In this document: positions 1 through 64,000 of the stretch, one piece after another
Layout: each line of letters begins with the position of its first letter
Numbering within the stretch: the first letter of the stretch is position 1
Origin: Bugula neritina
Lineage: Eukaryota > Animalia > Bryozoa
DNA: 64,000 nt
NCBI GenBank assembly: GCA_964035545.1
Contig: OZ037768.1
Location: 19,823,700-19,887,699, forward strand
Direction of reading: 5' to 3'
The notes under the pieces: generated by a model
What the model was told of the DNA's origin: nothing
Database searches by the model: none
The model's input: the letters and a program-made list of their open reading frames with translations, nothing else
Translations under genes and position numbers: made by a program

Positions 1-670
1 TAAAATGTTTATTAGTGTACTTATTCGAAAAGATTATTTTGCAAAGCAAAAAAATATAATATTTTTGGACTTATCCCCCCTTTAGTTTGGAGTTGTGTGA
101 TTATCACTACAAAGTTTTCTTCAGTCAATGGGGCTAAGTTTCTACTAAATAATTTAGCAACAAGTTTTTTGAGTGGAATAAAGGGTAACAAATAATTGCA
201 TTATACTATAGGCAAATACAAATACATAACTTACTGAATATTTTATTATAATTGCTGCTAGAATATCATCAACCTCAAAGGGTTACCTTAAAGGCCACAT
301 ATCACTCTGATCAGCTTAAGCTTATAGTGATAAAAATGTTGCTAGAAGCAACCCCGAATTGAGGGTGACTGAGCGCAAAATTTGTATTATAAACATCGTT
401 GTCTAAACCCACAAAGCCAAAGTTGGGAGCCTAAACCAATACACTCAATGACCACCAAGTCGGTGCTGCTTCCACCACTTTTGTAGTAACGACTGTAATA
501 GTTGGGTAACTGCACACTCCATCACCGTGATCATCATGCATCTTGCGATTATCATTATGTAGACTTTTCAGCATTTTTACTTTGAAAACAACTTAATAAT
601 TATAATTGCTATATCAAATTTTCTTGCAGTTAGACAGTAGACATAGCTTTCAAAGCAGGTTAAATAGAAA

Positions 671-3600
671 ATGGCGCCCAAACCTAGATATGTAGAAGGT
701 AAGCTCAAGCTTGAAGTTGAAGCGGTTAGTGTTACACTGACTTAGTGATAGTCTTACAGTTAGTGTTACTGTTAGTGTTACTCATACTGTGTTAGTGTTA
801 CTGTTAGTGTTACACTTGGCCTTGCCGTTACTGTTAGTGTTGGTGTTTATTTCACATGTCTGTGTGAGAGTGAATTGTCATTTGTGATTGTCATTGTGAC
901 ATTCGCATTGAATTTCAATTTGATCACATTCATGATTCATCGTGGTTGTTCATAATAACTGACTTTGAGTTTGGCCATTCACTTTCAGTTTCACTGATTC
1001 ATGTTCCAGTTCTGAATCTGATGTTAGCTTTAATTTTGAGTTTTAGTTTAACTTTCAAATTTAAGTTGTGTTTATGACTTTATCGGCTCTTGCAGTTGCC
1101 TTTTACTTTTAGTTTTACTTTTAATCTTAGGAATTGAGATATTATAATTATTATTTTATCATACTTATACTTATAGTTATACCCTAGTTATGAATATGTG
1201 ACTGAGTGAGTTTTGATTAAATATAAATATTGCGCATTAAACTTGAAAGTTAAAAGACTTGTTAATTATTTAATTTTATGTTAGACTTACTCTTAGTCTT
1301 AGTGTTACTCTAATTTTATTTTTGAGTTTTTGACTTGTAGACCGCTTCTTTCATCTTCAATTTGTCATGACTAATCTGGTTGTCGCTCAATCTGGTGACG
1401 CGCTATATTTTGAAAATGACAATTGGGAAACACCTATTTGGGAAATGGACAAATTACCAATAGACAATTCGAAAATAGACAATTGGAAAATAATCATTTG
1501 GAAAATGACAATTGGAAAATAAAGAATATTCAACATGGTCTAGTCTGGAGGTGACGTTTGGCATCTGCCCAGGCTCAAATTTACTGTAAACATGGGCACT
1601 TCAATTGGAACTATTCGGTAACTAATTCTACTTCCATAATAACCTAACTGATTCGTCCTTTATATTTGTTTTCGAAAGCTATTTTGGACCTGACCAGATG
1701 TTGAACGCCTCCTCCGGCCTAAGCCATGTTGAATATTCTTCATTTTCCAAATGTCATTTTCCAAACATCTATTTTCCAATTATCTATTTTCTAATTGTCT
1801 ATTTTAGAGTTGTTTATTGGTGACTTGTCGGTTTTCCAAATAGGTGTTTTCAAATTGTCATTTTCAAAATGTCGTGTCACCGTAACTATTAGTTAGTTTG
1901 AAAGACAATTCAATTCAGATTGACTAGGACGCATTATTAGTTGAGTTAACCTAAGATGTTTTTCTCGGAGCTTTGACTTAATGTGATGTAACTTGGCAAC
2001 CTTCTTTATTTTGGAGTTGGCGGGTAGTTGCAACTGCAGCCGGAATATGAAAAAGGTGTAACTCTGGGTCTAGTTCTTTTGAAATCATTATATATCTGTA
2101 TCCAATAGATGATGCAATTAGAAATGAATATCGTTTATAGTGACTACACAACATGGGATTGGAATTTTGAAAGCATTTAAGTTATAGTTGACTTGGTGAA
2201 ATAACATGATTCTTTTGGTTATAACATTTAAATATTTGTGATTTAATAAATTTATCTCAATTCTAGCTGTCAGTGCTAACAACTAAATTGAGCAACTTGA
2301 ACTTCCTCTTGCCTGAATTTCAAGGCCTTGCAGCAGGCCAAATTAAGTTGTCGAGTCAACATGACTAAAATTTGACTATGCTCAATAGTTATTAGTTATT
2401 ATTATAGGCTGTAGGTGATTGACATAGTAAATATATTACTATTTTAACTTTATAATCATTGTTTAGTTAGTACTGTAAATGTTATCATTAGTAGGAATGT
2501 TCAGTAGCATATATATTGTGATACTCATTGCTTTATTAATAGAGTTATTGATTTGAGTTACTGATTTATTCATAGGAATTTTATTTTTGAATACTTGCAA
2601 CTCACTCAGCTCCATGCTGCATCTTCTAGTATACAATATTATGAATATTTCTTCACTAAAATGTTTATCTAAAAGCTGACATATATTATTATAAACCATA
2701 TCGGGTGAACCTTATGCTTAATGCTTCACATGTTTCAGGTGAGAAGGTGTTATGCTATCACGGCCCAGCATTGTATGATGCTAAGGTAAGGGTGCCAAAA
2801 TTAAGAAAGAATAATCATGCTATTGCAGAAAGTCACAAATGCATACCTGACTCTGTACATGCCGACTCACTGGTTCAGATTTAACAGTTATTATATATTC
2901 TTGTATTTCTGTGTTATTTTACCCTCAGTTTGCTCAGCCAGTAAAACTACTGAACTAGGACTTAGTGTAATACTACCATTTGAAAACTAAATGCTCTTGG
3001 TTTGAGTTATACACACTGGTTTCCATTACTTCACAATACAACTGTTTCCAAACGTTAATGAAAAATTCATTTGCATAATGCATAATGAAGCTTTGAAATG
3101 CAATGGTAGTTTATGCCATTGCTGTGAATTCTTCTCTTATTTTATAGATTACTCATGTTGATTTGAGTGAGAAGGAGCCCCAGTATCATGTTCATTATCA
3201 GGGATGGAACAAAAAGTTAGTAATTTTCATTAGTAATTCGAACGATTCTCTTTTGACTTGTTTTCTCGGAACCTTTTGTAAGGCTGTATTTTCTTCTGGT
3301 GCCTCTTGGATCAATGCTATGCAAGAGCAGCCTCAGTTTGCTGGTATAGGCAATATTTCTTTATTGTTGGTATCAAATTGCTTTGTGAAAAAAGTGAAAC
3401 AGGTGTACATAGGTAACTATAATGCTCCAGCTTTCTAGTGCAGCTACTAAGCTGAATTCAAATGCCAAAGCAGTTAGATGTGAGATATTGTAGTAGAATT
3501 GCTCCATTTAAGACAGGGGGCACGTCTGCCATTCAGTTTTAATTTCCTTATAATAGCTGGTATATTGTTATTTAAATAAGCTTTGCCTGTTTACAGCCTT

Positions 3601-6600
3601 TTTCGGTCCAGAATTTTCTAGATTCTACAATTAAGGTGGAAAACACAATTAAATCATAAGTTCACACATCTGTTTAGAATTGACAAGGCTACTAACTGCG
3701 TTTTATAAATTAAACTCAAGCAGTCTGCTCATAATAGACTGTATTTGAGACTTGTAAGTTTTGTGCCCTGTGAAAATATGTAAAACGTTGCACCACTCTT
3801 TATTTTGATATGGTTTCATAAACTGAAGTTTCTCTGATTATCGTTGCTAGAGAGTTTAACATGCTAAGTCTCTTGATTTCTAAAGTGTATTTGAACAGTA
3901 GTGTGAAAATAATAATCCTTTCCATAATGTTATTAGCTACACCTTCATCACACTTGACAAGCACTTTCACAATGCAAGCTGTCACAATGCTAGCTGTCAT
4001 AGTGTTAGTTGTAATAGTGTTACCTGCCAGCCACTGTCATAGTGCTAGCTGTCAGTGTTAGTTGTCATAGTTTTACCTGCCAGCCACTGTCATAATGCTA
4101 GCTGTCAGTGTTAGTTGTCATAGTTTTACCTGCCAGCCACTGTCATAGTGCTAGCTGTCAGTGTTAGTTGTCATAGTTTTACCTGCCAGCCACTGTCACA
4201 ATGCTAGCTGCCACAGTGTTAGTTGTAATAGTTTTACCTGCCAGCCACTGTCATATAGTGCTAGCTGTCATAGTGTTAACTGTCACAATGTTATCTGTCA
4301 TAATGTTAGGTTTACTCTTGCTAGAAGCTATGCCAACTCAAAATGCACAGTATTCTTATACATATTATAAATTATTCAACATCACTCTCTCCAGCCATCA
4401 TTCACAATGGACAACAATGCTATCTAAAGCTAGAGTGACAAGCATTTACAATTTAAATGAAAATAACTTAATAACTTGCACATCAGACCAGTCCTTCCAT
4501 AGTCCTTTGTATTCAATCCCAGTGATATTATATTCTGATATTTTAAGTTTTCAGGTGTATAGTAGATATAGCTTTTAAATTGATATTTCTAATGGGTTGC
4601 TGCAGCTGGGACGAGTGGATAACTGAAGAACGGATGGTGAAACATAATGAGTCTGGACTCCAGAAACAGAGAGAACTGAAACTAAAGTTGACAGGAAAGA
4701 GTAAGTTGTAAGAATGGTTCTATAAGCAGCTCCAAGTTGGGGGTGAATGAGTGCAGTAGTTCTTCCACTAAAGTCCCAACTCTAAACTTGAGAACCTCAA
4801 GCTACTGCACTTATTCACCCCAACTCCGAGCTGCTTACAGAATCATTCACGTTGTAGTTGTGTACTCAATGTCATGTAGTCTTCCAAAGCACACTGTGTT
4901 TGACTTTATAAACTTCTAGAGCTATCTGTATAGACTTCTATAGCTATCTGTATAGAGTTCTAAAGCTACCTGTATAAACTTCTAGAACTATCTGTGTAGA
5001 CATCTATAGATATCTGTATAGACTTCTAAAACTATCTGTATAAACTTCTAGAACTATCTGTATAGACATCTATAGATATCTGTATAGACTTCTAAAACTA
5101 TCTGTATAAACGTCTAGAACTATCTGTATAGACATCTATAGATATTTGTATAGACTTCTAAAACTATCTGTATAGACATCTATAGCTATCTGTATAGACT
5201 TCTAAAACTATCTGTATAGACATCTAGAGCTATCTGTATAGAGTTCTAGAGCCATGTAAAGCCACTTGTTTGTTTCTACCCCTTTAGTCCCTCTCCATGT
5301 TTTACATTACCAACTTCATAGTCAGCTGACTTTATAATGGTTTTAGTTACTTAGAGATCTGTTTAGATTATCCTAGCTATCACTAGACCCAGCAGTGATA
5401 GACTTCTTTCTGATGCTTTGAAAATTGGCAGTTTGATACAGTGCGGCCACCTTGAATTTAGTTATGCTGTTCACTGTCTATGACTAGTTTTCTCACTTTC
5501 CAAGCGTTTCAATGTATAAATGTGACCACCAGAAACAGGTGGGTACACCTCCTCTTCCCCCAACCCGAACTCTTGCAGCAGATGCTTTTGTCTATTCTTA
5601 TCCTCGTTTGTTTCAGAGCAACCTACAGGTACGCCAGGAAGGAAGAAAGGATCAAAAGGAGTGCCAAAAGTGGCTGCTTCTGCTTCTCCTGCTACACCAA
5701 AAGTATCCACGTCTGGGACCAAGGCAGCGGCACCAACAGCTGCGGCAGCACCTACTGTTAAAGAGGAATCTGTCTCTAGATCTTCAACCCCTTCTATAGA
5801 CCGTCCTAGCTCAAAACACAAGAGTGAGTTTCACCGATGACTTCGTTGTGATTGGTTTTATGTATTGACTATAACTTGAAGCTAAGTTTCACTCTGCCCA
5901 ACAAGATTGTTTCTATCTGCTACCAGACTCTATTTATCCACGCGTCAAGTGCTGAATGTACAGCAAGCAGCATTAACTCTGTTACCTCAAGTGTATTGCT
6001 GATGCAGCTTTTTATACAGATGAGGAAATTGTCCACCCACGATTTCTCATCTCTGCAATATTTGGCAATTCATTGTAAGCTAGTAAAGCTTGTCTAGTTA
6101 GACGTATAGGGTTTTTCCAATGTGTGCCAACACTCACTGTGTTTCCAAGCCATTTGATTTATGGAAACAGTTGCATCCATGAAACCACAACCACAAGTTC
6201 ATGCATACAGCATAATGCTAAGTAATGGAAACGTAGTGACTGTAGCATGAGCTAGCCTAAGTTCCTTGTTATTCTGTAGACACTGAGCAATCAGTTGAGG
6301 GTCCACGCAAGAAAAAGGTCAAAGTTGAACCTGCTCCACCTCCAGTTGAAACGGTACGAGTCTCAGTGTATGTTTCAGTGTGTTTAATATATATGTATAG
6401 TTTGCTATAGAAATTTGCGTTAGTGTACTGTGTTATGTGGCTGGAGACTTAAGGAATCGAGTTTTTATTAATGGTAAACATGAAATTTTTTTCCCAAAAG
6501 TAACTATTTGGTTATGTCTTTCCGGTAATAAATTAAAAAAGCAGGTAATCAACCTTAAAGATAGCACCACAACTGCTTCTCTGGGCCTCCCACCATCATC

Positions 6601-9600
6601 ATAGTTTTCTTGATGGTAAAATCTCGAAATGTTCTATAAGCAGCTCTGAGTTAGGGGTGACTGAGTGCAGTAGTTTGCGGTTATCAAGCTTTGTAATGGG
6701 GGTTTCAATAAACCCCAACTCTAAACTTGAGAACCCCAAACTACTGCACTCAGTCACCCCTAACTCAGAGCTGCTTACAGAATAATTTGTAAATCTCAAC
6801 CGAAGTTCTACTGTTGTTTATCCTAAGCTCTAACTAATGCAATGCTAATGTTTAGGAGGACCCCATCGTACCCAAGATAGAAGTAAACATCAAGTTACCA
6901 GATAACCTCAAGCCTTTGCTGATAGATGATTGGGATTTTGTGAATAAACAAAAAATGTTATTTCAACTGCCAGCTGAGAAGAATATTGACGATATACTCA
7001 ATGATTATTATGAAGCTAAGGTGTCTAAGGATAGAGATAGCAGGTAGAGTAGGCTGAGGGTAAAGATAGCAGGTAGAGTAGGCTGAGGATAGATATAGCA
7101 GGTAGAATAGGCTGAGGATAGAGATAGCAAGTAGTATAGGCTGAGGGTAGAGTAGAATAGGCTGAGGGTAGAGTAGAATAGGCTGAGGGTAGAGATAGCA
7201 GGTAGAGTAGGCTGAAGGTAGAGATAGCAGGTAGAATAGGCTGAGGATACAGTAGAATAGGCTGAGGGTAGAGATAGCAGGTAGGTGTTGAACAACACTG
7301 AGACTAACCTGAGCTCAAAGACTGAAAAACTTGAAAATCAATCTTCTTGTTGAAAGTTGAATTGACCTGTTTCCTGCTAGACACGGCTGTACAGGTCAAG
7401 GAGCAGATAATTGCTTGTTGTATACTTATGCACAGCAAGTAGTATTGGCCAATAAATCTTATCTTCATTTCCCTTGAATTGTTTGTCTCTAAGTATCCTT
7501 CTTAGTGCTTTAAATATTATCCTAATATTTTGTCTGTTACCTAATTTTATTTCTGTTACTGATATAATATATAGTTTTAGTTTCCTTACTACAATTTTAT
7601 TATAAAAGTATATATATATATGTAACTTTTATTTGTTAAAAGTTCTTTTGTCAGCCGAGCTCTACTTGATGCTACAAAGGCCTAACTGTAATGTATTACA
7701 TCCTTATATAACTGTGTTGGTTGTAGAGACACTGTACTGGAGATCACTAAGGGACTGAGAGACTATTTCAATTCCATGTTGGGCACACAACTCCTCTATA
7801 AATTTGAGAGGACTCAGTATGGGGAGGTGAGAAAGGAAGTTGGCATACCCTCTCACTCATAAGATATTTGCTGCTTGGTGTATGATGCTATGCTAGGAGA
7901 GTAATAATATACTGGCATACAGCATATGTGTAGGATATCTTCAGTTTTCAACTGTAGGATATCACCAGTTAAATTGACCTAAACTGCCACCCGATCACGA
8001 TATCGCGGTGAAAGGTGAGAAAGAAAGTTAAATTGACCTAAAAACTAATATTATTTTAACCAAAGTTTTTTTTCTGATTGTAGTTGCTGAAGGAACATAA
8101 AGGCAAGCCGCTTACCGATATCTATGGATCTGTGCATTTGCTGAGGCTATTTGGTAAGTCAATTCTTTTATTTTCACTTGAGATGTTTAAACGTCAGCAT
8201 TAGCTGATAAGCAGCACAGTACTATGTCAGCATACAGGGCAGCCTATAGCTCTGTGTCAGAAGTGAACCAATGGCTGAATTTTTCAAGTTTTCAAATTTT
8301 CTCATCAGTCTTATCGTGCCCAGTTTAAATGAATAAACAACAACAGTCCACTAATTCTGCCTAACTTCTTAAAGTTGCTTCAGTTGCTTGAGTCAAGTAT
8401 TACTAGATTCTGTCAAACTCTGAGGAATCTTAACAGTTTTGGTAGCCAGTATTTAGATTCAGGTAATTAAACTCAACTCAAATCCAGAGTAAGGGCTGTA
8501 CCGCTGGCACCCGCTGTTTCTCAGTGAATTATTTAGTCAATGGTTCTATTTAGCTGATTTGTTAATGAAACTAATTAGAAACTGAAATCTATGGAGTTGC
8601 ATTTCTTTTTATTTCTTCACATAACATATTCATTAGCAAACATGTATCATACTATTTCATTAGAACTAAGTTGAAGCATTTTCAGTGTAACTCATTCTAA
8701 TCATGTAATATACAAGTGTAGCAACTTACAAGCAGAATGAGTTAAAGTTGCCCAACAATCAATAATTTCTAGCATCATCAGTAAACTGATGTTTTGCCTT
8801 CTGCAGCTAAAAAGTTTAACTAGATTTTTATGTAGGTGGTATACAATTAAAAATGACAATTTTCAAGTTCAGTTAAAGTTGTCTCCCTTATTTGGGGCGA
8901 CTTTCATGTACTAAAAGTTGTGTACTCACTAGTACATGTATTTTGGAGTCATCTTCTATTTGCTGATTTCAATTCATTTCTTCTCAAATACTAATTTTCC
9001 TGTTTTTGTTTTTTTACTTCCCTGTTGATAAAAACTACTTGGTATTATGTGATACTGAATCTTAGGTTCACATAAGAAAATATGTCTGCCAACAATATCT
9101 CCGACTCACTGTGACATAGAATGTCACGCTGTGTCACATAGAATGTCACGCTGTGTCACTTTGTCTTCTAGTATGCAATACACTTAATAACAAAATTAAT
9201 GTTTTGATAGTATAAAATATCATGCAAGTTTATAGTAGCTATTCCTGTGAGATCTTTTGTTGGGAAAGGTTTTTTTTAAAGCGGCAAAGGACTTATTTAT
9301 ATGTGGCACAGGAGAAATTATGACTGGATGCTAATCTTAACATCACAGCTGATGTTTGAATTCTACCCACTGACCTTGTGTTTATTGGTCCCTTTTTTGT
9401 TTTTAATACTATACATGTTGTTTCATTTTTTGTACGCCATAGTCTGCATTATGTGTTCTACTGAAGCTGCACCTAAAGGGGGGGGGTGATGGCCGTACCT
9501 CAATACTGTGACCTCCTAGAATCTAGTCTCACCAATCAGACTTCTAGTTAAGTTACTCTGTCAGTGTGGGAGTTGTTCTCTCAACAAGGGGCTCCAAACG

Positions 9601-11360
9601 TCCCCATGGTGACTCATACATCCTTGCTATATAATGTGCCATATGCTGCTGCAACTGTTATCTGCTTTACAGTAAAGGTAGGCAGCATGCTGGCCCATAC
9701 TGCAATAGATGACAGGTCAATGAGTGTACTGGTGACTCATCTCCAGGACTTCCTGAGGTAGGCTCACCCCACCTCTGTCTACTTGATTTTGATTTAACGC
9801 CACTGATAAGTTGACTTCTGCATAGATTGATGCAAACTGCAGTTATTTAGGACTTATACTGCATAGGCATATACATTGATTGATGCAAACTACAGGCATA
9901 TATTTTTAGTTTGCTTACCATCTGTGCGTTATTTCCTATGTTGTTGGAAATACCAGGAGTTGTGTTTCCTTTTTCTTGTCACAGTTCAGGTAGTGATGTA
10001 CTTGCCCCAGCTACCCTTATCATACCTTCTTAACACACACCCATACCAGTATCATGCCCTACACACCCTACGTAGTCTATTGCTGTCTAGTCTATACATG
10101 CATTGATATGTAGACATTTCTTAAAGTAGAATGAGATATAGATTTAATTTGAATTTCAGTTTTCATTTTCTGGTTTAGTTCTCCGAATTGGAGCTATATC
10201 TAGTTTGTTGTGTTGAGTACACAACTTCATATGCTTTAAATATTCACTAGAACTAATGCTAAACAAGCAGTCTTCACATCTACCATAACTTCCACTTCGC
10301 CCACACTTCATGCGTCACCTTATTTACAAGTATGCTTTGTATATATAGGTTACATTTCAATTTGTGTTTCTAACTTTTTCATTTTATTTTCAATTACTTT
10401 TCAAAGAGTTTTGTTTAAAATAATTTAAAACTTGTTATCAACAGATGTGATAAATTATTGTTTGACACTATGCTCATCAGGCAGGAAAAGCAGGTAGCTA
10501 TAGGGATTTAGAATATGGCACTATTATACCTAATTGGTGTCACGCAGCATGCCTGGGTGACAAGCATGTGGTTGAGTATTGCTATGACATGCCAACATAG
10601 GCTGTGTTCAAATCTCTTCTTAACCACTCATTCACACTTGCTGTACCATACCGTAGCTCGTAACTGCAAATATCAGCCATTTTTACAAATGTCTGAGCTT
10701 CTTGTACGGTGTTGCAGTACGTTAGGATCAAGCACTGCTTGATTCAAAATTGTTGCAGCAGACTTCTATTGGACAGAAAATGTGTCATAGATCTTACCTA
10801 ATAGCGGAATTTCAAAACTTCAGCCCGGACACATTAAAAATGGCTGATATTTTACGTTACGGCCTACTGTACGTTAAGTGTGAACGAGGGGTAAGAACTC
10901 TCCAGAGAAATATATGGTGCTGAATAAATGCGGTCATAATGTCTACTCCAGGATTAGATTTAGTTAGTTTGATTCAAGGTGAAGTTGATAGTCAAAACAA
11001 ATACTAATACAATGTTTAAATAAGTTCACAATTATTTAAAGTGTCCAATTCAGCTTTACCTCATATCTATTCTATTATCAATAAGTGTTTTATGATGATT
11101 TCTTTTTGTTAAAGTACCCTTCTTTTAAATACTATTATTAAAAATTATCTTTTTATTATGTTATTAAGATAATTTATTCCTCTTAAACTAATGCATTTTA
11201 TAGTGTAATTCAGTTTTTCAGGCAGCTCGTGTTTATTTCATGCTATTCACTGGTCTGGTTTTGCTGCTTTAGGTGGACTTCAAAGAATGCGTCACACCTG
11301 TTCAGTCCCACCTACTACTACAGTGCCCCTGCCGACTACCACAGGAAAGCCTTTCTTTGA
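671..11360 (+). CDS. MORF4L1: Mortality factor 4-like protein 1 (MRG15/Eaf3), chromo-barrel plus MRG domain; 11 coding exons
   Basis: Phase-compatible GT-AG exons: 671-698, 2739-2785, 3148-3215, 4606-4700, 5617-5823, 6280-6353, 6856-7043, 7727-7826, 8084-8153, 9673-9757, 11273-11360. They encode GEKVLCYHGPALYDAK, YHVHYQGWNKNWDEW (chromo-barrel), the NLS PRKKKVK, LKPLLIDDWDFVNKQKMLFQLPA, YFNSMLGTQLLYKFERTQY, IYGSVHLLRLF and APADYHRKAFL*, which are hallmark MRG-family motifs. Confidence 0.95.
1394..1881. mobile_element. Foldback-type MITE with about 185-bp imperfect terminal inverted repeats
   Basis: GGTGAC...TTTTGAAAATGACAATT...AAGAATATTCAACATGG at the left end is mirrored by CCATGTTGAATATTCTT...AATTGTCATTTTCAAAA...GTCACC at the right end, with internal GACAATTGGAAAAT sub-repeats. 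Confidence 0.8.
3985..4300. repeat. Intronic minisatellite, about 53-bp unit
   Basis: Repeated GTCATAGTGCTAGCTGTCAGTGTTAGTTGTCATAGTTTTACCTGCCAGCCACT, about 5 copies. Confidence 0.9.
4718..4842. mobile_element. Short hairpin MITE, family A
   Basis: TTCTATAAGCAGCTCCAAGTTGGGGGTGAATGAGTGCAGTAG ... CTACTGCACTTATTCACCCCAACTCCGAGCTGCTTACAGAA. Same family at 6632-6782, with partial copies near 340-440 and 54090-54205. Confidence 0.8.
4913..5250. repeat. Intronic minisatellite, about 22-bp unit
   Basis: Repeated CTATCTGTATAGACTTCTA(G/A)A variants. Confidence 0.9.
6632..6782. mobile_element. Short hairpin MITE, family A
   Basis: About 45-bp near-perfect TIRs TTCTATAAGCAGCTCTGAGTTAGGGGTGACTGAGTGCAGTAGTTT / AAACTACTGCACTCAGTCACCCCTAACTCAGAGCTGCTTACAGAA. 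Confidence 0.85.
7030..7286 (+). repeat. 29-bp tandem repeat spanning the MRG15 exon 7 donor
   Basis: Unit GATAGCAG|GTAGAGTAGGCTGAGGGTAGA. Confidence 0.9.
9221..9390 (-). mobile_element. Degenerate, 5'-truncated SINE copy
   Basis: AAGGACTTATTT...GGCACAGGAGAAATTATGACTGGATGCT matches the minus-strand family consensus. Confidence 0.7.
10624..10891. mobile_element. PIF/Harbinger-type (Tourist-like) MITE
   Basis: TIRs CCACTCATTCACACTT / AAGTGTGAACGAGGGG, inner inverted AAATATCAGCCATTTTT / AAAAATGGCTGATATTT, flanked by TAA on both sides. Confidence 0.7.
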
Positions 11361-13664
11361 TTACATTTCTTCTACTCTTCATTCATTAAACTATTTCATT
11401 TGTGTAGTCAGTTGGCAATTGTTTCTGTTGAAATTCTATTATTTTGTTGCGTTATCATTCCCATAAACCGTTGAAGAAAATTCGATGAACCTTTTTATAA
11501 CTGAAAATTGAAAAGAATTGTAATTTTATGTAGTGAAAACCATATAGTATTAGTAAATGATCGTGATTAATAAACACAGAAGAAGTCAAGCAGCACAACT
11601 TTAAAGTCTAGCTGCTTGGATAACTTTCATGATTAGTAGTAATCTTATCTATCTGAATTATATTATGACTATTATGATTCACTTTTCTATAGTTTTGCAG
11701 TTTTAATTGACAAGATTGTACAGTTGTATATGTTGTAATATAATGTTGTAGTTTCTAAGTAATATACTCATATTTCCCCCTGTTTTATTTGTGTCCTATT
11801 TTTTCTTACCATCGAGTCCAAATTACATTGACTTGATCAATTAACTTCGTAGAAAAGTTGGTTTAAGGCAGATTTTGGAAGTTTTGCCAATTACTACATG
11901 ACAATTTATTACTAGAAACATTTTGCTAAAGTAAAGGCAGCAAAATTTAGTAATTGAGCAATTTTTTAGTATGCAAGCACTCCTAGACTGGCCAGTATTA
12001 CCAAAAGAAAGGAGGGGGGGGGAGCTTTGCCTTGTTAAGTAATTAAACTAAACTTAAAAAGCAAGAGCTATTATTTAAGGTCTTCTAAAAGCTGTTTACT
12101 CAGTTGAGTATTCTTTCAACAGGTGGAACTGTGTATAAAAACCTGCCATGTTTTACTTTCACTTCCACAATATATACAAGGTAAATAGCTCCGTTCTAAT
12201 AACTAACTGGAAACGTATGAGGTTTCTAATTGTTTATTTTATACATGTGATAGTTAGCTTGTTCAACTATGTAGATGACTTGAAGGGCTTTTCAGTCAGA
12301 CTTTCACAACAGAATATGTGAGTATTTATTTATGGGCAGCTAGGCATGTTTATTTAGACTACAATATTGCCCAAGTGTTTTGGAATCTGTGGAGGGGGGG
12401 GGGGGGTTACAGTAGTCCTAGTTTATAATTAGCATGTGTTCCAATTAATACTTGTGCTAGTGTAGTTGCCTATATCATATTATGGGTAGACGGTGCAAGA
12501 TAAAAACTGGCTATTTATCATGTGTAATTTTAAAAAATTGTTACTATCTCTATTAAATTATACTTAAATTATACGCATGCTTTTCTACTTAAGCTTATAA
12601 TTGCTACAGCTCTGTTGCACCTAATAGTACTTTTTACACCCTCAGAAAGCCTCTACCCATCCTAACCTGCATAATGTTTTGTGCACTCTAAAAATAAATT
12701 CTGCTATATAGGAAAGAAATATGTGTAGCAAAGCATCATACAACCTTGCACAAATGTTTTAAATTTTTATCTTTACCTTCCTACAACATGGAATTTATTT
12801 TTCCATGTAAATATTCAGTAAATGCAAGCCTTCTAATGATATAAATATGCAGGTGACCTTTAAAAATATGACCTGGTCATGTTACATGTAAATGAAACAT
12901 CATGAATTCATATATTATATAATATTATTGTGGCAGAATTGAGAATTTAAATAAACAAGCAATAACAGTAAATTTCTCTATCTCATGTGGTACTGGTAGT
13001 ATGCAAGGCATTGTATATAGTAGAGGCCAGCATATAATGAGTCATTGTTAGTGGCATGATATGATCCGATTATAATTTTGGCACATCCAAGACCTTACTT
13101 AGATGTGGGTCAAACTCAAATGCTAGTGCGACCTTTGTTAGGAGGGTAGGGTAGCACCAACCTCCATCATGTGGTGTAGGTTAGAAGAGCTCTTAGGCTA
13201 AACAATGGCATGCAGCGTGGTTTCTTGTTTCTGTTGAAGCCAATAGTGCAAAGCTGCTGCTAATGTTAATAGTTTATATTACTCCCTCTTCAAACAAAGG
13301 TGAGTTTTAGAACTTTATTTATTTGGTAAATATATCTGAGATATCAAATAAATTTCTATTCGGGTAAATTTGACATCTAGATTTGCAAACTGCTACTCTT
13401 CTGTTTCACCTAGAAAGTAGGAAGTTCCTAAAGCATAAAATGTGGGGTCTGAACTTTAACCTTGGGAATACAGCTTGACTTCCAATTGGTGTCTTCTTGC
13501 GTTATAACTTTGCTGCTATGTTTGTAGGACATGATTCATAAGTTTACAATTGAATCTGCAATTTTGAATACTTGAAAGCAATACGTGAAATGCAGGGTTG
13601 GTATAATCCACACTACTGACTATTGCTATGCTCTTAACCTCTCTATGGTTTTAAAGTCTCCATA

Positions 13665-13910
13665 CCTGTTAAGGTAAGTGTAAGGTAGCGTAAGTAGGTA
13701 TAGGTAAGGTGGGTGTAGTCTCTAGGTAAGTATGTAGGTAAGGGTAAGGTAGTGCAATGTTTTTTAGTGGACTGTAAATGCTGTGGCACAGGAGCAATTA
13801 GAACTAAATTAAGGCTCTTCCTGAAATTGCCAATCACCCAGTCAAGATTTGAACTTATCACTTTAGTGGATGCTAAGTCAAAATTCTAACCCCTAAAACA
13901 CTGCTACCCA
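13665..13910 (-). mobile_element. Diverged SINE sharing the core domain, with a (CTTAC)n-like tail
   Basis: Minus strand reads GGGTAGCAGTGTTTTAGGGGTTAG...CAGGAAGAGCC...TAATTGCTCCTGTGCC, followed by a different 3' region ending in CCTTAC/CTTAC repeats. Confidence 0.5.
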
Positions 13911-14408
13911 TGTCTGTCTGTACTATTTCTTGCCCCACTATTTCCTGCCATACCATTCTCTCTGAATTCTTGCAAGATTAGATTGTAATTGTTGATACAA
14001 AAGTTCCTCTTTTCTTGAACCTATCAGGTCTTGTATACATCACGCCACTCTAGATTATTCATTATGTTATTAATGTATAGCTCCAAATAATTACCTTACT
14101 ATATGACCATAGCTTCTGCTCCATCCTGCGACTCTATTATACATGTGGCTATTTAGTGTGATGTATTCGAGTTCATTAGATCTAAGGCTACCCAATCATG
14201 GAGTATCAATTTACTTATCATAGCTGAGCTGATATTGTAGTTAGCCTTAGTGTAAAATATCCGGAGAGATAACAGAGAGGTGTGTATATCTTATCTCTCT
14301 GCACTGTAAACAAAAATAAAGAATTTTCATGATATAAGCATGCAGGGGCTGCCTTCCACATTCATCTGACTCCTATTTTCTCTCTAGTTGTCCGACAAGG
14401 AGGTCATA

Positions 14409-17400
14409 ATGCAGCAACTCCGTGGAATATTAATCCTACTCCTTGCCTTACCACATCTTACAGGTAACAGTGTCTTATATTTACTAGATTTTCATTCTCT
14501 ACCCAAATACTTGACGTAAAAAATTGATTTTGTGTCCCAAAGTTTGTAAAACAAAAATGCTATTCTAGTACTTTTTTAGTATAATTTGATAAGATACTCT
14601 AGCAATCAACTTGGATATGATTCTAACTGGTAATGGGCTTTTATTGAATTATATTACCAACTTGTTTTGAAACAGCTTTTTGTGTCTTTTAATTCATCTA
14701 TTTTTATATCTGCTTCTTATAACATAAATAGTTGCAATATTTATATGTTTTGTAGATGGCAGTCCTGCAATAAATTGTACATACACCAACTATGTGTTTG
14801 GACTTGTTCTACCAGACTACACTTTCTGTATGTTTACACAAACCTTATTCGGAGATGACTTCAACTGGCAGATTGGAGACTCAGCAACGACTACGCCAAA
14901 CACTGGACCTGATGTAGACAACACAGGAGACAGGGGAGGTAACTTGTTTCTTAGCCGGTGTTATCTAACTTATTGAATGTGGCTTTGAACTAGATTAGCA
15001 TTTAAGAGCAGTAGTAGAGAAATTGAGATAGCCTAAGTTCTTCAAAGTTCTTTACAGATTTTGGTTTGGGGCGCGGGTTGAAATTCTTGCGGGAACACAA
15101 CTTCTTATGTTACACTTCTAATCTAGAACACAGGCTTTTCTCACTTTCTCCATTACTGCACCTACTGCACCTACCTCTAGGTTAGTGCGTGGTGCTGGTA
15201 AGTTGCAATTTACCAGCACTTCATTTTGTCTTTCAATAATATTGTACAAATATTAAAAGTTAAACACATAGAGAATGGCTCCTTAAAACTTTGAATTTGA
15301 ACAATGTTCTAGTCTAATATAAAGATACGATAATTACTAACAATATGCATTATTAGTGATCTACCTGTGACAGTATATACTTGCAGTTGTATCTAGGCAA
15401 CCCTCTATATTATATATAACCTTCACCTACTTCACTTCACCTCAGGAATTATGCCAAAACTTTCTCCGACACTACTCTGCTTTATATTGATTTAGTCGAT
15501 CCTGTTTTGAATTTTCAGCCAATTCTTGACTGACTCTGCAAACCTTTATTGTCATGAATTGAAGTGTCAGCTATGCTGCCAAAACCTGGATGTAAGAGTG
15601 TCATTGGAATGACCTCTTAAAAAGAATTGATTTTATGTTTATTTAGGTTCAGAGGTAATGGTCAAAGTGTCCATCTAGTCAAACAAATATTGATACAGCA
15701 GCAGCAGCAGTTTTTAGTGTTGAATTGTCTCAGCATAACTGGATTTTGATTAGGGCTCATCACGTTGGAAACCTGTGTCAATCCATTGACCTTTACATCT
15801 AAACACCTGGTAGCTTTACCTTCAACAAGTTTGATATGAAAAGTCAAGGTTCAAGTGTGGCAGTGTAGGGCTTCCATGATGCAGTGGTGGGGTCACAAAC
15901 TAGACCCATAAATCCGCCTCTCGAAACATACAAGATTTATCTATAAATTTTACTCTAAATAAAAGCAAAGAAATAAATAGCGTTTACTTGAAAGTTATGC
16001 CTAGTGCTGGCACATAATAATTTTTGTAAATATTCAGGACACCATATTTTAGGTGTAGTATTTATGCTACAGGAGAACTGAATTGCATGCATGCCTTGAC
16101 TCCATCGCACGCAGAATAGCGACAAAGTATGGATGGAGATGTTTGCTTTTTGTTGCAATAAACTGTGGAATATAATAAAACCCTCAAGCAATGAAAAATT
16201 AGCTTAGCATGATGGTTGCTGACCATATTTAACTGTGATAAGATTAGGTAACTTAATATCAGTAATCAGCGCTGAAGAGCTGGGCAATAAATGCTTCGAG
16301 TACTCAAATACTCGGGAAATATAGCAGTTTATAAAGTTTATGTATGATATTGTTTAGTTTCAACATAAATATAGATACACCTGGCGCACCATTTCCATTG
16401 TATGTTTTCCTCTTAAAATTTAATTTTACACAAAAAAACTACCTTTAACATTTTGTTATTTTGTACCAAAGAACTTATAAGCAATATCTTGATTTTTGAA
16501 GGTCACTTTGCATACATAGACTCAAGTTCTAAAGCAAATGGTAGTCACGCTCAGCTATCCTCCCCAACCTTCACGAAAAGTGCCTCAGAATCTGGTGGCT
16601 GCGTGCAGCTCTACTACCACATGTATGGTGCAGACATTGGTAGACTGAGAGTGGTGGTCTATGACAACACACAGAGTGGCGGTGTAGTGACCTCCTTTGA
16701 GAGAATTGGTAACTCAGTCTACATAATAGATATGCATGCTATGTTCCCTTATATGGCATATAGTTATGTCTCCCATGTTTGCGAAACATATGTATGAATC
16801 AGCTATATCTAGAGATATCTTCCTTATACATTAATGATTTGGTTGCCTAAATCTGCGCCTTTAAGAAGAAGGATAAGTAAAAAACGAGCAGTTTAATGAA
16901 AAAATAAAATACATTTATAAATTGTAAAGTTATGCCAGCAAGTTAAATTTCTAATATTACTTATTCTTAACATAGGCTATTTTACTGTTGACAAGAAACT
17001 ATGGCGGCCATGATTATGTTGACAGGTAACCAAGGCAACCAATGGCTAAGAGCTGACATGGATCTGAACCTGCCAGCAGGTCAGGAGGTGCAGATGCAGA
17101 TGGTTATAAATGCATACACTGCAGGGAATAGCTCTGCAGATAACAAAGGAGATATCGCCATTGATGATATACTGGTTTACACAAACGGTCCCTGCACCAA
17201 TACGTCAGGTGTGTATTGAAGTTTTATAAAATAATTAAATAATTATGGAAGCAATAGAAGCCATGGTCTAGGGGTTAAAGTGTTGGGCTTAGTAAAGAAG
17301 TCATGGGCTCGATCTCCAGCTAAAGCCATTGGTGATGTTAAGAAGAGCATCCAGTCATAATTGCTCCTGTCTCACTATAAATAAGTCCTTAGCCCAATTT

Positions 17401-20400
17401 ATTTTCCATCAGGGGTTTCTCACAGACATTGTGACTATCAACTTGCGTGAGTTTTTGTAAGCAATAAAAAACAGTTTCACTGCTACGGTTGTTTTAAATT
17501 ATGAGTAATCTAAAACAGTTTATTTTCACTTTTACAACTAAATTTTTTTTTCAGTTTTTTGCCGCTATTGCAACGTTTTATTCTTACAGTATGTGGAGTC
17601 ATTTTATTGAACAGCTATAAACTCGAAAACAAATGATTTTGCATTACTTTATTTCAACCAATTGTAAGCACTCTATCCCTCTCTATCACATAGTTGTTGA
17701 GCTCACTCAACCCCCTCAGCCCTAATCTATCTACACTGATAGAGACCAGGAGTTGGGTGGCACTAAACTATTTCATAATAAGTAGATACTGCACACCTTA
17801 TCTACACACTTACATAACGCTAGTGTTTGGTTATCATTGCTTCGGGTCAAAGTGCAACCCTCAGTCACATCATACCAGACTGCAATTGCCCAATTATAAA
17901 CTAAATGTCTGTCAATATACCTTAAATTTGAAGACTTGTTTATTATTTCAACACTTAGTTTATGAGAATGACTTATAACAAGTGACATCAGCTTAATTTA
18001 CAATATTGCTGATTAATTATACATATGACAAGAATCTTGATAAAATGGCATAAGATGAAATCACCTCCCTATCTGCATGTGTTAATATCTCACTTATACA
18101 TACAGAGACCCCTCCTTCTACTCCCCCAACTACTACGGCTATTAGCACCCCTTCCGTCACCACTGCCCAGCAGTCTTGGAGTTGTCAGTTCAATACGGTG
18201 ACTTCTTACTGCGGCATCACTCGGTTCAGATATGGAGCTGGTTTCACCCTCTCCTCGGGGAGTTTTAGAGACACTACTGGACCTCAGAGTGATCACACCC
18301 AGGGTGGGGGAATTGGTGAGTGATGAATCATGGCGTATGAGTAAAATATTATCTTGAGCAGTTGTCTTCTCTTGGTGGGTCTAAACCTCGCACTGTTAAA
18401 TGCATGTTTCCTTTTGAATTTTAATCAATTTATTGTATAGTGTTTAAATGTCTGTCTCTATATGCATTTTAAAAAAATATCTGCTAGTACAGTCAACTTA
18501 TCTAGGTAAAACAACTTGTAGCCAATACTTACATTTAGGACCACGCGCGTTGTCGTATTTCAATAAACCTTCCCTGCTGTATAGATGTTATAGTAAATAG
18601 TCTGACGAAAGTGTACAGCAGGTTAATTATGACTTAAGCTGGATGTGTGCGTGTATGTCGCAGGGTATTTCCTGTACATGCATGGCTCTGGAGTTGTGGC
18701 AAACAGTTCGGCCGTTGCAGAGACCCCCCAGTTTGACCAAACCTACTACTGTTTCAACTTCTGGTACCACATGTTCGGCTCTGGTGTTGGTCAGTTGATG
18801 GTCTCAGCTGATGTTGATGGACTCACCCAGGAGCTGTGGAGTCAAACAGGTATATCACTTTCAACTGTGTGTATAATAGCCTGAACTATGATATGTATAG
18901 TCCAAGATGGTGCATGTGCAGTATGTATATATTATTGTTATTATATTATATTACGTATATATTCAATATTTTTTTAGATACATCATTATTGTGTTCTCTT
19001 TATTATTTCTCACATACTTGTAAATGTAGTTTATGAGCATCTTACTATAAACATTATATATATGTGTACATGCATACAAATCACAACAAATGCCATAGAA
19101 ATATTAAAAAAGTTTTGTTCAAGTTTCAGATGTTTTTTTCTAGTTATTAGACTTGTGAATGAGACCTACATAGACCTATATAATATATATGAGTATATAA
19201 TATATAATGAGACAGTGCGTGCAGTCTGAGATACATACTATATAGTCCGAGATACATACTATATAGTCCGAGATACATACTATATAGTCTGAGATACATA
19301 CTATATAGTCCGAGATACATACTATATAGTCTAAAGGCCTGGCCACATACTCGTGAGAATCACATAAAATCATTTAGTTTTACACGAAAACACAAATGTA
19401 CGATCAAATTTGAGGGAATTCATACGAGATCGTGTTTGCTGGGTGCACCCACCGTAGACGATGGATAAAAAAGCGCAATTGACGATAAGCACCATTTGAT
19501 TGGTCAATAAGAATTTTAGCAACAGTGAATATTTCATTTCTATCACGTTTCTGTGTCTGGCAATTTTCTGCTGTTTGTATCTCGTGCAAGACTCATTCAC
19601 AGACTATTTATTATGCGTTTCGTCTGACGAGTGTGTGGCTGGTCATAACGAGAGGATAACTCACGACAATATTCAAATAATTTTACGTGTTATTCTCACG
19701 AGTGTGTGGCCAGGCCTTAAGATATATAATATATAGTCTGAGATATATGCTATATAGTCTGAAGTATATGTTGCAGGTGATCAAGGCAACCAGTGGCGCC
19801 CAGGCAGCGTACCTCTTCCTCCAGGCTCAATTAAGATTATAATAACTGCTGTGAGAGGAAGTAATGCTGACTCTGACATTGCACTAGATGACCTTTCTCT
19901 CTCCACTACCAACTGCCAAGGTTTGTTTCTCTTCCTTGTCTCTTTCAACCTTATACAATGCCATTTTTATCTCATACGTCACTATCATTGTATTACACAT
20001 CTATCACCATCACTTTGTTATATGATACTAATATTATATTACACATTACATCAGTATGTTATATGACGCTATCACTGTATTATATACATTACTGTCATTG
20101 TATTATATAGCAGTGTCACTGTATTATATATTACTGTCATTGTATTAAATATATTACTGTCATTGTATTATATAGCAGTGTCACTGTATTATATATTACT
20201 GTCATTGTATTATATAGCAGTGTCACTGTATTATATATTACTGTCATTGTATTATACATTACTGTCATTGTATTATATATTACAGTCATTGTAATATATA
20301 TTACTGTCATCATATTATATAGCATTATCTATATATACGTAGATAATCCATTTCACATTCAAAGCTGTATTTGTATTATAAATTGTCAATTTCGTTCACA

Positions 20401-23400
20401 TGCTTTAAAGTTATATTCCATATATAGCTATATTATATTAATTTGCATTATAATGTTAATTGGTTCGAAATTTCATTTATTTTAGCTAAACTTTAAAATG
20501 CAAGAATTTAAAGTTTGTTGAATCTAAAAAAGTTGAAAAAGAATTAGCTAAAATGTTAATTTTTTTCAGGATTTTACAAATACTTGTTAGCAGTAAATTC
20601 AGGTAAAAGAGTGATGTTTTCAATACCTGTAATGTACCTGTGGCAGCCCTTCAACTGTATTGTGCCTTACTTGTCGTAGGATATTCCTATACCAGATGTT
20701 TTCTTCCGCCAGGTGCCACAGTACCGAGCACGTCTACAATCCCTCCCACCACACCACCAACAACCCGGGCCCAGCCGTCCTTTGCCCTGGCCTGTAACTT
20801 TGATGATGACGACTGTAATATGTATCAGGAGATGACTAACGACTTTGACTGGAGCAGACACAACGGACCAACGTACAACCTACTCACTGGTCCCGATAAC
20901 GATCACACCCTTGGCACTTTTGAAGGTAGAAATTGTCTTCTTTTTTATTCTATAAACCTCATAGTTTGCATTTTTACTACAAACAAGCCTTCTTTACAAA
21001 GGCCACTGTGCGACTTATGCAATTAGTACTTTTACAGCTTATAAAATCAAAGAATTATTAGTTTTATGAGTTGGAATCGTAGTTGTGATCATATCTTGTG
21101 AAATTTTATGTTTTGGAAATATGCTGAGTGGTGCAGGTACACCCGCACTGTACCTTGTTCTATACAAAAAGTCATGTTTATGTAAAATGATACACACATG
21201 TACACATGCATGCACAAACATACATTTATTTATACATATACATCACATTACATCTGCTATATATGTAATTAAAGGATGTTAAAGTAGCAAATCATATTGA
21301 TATAATACAGTCTAACCAATATTAATTTATGTAAATAAACTTATTTACTTACTGTACATTACACTTTCTAACCTGTGTTGCAGGTCACTATTTGTAGTAA
21401 GTAGATAATGAGAAGCCACACACCTGTAATATCATGTAACCTACATTGGTATATGTAAGATCATTTAACCTACATTGGTATATTTTGTAAGATCATTTAA
21501 CCTACATTGGTATAAGTAATATCATTTAACCTACATGTGTATATATGTAGGTCACTATATGTACATACCATCCAACTACAAGCAGAATGGTAAAAGAGCG
21601 AGAATACAGACTGGTATGATGAATGTTGTACCTGGAGAGAAAGCTTGCCTACGCTTTGCTTACCACATGAACGGCGCAGACATGGGCACACTTAGCGCCA
21701 TTCTAATATCTCCATCTTCTAGGAATCCTATTTTCACAAAATCAGGTAAACATAACTCCAACTGTAGTGGCTAGGATGTGTGACATCATAATGTTGATCT
21801 TGAGAGCTCTTTCCAGGTGTTGTTACTTTAAACGTGTAATGTCTGTTAGTCGGCAGTATTTTATACTTTTCATTATTTGTGTATATTTTGAACTACCCAG
21901 CAATCACTAAAGATACTTCTTGTAGTAATGAAGCCTTATATTTAGCAGTTAAGTTCAAATAACTCTATTTTATGCTTCTCCAAGGACTATTTATTGAAAT
22001 CATTACCAGTAGTTAATAATTAGCTACTTACAGTGTCCTAAAGTGTGGTGCTGATGTCTGCTATAAACAATGACTGCGCTACACACAGAAAATATCTATG
22101 CACACTGTACTGTCAACTTCTTCTTTTAACATGTCACACAATATAGTGCTAACCAGAAATTCATTACTTTGTTCATTGCTTTCCTTATTTCAATCCTCTG
22201 CTTCAAACCTTCCTTTCTATATCTTTTCTCTCTCCTCTTTCCCTCTTTATAGACATTGATCTGTAGAACAAAAACCATGTGTGTTACAAGCTTAAAGCAA
22301 ATCAATCCCAAAATGTATATTGAAGTTTATATCACATATATACTATATCTAATAGTCTATCACTTATACTATATTTAATAGTCTATCACTTATACTATAT
22401 CTAATAATCTATCACCTATACTATATCTAATAGTCTATCACTTATACTCTATCTAATAGTCTATCACTTATACTATATTTAATAGTCTATCACTTATACT
22501 ATATCTAATAGTCTATCACTTATACTATATTTAATAGTTTATCACTTATACTATATCTAATAGTCTATCACTTATACTCTATCTAGTAGTCTATCACTTA
22601 TACTATATCTAATAGTCTATCACCTATACTATATTTAATAGTCTATCACTTATACTCTATCTAATAGTCTATCACTTATACTATATCTAATAGTCTATCA
22701 CTTATATTATATTTAATAGTCTATCACTTATACTATATCTAATAGTCTATCACTTATACTATATCTAATAGTCTATCACTTATACTATATCTAATAGTCT
22801 ATCACTTATACTATATCTAATAGTCTATCACTTATACTATATCTAATAGTCTATCACTTATACTATAACTGATAGTCTATCACTTATACTATATCTAATA
22901 GTCTATCACTTATACTATATCTAATAGTCTATCACTTATACTATATCTAATAGTCTATCACTTATACTATATCTAATAGTCTATCACTTATATTATATTT
23001 AATAGTCTATCACTTATACTATATCTAATAGTATATCACTTATACTATATCTAATAGTCTATCACTTATACTATATCTAATAGTCTACCACTTATACTAT
23101 ATCTAATAGTCTATCACTTATACTATATCTAATAGTCTACCACTTATACTATATCTAATAGTCTATCACTTATACTATATCTAATAGTCTACCACTTATA
23201 CTATATCTAATAGTATATCACTTATACTATATCTAATAGTCTATCACTTATACTATATCTAATAGTCTACCACTTATACTATATCTAATAGTATATCACT
23301 TATACTATATCTAATAGTATATCACTTATACTATATCTAATAGTCTATCACTTATACTATATCTAATAGTCTACCACTTATACTATATCTAATAGTATAT

Positions 23401-26400
23401 CACTTATACTATATCTAATAGTATATCACTTATACTATATCTAATAGTCTATCACTTATACTATATCTAATAGTCTACCACTTATACTATATCTAATAGT
23501 ATATCACTTATACTATATCTAATAGTATATCACTTATACTATATCTAATAGTCTATCACTTATACTATATCTAATAGTCTATCACTTATACTACATGTAT
23601 ATCTAATAGTATATCACTTATACTATATCTAATAGTCTATCACTTGTACTATATCTAATAGTCTATCACTTATACTATATCTAATAGTCTATCACTTATA
23701 CTATATCTAATAGTCTATCACTTATACTATATCTGACACTACACTTGCAGGCACTCAGGGGACAGACTGGATAGTTGCATCCATAGACATAACCTTCAGT
23801 GAGAGCCCAGTGTACTTGGAGTTTGAAGGCATGATTCAGCACTCTTACACCGGGATACATCAAGTGAAAAGTGACATGGCCATAGATGACGTCATTCTGA
23901 CCAATGGAAACACTCAGTGTAGTGATCTAGATCGTGAGTATCGGTTTAGCTTGCGCTACTCTTAAATAATATATGATCGAAGTTGCCTCAATGTGTTTAT
24001 CAGTAGCATTGCTTATAAATTAGTTTTTATGAGGATCTAATGCTCTCTTGATTGTTTAAATGCTCTCTTTGGTGATCTAGACAGAATTTACTGCCTGCAC
24101 ATCTTTTTAATGTTGCGTTCATAATACAGCAATCGCATATCTTAATTCTTAATGTGTGTGTTTAGAAATTTTTTATGATTCTAAAGCCTTTTTGCCTACA
24201 TATTTTATTTAACACACGTCATGATGGATAGAACATTTGTATGAAAAAATGAGATTAGGAGTAAATATCGAATTTGAAACTTTGTAGTTAAACTGCCTTT
24301 TATTCATATCACTGAACGAATTGACACACATTAATTTTGTTCTAAGCAATGTACACGTGTTGTTAGTTGAGAGAGTGTTCAATCCAGTTACTGTTGCTAC
24401 AACAACACTAAGGACAACAGAACATTCTACTGTTAGTACTGCAACACCAACCACCACACCCACACCACCCACACCACCCACAACAAAACCTTGGACAACA
24501 CCAACCACAACACCTTCTCTGATACAGGTAATGTGTATTACATGTAGTGTGTGCTATATTACAATATATGTAATGCAGTATTATATTTGTCATTTAGTGA
24601 TGAGTTTTAGTGTAACAATAATCTATTTTAAATTATTTTTCTGATTTAGTTCATTGAAATATTTTTCATATTTTTAGACTTGTGATTTTGATAACTCTGC
24701 CATCTGTGGTTTCACCCAAGCATCTAACGACCAATTCGATTGGTCAAGAACTAGCAGTAAAGTATGGAGCAGTGATACGGGTCCTTCATTCGATCACACT
24801 ACCGGAAATGGCACAGGTTAGGATTCATCATAACTTCACCTCAATGATTAAACACAAATAGTTTTGGCAGATGTTTTCTGAACTATCCTCATAATTGAAC
24901 GAAGTAAACATAAAATACCAGTTTTATTTGCATGTACTAAAGTGTAACTTGCAAGTGTTGTTTTGATAATTGACTTTAAAGTTTGGACAAATGTAATGTT
25001 AAAAAGTTATTGTAGAAAACCTACCCCTCTCATAGTATTGAATACAATATATATAGATATTTGCTTTGTTTAAAGTATTGTATTCGTTATATTTCTATTA
25101 GTTTTGGATTGTCATTTTGTTAATCTTTTGCAGTCTTTGATCACGTGTGGTTTAGCAGATTTCAGTAAATCTTATATTTATTTACAGGTTTTTACATGTA
25201 CATTAAAGCTGCTTACAAGAACAATGGTTCAGTTGCAAGACTTTCCTCTCCAGTGTATGACAGACCTTCATCTGGTGGAGCATGTCTCACCTTCTGGTAT
25301 CACATGTGGGGCTCTGACTCAGATATGGGTAGTCTGAGAGTCATTCTTCATAAGGGGTTCAGAAATTCTCTTGTATTCAGTAAAAGTGGGAACCGGGGCA
25401 ACCAGTGGCTGTATCAGGCTGTAGACCTTGACATTTTCTCAGCTACCGACTTTCAAATACAGTTTGAAGGTGTTGTGATTCATAATCATGATGACGGACA
25501 TCTGAATGTTGTTTTGGGAGACATTGCCATAGACGATGTTGTAGTTGATCGTTCAGGGCCGTGTTCTGGCCTTTCCACCCCCTCTACCCCCTCTACCCCC
25601 TCCCCCTCCACCCCTGCTACTTCTTCAAATCCTGGTGTTGGTGGAAGCAGCTCAACTCCATCTAAGGATGTTACTACACCTCAACTGAGCCAGGTAGGTC
25701 ATGTGACACTCAATTACCAACATTGTGGGGGTCAGAGAAATGCAATAAAAGGCAAGATTTGCAGTACTCCGCCTATTTCAACAACAAATTGTATAGTAAA
25801 AGAGTAATAGTATAACACAGTAGTATAGTAACACAGTATTTCAGTAATATAAATAAGTAGTAGTGTAGAAATTTAGCAATCTATTATTAAAGTAATAGAT
25901 AATAAAATAGTAATATAGTAACACAGTAATATATTGATAAATTGTTATAGTGATACATAAATAGGGTAATACAATAAACCAATAATATAGATATAATAAT
26001 ATAGTTATGATAATACAGTGATATAATAACACAGTGATATGATAGAAGTAGTGCAATAAGATCAGCAATGGAATAGTATAAAACTCATATACTCATATGA
26101 CTACTGGACATGTTTTAATAAGAATGAGCCTCTCAGCATTTTCATCTAACACAAAAATCATCAGCTTATGCTGGCTTTAATAGGATGCTGTGAGATTCAA
26201 TAATTATTAATTTAGCATAAAGTGTGGGCAATTTTATCAAAACAACTTGAATTATGCTAAAACTATGCTTATTACTACATAGTTTAGTAATGTCAATAGT
26301 AACCCAGGTGTAGGACAATAGCATGGAGGATAAAATATACTTTGTTTGCTATAATTTGGTTGTTTTCGCATAACTGATACATTCATTCATGCATTTTACA

Positions 26401-29400
26401 TTAGCATTGATTATAATTTGAAAACTTTTACTATAGTTCTTGAATGTAATGTTTTGTACCACTCTGCTGTTGTTACAGGCTGAGAGATGTAACTTTGACA
26501 GCTCTGCTATTTGCGGCTTTACTCAAGCATCTAACGACCAATTTGATTGGTCAAGAACTAGTCGTAAATCATGGAGTAGTAATACAGGCCCCTCATTCGA
26601 TCACACGACTGGTAATGGTACAGGTAAGTGTGTTTGTATACATTTAATTTTTTTATGAAAACTTCATCACATACTATACTTTATGACTGGAGTTCTATAT
26701 TACATACATACATATGAAAAGCACTTTTGCAACTTCAAATGACTGCAGAGAAACTGAAATCATACATGTTTGTCGGACTCCAGAATCTCAACTGGTAGTT
26801 AGAAGTCTAAGCTCAACATATTGCACCATCTCATATATATAATTATATATATACATTAACTATATAAAAATATATATATATATAAATATATTAACATATA
26901 TAAGTATATATAAAGTGCGTGCAGTGCTGTTAATTGTTCAGCTTAGAATTTTAATTACTATGAGTTAAGATTTTGGTAACCATGTCTGAATCCAGTTTTT
27001 CTAATAATTTGAAGTTACAAGACTTTTTTAATAAGTTTGCTATAATTACACAGTAATAGAATTTACTATTTTAACATGGAGTTAGTGATACAGGGTGATT
27101 TATACTACTGGTTGCTCAGTGCTAAATGCGTGCTTAAACATCATAGTATTTTAAGTGTGATATATGATAGCAATTATTATTTTATGCAAATTCATAAATT
27201 TTCATTTGTTGGTAATCACAGAGTTTTGGCAAATAATTTTACTGTGATAAATTCTGTTTCCAAATCGCAGAGCATTGCTTTTTTTTAGACAAAACCTTCA
27301 ACATTTAGCTGAGATAACGAAATCTTTGAATAGCCCCATTTTCAATGTTTTTCAGTTAAGTTTGGAGCGCAGTGAAAGATTCCTCAAGAACAGATTATTT
27401 TGCAAGAACTTTTCTTTTTAAATCAAGTTTTTTTATTTTTTTAGAGTTTCACACCTGCTTTGCTATACTAATAATGCTCAATAGAAAACTCACGCAAGTT
27501 TATAGTCACTATCCCTGTGAGAAACCCCTGATAGAAAAGGTTTTTGCTAAAGCGGGCTAAGGACTTATTTAAATGAGGCACAGAAGCAATTATGACTGGA
27601 TGCTCTTCCTAACATCACCAATGGCCTTTGTCAGGGCTCGAACCCATGACCTTCGTGTTTACTAGGCAAACGCTCTAACCCCTAAACCACGGCTGCTCCC
27701 TAATGCTCAATAGAAAATAAGCTTTAATTTATTTCTTACTGGATGGTGAATCACCGGCTTTCCATGTACCGATCTCAGATCGATCTCAGGCAGATCGATC
27801 CATGGAAAGACGCCAAAGATCGATCTCAGTCGTTCTGAGCTGGTCGGTCTGTAGAGCTCGAACTCAGATCGATCTTAAGGCAATAAGACCATGGAAAGAC
27901 GCCAGATCGATCCGAGAAGTAGAAAAATGACTGCTCGCTAAAATGTTGTCTGCTAATAAAAATGATAACTTATTGTTAATTACTAAGCAAAGTACTTAAT
28001 AATTAAGATAGCCACCTTTTCAAGTGGCAAAACTTTGACTTTCAGTAAAATGATTAGGAAAACTTAATTATGTAAAATTATGGACGGTAGAAGATACAAA
28101 AAGTGAGAGTATTTAAATTGAATTTAAATGACTAGTATAACGCACTGTCATTAGTTATTTGCTGCGTAATTTTAAGCCTAATAGTCCCGTAGGTTTATGA
28201 ATGAGCTGCACAACAGCTATTAATTTTATATAAGCTGTCAAGCTAAAATATTAAAATTAATTATCTTAAATTGGCCAAATTACTCCATACTAAAAGCTTT
28301 ACTGCGTAGAGTTTATAGCTGACGGTAAATTTTAGACTATGAAAATTTTGTTTTTCAACAGCAGTAGCTTTTATCACTCAGGTGGGTGAAAAAATTATGC
28401 TATTAAAGTAGTCTTTACCTAAGAGGAGGCAACTCCGAGAGATCGATCTGACACTCTCATGGAAAAACGATCGATCTGAGCACATGTCTCAGATCGATCT
28501 CATCGAGATCGATCTGAGATCGGTACATGGAAAGCCCGTGAATTTCAATCATTTAAACACTGGGTACAGCTTACACATGTATTTGTTCACAGGTTCTTTC
28601 ATGTACATCAGAGCTTCTTACAAGAACAATGGCTCAGTTGCAAGACTTTCCTCTCCAGTGTATGACAGACCTTCATCTGGTGGAGCATGTCTCACCTTCT
28701 GGTATCACATGTGGGGCTCTGACTCAGATATGGGTAGTCTGAGAGTCATTCTTCATAAGGGGTTCAGAAATTCTCTTGTATTCAGTAAAAGTGGGAACCA
28801 GGGCAACCAGTGGCTGTATCAGGCTGTTGACCTTGACATCTTCTCAGCTACCGACTTTCAAATACAGTTTGAAGGTGTGGTGATTCATAATCATGATGAC
28901 GGACATCTGAATGTAGTTCTGGGTGACATTGCCATAGACGATGTGACCATTTACCAGTCAATGACTTGTTCTAGCCTTCCTGCCACACCTTCTACAGCAG
29001 CAACGCAGACAGTAACCACACCCACACTTCCAACTAGTTCTAAGGCTTCCACAACTACACGCCCTCCAACTACGACTCTATCCACTAAAAGTCAACCAAA
29101 AACATCTAAAGCTACACCCAGTACTGCACCTCCGCCAACCCAGGTGATCTATTATGTGAATCTGTAACACACAATGTTTGATTATGCAGGTCAAGTTTAT
29201 GTAATAAATTTATGGGTAGCACAGCACATGATGGGAGTATAGATAGCGTTAGTATCGCAGTGAAGATCAGTAGTAAACCATAAAGATGTAACGTAAATGA
29301 CATTTGTCAATGTATTGCTTTTTTTAGATATATTATATACACACAAAACGTATAGCATTATACTTATATATTATTGAACTGTGTTGTACATGTAATAACT

Positions 29401-31729
29401 GTAAAATAATCTCTATAATAATCTATAGTACTTTACTATTTTTAGATCAAAAAGTGCAATTTTGATGATACAACTTTATGTGGCTTCACTCAAGAAACCA
29501 ACGACCAATTTGATTGGTCGAGAATTAGCCGTAAAGTATGGAGTAGTGAGACTGGCCCGTCATTTGATCACACGACTGGAAACGGCACAGGTTAGAGGTT
29601 TTCTGTTATTTTCTAATTTCAACGCAAACTATGCCTTTACGTGAAATGCTCAAAGATTTATTAGTATTTCATAAGTTTGCAAGAAGTGCTAGAGATGAGT
29701 AAATTGAATATTACACTCACTTTACTCTAAAGTCACCTACTCAATTGGTGTCGGTGTATAGTCTGGAATATTTGTTTTAATTTTCAATTTCATTAATTGA
29801 ACTTGTTAGTTATCAGTATAAATTATTTGTATTAGTCACTAGTATAACTAGGGACCAATTTTTTTAGTAGTTAGTACAAGTTGCCAGTAACTAAAAGTAA
29901 TATTCATTGTTGCCATATATGCCCTGGCAAGTTATTTCCTATTTTGAAAATTAATTTGACTTACAAATTTATTTACAGGTTTTTACATGTACATCAGAGC
30001 TTCTTACAAGAACAATGGCTCAGTTGCAAGACTTTCCTCTCCAGTCTATGACAGACCTTCATCTGGTGGAGCATGTCTCACCTTCTGGTATCACATGTGG
30101 GGCTCTGGCTCAGATATGGGTAGTCTGAGAGTCATTCTTCACAAGGGGTTCAGAAATTCTCTTGTATTCAGTAAAAGTGGGAACCAGGGCAACCAGTGGC
30201 TCTCTCAAACTATCGATTTGAAGGTTGCTGTTGACTTTCAAATACAGTTTGAAGGTGTGGTGATTCACAACCACACTGACGGACATCTGAACATAGTTTT
30301 GGGAAACATTGCCATAGACGATGTTGTAGTTGATCTCACTGGGTCGTGTTTTGGCTCACCCTCAAACTCGGGGCAAAGTGCAGGTTAGTGCTTTTAGCCT
30401 AAAACGTTAAAACCAGTAGATGTTGACTTATGTTGAAACTCAAGAAATTCTAATTTTTAATTTTACATTACTATAAATTACAAGTTTCTCTGTGCTTATT
30501 TACCAATATGTTTGCCTTAATAACTACATAGTCTTTACAGACTATATAATACACGTGTATCTTGTACAGATATCAAGTTGGATGACTTCAACATTACCAC
30601 CAAGTACTGCAACACAGTGCAAGATGGCAAGTTCCAATAAACGATTATTAATTGTATTAAATTGATATACTCGGTTGTATTGCAGGACCCACAGCTAAAG
30701 GAATGAATGGAGGTGTAGTGGCTGCTACTGTAGTCTCCATACTTGTTGTGCTGATTCTAGTGGCTGTCGGTCTAGCTGTCATTTATATGAGAAGAAAGTA
30801 AGTAGGAGCTCATGTCATAGCTTGAGAGCATGAGACAATGTGGGGGGGGGGTTGGGATCCTGACACAATTACTGAGAGAGGAAAACATTTGTATACTGTA
30901 ACTTCCTTCTAAAACCATTCAGCAGTTGTTTATTAAATTATTTAACTTTAGAAACATATTTTAATGCATTTTTTTGGTGCCAGTATTATCTTATCACATA
31001 GTTTTATTTGTGGGTTTATTCAGCCGTAAGCTTTTCACTTTGTGTTCATATAGCCACAGCAGTTATGTCATAGTATCTGCTTACTCACAAAAATTGGTCT
31101 TCACACATCTTATAATCACAACTATTTAATATTTAAAAGTTTACGGGTTGATTGCAGTTTTACAAAAAAATTCAGTAGAAATTTCTATGCGAAATGAGTT
31201 ATTTATAATCAGGTTTTAGCAATTTCTGCATGTGCTTTGTATTTCATAGCTTTATATAAGAGAACTGTATTTGGAGTTAAGTATGCTATTGGCAGGTGTT
31301 AAACATGTTCGATTCTAGCTCCTATATTGTCTAAATTGCCATGGTTATTATGGACTTCATTTGTATGAGCCATAAACCTGATATATAACAAACAGAATTC
31401 AAAAACTGACAAAGTAGTGTTCAGCAGTATTTAGCCTGCATTGTGTGTCTTTAAGCATTTTTATATTATTTTAGTTCTACAATGATTCGTTTAACTGGAG
31501 AAATGCATATTTTTGCAGGCAAATCTGGATTTTTGCTCCTGGAACTAAAATGTCTGTGATATTCTCAAGGACTTCATCTGAAGAGACTGGATATATCTAC
31601 GACAAGTTCAACAATGATGGAGTAGATGAAACTTCCGTACAACCTACACTGGTTATCAATGGCTTCGGCCAAGATAGTAAATCTAATGGCGTGTTTAACC
31701 CAACATACAGCCTAGAGGCTGAAGCATAA
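14409..31729 (+). CDS. Single-pass membrane protein with six MAM domains, S/T/P-rich linkers and a cytoplasmic NPxY motif (MAMDC/MALRD1-like, no LDLa repeats)
   Basis: Exons: 14409-14463 (signal peptide MQQLRGILILLLALPHLT), 14756-14938, 16502-16708, 17026-17208 (MAM1), 18106-18315, 18664-18849, 19777-19920 (MAM2), 20713-20925, 21551-21745, 23751-23933 (MAM3), 24367-24527 (mucin-like), 24678-24816, 25188-25693 (MAM4), 26479-26623, 28593-29143 (MAM5), 29446-29590, 29979-30383 (MAM6), possible 30570-30626, 30686-30797 (TM helix VVAATVVSILVVLILVAVGLAVIY-MRRK), 31519-31729 (tail ending GVFNPTYSLEAEA*). Recurrent MAM motifs CxF(D/N), TGPxxDHT, CLxFWYHMxG, GNQGNQW, GDIAIDD. All junctions are phase-compatible. 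Confidence 0.9.
17258..17456 (+). mobile_element. tRNA-derived SINE, same family
   Basis: TGGTCTAGGGGTTA...GCCATTGGTGATGTTAAGAAGAGCATCCAGTCATAATTGCTCC...CTTGCGTGAGTTTT. Confidence 0.85.
19228..19765. repeat. 21-bp minisatellite interrupted by a MITE
   Basis: GAGATACATACTATATAGTC(C/T) x5, then the MITE, then about 2 degenerate units. Confidence 0.85.
19335..19717. mobile_element. PIF/Harbinger-type MITE inserted in a 21-bp minisatellite
   Basis: TIRs AGGCCTGGCCACATACTCGTGAGAAT / ATTCTCACGAGTGTGTGGCCAGGCCT with a TAA target duplication. Confidence 0.85.
20070..20320. repeat. About 21-bp minisatellite
   Basis: Repeated ACTGTCATTGTATTATATATT variants. Confidence 0.85.
22340..23735. repeat. Long homogeneous 26-bp minisatellite (about 53 units)
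   Basis: TATACTATATCTAATAGTCTATCACT repeated head-to-tail for about 1.4 kb, ending about 15 nt before the acceptor at 23750. Confidence 0.97.
27489..27700 (-). mobile_element. tRNA-derived SINE (MetaSINE-like), full length
   Basis: Box A-like TGGTTTAGGGG, box B GGTTCGAGCCC, core GTTAGGAAGAGCATCCAGTCATAATTGC. Perfect 17-bp TSD TAATGCTCAATAGAAAA at 27472-27488 and 27701-27717. Confidence 0.9.
27752..28540. mobile_element. Non-autonomous DNA transposon with CAC...GTG termini (CMC/Chapaev-like, tentative)
   Basis: About 36-bp TIR CAC(C/G)GGCTTTCCATGTACCGATCTCAGATCGATCTC at both ends, AAT on both flanks, many subterminal GATCGATC and CATGGAAA motifs, no transposase ORF. Confidence 0.85.
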
Positions 31730-34384
31730 TCTCTAATTTCCTGAGCACAAAATGCTATATTTTCTATTGTTGTTAAATGGAAACATATGCTTGGATTATA
31801 CGAATATTTAATATGGTGATGAACCTGCACAGCGAAACTAAGAAGCCGGGTTACTACTTCTACCGATTCCAGATTGCATACGCTATTTCCTGTCAGAATT
31901 ATGTCAACAACAACTTGGGTTTCCAAGTTATTCGTTTTCCTCTCCTATGCTGTATTGGCTGGATATTCGAAATTGTACATGATCCTGATTGGCCCAATTT
32001 TACATGGTTTCCATGCCATCCCTTTACTACCCTCCCGATGTATTAGTTAAACTACTGTGATGAATTGCTCCTATATTATGTACACACTCTATTTACTACA
32101 CAGTTACAAAATAACCAGACTTTGTTAGTGTGAAGTATAAAAGTACATGGTTATGGTGGCTCACAGGTCTGGTAACTACACTTCTGTAGGCTTCAGCCAT
32201 TTGACTCTGTTCTTCACTGCCTTATGTAGCTAACAATACACTGTAATACTATGGGCTGCGTTCCATGCCTCGCTATTCGTTATTAAATTGTTTTGGTTTT
32301 GTTACTTAGTTACATGTAAATTATATATTATTTTATTATGCGAATTTATACAATCACTTATGTCAGAGTTAAATGAATTTGTTCATATTTGAAGACTGCA
32401 AATGGTCACGAATTGTGTTCCCACATAGCACAAAAAATTATATTCTATTTTGATGATGCAATTATATGTGTTTTTTAAAACTTCCTAAGCATATCCAAGT
32501 GAAAATAAATATTTTTACAGATAAAACATTACATTACACAATTCTCATTATAATTCATTTATGCTCTGTTATATATTTATAGGATTCATAATCAACATGA
32601 ATTTCTTTTCTATGTTCTACATTTCATATCTGTCACTAAGTACTTTTATACCTCTATAAAGCCTGAGGTTTTACATAACATGAATCTTATGAGAGAGGAA
32701 AACCCAAGCAAGATATGAGTGTGATGTGACAACAGATAATACCATTTTCAGACACTTGTGCCTTTCTATTTTTAGAATATGTTTTGCAGTGTGTCTTTAT
32801 AGTAACACAAAAACACACTAAGTGATTGCAGATCTTTAAAATCTCTACAGTTGTAAATATGAGAAGTTCTTACAAAAATTTGAAAATGAACACGTATATA
32901 TTATTTAAACAACAGTGCAGACTTCATCACTATCATATCATACACACTGCCCAAGACTGCAAAATATGTACAGGTACTGTGGTAAAAAAAACAAGATATA
33001 CAATACAAGCTATATAAGTAATCATAAAACTTAAGGTGAAATTGTAAAAATAATATAAGTACAAAGTGCACAGTACATGGTATTGGTATGAGTATATAGG
33101 TCAAGAAAGTGGTTGTTAAAATTTTAGGAATGTTAAACTTTAGATACATACATTTGATAACATTGACTCAATAATATGAGTACTTATAGCTGTAATGATC
33201 AGTTTAAAAATAAAAATATATCAACGTTAGCTTTGGGGTGGGCAACAGAGCACCAACTTTTTAAGTAAATCTCTCAAGTTTCAAGTCTAAATTAAAGTAT
33301 TTACAAAACATTTGAAGCTCAAATTGACAATCTAAGAACATGCATTAAACCAGTATTTAATTTTTTTTAAACTTAAAAATATACTGATTCACATGTATTT
33401 TAAAATTGAACCAAAGCACCATTATACAAAACAACAGTCTCCATGTAGAATTTACTTGGAATATTGAAATTTAAAACACAATAATTACATCCAAACAATA
33501 TGTGAGGTTCTTTACTAATTTTTGGATTTGAGCAACAGATAAACACTTTGGCAAACATCCCTAATAGCTCTGCCATAACTTTATTCTTAGTATTTTGACA
33601 ACAGCTATCAAGTTTCAGCCTTAACAATAAGAATCAATACTGCTGCACCTCCGTATAAAACTTTACTCACACTGCTAAATATCTATTTATTACAACTTAA
33701 AATATGAAAGTAATTGTAAAAACAAAACGGTCCATATAAAGTATTTGCAATATCACAATTACTTTCCATATTCTAAGTTACAATAAATAAATATGGCCCA
33801 TTTTGAAAATAAAAAAATGGGCCAAATCTTTCAAATCTGCAAAGATATTTTTACATAATTATTGCGATCGAGTTTAAATTAAAATTTTTATTTCTACTAC
33901 CACTAGTAACTAAACTAATTGTACTTACTAAGCAGATAGTTATAAAAATATTATAAAATCTAGAAATCTAATGAAATCTGGTGCTAACTTGGTATTGAAA
34001 AATTCGATATGAATTCGTAATTGTGATCTAAAAAGCAGAAATACATTTCGTGATTGTGAGACTTGTACATAATGATTACAAAGGTCAACGTTATCAAATC
34101 AGTTTAATCCAAACCTTCATCATATGCAAGAAAAACTACAAGTTTGCTTATTTTTAGTGCCCAGTTCTATACCATGACTCATGGAAAATCCAGCAGAGCA
34201 AGCGGAAAATCCAACTTTTTGGATATGACCTCTTGACCGTCAGCTAAAACACCTATGCCACTTGATTTCGAAAGAATTGACAATTAGCACAATTTCACTA
34301 CTGGCTGTAATGTATTTCTAGCCCCAGTTCCTTGATTAAACAACAACTAGACAACTCTGATTAATAAATTAAGTGTCATGGTAG

Positions 34385-37300
34385 TCACCCAAAGATGATT
34401 TGCATCCGAAACAAGCATTTTTGACAGGATTGACCATAAAAATATTTACACCTTCGCTTGCCCTCGTGAACTCTAATGTTGAAATGTTCATCAATTAAGT
34501 CACTCTCAAGGCATTTGATGAGAGTTTCTTCGTCTGCAATGCTTTCCCAAGGCCCTGCAACAGCATATAACAGCTGAAAGAATATTGCTAAGGATAGAGT
34601 TTGCAGCATTTCAGTTTTCTGTATTTAATGTATTACAGATGAACATGAGCGTTCAAATTCTAAGGTTATAATCGACATCATGAAAAATAAAACAACTACA
34701 CACAGTTGCCTGTTATCTAATCTAATAACAATTAAGGTTCTTTTTAGTTTACTTAAAATGTCATGATATGGGAAATGAGTAAGCTAAGAAGTAGCCAATC
34801 ACAGGTTGACAGCTGGCAGCTTGCAGGCACCAAGCAAAAGAAAGTTTGGTAAAGTTTATAAACAAAGAATATAACTGACTACAAGCAAGAGTACATTTGC
34901 TAAATATTTATGACTAGGTGTGCTGCAATGTTACGACACACTGAGCTATGAAATACCCACTAGAATATAGATAGTATAACCTGGTAGTTGAATGACAATA
35001 GTTGGTATATACAAGTATTTTAATATATGCAACTATGAGAACAGCTCTGAGCAGTGGAATTGATCATGACCTTCACTAATGAAATAATGAAATTAAATTC
35101 AATGTGAACTACACAACATTAAATTTGTTGGAAGTACAAGTTCTGGTTGAAAGTTTTGAAATTTCAATTATTATTATGTTGAGCCTTGGCAGGTGCTCTT
35201 TTCTAGTTCATACTCAGACAGCACTAGGCAGGTGCTCTTTTCTAGTTAATACTCAGACAGCACTAGGCAGGTGTTGTTTGCCATCTATTTAACAACTATG
35301 AGTTGAACTGCAAAAAGGTTACAACTAATTTAATTTATAAATAAACTTATGAACTGTCTTATTGGGAGAACAACTCCAAAATTCAAAGCCAGTTTACTAA
35401 ACTAGTAGTTAGGTGGCTTTTGTGCAGAAAAATATTTGTTTTATGTATTAAAGGTGTGTAGACTACTGCTCATGTATGTACACTTACAGTGGTCTAGTAA
35501 ATATACTTACCTATACTTACAGTGCTCTAATAAATATACTCACCTATACTTATATGTGCCTGGTCAGCAGAGCAGTGGTGATTGACGTTGAAGTTAGGAG
35601 ATTTAGGAACAAACTCTGTGCGGAATGCGTAGATCAACACTTCACCAGTTTTAGATACTGTGGCATTTTCCATAGCAATCTGTATAATCCTTTTTTTATT
35701 CTGAAATAGCAACAGTTTGCTTTTTAATTTATTTATTTTTATATTTTGTATCTTAAAAATTGAAAGAATTTGACATTCAGACACCAAATAGAAACAAATT
35801 AAAGAGCATGGCACATGCACCATTGACTTGGGTTTCTAATGTAAAAAGTAAAGGAAATTCTGCAATAAGCGAATTTCATTCAACTTTTATAAACTGAAAT
35901 TCATTGGGAGTTGCCTTACCATGATTAATCACTTGCATCTTATGAAAGTGACTAACCAAATTATGTATTGAAGCAAAAGCGCCAGAAAGGAGTAAAAAAC
36001 TTTCTGCTAGCCATGTCCTTATTGAAAGGGCAATGCACAATGGAAGTAGTGCTTTCTGCTTGGCACAAGCTATGCATAATGTTTGCACATTGTATTGCTA
36101 AATCCTTAAATGATAGTAAACTTTTCCGTCTTTCAATTTCATCTTAGTACATGTGACCTTCAGTTCCTCAACTCGTTGCTAATGATATCTACCAGCTATT
36201 GCTGTTCATATTACAGCTGCAGAGAGGTTACAAGGAAAGAGGTAAATGTAGGTCATACCTCCTGGTAGTCAGGGAACTGAGATCTGTGATTATCCTTGAC
36301 AATGAGAGCGGATATGGAAGGTACGACAGCCATTCTATCCTCCAGTTCCTCTAGACCGTAGTATCTCGCCTCCATCAGAACACCCACAGCGTACTCATTA
36401 GGCGGCAGAGTTTCAGTCCTGTAGAAGACCAACTGATGTACTTAGAACCGAGCTCAGCACTACTGCATACAATATAATCATGAGTTGTCTGCCGTGGTCT
36501 AGGGTTCAGAGTGTTTGCTTAGTAAGCATGAAGTCATGGGCATTCAACTATAAGGGTTACAGTATAAGTTCAGTGGTCATGGGTTCGAACCCTGACAAAG
36601 GCCATTGGTGATGTTAGGAAGAACATCTAGTCATAATTGCTCCTGTGCCTCATCTGAACAAGTCGTTAGTCCTATTTAACAAAAAACCTCTTCCATCAGG
36701 GGTTTCTCACAGGGATGGTGAGTATAAACTTGCGTGAGTTACATGAGCTGTCCATTGAGGGTATACTGATAAACAAAATTGAGCCAAAAAAAACTTTTAA
36801 CACAAATTGTTTTCTGACAATTGTATGCATTTTCATGAAATGCCTTATTTGAGAATTCAGTACATCTGTACTTGAAAATATTAAACTTGCCTAGACGAGT
36901 TTGAGCACTAAATGATATCTGAACAGAAACCTTGCGAGAAAGAAGTAAACATTTACCGTAAGAACTCCAGGATATACCCAAAGTATGTGCCGTTTCTATC
37001 AATGAAAGATGCACCTCTACTGTCAACCTGCATTTCATGACGACCGCTAAACATAGCAGCGAGCATGGAGTTTTGATACTTAAGCAGAGTGGACCGGAGT
37101 GTGGTGAAATAGACTCCGCCTACATTTAGTGACACTACTGAAGACACCTGCAAGCAACGAGCATTTGGCAATAACAGCTGTAAAAGAGACACTTTGAAAA
37201 CGTTTAGGAGAAAATAAATTTCACATTTAAATTTTCAACCAACAATTTTTATGAAAAACAGTACAATTATTAAATGAGGTTGAAAAATGAGTTAAATAAG

Positions 37301-37579
37301 AAATTGGTGACTAAAACATACCTTATTGCTTTGTCTGTTGGACTTTGTGCGATCAAAGAATGTAGGACTATCATCAGAAACTGCCGAAGGGTGATTAGGA
37401 TATGATTTCAACACACGCTGTGGAACAGAGTTACTCCTTCCATGATTCTGATTGGACGACTGCTGATGGCCGACATGGGATATGCCAACATTATTTGATG
37501 ACTTTAGAGATACTCGAGATATGTCTGGGATAGGATCTGCTTTGTCAAGGAGGTCTTCCTCCACATCGTATAGTTCCAT
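34385..37579 (-). CDS. BTB/POZ (T1) domain protein, KCTD7/KCTD14-like
   Basis: Exons 37579-37322, 37147-36957, 36418-36259, 35700-35544, 34554-34385. BTB core VSLNVGGVYFTTLRSTLLKYQNSMLAAMFSGR...FIDRNGTYFGYILEFLR...EARYYGLEEL. C-terminal GPW...LIKCLESDL resembles KCTD7/14. Confidence 0.88.
36490..36741 (+). mobile_element. tRNA-derived SINE, same family, with a 35-bp internal insertion
   Basis: Family consensus from GCCGTGGTCTAGGG to CTTGCGTGAGTT; imperfect TSD CATGAG(T/C)TGTC. Confidence 0.85.
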
Positions 37580-39198
37580 AGTCTATTCTTTACCTAGACA
37601 TCATTGAATGTACAGAGCCAGATTAGCCTTTGAGACTACGTGGTTTTCCAGTAAGAAGGGACATTGAATAACTTAAAAAATTTAGGCACATAAGGACAGT
37701 CTACTGAAAGTGAATGTTACTATCCATCATTGACTGAATTAATCATAAGGCATCTCGTAGTATGATAACCATATGAGTAACACCAGTTTTAATAATGTTA
37801 CTCAGTATGAGTATCTGAATTGCCATTAACTTTGATAACTATACTAACTCTAAGCATAGCATAATACTTACAGTTGTACAATTTGAAAATAGTACTTGCA
37901 CAAATATCTAGTTAACAGTTACAGTAATTTGTGATTAGTAATAGTTGAATAGTTTAAAAGGGAACCATTAGAAGCAGCACAAAGTTGGAGAGGCATCAAG
38001 TGTAATGTTCACATAGTCATTCTATTAATGCCAAAGTACAAAACTACGAACTCAAATTTTGTGCTGCTTTAAGCGATTTCTAAAAAATGCAGTTTGTTAT
38101 TGACCTTGGTAGATTATTTTAGCTCAATATAATTTATAGACACAAAAAATAGATGACTGACTAGTGTTTACCCGTAAAATCATGAATCCAAAGCAATGGT
38201 GGAACTCAGTCTGCCCTAAGTTGTGGATACAATACAAAATATACAAATACAATTTGATAATGAATATTAGTATAACATTTAGTTTTACTATAAGTATATC
38301 TATATTACTAATAATATGAATAATAGACATACTCATTAAGTTGCATATATACTAGTACTAGTAATCACCGTTACTAACTCTAAGTAAATTAGAGTTGGTA
38401 GCTAGCTTATTAAATTACTGTTAGCTTAGAGTTAGACTAAAATTAATCTGTAAATCATTGTCATTATGATTATGATTATCATTGTGATTATGATAGTCAT
38501 AAAATTAAACTTGAAATGATTGTGAGAAAATTTAAATTTAAGTTAGCAACTGTAATACTTTACTTTAATACAATAATAGATTAATTTTAATAGCATTATC
38601 ATTATGAGTTTACTATTAGTATTATCGTAATTTTATTATTATGATTATCATTGTAAGTATAACTGTGGTCTATGAGTATGACTATTAGTATTACTATTAG
38701 AATTAGTATTAGTACTACTCAATCAGTAATTAAGTATAAGCATACATTTATTAACTTTTAAGTATCTGTTAACCCTTAGTCTTATGACTTATCGGAGGCA
38801 TATAGTAATAGTTGTGCTTGTACTTGTAGTATTAGTTATACTAATTTACTAACTAATACTTCTGTTTTCTAGTAAGAATTCATAGTTATACTAATACTAA
38901 TAATTTGGTGGTGTATAACTTGCCAACATGTTAATTAATACTATGTTGCATAATATTCTAGAGAAATACAGAAGCTACTACCAACTACATTGGAAACTAT
39001 TCTCGTTATAAGAAGTTGAATAAAGCATGAGGGTATGCAGCACATACACTTAAGTTGATGTATTTACTTTTATCATGGCTATTTTTAGGTTCTAACAGTT
39101 GTGTAACTGTATGATTTTTTGACCCCAAAATTTTAAACCGTTCCAGTTAAAAAGTTGATTTGAGAAATATATCTTGTACTGTATCATATGTTATGGTA

Positions 39199-39416
39199 GG
39201 GAGAAGCTGTGGTCTAGGGGTTAGAGCATTTGTCTAGTAAGCACGAAGTCATGGGTTCGAACCCTGACAAGGACCATTGGTGATGTTAGGAAGAACATCC
39301 AGTCATAATTGCTTTTGTGCCCCATATGAATAAGTCCTTAGCCCGATTAAACAAAAACCCTTTCCATCAGAGATTTTCTCACAAGGATGGTGACTATAAA
39401 CTTGCGTGAGTTTTTT
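39199..39416 (+). mobile_element. tRNA-derived SINE (MetaSINE-like), full length
   Basis: Same family; box B GGTTCGAACCC. Perfect 19-bp TSD TGTATCATATGTTATGGTA at 39180-39198 and 39417-39435. Confidence 0.9.
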
Positions 39417-39537
39417 TGTATCATATGTTATGGTATATGTATGCTCTCATTGTCAGCTAAGATTTATAGTGAAAATGCTGTGTGTATTACAGAGGCGAAA
39501 GAGACATGTAGATAATGGTCATTTGCTAGCATTCAGT

Positions 39538-41332
39538 ATGTTATATGCTGCTGACCAGCTGCCTCATGACAAGCTGTTCACCAGGCAGCCGTCATTCATT
39601 CCAAGGCAGGATATATACATATCGAAGAGTATGTTGAGTGATATCAAAATGAGAGGTTAGTTTTGATAAAAAAATATGACAGTTGCAATACTGCATAATT
39701 GTTTGTTTGGCGAGTTATATAATTTGGCTTGAAGAAATAATTTGGAATTCAAGACCTTTTGGTGAAATAAAGTTTATCTCGACTTGTTCTATAGACCTGT
39801 ACTTTAAAGACTGGTAGCCTCATTGGGAGTAAATTCTTTCATTTTTAAACTTGAGACTTTATTGCATAATCACTCATGTACTTTATTCCTGTTTCTTTTA
39901 GTGAAATTAGTTATTAACCAGGCTCAAAATGGTGGCTCACTTGTTGAGAAAAGAATGGGACCTGACGCAAGGATGTTGGCAGATGATCAAAGTTCTACAC
40001 TTGATACTTGTAGACCTGCAGAGAAAATTTCTCGTGTATCTAGAGCACGGAGTCTACACACAGCTACCTCAGTACCTCCAGCCTCCACTTCGAGTAGACC
40101 TCAAGCTACCCTTTCACATACAGTTAATACTGCTAATCCAGTCACTAATAGAACTGCAGTTAATACTAATAGTCTAGTCACTAATAGAACTACAGGTAAT
40201 ACTGCTAGTACAGTCACTGATAGAACTGTAGTTACAACTGATAGTACAGTCACTGATAGAACTGTAGTTACTACTGGTAGTGCAATCAATACAGTTAGTG
40301 TTCTTAGTACAGTGACTGATAAACACACAGTTATTTCTACTAAGTCAGTGACTAATAAAAGCGCAGTCACTACTGATAGTGAAATGACGGATATAAGAGA
40401 AATTGCTACTGATCAGAAAGCCAGTACTGCAAGAAAGGCGACTGCTACTAATCCAGTTCCTATCTCAGCTGCAAATGGCGCTGACATGACCTTGAACTTG
40501 AGTGCAGGTTTTCTTGGCCGTGAAAATTTACACCCGACCGTCCGCCGACTAAGGGACAAAGTTAGAGAATTGAAACAGCAAGCTCTGTGTCTTGAACAAT
40601 CTCAGGCCATCAAATGCATGCTGCAGACGGAAAGTGTGAAACTGCCAAATCACCAGCTTCAGGGCGATGAACGAGAAATTGTAGTAAACAAATGCGTCTG
40701 CGACTTCCACGAGCAGCACCGGACTGAGGCAGTGCCTTGTGTAGTACTGCTGAGTACCCGGTTGAGGAAAGACAACTCCACTGAGATGATGCAACATCAC
40801 AAGCACTGCAGTGCAAACTTATGTAAGTATGATCTAGTAGGCTCTGTCAGATCTGATATGATAATGGTAGCATAAATGTTGTTCATAAACTTATACAGTG
40901 CTCCTTGTGTATCTCACTCTGCTACAGGTCCTGAAACCTCGATTTCACTATTTTGTCCCCATACACACATACATAGGCCACAAAACTGGGTTCAAGCTCT
41001 TACCATAGCCTATGGATTTTCTGAGAAATGGAAACATGAGCTATGGAGGGAGCACTGTAAATTAATAAACTGTGTGCATATTCTATGTTACATTAAGCTC
41101 TGTGTTAAGATAGGTGCTGTTTGCAGATAAGCATTGTCTTACTTGAGTTTTACCTTATCCGAAAATTTATTTTGCTGAAAAACTAAAAACACAAGTTCTG
41201 TTTTTCTTTTAAACTAAGTTTGAACACTTTTCTGCTGATTATATTCAGATTTTAGTATAAACTGTGCATTGCACTTGTGTGTGTAAGTCAACATATGATT
41301 ATGTACTGTTTATTGTAGGCATAGGCTGTTAA
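39538..41332 (+). CDS. Uncharacterised protein with Thr-rich 12-aa repeats, a coiled coil and a Cys/His-rich C-terminus
   Basis: 350-codon ORF 39823-40875 containing an acceptor at 39901 and a donor after 40822. Phase-compatible upstream exon (ATG 39538, donor after 39655). Candidate last exon 41319-41332; an alternative acceptor at 40928 is also in phase. No recognisable family. Confidence 0.55.
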
Positions 41333-42057
41333 AGTCTACTTTCTCATGTTACAAAGAGGATGGTGAAGCAAATAACTTAGGCCTTCAGTCATGCTTTGCT
41401 GTGTAATTTCAGTCTCAAGCTGCTGAAGTATCTGAAGAAGGAATATGAAGAGAAGTTTTGGTAGAGATAATCTCTTATGTTGGCTATGCATGTGTTAGGA
41501 ATTCAGATCCATATTTTGAGAATACATCATACAATTTTTATCCATTGGACCTTTTTTTAAAATATATATTTTGTTTTATTTATTTTGGATAGTGTTTTAT
41601 AGTATTGTGTAGTCATCAGCAGTGCTCAATCAAGTCATATTTGTTTTTTATCAAGATATTTTTGTATTTTTCACATAAATTAGCAGTCAGTGTATAGAAA
41701 ATTAATTAGTGTTTTCATTTGTATAGCCATGTAATTCTTAGCATGAAGAAGTCCGTTTTTGTTTTTAACTTGTTTAAAATAAAAATTACATAAATAATGT
41801 TTTAAATATTAATAAAAAATATAGATATGAAAATTCTCGCTTCTGAAAGCAAAGCTGATACCAAAAATTTTTCTATTTTGCTGATTATGTATTTTCACTT
41901 TGTAAGGAGCTGCGCTTCATGTGGACCTTAAGTATATAAAACTTTCCTAAGTTATGGGAAAGAAAGAAATAATTTCATAGAAAATGCTAGATTTGTCATT
42001 GCAATGTTTAAAGATACCAGAGTTGACAAAGCTATGGCAGCTGATGAAATATTTCAA

Positions 42058-44834
42058 TTAGACATCACAGCTTGTTTCTGAGTTGGTGTCATGCATGTCA
42101 ATGTTTATAGAAAATCTGAATTTGCCTTCCTTCAAGTGTTCAGTGTAAGATTGAAAAGCTAAGGCTAAACAACCTGCCAGCCGTTTGGCACTCCTAGATG
42201 AGTCACATGCGTACACGTGACACTCCATGGACTTGCTCTGAGATGACATCTCTTTCACCATTATAAAACAGAAGATTCTAGAGTATTCTTTATCCTGCAT
42301 CCCATATGAAATAAACTGTATCGGGATCTGTACTGGTCTGAAGCATTTAATTTTGTTCTTGCTGTGTGGTCGCATGGCTAAACCCTCATAGTAGACATCC
42401 AAATTAACCAATGGCAAGTCCCCTTCTACAGGCATTTTATTCACGCTATCTATAACGGCTTCTATTACTGGCTGAGTGTGTTTTGAGCCCCACAGACCTT
42501 TGCAAGGTCTGCTCCCCATGTACTTGACAACAAACCCACGAGGGAGCAATGGCGTGGCAGGTGCTTCTTTATCATAGAAATTGCTTTCAGAAGATTTCCT
42601 ATGAGATGCTCTTTTTCCTTTGTCTTTAGATGACAATTTTCTTCCTTTTCTGTGAGATATTTCATCTGATTGTGACCCACTTCGCCTTATAGTAGTCTGG
42701 ATGCCCATCTCCTGAGTGTCGGTACTTATGCTGTGTCGACTGCTCTTTCTGTTGCTGCCAGAGTGCCTGCTATGAGCTGCCTCTGTAGACTCTGTACTCT
42801 GCCCACTGACTGTACTTCCTACACTGGTTCTACTAGTTCTGCTTGTCCTACTGGACCTACTCAATTGCCTCTGCAAATCGTCTTTACGTCCATCATTACG
42901 ATAAAACTCTTCTAATTCTTCATCATTCATTACTGGCTCCTCTGTTTCAGCTTCTTGACTTCTCGCCAGTCTTGATTTCTACAAAGAAATTTTATTGGTT
43001 GTTAGTAAGGATTGTTACTGAGCTTGCTGCCTCATTTCAGATAGTAATACAAGTAATGTTAACAGTTATAGTTTCACTAGTGAGTTGTAACAATGATTTT
43101 ACTCTGTCTGAGAAATCAGGTTATGAAAATTTACTGACAAAAGTGAGATGTTGTTGGTTTGCAAAATTTAGCTAGTCGCTGTGAGGGGTGGTACGCCTGA
43201 AAAATGCTAGACAGTGAAAATTCTTTGGAAAATAAATTTTTTGCCATATCTCTCATCCATCATTTAATTACTGCACTTGCCTCACATTTAGCAGAGTGAA
43301 AAGTTGTAATCACTTAAAAAAGTCTAGATATATACCTGCAGGCATGCATGGTGCACATTTTAATGAAAATATTTATATGCTACAGACATTTCTCTCTTTA
43401 AATGATGCTGTTCACAATGACATCATTGAAAATAGAAAGGCGGCAAGGTAATAAATTGGTGGTAGAGTTTACAAATAAGCATTATGTAAAGCTCTGTACA
43501 TTATTCATTAGCTGTAGCTACTTGGTAGAAGCAATGCCACTTGGCATTAGAGTGGGCATGTGTATTGTGTACAGTTCTACTTTGCAAATTAACAAGATGC
43601 ATGTTTGCTGTTCATTTATTTTTCAATGCATTATGCAATCAGTTATATACTTTCGTTAACCTGATAGTTCATAACATGGTAAGCTAATATATAGGACTAC
43701 ATGTCACCATATCAGCCTAGTCAGACTATCATATTAGAACAGCCTAGTTATATACATGACTGTAGGTTATCATATGAATCTATTGAGAGTAATATTATAT
43801 TGGAACAGCCGTTATATTATGAGAGTAATATGTAGCATTAGGTGTTGCTTAATAGGCTTGCTATTCATCAAATAACGCTAAAGTAATGCTGGAAGAATAA
43901 ACAGGGGCTATTAGCTGAAACCGGCTTCTATTAATCAAGAACACTTGAATTGAGTCAATTTAAAAATTCAAAACATTTCAGTTTTAGTATAGAGCAAGTT
44001 GTAAACATCAATTATATTTTTAGTGCCCCTCATGGATTTGAAATAATTATTTCAAGTAAAACAGCACTTTTTTCTGACTTAAATTGATTAGCCAATAATA
44101 TTTGTGTTATCAAAACCAGCAGAACATAGTAGGATTAAAAGCTCTCTTCATTATTTAGTTTTAATCAATCAGCATTCTGGTTAAGCATATCTGCCAGAGA
44201 GCACCTGTTTACTGTGACATGGTCACAAGTACCTGAGACTAGTAGTCAGAAAGTGCTGTTAGAACATGACAATAGTCAGCATCTGATTAGTTTAGATTTG
44301 AAAATATGCTACTAATTTGTAAATAAATACAATGAATTATCTAATGCCTATCCCAGTCGAAACATGGACCAAGTAGGTCATAGCAATTAATGATTGGTTT
44401 TAAAATACTCTTATACTCCTGCTCTACCCATATGAGTGCAAAATTCAGGATTTTTATTTAGATTTGGACTTATGAAAACTAGACACGTATGTAATGTATG
44501 CATTATCATAATATTAGGTTGAATTGTCTTTTTGAAACTACATATCAATTGAAAATATGCCTTTACAGCTTCTATTGTTGAAGTAACAATAACCTATAAC
44601 CCAGTGACTTGTAAGAAATCTACTGCTATTTTAGCACTTATCTATAAAACAACAATTGTGTATTTGGCTTTCAAAATTCTGTTTTGGACAGATCACCTTG
44701 AGCTGATCGCGTCTCAGAGTACCAATGTGCAGCCTCTCCAGGACGTCACTGACTTCACCAGTTTCAAGTTCCCCCTTCACTGGATAAGTTATCTCTGAGC
44801 TGACATTCTCACTCTCCATGTACAAGTCAGTCAT
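42058..44834 (-). CDS. PTB (phosphotyrosine-interaction) domain adaptor, LDLRAP1/ARH invertebrate-like family
   Basis: Exon 44834-44697 (phase-0 donor AAG|gtgatc) joins exon 42978-42058 (acceptor ttctttgtag|AAA) in frame. PTB motifs FVVKYMGSRPCKGLWGSKHT, IPIQFISYGMQDKEYSRIFCFI, ECHVYACDS...AKRLAGCLALAFQ, preceded by an S/R-rich disordered region. The true start may lie further upstream (acceptor at 44870). Confidence 0.85.
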
Positions 44835-47800
44835 CTTTAACTCTTTCTGTTTCCGCTTCAGTGCATCCTCTGTAATGTATTGTATAGCATTTAGTAACTT
44901 TATGAGTTGCTTGCAAACCCTTTGGCACTCCTATAACGTTGTAAGTGTGCACTATCTGGTAGTAAAACCCACGCAATATTACGAAGTATGTAATAGTATT
45001 CCCAGAGTAAAGTGTTGACAATTGCAGCTTAGTAGAAGAATTTACATATCATTACATCACAAAGTAGCTGTTAAGAGTTTGGTGGAGTATATTCGGCCAG
45101 CCTATCTCCTGTTAGTTGAAAAAAGTTACCTGCAATTTTCCAATAGAAGTCAAACACTAACTTATGAAAGGTTCAGCTAGTACCAATGCTGATTTTCCAC
45201 CCTAACATGAAAATATTGCCATTGCAAATCTCAGCTAACACCAAACTTTTGATTTTTGAACAAAATAAATAATTGTATTATGAATGGTAGGTATGTCACC
45301 CATTTAATAAAGAATTGTTATCTATCATAAAACATTTACCTATTATATGCAGTATAAAGAAAACTTGCTAATGAACTGGTATACTTGTTCTAAACATGTT
45401 TAAATGTTCATATGCCTACATATGTACTGAGTGTAAGTTGTGTGTCTCATTCAGCTCGTATACCACTCTGTATGAATGATACCTTAGTGGAGGCACTCGG
45501 CTGAGTTCTGTTGGAAACTGAAACTTTAAAAAGTAAAACCTGTTGCATGCTTGCAATTATTATTTTGCATAAAAATTTAGTAAAAATTGTTTATTATTTA
45601 ACATAATATTTTATAGTATATTTAGTTGGATTAAAGTATGTAAAAGTACTGGTTCCGCATGAGGCTCAGTCATAATAGCACCGTTTGTTGTCTAAAGTAG
45701 ATGACATTTTGAAAAAAAATTGGTAAAGGTGAAGCTGCTTCTGAAAAACATTGCATTATGTTCTTTAAAGTAATTTAGCAGTTGTCTTACAATGCGTCCA
45801 GCTACTTCATGCACTACTATACTGCAGGGTACAATACACTGTTACTATATATACCATATATGTATTATACAGGGTGTACTGTTATTACACTAATAATTCT
45901 ATACATTACCCAAGCTCGGTTGGCAAACTCCTTGTATAATTGTAGTATTGTTTTATGCAAACAGATAAGTACTCAACTAACTTTGTAAAACATTACTATA
46001 TAATAGCTGCTCATAGCTTTTATCTGTTCTTAATAACATATTATTATATTATATTATAAAAGTTATGTGGATTTAAGTTTTATCAAATATAAGTTAACTT
46101 TGCTTGTAAAATGAATTATGCCCGATAATGAGTTAATCTTTTACCAGAAAGTAATACAAAAAACGCAACATTGATTACAAGTTTGGTCAGCTCAAGTTGA
46201 TATAATGAAGCATCAACAAAATGGTTGCCTGATGCTTGCTAAACAGAAACATTCCTGGTTCTATTACAAGCTTGTAACAATAACATTAACAATTACTTTG
46301 ATTACCAGATATTTTTGTTAGTTGCCAAACAATTATTAAGTAGGCCTTACAGTTACCCCCTATCTAAAAACAGTGCCCTAAGTCTATTGATTAGAAAAGA
46401 ACCCGCAAACTGGAATATAGGCTAAGTTAAATGAAAATATGCATGTCACTCTTGATGGAAAATCATACAAGTTACAAGTTAAAGGGAGTGTCACTACAAT
46501 TATACGTACCAGTATAGAAAGTAAGAGTTCACAACTGTGTGTAAATCCTCACTGAACTCAGAGTAGTTGCATTGAAACTAGTACCTGTGACTGTAGTAGT
46601 CGCAACTCACAATGAAATAGGAGCGTCGCTCAGCTATTCAGCCTAATTCAATGAAACCCATAACAAGCTATAGATGATAATAATAGACTATAATAGCATA
46701 TAATCAACCTAGCCATACAATAACCTGAGGGCCCGTGTTATTAGATTGAAAAGGGGGCAAAGACAGCTTCACCCTTTGATTCAACTTACTCTATACAAAC
46801 AGCTGGTTGCGTATACTAGGCTATTATCAATATTTTCTATTGATTCTCATAGACGCATAACTGCATGCTGTGCATTTTGTAGTTGCACTCTTTCATTGAA
46901 AGAATGTCATGCTATACTCTTATGGGAAATAATTCAGCATTTAGCACAATTATTTATTATTAATATAAAAGGTTGTTCCATCAGCAAGGCTTAATACTCA
47001 AGTGACATCAACTACTAAATAGAGTTACTCTGGTTGAACAATAGCTTAAGTTTTCAGTAGGCAATAAAATGGTGGGGGGGGGGCATAAAAGCTGATCAGG
47101 AAGCAGACAGTATATCACTGTAGTTGGCTAACAAGTGCCTACATTGCCTGTTTTGATATTAGCTATGCTATAAATGAATTGTTACTTTTATTAATTATTA
47201 TATTTAGATTGTATTCTAGATATTGGTTCTACATTTATGACCAAATTATGACCTATAAAAGCTAGCCTGTGATACACAAACCACACCTTGATTATTATTG
47301 CTGTACCTGTGAAAATTGATACTACCAGTTAAATGGAGGCATGCATTTTGTTATTATAATTTTCGCATTAGATCACATGAGTAAAATGCGCACAGCAAAA
47401 TAAGACTATAAAAGCTATGATTTGCAGGAGTGCAGGAAACAAAAAAATTTATATGAAACATATTAGAAAGCAAAGATGTCTATGCAATGAGTAGCAACTT
47501 AATAGTGAGTGTAATGAATTCATGGAACCGCTAGTCATCCCACAATACTTTTACCTTCAAATAGTTTCTGTATATTTTAGTTTATTATATTCAATATGAC
47601 TACAAATTACAAAAGAAGTTTGCACATATTTCTTTGTCAAAATATTTTAGTATTTTAAAATCTAGTATAAAACTGTAATTAATAACAAATGCCCATTATA
47701 TTATAATAGGTTATACTATAGATAATATTATGCATAACATAATATATGTTATATTCCATATATTATATAAAATATTTATATTATATACATAATGTTCATA

Positions 47801-50800
47801 ATATTATATATTATTATATATTATATAATGCATTGTACATGTATATTTGTTATGTATAATATTGTATTACACCATATTTTATTATATATAATGTTTTATA
47901 CATGATGTTATAATTTGTATTATGGATAATATAATATATAGTATTTTGAGTAATATTATGCTTGATATTATATATTATACATGTATATGTGATATATATG
48001 CCATGCATAATATTAGAATTTAATTTAGAATTACAAATATGGTAATCTACGTAAAATTATATATACTGTACATAGTGCTTCAGATTGATAAAGATATATA
48101 TTTTATTTAAAAAATCTCAAATGACTAAATAGTTTTGCACAGTGAACTGCACTCTTCAGGTGTCAGACTAAAAATAAAAAAGCTATATATATACATACAC
48201 ATATATATATATAAAACTATAAAATGAAAATAAAGCTTCTGCTGTTTTTTCTAAACCAATTAATTTAAGCCAATTAAAAGTAGAGTAGCAAAATTATTTA
48301 TTGATAGATAGTTGTTAAAAGAATAAACTAGTTTTTCAATTACAAATTTTAATTTTGAGGATTTCATTTCTCAGCCCCTGCCAGAATATTATAGTACTAA
48401 TATTATAGTTAATATTACAAATGACTTTGGTTGTATGTTTAGTAGAGTTCACAGACCCTTAAACCAGAAAAGCATGAACTTCAAGAATTTGCCCTGCAGC
48501 TACAAAATAAGGTCTTTGATTACTTTTATTGCTGAGAGAATTGACTTAACTGACTTTCCCATCAAGTTCCTAAACTGCCTGCAGCAAAAAACTTGCAAAG
48601 CATTTCCGCTCAACTCAGGAAGTGTAGTTAAAATAAACTTTTTTATGCCTTGGAACTTCTGGCAAAAACTGGCCGCGTTACATGACTAGCATGAATGCCA
48701 GAGGATATGGTGTAAAATTCGAAGCCCTTGATATCAAATTGTGCAATAGAGAAAATTTTTTATAGAGATTACTACTATATGCATAGAATTTTGACTACCT
48801 ATGAGGGGCCATAATATAGCTTAGAATAACAGCTTTTTGTACATGTTTTTTCCATGCGATTTGTTTTTGAATTATTGTAGCCATGTTTGTTTATACATAT
48901 GGAGTTAATCACATAATAATTTATAATATAAATTGCTTTTGATTTTTCCATAAATTGAACACTAAAATTTGTGCAAAGTGCTTATAGTTGCACTCTTGCT
49001 CTTATAAGTTATGCGGACATCTTAATCCATACCCTATTGTTAAGTAAAACTTTTATTACAGGATGTAAGACAACTTTAAGATATTGTTCTAAATTATTTA
49101 CAATAATATTTATCCATTTTTATTTTGGAAGCAGCTATTATATCCTGATGTTGGTATTGGTAGATGAAAGCATTTTTACTACTACTATTCAAAATATTCT
49201 TATATATCTTTTACACATTCTCACCTTGCAGAGTATATGGCTTGTATTTATAAAGGTAATAAAGTTGATATGTGTTGTAATCTTGAATCAGGTTATCACA
49301 ACATTTTTTCTCTGTTTTATTATTTTATATCACCTTGAACAAACGACAAAATCCTTAGCCTAAATATTGTAATCAGAGTCTTATAACTTGATAAATTCTA
49401 CACTACAACATCATTACAAAATATGAAGGTTTTTTTTATTCTGCAGTCCTATGATAAAACTTTGAAGTGGGCTACATAAAAAGGAAAACAATCTCTGAGA
49501 TTTTAGACCGTATAAAACATAATAGCAAATGATCTTTAGTATGTAATGTTTATAATAATGCAGTGTATAAATGCCACCATACACAGCTAGATGACTCAGT
49601 GCTATAAAGACTATATAATAATCCTCACAAGTTGCAAATAAAAGTGTTTCATATACATAATAGAATATGGATGTACCTTTGCACACAGCATATTCTTATA
49701 TAGTTTATAACTTTTAATGTTGTAGTGAAAGTAACACAGATTCCTCTTGATTTAGAAAGATTCTATAGTATAGCATTTTATTTTTCAGCAAATCTTCAAT
49801 TACAGTTTCTCAAGGTCAAAAACAACCACAATTAAATTAGAGTTGGTATTTTATTCATGTGTGTGATAAGGTATATAATTTATATTGTGCAGCTTTCGAA
49901 ATAATGGGGAGAATATTTAACCATGAATACTGCTATTTTCGATCTATGTCACAGATGTTATTTCTGAGCTGAACCCCCCACATTCTATAATAAGTTGCTC
50001 ACACTCGCATTATCTAGTTATACTCATAACAAGACGTTATCATTTGGTAAGTTTGAATATAATATCTAAATTTGCATAAAAGTTCCATTTATTGATAATG
50101 TAAAAATAGGCAAACAAATTAAAAACTTCGCTAGGTGTTATAGAGAGTTTGAGAAACTTTGCTTTTGTAAGACTTGTATTAGGAATAGGCAGAAATATCA
50201 TGGTTTTGTCAATTTTAAAAATTTCCTTTTATATAAAAGTTGTTTTGGAGTAGCTACTGGTTTATATAATAACCTGCCATATAAATGTTGCTAATTTAGC
50301 AGGACAGAAACCTATTACTGCGTTACTTAACAACTCATCTAGTTAGTTTACTTGCTAGAACATTTGTATTAAATTAATTTATATGGTTTTGCCGTAACTA
50401 ATTGCATAACTATACTTTCTAAAAGCCACTTTGTTACAGTATAGAATGGCAATACAAGAGAATGAGGAAGAGACATTACGCATGGGTGAAATAGGTGAGA
50501 GTTCTATATTCGTTTAGAATTAACTAATGCCGGGACCAGTTTATATTCTCCTGAGATAAAAATAAATCATACTTGATTTGTTGTATATTGGAAGTTTTAT
50601 TTATTTCACAGTACAATTAAAACAGAAATCCCATTGGTACGCTACACCATACAACATAAATAATCAAATAGATTGAAACACTTTTCCATAAAAGTTCTTT
50701 TAATTAGTAATTGTCAGTTTGAGTGCTTCCCCAGCCAGCTTTTCTACAAATATACGAGAAAGATTAACTTTTAGATGCATGAACCGTTTAATTATTGTGT

Positions 50801-51574
50801 ATGTTATTATGCATTGGCTCATTCAGCAATTCCTCATGACAATAGTACATATACCAACGCAGTGGATGCATTTTAGCATAAAATGCTATTTTAGTTCTAA
50901 TAATTTATCTATAAACCCAATTTAGGCATGCTTGCAAAAGCACAGGTGGTGTAAAGCAAAAACTTAAAGTACCCAGGTTTGCGTTAAAAATCATCAAATA
51001 TATAAAGGCATTGATTTTTGTAATTATAATTCAATTTTGAATTATGAATAAAATAGAGTTGCTCAATAAAATTTTCTGATTGGTCATTATAGTAGGACAG
51101 CAGCTGCTTGAACAAAGTTTAATACTCAGATCTCAAATAACATTAGCCGTACTTTGGTGATAATTAAAATACTTTAGAAAATAAAATAGTAGCTATTTTG
51201 GGGCAGGACTTTAAGTAAGTTTAATATGTGATAGTAAAAGGAAATTTTTAGCCACAAATTATTACTCTAAAGCATTATTAACAGAAAAAGCTCATGCTTC
51301 TTATTTCTATCGGCCCTGTACTTGCCAAAAGATAATAAAAAATATTTTAACAATTCAATTTATAGTTTTCCTTTTATAGTAAAAAATATTTATACATAAT
51401 TTTAGCCAGCAGTTTTTACAAAATAATTTGTAACCTTTACTTAATTTTTAAATTGCTATTTTGCATACAAAACTGCATTTTATAATATTTTAAAAAAAAT
51501 ATGCATGTTAAATTACAGCTTTGTTACTATTGCTAACAACCTAAATAAAAACTTTGAATTTAGGTTGGTATTAC

Positions 51575-52721
51575 CTAGTGAGAGATGATTTTTCTCAGTA
51601 GACTTTGTAACTTAAAACTAGGAGTAGAGCGGTGAGGGTGGGGAGGAGTAGTGCGCCCTTCATTCACATAGAAGTTCTTGGCTTTGCTTAGTCTTTCATA
51701 TTTCCCTTTAGCATGGCTTCTTTTACTATGGAATAGAAAGTATAAAATGTTTATTGCTCTCACAATAGTGTTTATTATTTCAATAGATATTAGTTGTTGT
51801 TATGACGCATTTCATATGAAGTGGTCAACAATAATATTATTTGCAAAACATTTTTACTTATAAGTGCCTACCTGGAATATAATTTTGTTTTTGTTTGCTC
51901 AATTTTTACATCATTTCATATAATTATTATATGCAACAAGACATCAATACTTTGTAATCAATATACTTTATTATTGTTTTACGCTTTCAGTAGGTTACTC
52001 TAAAAAATTATTTGTAGCCACTCAACTTTGGTATATTCTACCCAATAATCAATTTCACTTCCTGCTGATAGTATTATTTTAATAAAATATAAAAAATCTG
52101 AAAAATAGGCAAAGAATTAGTTCTGTGTGATAACTATCTTTAATTGCTATTGAAAATAATGATTTAGTTTATTATGAGGTAAATTATTGTATGCATACAG
52201 TTTTAAATTACAATATAATTTCAATGAAGCAATCACCACTGACAATGTTATCAATATGTTTGTTATATAATGTACAGGTTTTGAAAAGAAAGATTAAATA
52301 ATATGACATTATAATATATTATATTAAATCATACCCTATCATAATAATATATTATATTATATTATATTAGGTCATATTACATCATTCAACAACATATTAT
52401 ATTGCATTATATTATAATATATTATACTATATAAAGTTTTTGTCATGAAAACCGAAAAGTGGAGACTTAGTCATTTAAAATGAATAAAGTTGCTTCAGCA
52501 CTAAGATTTCCACACAACCAATAATAAAATTAATGCTGCTACCTGACAGAACTCCCATAAGAAAAGTAGCCTCTCAGACTATTCAAGTACTCTTTCAAAT
52601 CAGCAGCTGACTGGAAAGGTGCGGGTATGTCAGGCATCGTAGTCTGTCCACCAACTGTCACTATACTCAGCAGCAACGTCATAGCACCCAGCCCCAATAC
52701 TAGTCTCATCCTCAGATACAT
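51575..52721 (-). CDS. NPY/NPF-like neuropeptide precursor, copy 2 (atypical, predicted non-amidated)
   Basis: Exon 52721-52543 encodes signal peptide MYLRMRLVLGLGAMTLLLSIVTVGG plus PP-fold-type QTTMPDIPAPFQSAADLKEYLNSLRGYFSYGSSV and ends AG|gt at the phase-2 position conserved in NPY/NPF genes. Exon 51725-51575 encodes (S)KR-SHAKGKYERLSKAKNFYVNEGRTTPPHPHRSTPSFKLQSLLRKIISH*, alignable with the copy-1 C-terminal peptide. Non-coding exon 1 ends at 53552. Confidence 0.8.
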
Positions 52722-53643
52722 TCTAACAAGTAGATCACAGTCTAAGCTAATCACTGCTCGGATCATTCATGCTTAACTTAACGAAAGTGAAGATTAATGT
52801 TTTTATTTATCTTCTACAGTCTCCTATTTTTGAATATTATATTAACCAGCTTAACATTTGTTAAGTTTTTTGAGTATGAGATGTGCAATGTGCAAGAAAC
52901 ACTAAATTGCATTATGCAAGACTAAAAGCTAGATATGAATGCTTAAAGTAATTTTAAATTATTCTTTGAAAGCACCTTTTCCAAGAGCTAGTTTTTTTTG
53001 TAACAATAAAATAATTTTGCAGTTTTAAAACAGCTTGATTAAAGTGGTGAAAACGTTTAACATATTTCATATTTAGTCCAGACATTTGGAAGCTTCAATT
53101 AACAAGATTGCTGTAAACATTAATACTAATTTAATGCCTTTAAGGGGCTAAAACCATATTAAACTTGCTCAATGCCATACTTCTCACGGTAAGACACATT
53201 TTTATTCTTATGTTGCTATTTAGAAAGCTTTAGCACTTTTGATAGTTTTAAGAAATAAAACAAATTTTGAATAGTAATGAAGCATTATTGCTAAACTCTA
53301 TTTACACGCACAAATGCACTTGTCAAAAAACGCTTGGAAAACTTGCATTAAAATCCCTAAGGGTGTAAAGTCTCTCATTTTTTTTCCTTTTGCATTAGTT
53401 AGGAAATACTGAGACCACACCTCAAAGTGATCAAGCTACTCTACTCAGCTAATTTGTGCATTTGAACGCATAGAATTCAGCACTTCTCTCTAAAATTATA
53501 AGACTAAGTAGAGATAAGCAAAAATGTTTTTATAATAAGTATATTTCATACCTTTATGATTTGATCACTGATTATATAGCCAAGTAATAGTAGCTGCAGC
53601 CAATGGTGGAGATAACGTTATAGTGTTGATAAATAAAAAAAGC

Positions 53644-53657
53644 CTTCTTTATATACT
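53644..53657 (-). promoter_or_regulatory. TATA box of NPF-like copy 2
   Basis: The same 14-mer AGTATATAAAGAAG as copy 1, followed by a short non-coding exon ending AAG|gtatga at 53552. Confidence 0.75.
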
Positions 53658-54089
53658 GCGTGATGTAGGAAATTGCAACTTCTATAGGGCTGAGCCACTT
53701 CTGCAACATTAAATGCACTTGATTGGGTGAAATAAGATGCATTGTTTAGTTGGGGTAAACACAACATTTTCTAGCACATGCATGTTACATCAATATTTGA
53801 AGTTAGACTTAAACCTGGTAGTTCCATAGTTGAAATTAAATAATATTTTTCAAAATTTGTTTTTTTCTAATATACTTTGAACAGCTCTTTCAATGTTATT
53901 AATTAGCTGAAACAAGGTTTTGTGTTGTGCACAGAATGGAACTAATAATTACTTTAAGAAAGACTAATTTTCAGTTTGGGGTAGCCCTTCTACACACATG
54001 CTATCAGGCAGTTTTATTTAAATTTTAGCCTATCCATTCTGAATTGCTTAAATATGCTAGGAATTAAACTGACAGTAAAGTTTGAAGCA

Positions 54090-54205
54090 ACTTAAAGTTG
54101 TCTCCCAACAGTTGGGGGCTCAAAATTCCAACCTAAATCCCAACTTCAAACTTGAGAACTTCAAACTACTGCACCCAGTCACTGCCAACTCGGAGTTACT
54201 TATAG
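54090..54205. mobile_element. Partial MITE family A copy
   Basis: CCCAACTTCAAACTTGAGAACTTCAAACTACTGCACCCAGTCACTGCCAACTCGGAGTTACTTATAG matches the right half of the 6632-6782 element. Confidence 0.65.
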
Positions 54206-56371
54206 GAAAATCATCTTTATCCAGGCAGAGCCATGCAGTAACTTTAGGAATAAAACATTGCTGGAAACATTGTTATGTCAATATACTGATACTAGCACGT
54301 ATTGCAGTAACCTACATGCCATCCTATCATTTGAAATATGTGGATATTTATAAATATTAGTGAGTGTTGCATCACCACAACATATAATTGTTTGGCAAAT
54401 AAATGTGCTAATAAAAGAATATTTATACTCCAAGTGTCGGTCAGATAACTGGGGTAAATCAAACTGCAAAAAATAGATGAAAAGCTATTTTTTATCACTA
54501 TAAAATTGGCTTTGAATCTTTGTTTCTCACCACTGAACTGCATGACTGGACTTTATTTAACTTCATTTAAATAGGTAGTTAGCTATAGCAGTTATTGCAG
54601 CTCAACTTTAACAATAAAGAATTTAAAGTATGTTGAGACATGTTGATATAATTTAATACTTTGCAGAACATCAACAATAATATGTAGAGTTGTCTTTTCA
54701 GAATATAGGCTAAACTCAAGCTTGTCTTTTAATGCCAGATAGCAGTTACATATTGCCAGTTCGAACTTTTTAGTTTAGTCGTGCTGCATTATAACTGTAT
54801 ATGATGTTATATACCTATATAGCTTCCATATAGTGGAAAGCTGTAATTGAATATATGATATGCTGTTATGTGGACGTCAAGCTTTGTATAGATGTGCTAT
54901 GACCAGAGTTTTTATTTCTGCAGCTTCATGCAGCCCCAAAAAGAATCACTGGGAAGAGTTAGGCTGGTTATTGTAGTCCAGTGTCTTCTATGCAAGTATA
55001 TTAACTAGTCAAATAACGACTGCACCATGATTCCTACAGTTTACCATTAAGTGAATTTTAAGAAGTTTTTAGTGTAGGACCACTTGATACTCTACAACAA
55101 CGTAAGCAGTCAGCCTTTCATGAATAATATATTAGAAAGTAAAAGAGCTGAAATATTTAAGAAGTTTGTTGTAAGAAGGTAATTGTTCGTTTACCTGGAA
55201 TTCGTATTGGGAATTCCCTGATTTGCAAACCTTATACCAGACGCTGCACCAAAACGTGCAATGCAAAGACTAGTCTATATAGTATAGTTAAAGTAAAATG
55301 ACTGGATAGCTGTACGTGATTTGCACTAAAAGCCTAAACAGTTAGGTATTTTTAGAATAGGCTGCTGTTAGCTTTATAAAGTTTCTCTGACTTAGATTTT
55401 GGTTGAGGTTAAAGGTCATGCGCTTTTATTTTATCTTTTAGGGAATGCAATTAATATGAATATCCAATAATATTTCAATAATTGCTTGCATTTACCTAAC
55501 GGCATCCATTAACCATAAATTTCCAACATATGCAGCCAGTAAACTCCATATACATTTTTCATGCAACTCTGCATGGAAAAATTTTGATTAGCATCATAAA
55601 TAAGCTGAAAAGAACAGGTTTAAAGCAATTGCAGTGCACAAAATATGCTTATAATGTAGTGTTGCCTACCATTAACTAATAGTCCTCAAGCTTTAGCTTT
55701 GCTGAATAAATAGTCTTATAACTTTTATGATTATAAAACAGGTGAAAACTTATTACTTGCACCAATAAAAATTAAACTATGTGTTTGGAGAAATTATCAT
55801 TTGGTTTCATATAAATAATAAAAACACCTGCAACCTAACAATATACAGCCATGCTGGATAAACTCATAAATCATAAAGATTACAACTTCTCCCAACAATG
55901 AAAACTTTCTAGTAAAAATTTGCAAGCATCAAGCTGCACTATTACTATATATTTTATACAGATTAGCTTCTTTTATACAAGCAGGTGACTGCTAATAAAT
56001 CTTAAAAGTTGTGTTTGTTTTGTACCCATGCATTCATATCCATGCCTATCACACATTTTTTAAGTTCTTTTATTTTACCACATATAAGATCATCTTATTT
56101 ATCACAATATTTTCTATCTGTTACCAGACCTCTGGTGAGGACAGGAAACAACTTATGTTGTTTTTCAAGTTGATTCACTGTAATTACTGGCTACACAAAT
56201 TATGCTCAAACTCAACAATATGCATAATTCTATGTTCAGCAAAGTCTGTGAATAGTTGTTGGTTCTATATATACCACAATGCACAGGCATGTTAAAAACA
56301 TCCACAATATATTTTATGATCAAAGGCTGTAATTTAGCTGTATTCATTTAACAAATTATAAGAAAATATTG

Positions 56372-56827
56372 TTGTAGTTTTGTGCACTACACAATTTGGG
56401 GTGTTATTGTATTACGAATTATTGCTGCATACTCTACTATGAGGTTACGAGAGAAACCGAGATAGTGGGCGTTAATAATAGAATTGTATTGAAGTCTAAT
56501 TATACACAAATGAAGTTATCAATAATCATGAGAGAACAGGTACATGTACAATAGCTACACAACGTTATCCTGGTCTATTCGATAGTTCTCCTCTGACTGA
56601 GGTTGGGCGCCGGAAGGTGCTGTTTATATCCGGCAGGTTATTGTTGATTGGCTAGTGGCAAGGTTCCGGCGGCGTCACCGCAGGTGGGAATGCGTGCTTC
56701 GTAGGACTGCGGCATCGCTCATGAAGTTGTGGTCTCTTTACTTAATACTTCATAATATATTATAACTGAGCTTGTGAGTACGTAGGCAGGGGGTACGGGG
56801 GGGGGTATACTTCCCATGGCCACTACA
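56372..56827 (-). other. Segment with a GC-rich core carrying CCAAT/TATA/Inr, possible solo LTR
   Basis: Minus strand begins TGTAGTGGCC and contains CCAAT, TATAAA and TCAGTC at canonical spacing. TGTAGT...ACTACA inverted ends are possible, but there is no clean TSD. Confidence 0.35.
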
Positions 56828-58254
56828 AAATTGACGTCAGAACTTTGGCAATGGGTAATTAAAACATCAACTACCAGGCAATAACTTGAGTTGGCAATTG
56901 CCAACATTGTTCTCTCATGTAGTTAAAATCTAACTAATGATATACCTATACATTTATGTTAAATAATTATAATATTGCTTTTATTTAAATTAGCTGTTTG
57001 CCTTACTTTATTTCTATTCATAAATGTCAGTGTACCTCAATAATTCCACGCAACTGATTTCATACCACAAGAAATTGATCGCAATTGCTTCTGTATTTAA
57101 ACTTGTTTGATAATTGAAAGAGTTAATCAGTTAATGACGGCACTTTTCTTTACAGGATGATGCATTACATGGGCTGTCTGCTGTGTAGCTGCTGAGCAGC
57201 CATTTTCCATAAATTCAATTTTATTTATCTGAAAAATTAAATTCCACTGATGAATTTAAACAGTCTGTATTGTATACAAAATACGCTTACACTTGGGTAT
57301 ATGTTTATGTGTAACTTTATATTTTAAAGACAACTTGTGTATATAGAGGAATATTAGCTCCAAAATAGAATGCATATTTATGCAGCAATAATTAAACGCT
57401 TTGGCATATACTTTACAAGGATAATAAATTTTAGTGTCAGCATCAACATTATTTACCTAAATAGTTGCAAAATGCTCTAAATTGTCATACTTCTATTGTT
57501 TTAACCTCAAGTGTTTACTGAGAGACATATGGGCAAAGGTTACTAGCATGCTTCCATCTTAGAAGGTGGGTGAGAAAATTCTTAACGTTGTATCACAAGT
57601 CTTCAAGCATATACAGTTCTTACAACCATCAAGGTGAAGCTCCCTTCAATTACTAATCTTTGAGAGTGGTTAGAAGGTTCAATAGCATGCAACCAGCTAA
57701 TGTGCTAAATAAATGGGTAAATTTACCATTACTTGTTTTTAATTATCACATTACATCAACTTAAGCCCACCCTGCTTGTGAAAATTCGATAATTCTCAAT
57801 TTGCAAATTCTACATGCCGAGTAGTTGGTTTCGTCACTACTGCCCTTACTGTATTCGCACATTACAGCATATGACATCATGCAGATGGTTTATCATCGTG
57901 TAAGTATGATGCAATAAATGGAATAAGCTGAAACTTCAATTATTAAATTGAAGATAAAACAATCTCTGTAAAACCAAACAAGAGATAACCAGATGGCTGA
58001 AAAGTCATTCACCTTGAGGCTGGAAATAGTAAAGTTCATATAAGATAGAAAGAACCAATATGGTAAAGTTGTTGGCTGTCAAAATGTTGACAGAAGCATA
58101 AACTACAACTTATCATAGCATTGCTGTTGACTGTGACCGTTTATAACATTTAAAGAAGTTAACATAACATTACTTTGTATTTAGTATTTAGAAAAACCAG
58201 ATGTGCCATAATCGGTTTTCAAAAATAATGCATCACCATAATATGAAAAGCATA

Positions 58255-58570
58255 GGGAGCTGCCGTGGTCTAGGGCTTAGAGCTTTTGCCTGGTAAGCAC
58301 AAAGTCATGGGTTCAAGCCACGCCAAAGGCCATTGGTTATGTTAGGAAAAGCATTTAGTTATTGCTTCTGTGTCCCATCTGAATAAGTACTTAGCCCAAT
58401 TTTACAAAACTCCTTTCTGGAAAAGCTTTGCACCCACTGGGATTCGAAACCGAGACCTCTGGCTTGCAAGCTAACCATTACACCATTACACCGCGCGAAC
58501 ACTGGGTAATCACAGCACTGCACTTTTATCAGGGGTTTTCTCGCAAGGACTATAAACATGCCTGAGTTTA
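58255..58570 (+). mobile_element. tRNA-derived SINE, same family, with a nested antisense tRNA-like insert
   Basis: GGGAGCTGCCGTGGTCTAGGG head and ATCAGGGGTTTTCTC...ACTATAAACATGCCTGAGTTT tail, interrupted at about 58411-58522. Confidence 0.8.
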
Positions 58571-60492
58571 TTACATAAAAGCATTATCTATCAAAGTTGG
58601 ATATTGAGCTAGAGTGCAGAGCTGGAAACCCAGCTATGAAATCAACCAGTTTCTAAAGCTTTATCTGTAATAATTTACAAGCACTGAAGTGGTGAATGAA
58701 CTCTTGGTGTGATGAGATCACCTACTGAAAACTACAGAGCCACAAGACAGATAGTAAAATAATAATACAGTAAACATCAATCTTTCTGCATAGAGATTTT
58801 AAATCATTTTATAGTATTTCCTTAGCCAACCCAACACAAAGCACCAACTAACCAACGGCACTAAATATTACATCCGGCTCCTATTAACAGCGCAAGATTA
58901 TATCTGTTACTATTTCTGTATAATGGTATTAGTATTAGCACTATAATGTACATGATTTTATATAAGGTTGATAGTTCTTCTAGACATTTATTATTCAATA
59001 TTGTTTTGCCATATTTATTGAGTGTGGAATGTAATTTAATTAATATTTGAATGTACTATTGGAATGCTTTGATATCCCATAAAATGGCTAACGTAAAATT
59101 GGAGTGAAATAGACTAAAACATTCTATTATTGAATTTTAAAGATCTGATATAAACATTTGAAAATACTGCAAACATATCTGTTTATATCTGATAGCCAAG
59201 GCAGCGTTTATACAAGTGAATTAAATGTAACGCAACAGTATATGCTTCTAAAGTAATAAAAGTTGCTAAACTGCAACAATATAAAAAGCAAGAAAGTCAC
59301 TGCATTTTCATTGCTTAAAACAAATCCATACTGATGCTCTTGTAGATTATAATGGTTGTGGTTTGATTTGATGCAACTGCTCCAATGCAAACTGTTCTAC
59401 TAAAATCCATCCTTGTAGAAATTCTTTATTGAAGCATTCATTTAAATATATTTGTAGTGAAATGATGACACTCTTAATGCATTTCAAAGTCTTTGCCTCA
59501 AGCTTAAGTACCAAAGTTTAACCGATTTCAAGTAAAATGGTCTTTAAAACTGGTTCAAAGTCAGTGACTAGCTGATAAACTCATTTTATAGAACATAGAT
59601 ACTGCAATGCTTAATTTGAATGACAAGTGACGTTCGAGCAAACACTACTAGTAGCTAATATAAACACATTTTGGTTGGGTTTGTTCAACTAGACCTTTTA
59701 TTGCAATAATTTATATTTTAGTCACCATAATGTAAAGCAAAGGTCTGGTGCAGCTAGTACTGTTGCCAAGTACAACATACTGAACATAGATATTACAAGT
59801 ATATAAGGAGTATTCCTTTTGAAACATGCAAAGACAATAGAGTTGTAACATAATTACTGTTTTTGCTATCACCAATAGATAATGTTATGGCAAAAACAAA
59901 CTAGCTATTGTCCATAATAGCATTGGCCTATTTATGACTATAAGTTATAGACAGAAAAGACATTAAAATACCAAGTTTTGTTTTAATCTGTGTATAACAT
60001 TCATCATTTCATCAAGGCTAATAAAATCTTTGATGTGTTAAACATTACATTATGATTATATTTTAAGTTGAGTGCATGTATCTAGGTTAGGTGAATAAAT
60101 AGAGCAATACATTTCAATGTCGAATAAATCGTGCAGCCAATCACAATTTATTTAATCGTCTACTTGGTAATTACATAATATATTTTGTCGAAACATATCT
60201 AAAAAATCACAACTTTTAGGAATTGTCTCTCAATGTAGGTATTCATTCTTCTGGTACCATTGGCTTTATATGGTTATATCTGTTTCTACAAACATATAGA
60301 CGCATGTTTTATAAACACATATTATACCAATGTCACATAAGTACTGCTGCAGAAAGATATATAGTAATAGGAACTATACATGCTACGATGCCTACAAGAG
60401 TAATAGGAAGCTTGAAATTGCACTAGATAGACATCTCTGTGTTTACTCGCAAGCTGAGTTGAAACAGCCTTCAACTTTAAACCTCCCAGAGT

Positions 60493-61869
60493 TTAGCTGC
60501 ATGCAGAGGTATTGCGAATCATCAAAATATTTATATATGTACAAGTAGTACTTCGGTGAAAACATTTTAATCTTGCGAGCTGCTGGAAATGAACAAAAAA
60601 CAACCACAGCCTTTGAAAACAAGAGTTTTTTGGATTATTTTAGGGTAATTTGATAGAATTTTTTATCAATAAAAATCATTTCAGAGAACAAGTTACCATT
60701 ATTTTAGCAAATTATTATAATTTGCATGATGTCTAGCCCAATGTTGGTTTGAAGCAAACTAATAGATTATATTAAGGCTTTCAGCCTTACCTTAGCTTAG
60801 GAAATAGTCTCCCAAATATGCTTCCGAGCGGAGGGGTAGAGGAGGAGTAAGCAGGGTAGTTGAGAGGAGAAGGAGTTGTCGTCTCTTGGTTCATATAAGA
60901 CTTTGGTTTGTCATGGCCTTCCTTATAGTCTCTTTTACCAAACCTAATGAAGCCAATTAATAAGCGTCAGGTAAACAAACTGTGTACTATTCCAAGTTGA
61001 TTTTTCAATGCACTTTTGAAATTATACTTAATTTTCATTGACTTAAGCTTAACGGAGTAATTAGTATCTGAACAAGATATATTGACAAAATGTCAGTGAA
61101 GTGTAGACATGGACCATGGTGTTAATAGAATTAGAGCAGAATGTCTAGCTTTAAGCAGATACCTTTAAGAAAGACATCTGTAAGGCACTGAATAATTGGT
61201 TTAAGTCTGTGGGCTGCATACATCAGCTTGTGATTTTAAATAAATGTCTCATTTAGTTTATTGGATTAGTTATTTTACTGATGAACTTGATAAATATCTA
61301 ATCCAGTAGCATATGAAACTTTTATGAGACATTACTTTTTATTAGAGTGCTGCTAATTATTGAATAAGATAGTATGTAAAATATTCTACATTAAATATTA
61401 AGATAGGTTATCATTTAAAAAATTAAGCAAAAACCTTCCAATAATAAAAAGATGAATAGAAGATTCAAACAACAGTTAATAGTAATTATGGAAGTATATT
61501 GAACTTTCTGGTATAATGACATCCAAACATTCAAGCTCCTGGCAGTATAAATTCACCTTACAAGGTAATGGTATGCCAGGTACAACCTCACCTGACAGGT
61601 TATTTGTATGCCAGGTACAACCTCACCTTACAGGGTATTTGTATGCCAGGTACAAACTCACCTTACAAGGTAATGGTATGCTAGGTACAAACTCACCTTA
61701 CAGGGTCGTTGTATGCCAAATACTCTTCCAAGCTTTTTAGATACTGTTTTAGCTCCTCTGGTGACTTGAATTTGCTTTTAGCCTCTGGTGGTTCGGCACT
61801 GCTGACTACAGCTGTACTGAGAAACAGCACGGCTGCCACTGTCAGAAATAGCCTGACTAAGTTAGCCAT
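60493..61869 (-). CDS. NPF: Neuropeptide F/Y (NPF) precursor, copy 1
   Basis: Exon 61869-61697 encodes signal peptide MANLVRLFLTVAAVLFLSTAVVSS plus AEPPEAKSKFKSPEELKQYLKSLEEYLAYNDPV. A phase-2 intron splits the Arg codon (AG|G). Exon 60943-60791 starts F-G-K-R (amide donor plus dibasic site) followed by a C-terminal peptide. Probable last exon from 60496 (AG|C TAA). Non-coding exon 1 ends at 62206. Confidence 0.9.
61545..61718 (-). repeat. 35-bp tandem repeat of the NPF exon 2/intron 2 junction
   Basis: Minus-strand unit GGCATACAAnnACCCTGTAAG|GTGAG(T/G)TTGTACCT, 5 copies. Confidence 0.92.
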
Positions 61870-62298
61870 TCTTTTGTCTAGTTTCAACAGATAAACAACT
61901 CTATATTACAAGTTGCATTGCATTGTGTAGTTTTAGTTTGCTAAAATTTAATACCATATACATTACAAAGCAGGACTACTGCTATGCAATGACGACACTT
62001 TGACCTAAAATATTTGTGTTATGTTTCTACAGCAGCCAGTATTCAGCTTTTATAAAATTCCTTCAACAGAAATACAATTAATGCTCACCACGATTATTTA
62101 AACTTCTTGTTTTGAGCTAAAAATAGCCTATACTGCGCTTAGAATAAAATAAATTGACCAAATACTTATTATATTTTTACAATTGAATACCAAATTTAGT
62201 CTTACCTTAGTTGTGATATTTATAGTGACAAAGCTATTCTTTTAATCAATCGCTTAGCAGCACTACTACAGCAGTAAATGACATTTAGATTAGTGGGT

Positions 62299-62312
62299 CT
62301 TCTTTATATACT
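62299..62312 (-). promoter_or_regulatory. TATA box of NPF copy 1
   Basis: Minus-strand AGTATATAAAGAAG about 30 nt upstream of an Inr-like TCATTT (62281-62276), followed by a short non-coding exon ending AAG|gtaaga at 62206. Confidence 0.75.
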
Positions 62313-64000
62313 ATTCAGACACAGCAAGTTGCCATTAGGGCTGAGACGATATCTGTAATGTACTCACAACTATAATAATATATACTTGGCTTAGTAATAT
62401 TGCATTATTTAGCTTGCTTGGCTATCATGCAAGTAAAGTAAATTATTTGAAAACAATTTATTTTAAATTTTACCTTTTAAATTCATAGTCAATATCTAAA
62501 TTTCACATTTTAAGCACTTCAGACTACACACATTGTAGCTGCACAAGTGCTTTATGGCTTTGCAAATATAAAATTTGAACATACCATAAGCAAATTCCAA
62601 ATTAATTATTAGTTTCTTTATTGCAAGTTATTAAAAAAGAAATTGGGAAAAGCTTCCTACAACTTAGTTCATATTTAAAATCGTTTCAGCACTAGAAAAA
62701 GATATTGATTAGTACATTATTACAAACATTTATAGCCATATTCAAGTTATGAAAACTTTGTCATTATTTCATGTGAAAATTAAAAAGAATTATTTAGGCT
62801 TTTATATAAAAATTACTTAGTAAAAATAATATCTTTTTAATAAGACTTACCTAAAAATATAATTGATATTGTCTTTGCAATTTTTATATCTTACTTGTTT
62901 AAGCTTCATTAGGCTTATTAATCATTAAGAACAGCTGACTCAAATACAGTATGACAAAAGCTAACTGACTTTGCATGTCAACCAGCCCTTACAATGCTTC
63001 CCAATATTAAATTAAACAACAATAATAAAGTCACATCTCTTATTGCGGAATACTTTTATATTTTTAACTAACATATCTAAGCTTCACAAACATACATGGC
63101 TTAAAACTTCTAGCAGGGTTCGACTTTGTTGCAGCTTCTGATCTTCTTGTTCGCACCATTTTTGCTGTGTACTAAATAATAAGAATATTATGCTGGCCTA
63201 AAATAGAATTGAACAAAATAAGAATGGATTAAAAACAATATTAGTTTATTTTAGGTCAAAAATTAAATAAACTCCACAGTGAAACCGAATTGAAATTATA
63301 GATTTAAAATTATTAAAAATAATCATTATCACAGTCAGTATCACTGTGATACATTTATCACGATAATAAAATTGAAACTAAAATATCATCTTGCTCTTTA
63401 GTCTCTGTCTTGAGCTTACTACTACTAGTAGTTTAACTTTGTCTGATACTTATAATTAACTACTACTTACACCTGTATTTATAGGCCATTAGTATTACTA
63501 ATACTAATAGTTCTAGTGACTTAGTGTTACCATTTCAATTAGAATTAAATCAGTTTTGTGTTTTGCTTTTAACTACCCACTTGCTGCTTTCATGAATTTT
63601 TTTTCAGTAAGCTATTTTATTTATGCTTAATAAAACTTTGCTGATTGTATACAATGAGTTCGACTATCTTTACATGTTTTGTGAGCATCTAGCAATACAC
63701 CTAAATTCAACTTGCAAATAATAGTTTTGACTCTACATATTTTCATCGCATTGTACTTTTCTACATTTTTTGCAACAAGTAAAAACATTTTCATTAGTTA
63801 AAATAGTCTTACTATTTACTATTTAATATTTTGAAGAGCCTCTAGCCTTTAGCAAAGCTTCTACACTGAATTAACACTCAACTATGTAGTGCTGTTGCTT
63901 TTGTCATTTAATTAACACCAGAGTAAACAATGGGCTATTTGTTTTAATAAAAGCTATTCACTATAGAGTGTTGAACTATTGTGAGAACTTCTTCAAAATA

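Follow-up and report, generated by a model that had tools for sequence, protein, structure and literature searches.

The 64-kb window, the whole stretch of DNA analyzed here, has the composition of AT-rich eukaryotic DNA and carries two NPF-type genes in tandem on its minus strand, copy 1 at 60.2-62.3 kb and copy 2 at 51575-53657. Across bilaterians, no part of NPY/NPF peptides is more conserved or more essential to their function than the RF/RY-amide tail. Copy 2 is predicted to be spliced without this tail, and it is probably a real, selectively maintained NPF paralogue that lacks the RF-amide. Most likely, its peptide addresses a different target, or its C-terminal peptide is functional. 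If copy 2 is maintained in this way, it would be a natural experiment on the capacities of the fold alone, without Arg, Phe, and the amide donor, and it could show how duplication and the loss of an old pharmacophore yield a new peptide signal. Should its peptide also be expressed and act on another receptor or modulate NPF signaling, a new peptide signal would have arisen from NPF in bryozoans and been kept by selection in at least two species. Copy 2 adds an unannotated gene to the small known set of bryozoan neuropeptides, and the Bugula NPF locus is a tandem pair. If copy 2 is silent, it would be simply a well-preserved relic.

Tandem NPF-type genes at the bugulid locus

A 15-kb stretch of the B. 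neritina assembly GCA_010799875.2 (locus L005) is collinear with the window at 50.5-63 kb, with 82-84% identity in the non-coding DNA. Since the two loci are collinear at this level of identity, the window species appears to be a bugulid close to, yet distinct from, the B. neritina of GCA_010799875.2. These two species make up the cross-species comparison described below. In searches of the window species' own genome, the exon-2 peptides of copy 1 and copy 2 each retrieve only the other, and a genome-wide scan with PF00159 gave credible matches at the copy 1 and copy 2 loci only. The weaker PF00159 matches L003 and L004 in the genome scan are not NPF genes.

We identify copy 1 as the orthologue of the published, RACE-confirmed BnNPF-like gene (...NDPVRFGKR). 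BnNPF-like (GenBank KX095879) is a single B. neritina cDNA that Wong et al. (2016) cloned via RACE, and its mature peptide ends in ...KSLEEYLAYNDPVRFGKR, with Pro in place of the first Arg of RxRF (PMC4990251). Copy 1 encodes the same core as the published mature peptide, and all NPF primers of that study (PMC4990251) assign to copy 1. On the minus strand, the promoter and exon 1 block of copy 1 (62206-62312) contains the TATA 14-mer AGTATATAAAGAAG (62299-62312) and a non-coding exon 1, which is matched by a published RACE primer at 62212-62235 with 3 mismatches and ends in the donor AAG|GTAAGA after 62206. Exon 2 (61697-61877, ATG at 61869) encodes ...YLAYNDPV plus AG, matches the published peptide, and ends at 61697 in the donor ...CCT GTA AG|GTGAGT. 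The PF00159 score of this exon is 28.3 bits, and that of the B. neritina orthologue is 31.0 bits. Exon 3 (60791-60943) begins at 60943 behind the acceptor ...cattag|G TTT GGT AAA AGA. Its first G completes AGG (Arg), after which the exon encodes FGKR and the C-terminal peptide and ends in the donor CTA AG|GTAAGG. The junction thus reads ...DPV-R|FGKR (V-R-F-G-K-R) and is split by the phase-2 intron of the family.

The coding part of exon 4 (60243-60285, minus strand) encodes …RNRYNHIKPMVPEE and a stop, and a published RACE primer lies at 60243-60265 with 1 mismatch. The sequence-only reading had ended copy 1 at ...KLR*. This end is refuted: CTA AG|GTAAGG forms a donor at 60791, from which the frame continues into exon 4 at 60285, and since the published RACE primers match both exon 1 and the fourth exon, copy 1 does not end there. 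NPY/NPF genes are reported to carry one intron that splits the Arg codon of RF/RY in phase 2 and another within the C-terminal region (bioRxiv 10.1101/712687). The gene structure of Mair et al. (2000), in the form given by this review (bioRxiv 10.1101/712687), places the intron between the second and third base of the penultimate codon. The layout of copy 1 matches exactly the reported layout of NPY/NPF genes.

Several features of copy 1 vary between the species. The B. neritina copy 1 protein P0002 has the C-terminus ...KLRSRYNHV, and the tail encoded by exon 4 diverges, with ...RNRYNHIKPMVPEE-stop in the window and ...RSRYNHV-stop in B. neritina (L005 about 5215-5238). One RACE primer, designed for a Hong Kong B. 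neritina cDNA, has 1 mismatch to the window and no match to L005 within 2 mismatches. A 35-nt tandem repeat (61545-61718, minus strand) begins within the final 20 nt of copy 1 exon 2 and duplicates both the exon end and its donor, ...CCTGTAAG|GTGAG, with 5.0 copies in the window and 2.7 in B. neritina (L005 3881-3976). The repeat units therefore create several look-alike donors after the real donor, each 35 nt further and out of frame. In the draft L005, at about 3731-5238, a single nucleotide of copy 1 exon 2 is missing when compared with the window and with a JGI contig (L006/P0001). This gap probably explains the garbled B. neritina protein EB796_016520, which is P0002 (…LFLITRGAKTVLKSLEEY…). 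The exon is intact in the published cDNA and in P0001.

Gene structure and splice junction of copy 2

Copy 2 appears to be an intact NPF paralogue with a promoter, a non-coding exon, a signal peptide, NPY-like spacing, a KR site, and an open C-terminal peptide, as the sequence-only reading had described it. The statements of that reading on the junctions of both copies and on the elements of copy 2 were confirmed on the minus strand, to which all copy 2 coordinates here refer. A TATA-containing 14-mer at 53644-53657 is identical to the copy 1 14-mer. In both copies, a short non-coding exon begins about 30 nt downstream of AGTATATAAAGAAG, and the motif CTCAGCCCTA lies 35-39 nt upstream of AGTATATAAAGAAG. 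The promoter block of copy 2 shows 93-97% identity with B. neritina. The putative non-coding exon 1 (53552-53625) is modeled by analogy with copy 1 exon 1, with its 5' end placed about 25-30 nt past the TATA box and the donor AAG|GTATGA at its 3' end. It is 90% identical to the B. neritina sequence, where the donor is kept.

Exon 2 of copy 2 (52543-52722) follows the acceptor ttgttag|A and contains 59 codons plus AG from the ATG at 52721 to 52543, encoding the signal peptide and 34 NPF-like residues. Its donor is ...TCT GTC AG|GTAGCA, and the exon is 93.3% identical to that of B. neritina with no indel. A further in-frame ATG at 52764-52766 (minus strand) lies 45 nt upstream of this start, within intron 1 just before the exon 2 acceptor. 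Since a 21-nt deletion removes this upstream ATG in B. neritina, the ATG at 52721 is taken as the start. Intron 2 (51726-52542) is a GT..AG intron in phase 2 at the conserved position of the family. Exon 3 (51575-51725) begins at 51725 behind the acceptor ...ttctattccatag|T AAA AGA. Its first T completes AGT (Ser), giving ...SSV-S-K-R, and the 47-residue C-terminal peptide follows the KR site and ends at TAG (51577-51575). The exon is 95.4% identical between the species with no indel. Immediately after the stop, the sequence is GTAATA. The second intron in the C-terminal region is present in copy 1, and in copy 2 a conserved GT after the stop is accompanied by a look-alike acceptor at 50744. 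A candidate 3'-UTR exon would span 50590-50743, with the acceptor tatttgtag|AAAAGC, which resembles the acceptor of copy 1 exon 4, and with AATAAA at about 50600-50605; this block is about 95% identical between the species.

The splice that joins exons 2 and 3 is the sole conserved, frame-keeping one, and it is predicted to remove R, F, and G, as the sequence-only reading had claimed. The B. neritina copy 2 has the identical donor and acceptor (tatag|TAAAAGA) and shares the stop and both open frames. The junction residues are ...SSV-S-KR in the window and ...YGSPV-S-KR in B. neritina, both without RFG, and in neither species does the copy 2 peptide end in RxR[F/Y] with a Gly amide donor behind it. 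No other acceptor has a better pyrimidine tract than the modeled one (16 and 15 of 20), which also has an AG-free zone of 35 nt. Exon 3 has a single open frame in both species, which is the one set by the RFG-less junction. We searched both species for an acceptor or micro-exon that restores the amidation signal and found none: the scan covered every AG of the copy 2 intron and of the next 1 kb or so (4 kb for the window species), and none of these AGs precedes R[FY]G or, within 10 residues, G[KR][KR]. Other acceptors were considered and rejected. The one at 50397, which gives SYG..., leads to an early stop. The in-frame acceptor at 51758, 33 nt upstream, is not conserved, is out of frame in B. 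neritina, and has a poor pyrimidine tract. The modeled acceptor, being the first AG, is more likely than those 6 and 9 nt downstream of it.

There is no sign of an assembly error at the copy 2 junction, since the same junction occurs in the second species and Logan contigs are identical to the window. These contigs (51371-51871 and 52468-52779) reproduce both junction regions with zero differences and come from a DNA run that is possibly the assembly's own sample.

Since the B. neritina copy 2 is also without RFG, the loss predates the split of the two species. The sequence-only reading had ascribed it to a 6-nt shift of the acceptor. The loss of 6 coding nt at the acceptor stands. The route may have been a shift or a deletion of GTTTGG, which yields the identical sequence. 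Under the acceptor-shift model anchored on TAAAAGA, 8 of 13 positions agree between copy 1 and the B. neritina copy 2, and under the GTTTGG-deletion model with an unchanged acceptor 4-6 of 11 positions agree. An acceptor shift, in which the old AG is lost and GGT becomes AGT, and a 6-nt exonic deletion fit the intron ends about equally, and in paralogues this old the intron ends do not discriminate between the two.

Conservation and detection of copy 2

The comparison with B. neritina indicates that copy 2 is maintained, in agreement with the sequence-only reading. The copy 2 coding exons are identical at 311 of 330 positions (94.2%) and the introns at 1272 of 1544 (82.4%; Fisher p=4.8e-9). 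At the intron rate, the chance of 19 or fewer differences in the coding exons is 1.5e-10. The coding exons contain no indel, against 5.6 expected in 330 nt (P=0.004), and the introns contain 29. Both exon frames are open in both species, which is the outcome of only 12% of neutral-substitution simulations. The dN/dS of copy 2 is 0.40 (8 synonymous and 11 non-synonymous changes), a value that is marginal when taken alone (one-sided p=0.055). For the same species pair, copy 1 has a dN/dS of 1.12 (4 synonymous and 15 non-synonymous changes); its changes are located in the N-terminus and the flanking peptide, and the peptide core is invariant. Constraint on copy 2, measured in this way, is no weaker than that on copy 1. 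The sequenced individual has 0 heterozygous sites in the 330 coding nt of copy 2, compared with about 50 in 2,271 non-coding nt, and the Poisson probability of this deficit is about 7e-4, an approximate value given that the variants are clustered.

Conservation at the locus is not all coding, since parts of the introns and a downstream block are also conserved at 90-97%. In intron 2 of copy 2, the blocks 51930-51865 and 51850-51748 show 90-97% identity amid non-coding DNA of ~82%, and so does the block 51060-50600 downstream of copy 2. Neither a conserved open frame nor an Rfam family was detected in these non-coding blocks. All of them may have a regulatory role, and the downstream block may instead be a 3'-UTR exon.

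A search of sequencing runs for the copy 2 locus returned one DNA-type run and no RNA run. The word-index search of a protein database with copy 2 exon 2 gave no match, and the two matches from an exhaustive HMMER search were repetitive, unrelated proteins. Metagenome contigs yielded nothing for the copy 2 protein query or for a conserved 28-mer. In a control search, copy 1 retrieved only the ORF of a genomic exon and a single mis-annotated protein of B. neritina, and the published cDNA protein was missed. Since the search also missed the published copy 1 protein, the absence of copy 2 from the databases carries little weight. No gene is called at copy 2 in the annotation of the B. neritina assembly, and copy 2 is not among the published Bugula neuropeptide transcripts (PMC4990251).

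Family relationship and possible products

Copy 1, or BnNPF-like, and copy 2 are alike in the TATA 14-mer, the non-coding exon 1, a signal peptide followed directly by the peptide, the pattern Px..P..F..LK.YL.SL..Y..Y, the phase-2 intron at the same codon, the KR site, and a Thr/Pro-rich C-terminal peptide. The exon 2 products of the two copies are 33% identical, and the phase-2 donor ...GTC AG|GT of copy 2 is homologous in position to ...GTA AG|GT of copy 1, which places the family intron in copy 2. On the other hand, copy 1 ends in ...PVRF-Gly-KR, an amidated RF with an atypical Pro, whereas copy 2 has Ser-KR without Arg, Phe, or Gly, and the frame of copy 1 enters a fourth exon whereas that of copy 2 stops at the end of exon 3.

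Compared with canonical NPY/NPF (PF00159), copy 2 is alike in precursor layout, the intron in the penultimate codon, and dibasic cleavage. Its precursor consists of a hydrophobic N-terminus with a predicted signal cleavage site, a 35-residue peptide, KR, and a 47-residue tail. Together with the two lost residues, the peptide amounts to 36 residues, with P5, P8, Y20, L24, and Y27 at NPY positions. An AlphaFold model of copy 2 exon 2, with a mean pLDDT of 66 and an alignment of only 4 sequences, shows, with low confidence, a coil at residues 27-38 and a helix at 39-55; a helix at this place would agree with the PP-fold. Copy 2 differs from canonical members in that RxR[F/Y]-amide is absent, the penultimate codon is Ser, and the Pfam score is low. 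PF00159 is the top Pfam match for copy 2 exon 2, at 20.4 bits (E=5.5e-4) in the window and 21.7 bits (E=2e-4) in B. neritina, below the curated cut-off of 28.7 bits in both species. Judged from its sequence, copy 2 is a derived NPY/NPF descendant that keeps the architecture of the family and has lost its pharmacophore, and it would not be a functional member of the family.

Among the eleven npy genes of planarians, npy-11 is described as 'atypical', since it is without the C-terminal aromatic residue and keeps the gene organization (Collins 2010, PMC2953531). Schmidtea mediterranea npy-11 and copy 2 both belong to expanded or duplicated NPY sets and both retain the gene organization of the family. 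By the description in PMC2953531, npy-11 is without the aromatic residue, whereas copy 2 is without Arg, the aromatic residue, and Gly together, and the two losses are independent events in different phyla. The atypical C-terminus of npy-11 therefore provides a precedent for C-terminal decay in an expanded NPY family. In the literature searched, we found no case in which Arg, Phe, and the amide donor are all lost and constraint between species can also be demonstrated.

In the proposed pathway, splicing would make the penultimate Arg codon AGT (Ser), with KR directly behind it and no Phe or Gly donor. By general prohormone processing, the signal peptide would be removed before Gln26, the precursor would be cut after KR, and the basic residues would be trimmed. 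The predicted product is a 35-residue peptide that is secreted, has a free carboxyl group at its end ...YFSYGS[S/P]VS, and probably begins with Gln or pyroGlu. The 47-residue C-terminal peptide is a second predicted product. The loss of RFG came before the species split, and purifying selection would have acted on copy 2 since then. Our tentative proposal, held with low confidence, is that copy 2 is expressed as a secreted, non-amidated peptide that has kept the helix and lost the tail and now acts on another receptor or modulates NPF signaling.

The loss of the RF-amide could instead have inactivated copy 2, leaving a dead or dying gene in which disabling mutations are still to come. The missing family-defining C-terminus, the marginal dN/dS test, and the lack of an expression trace in the run, protein-database, and annotation searches are consistent with such a gene. 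However, the loss is older than the species split, and the exons are still 94% identical as against 82% for the introns (p=5e-9), with 0 indels where 5.6 are expected, a frame open in both species, conserved promoter and splice sites, and no heterozygous sites in the coding exons. Since copy 2 is not intron-like despite the age of the RFG loss, a decaying pseudogene is unlikely. The conserved blocks of intron 2 (51930-51865 and 51850-51748) and the in-frame acceptor 33 nt upstream in the window species might point to a true transcript with another acceptor, a micro-exon, or an alternative last exon that restores the amidated end. This is very unlikely, as no AG within the intron or roughly 1 kb beyond it (4 kb for the window species) gives R[FY]G or, within 10 residues, G[KR][KR] in either species, the upstream acceptor, with its poor pyrimidine tract, does not keep the frame in B. 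neritina, and the modeled acceptor combines the best tract (16 and 15 of 20) with the 35-nt AG-free zone.

Even if copy 2 is expressed and spliced as modeled, the NPF-like part may be a scaffold or pro-region, and activity may reside in the 47-residue C-terminal peptide or in fragments released by cleavage at its RK site. In copy 2, the C-terminal peptide has changed at 4 of 49 residues (dN 0.036), compared with 9 of 50 in copy 1 (dN 0.102), and is somewhat better conserved than the NPF-like part of the same precursor (dN 0.067). We nevertheless regard this as distinctly improbable, since the counts of changes are very small, the helix part of the NPF-like peptide is conserved too, and the C-flanking peptides of the NPY family are without established function (Collins 2010, PMC2953531). 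As for the NPF-like peptide itself, the amidated tail of NPY is the part buried in the receptor core of the Y1R-NPY structure, in an acidic pocket that disfavors a free carboxylate, and non-amidated NPY does not signal (PMC8844075). Because of this burial and the lack of signaling, canonical NPF agonism by the copy 2 peptide would be excluded in principle. The sequence-only reading had suggested that the non-amidated peptide is an antagonist or decoy at the species' own NPF receptor. The helix and N-terminal residues of NPY also touch the extracellular loops of the receptor (PMC8844075), and copy 2 retains the NPY-like spacing of prolines and aromatic residues. Since the acidic pocket disfavors the carboxylate, however, orthosteric antagonism is unlikely, and we consider an antagonist or decoy most improbable. 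We prefer the reading in which copy 2 is selectively maintained and either its peptide has changed target or its C-terminal peptide is functional.

No Rfam family matches anywhere in the window. Elsewhere, long open frames on the plus strand at 16453-30388 contain a near-identical repeated domain (…CLTFWYHMWGSDSDMGSLRV…) followed by Ser/Thr/Pro-rich stretches, for example at 25196-25807, 28484-29167, and 29987-30388. By eye, the repeated domain is MAM-like, and the frames form an apparent tandem array of exons or genes. On the minus strand, a 290-residue open frame at 42058-42930 has a Ser/Arg-rich N-terminal half and a globular C-terminal half.
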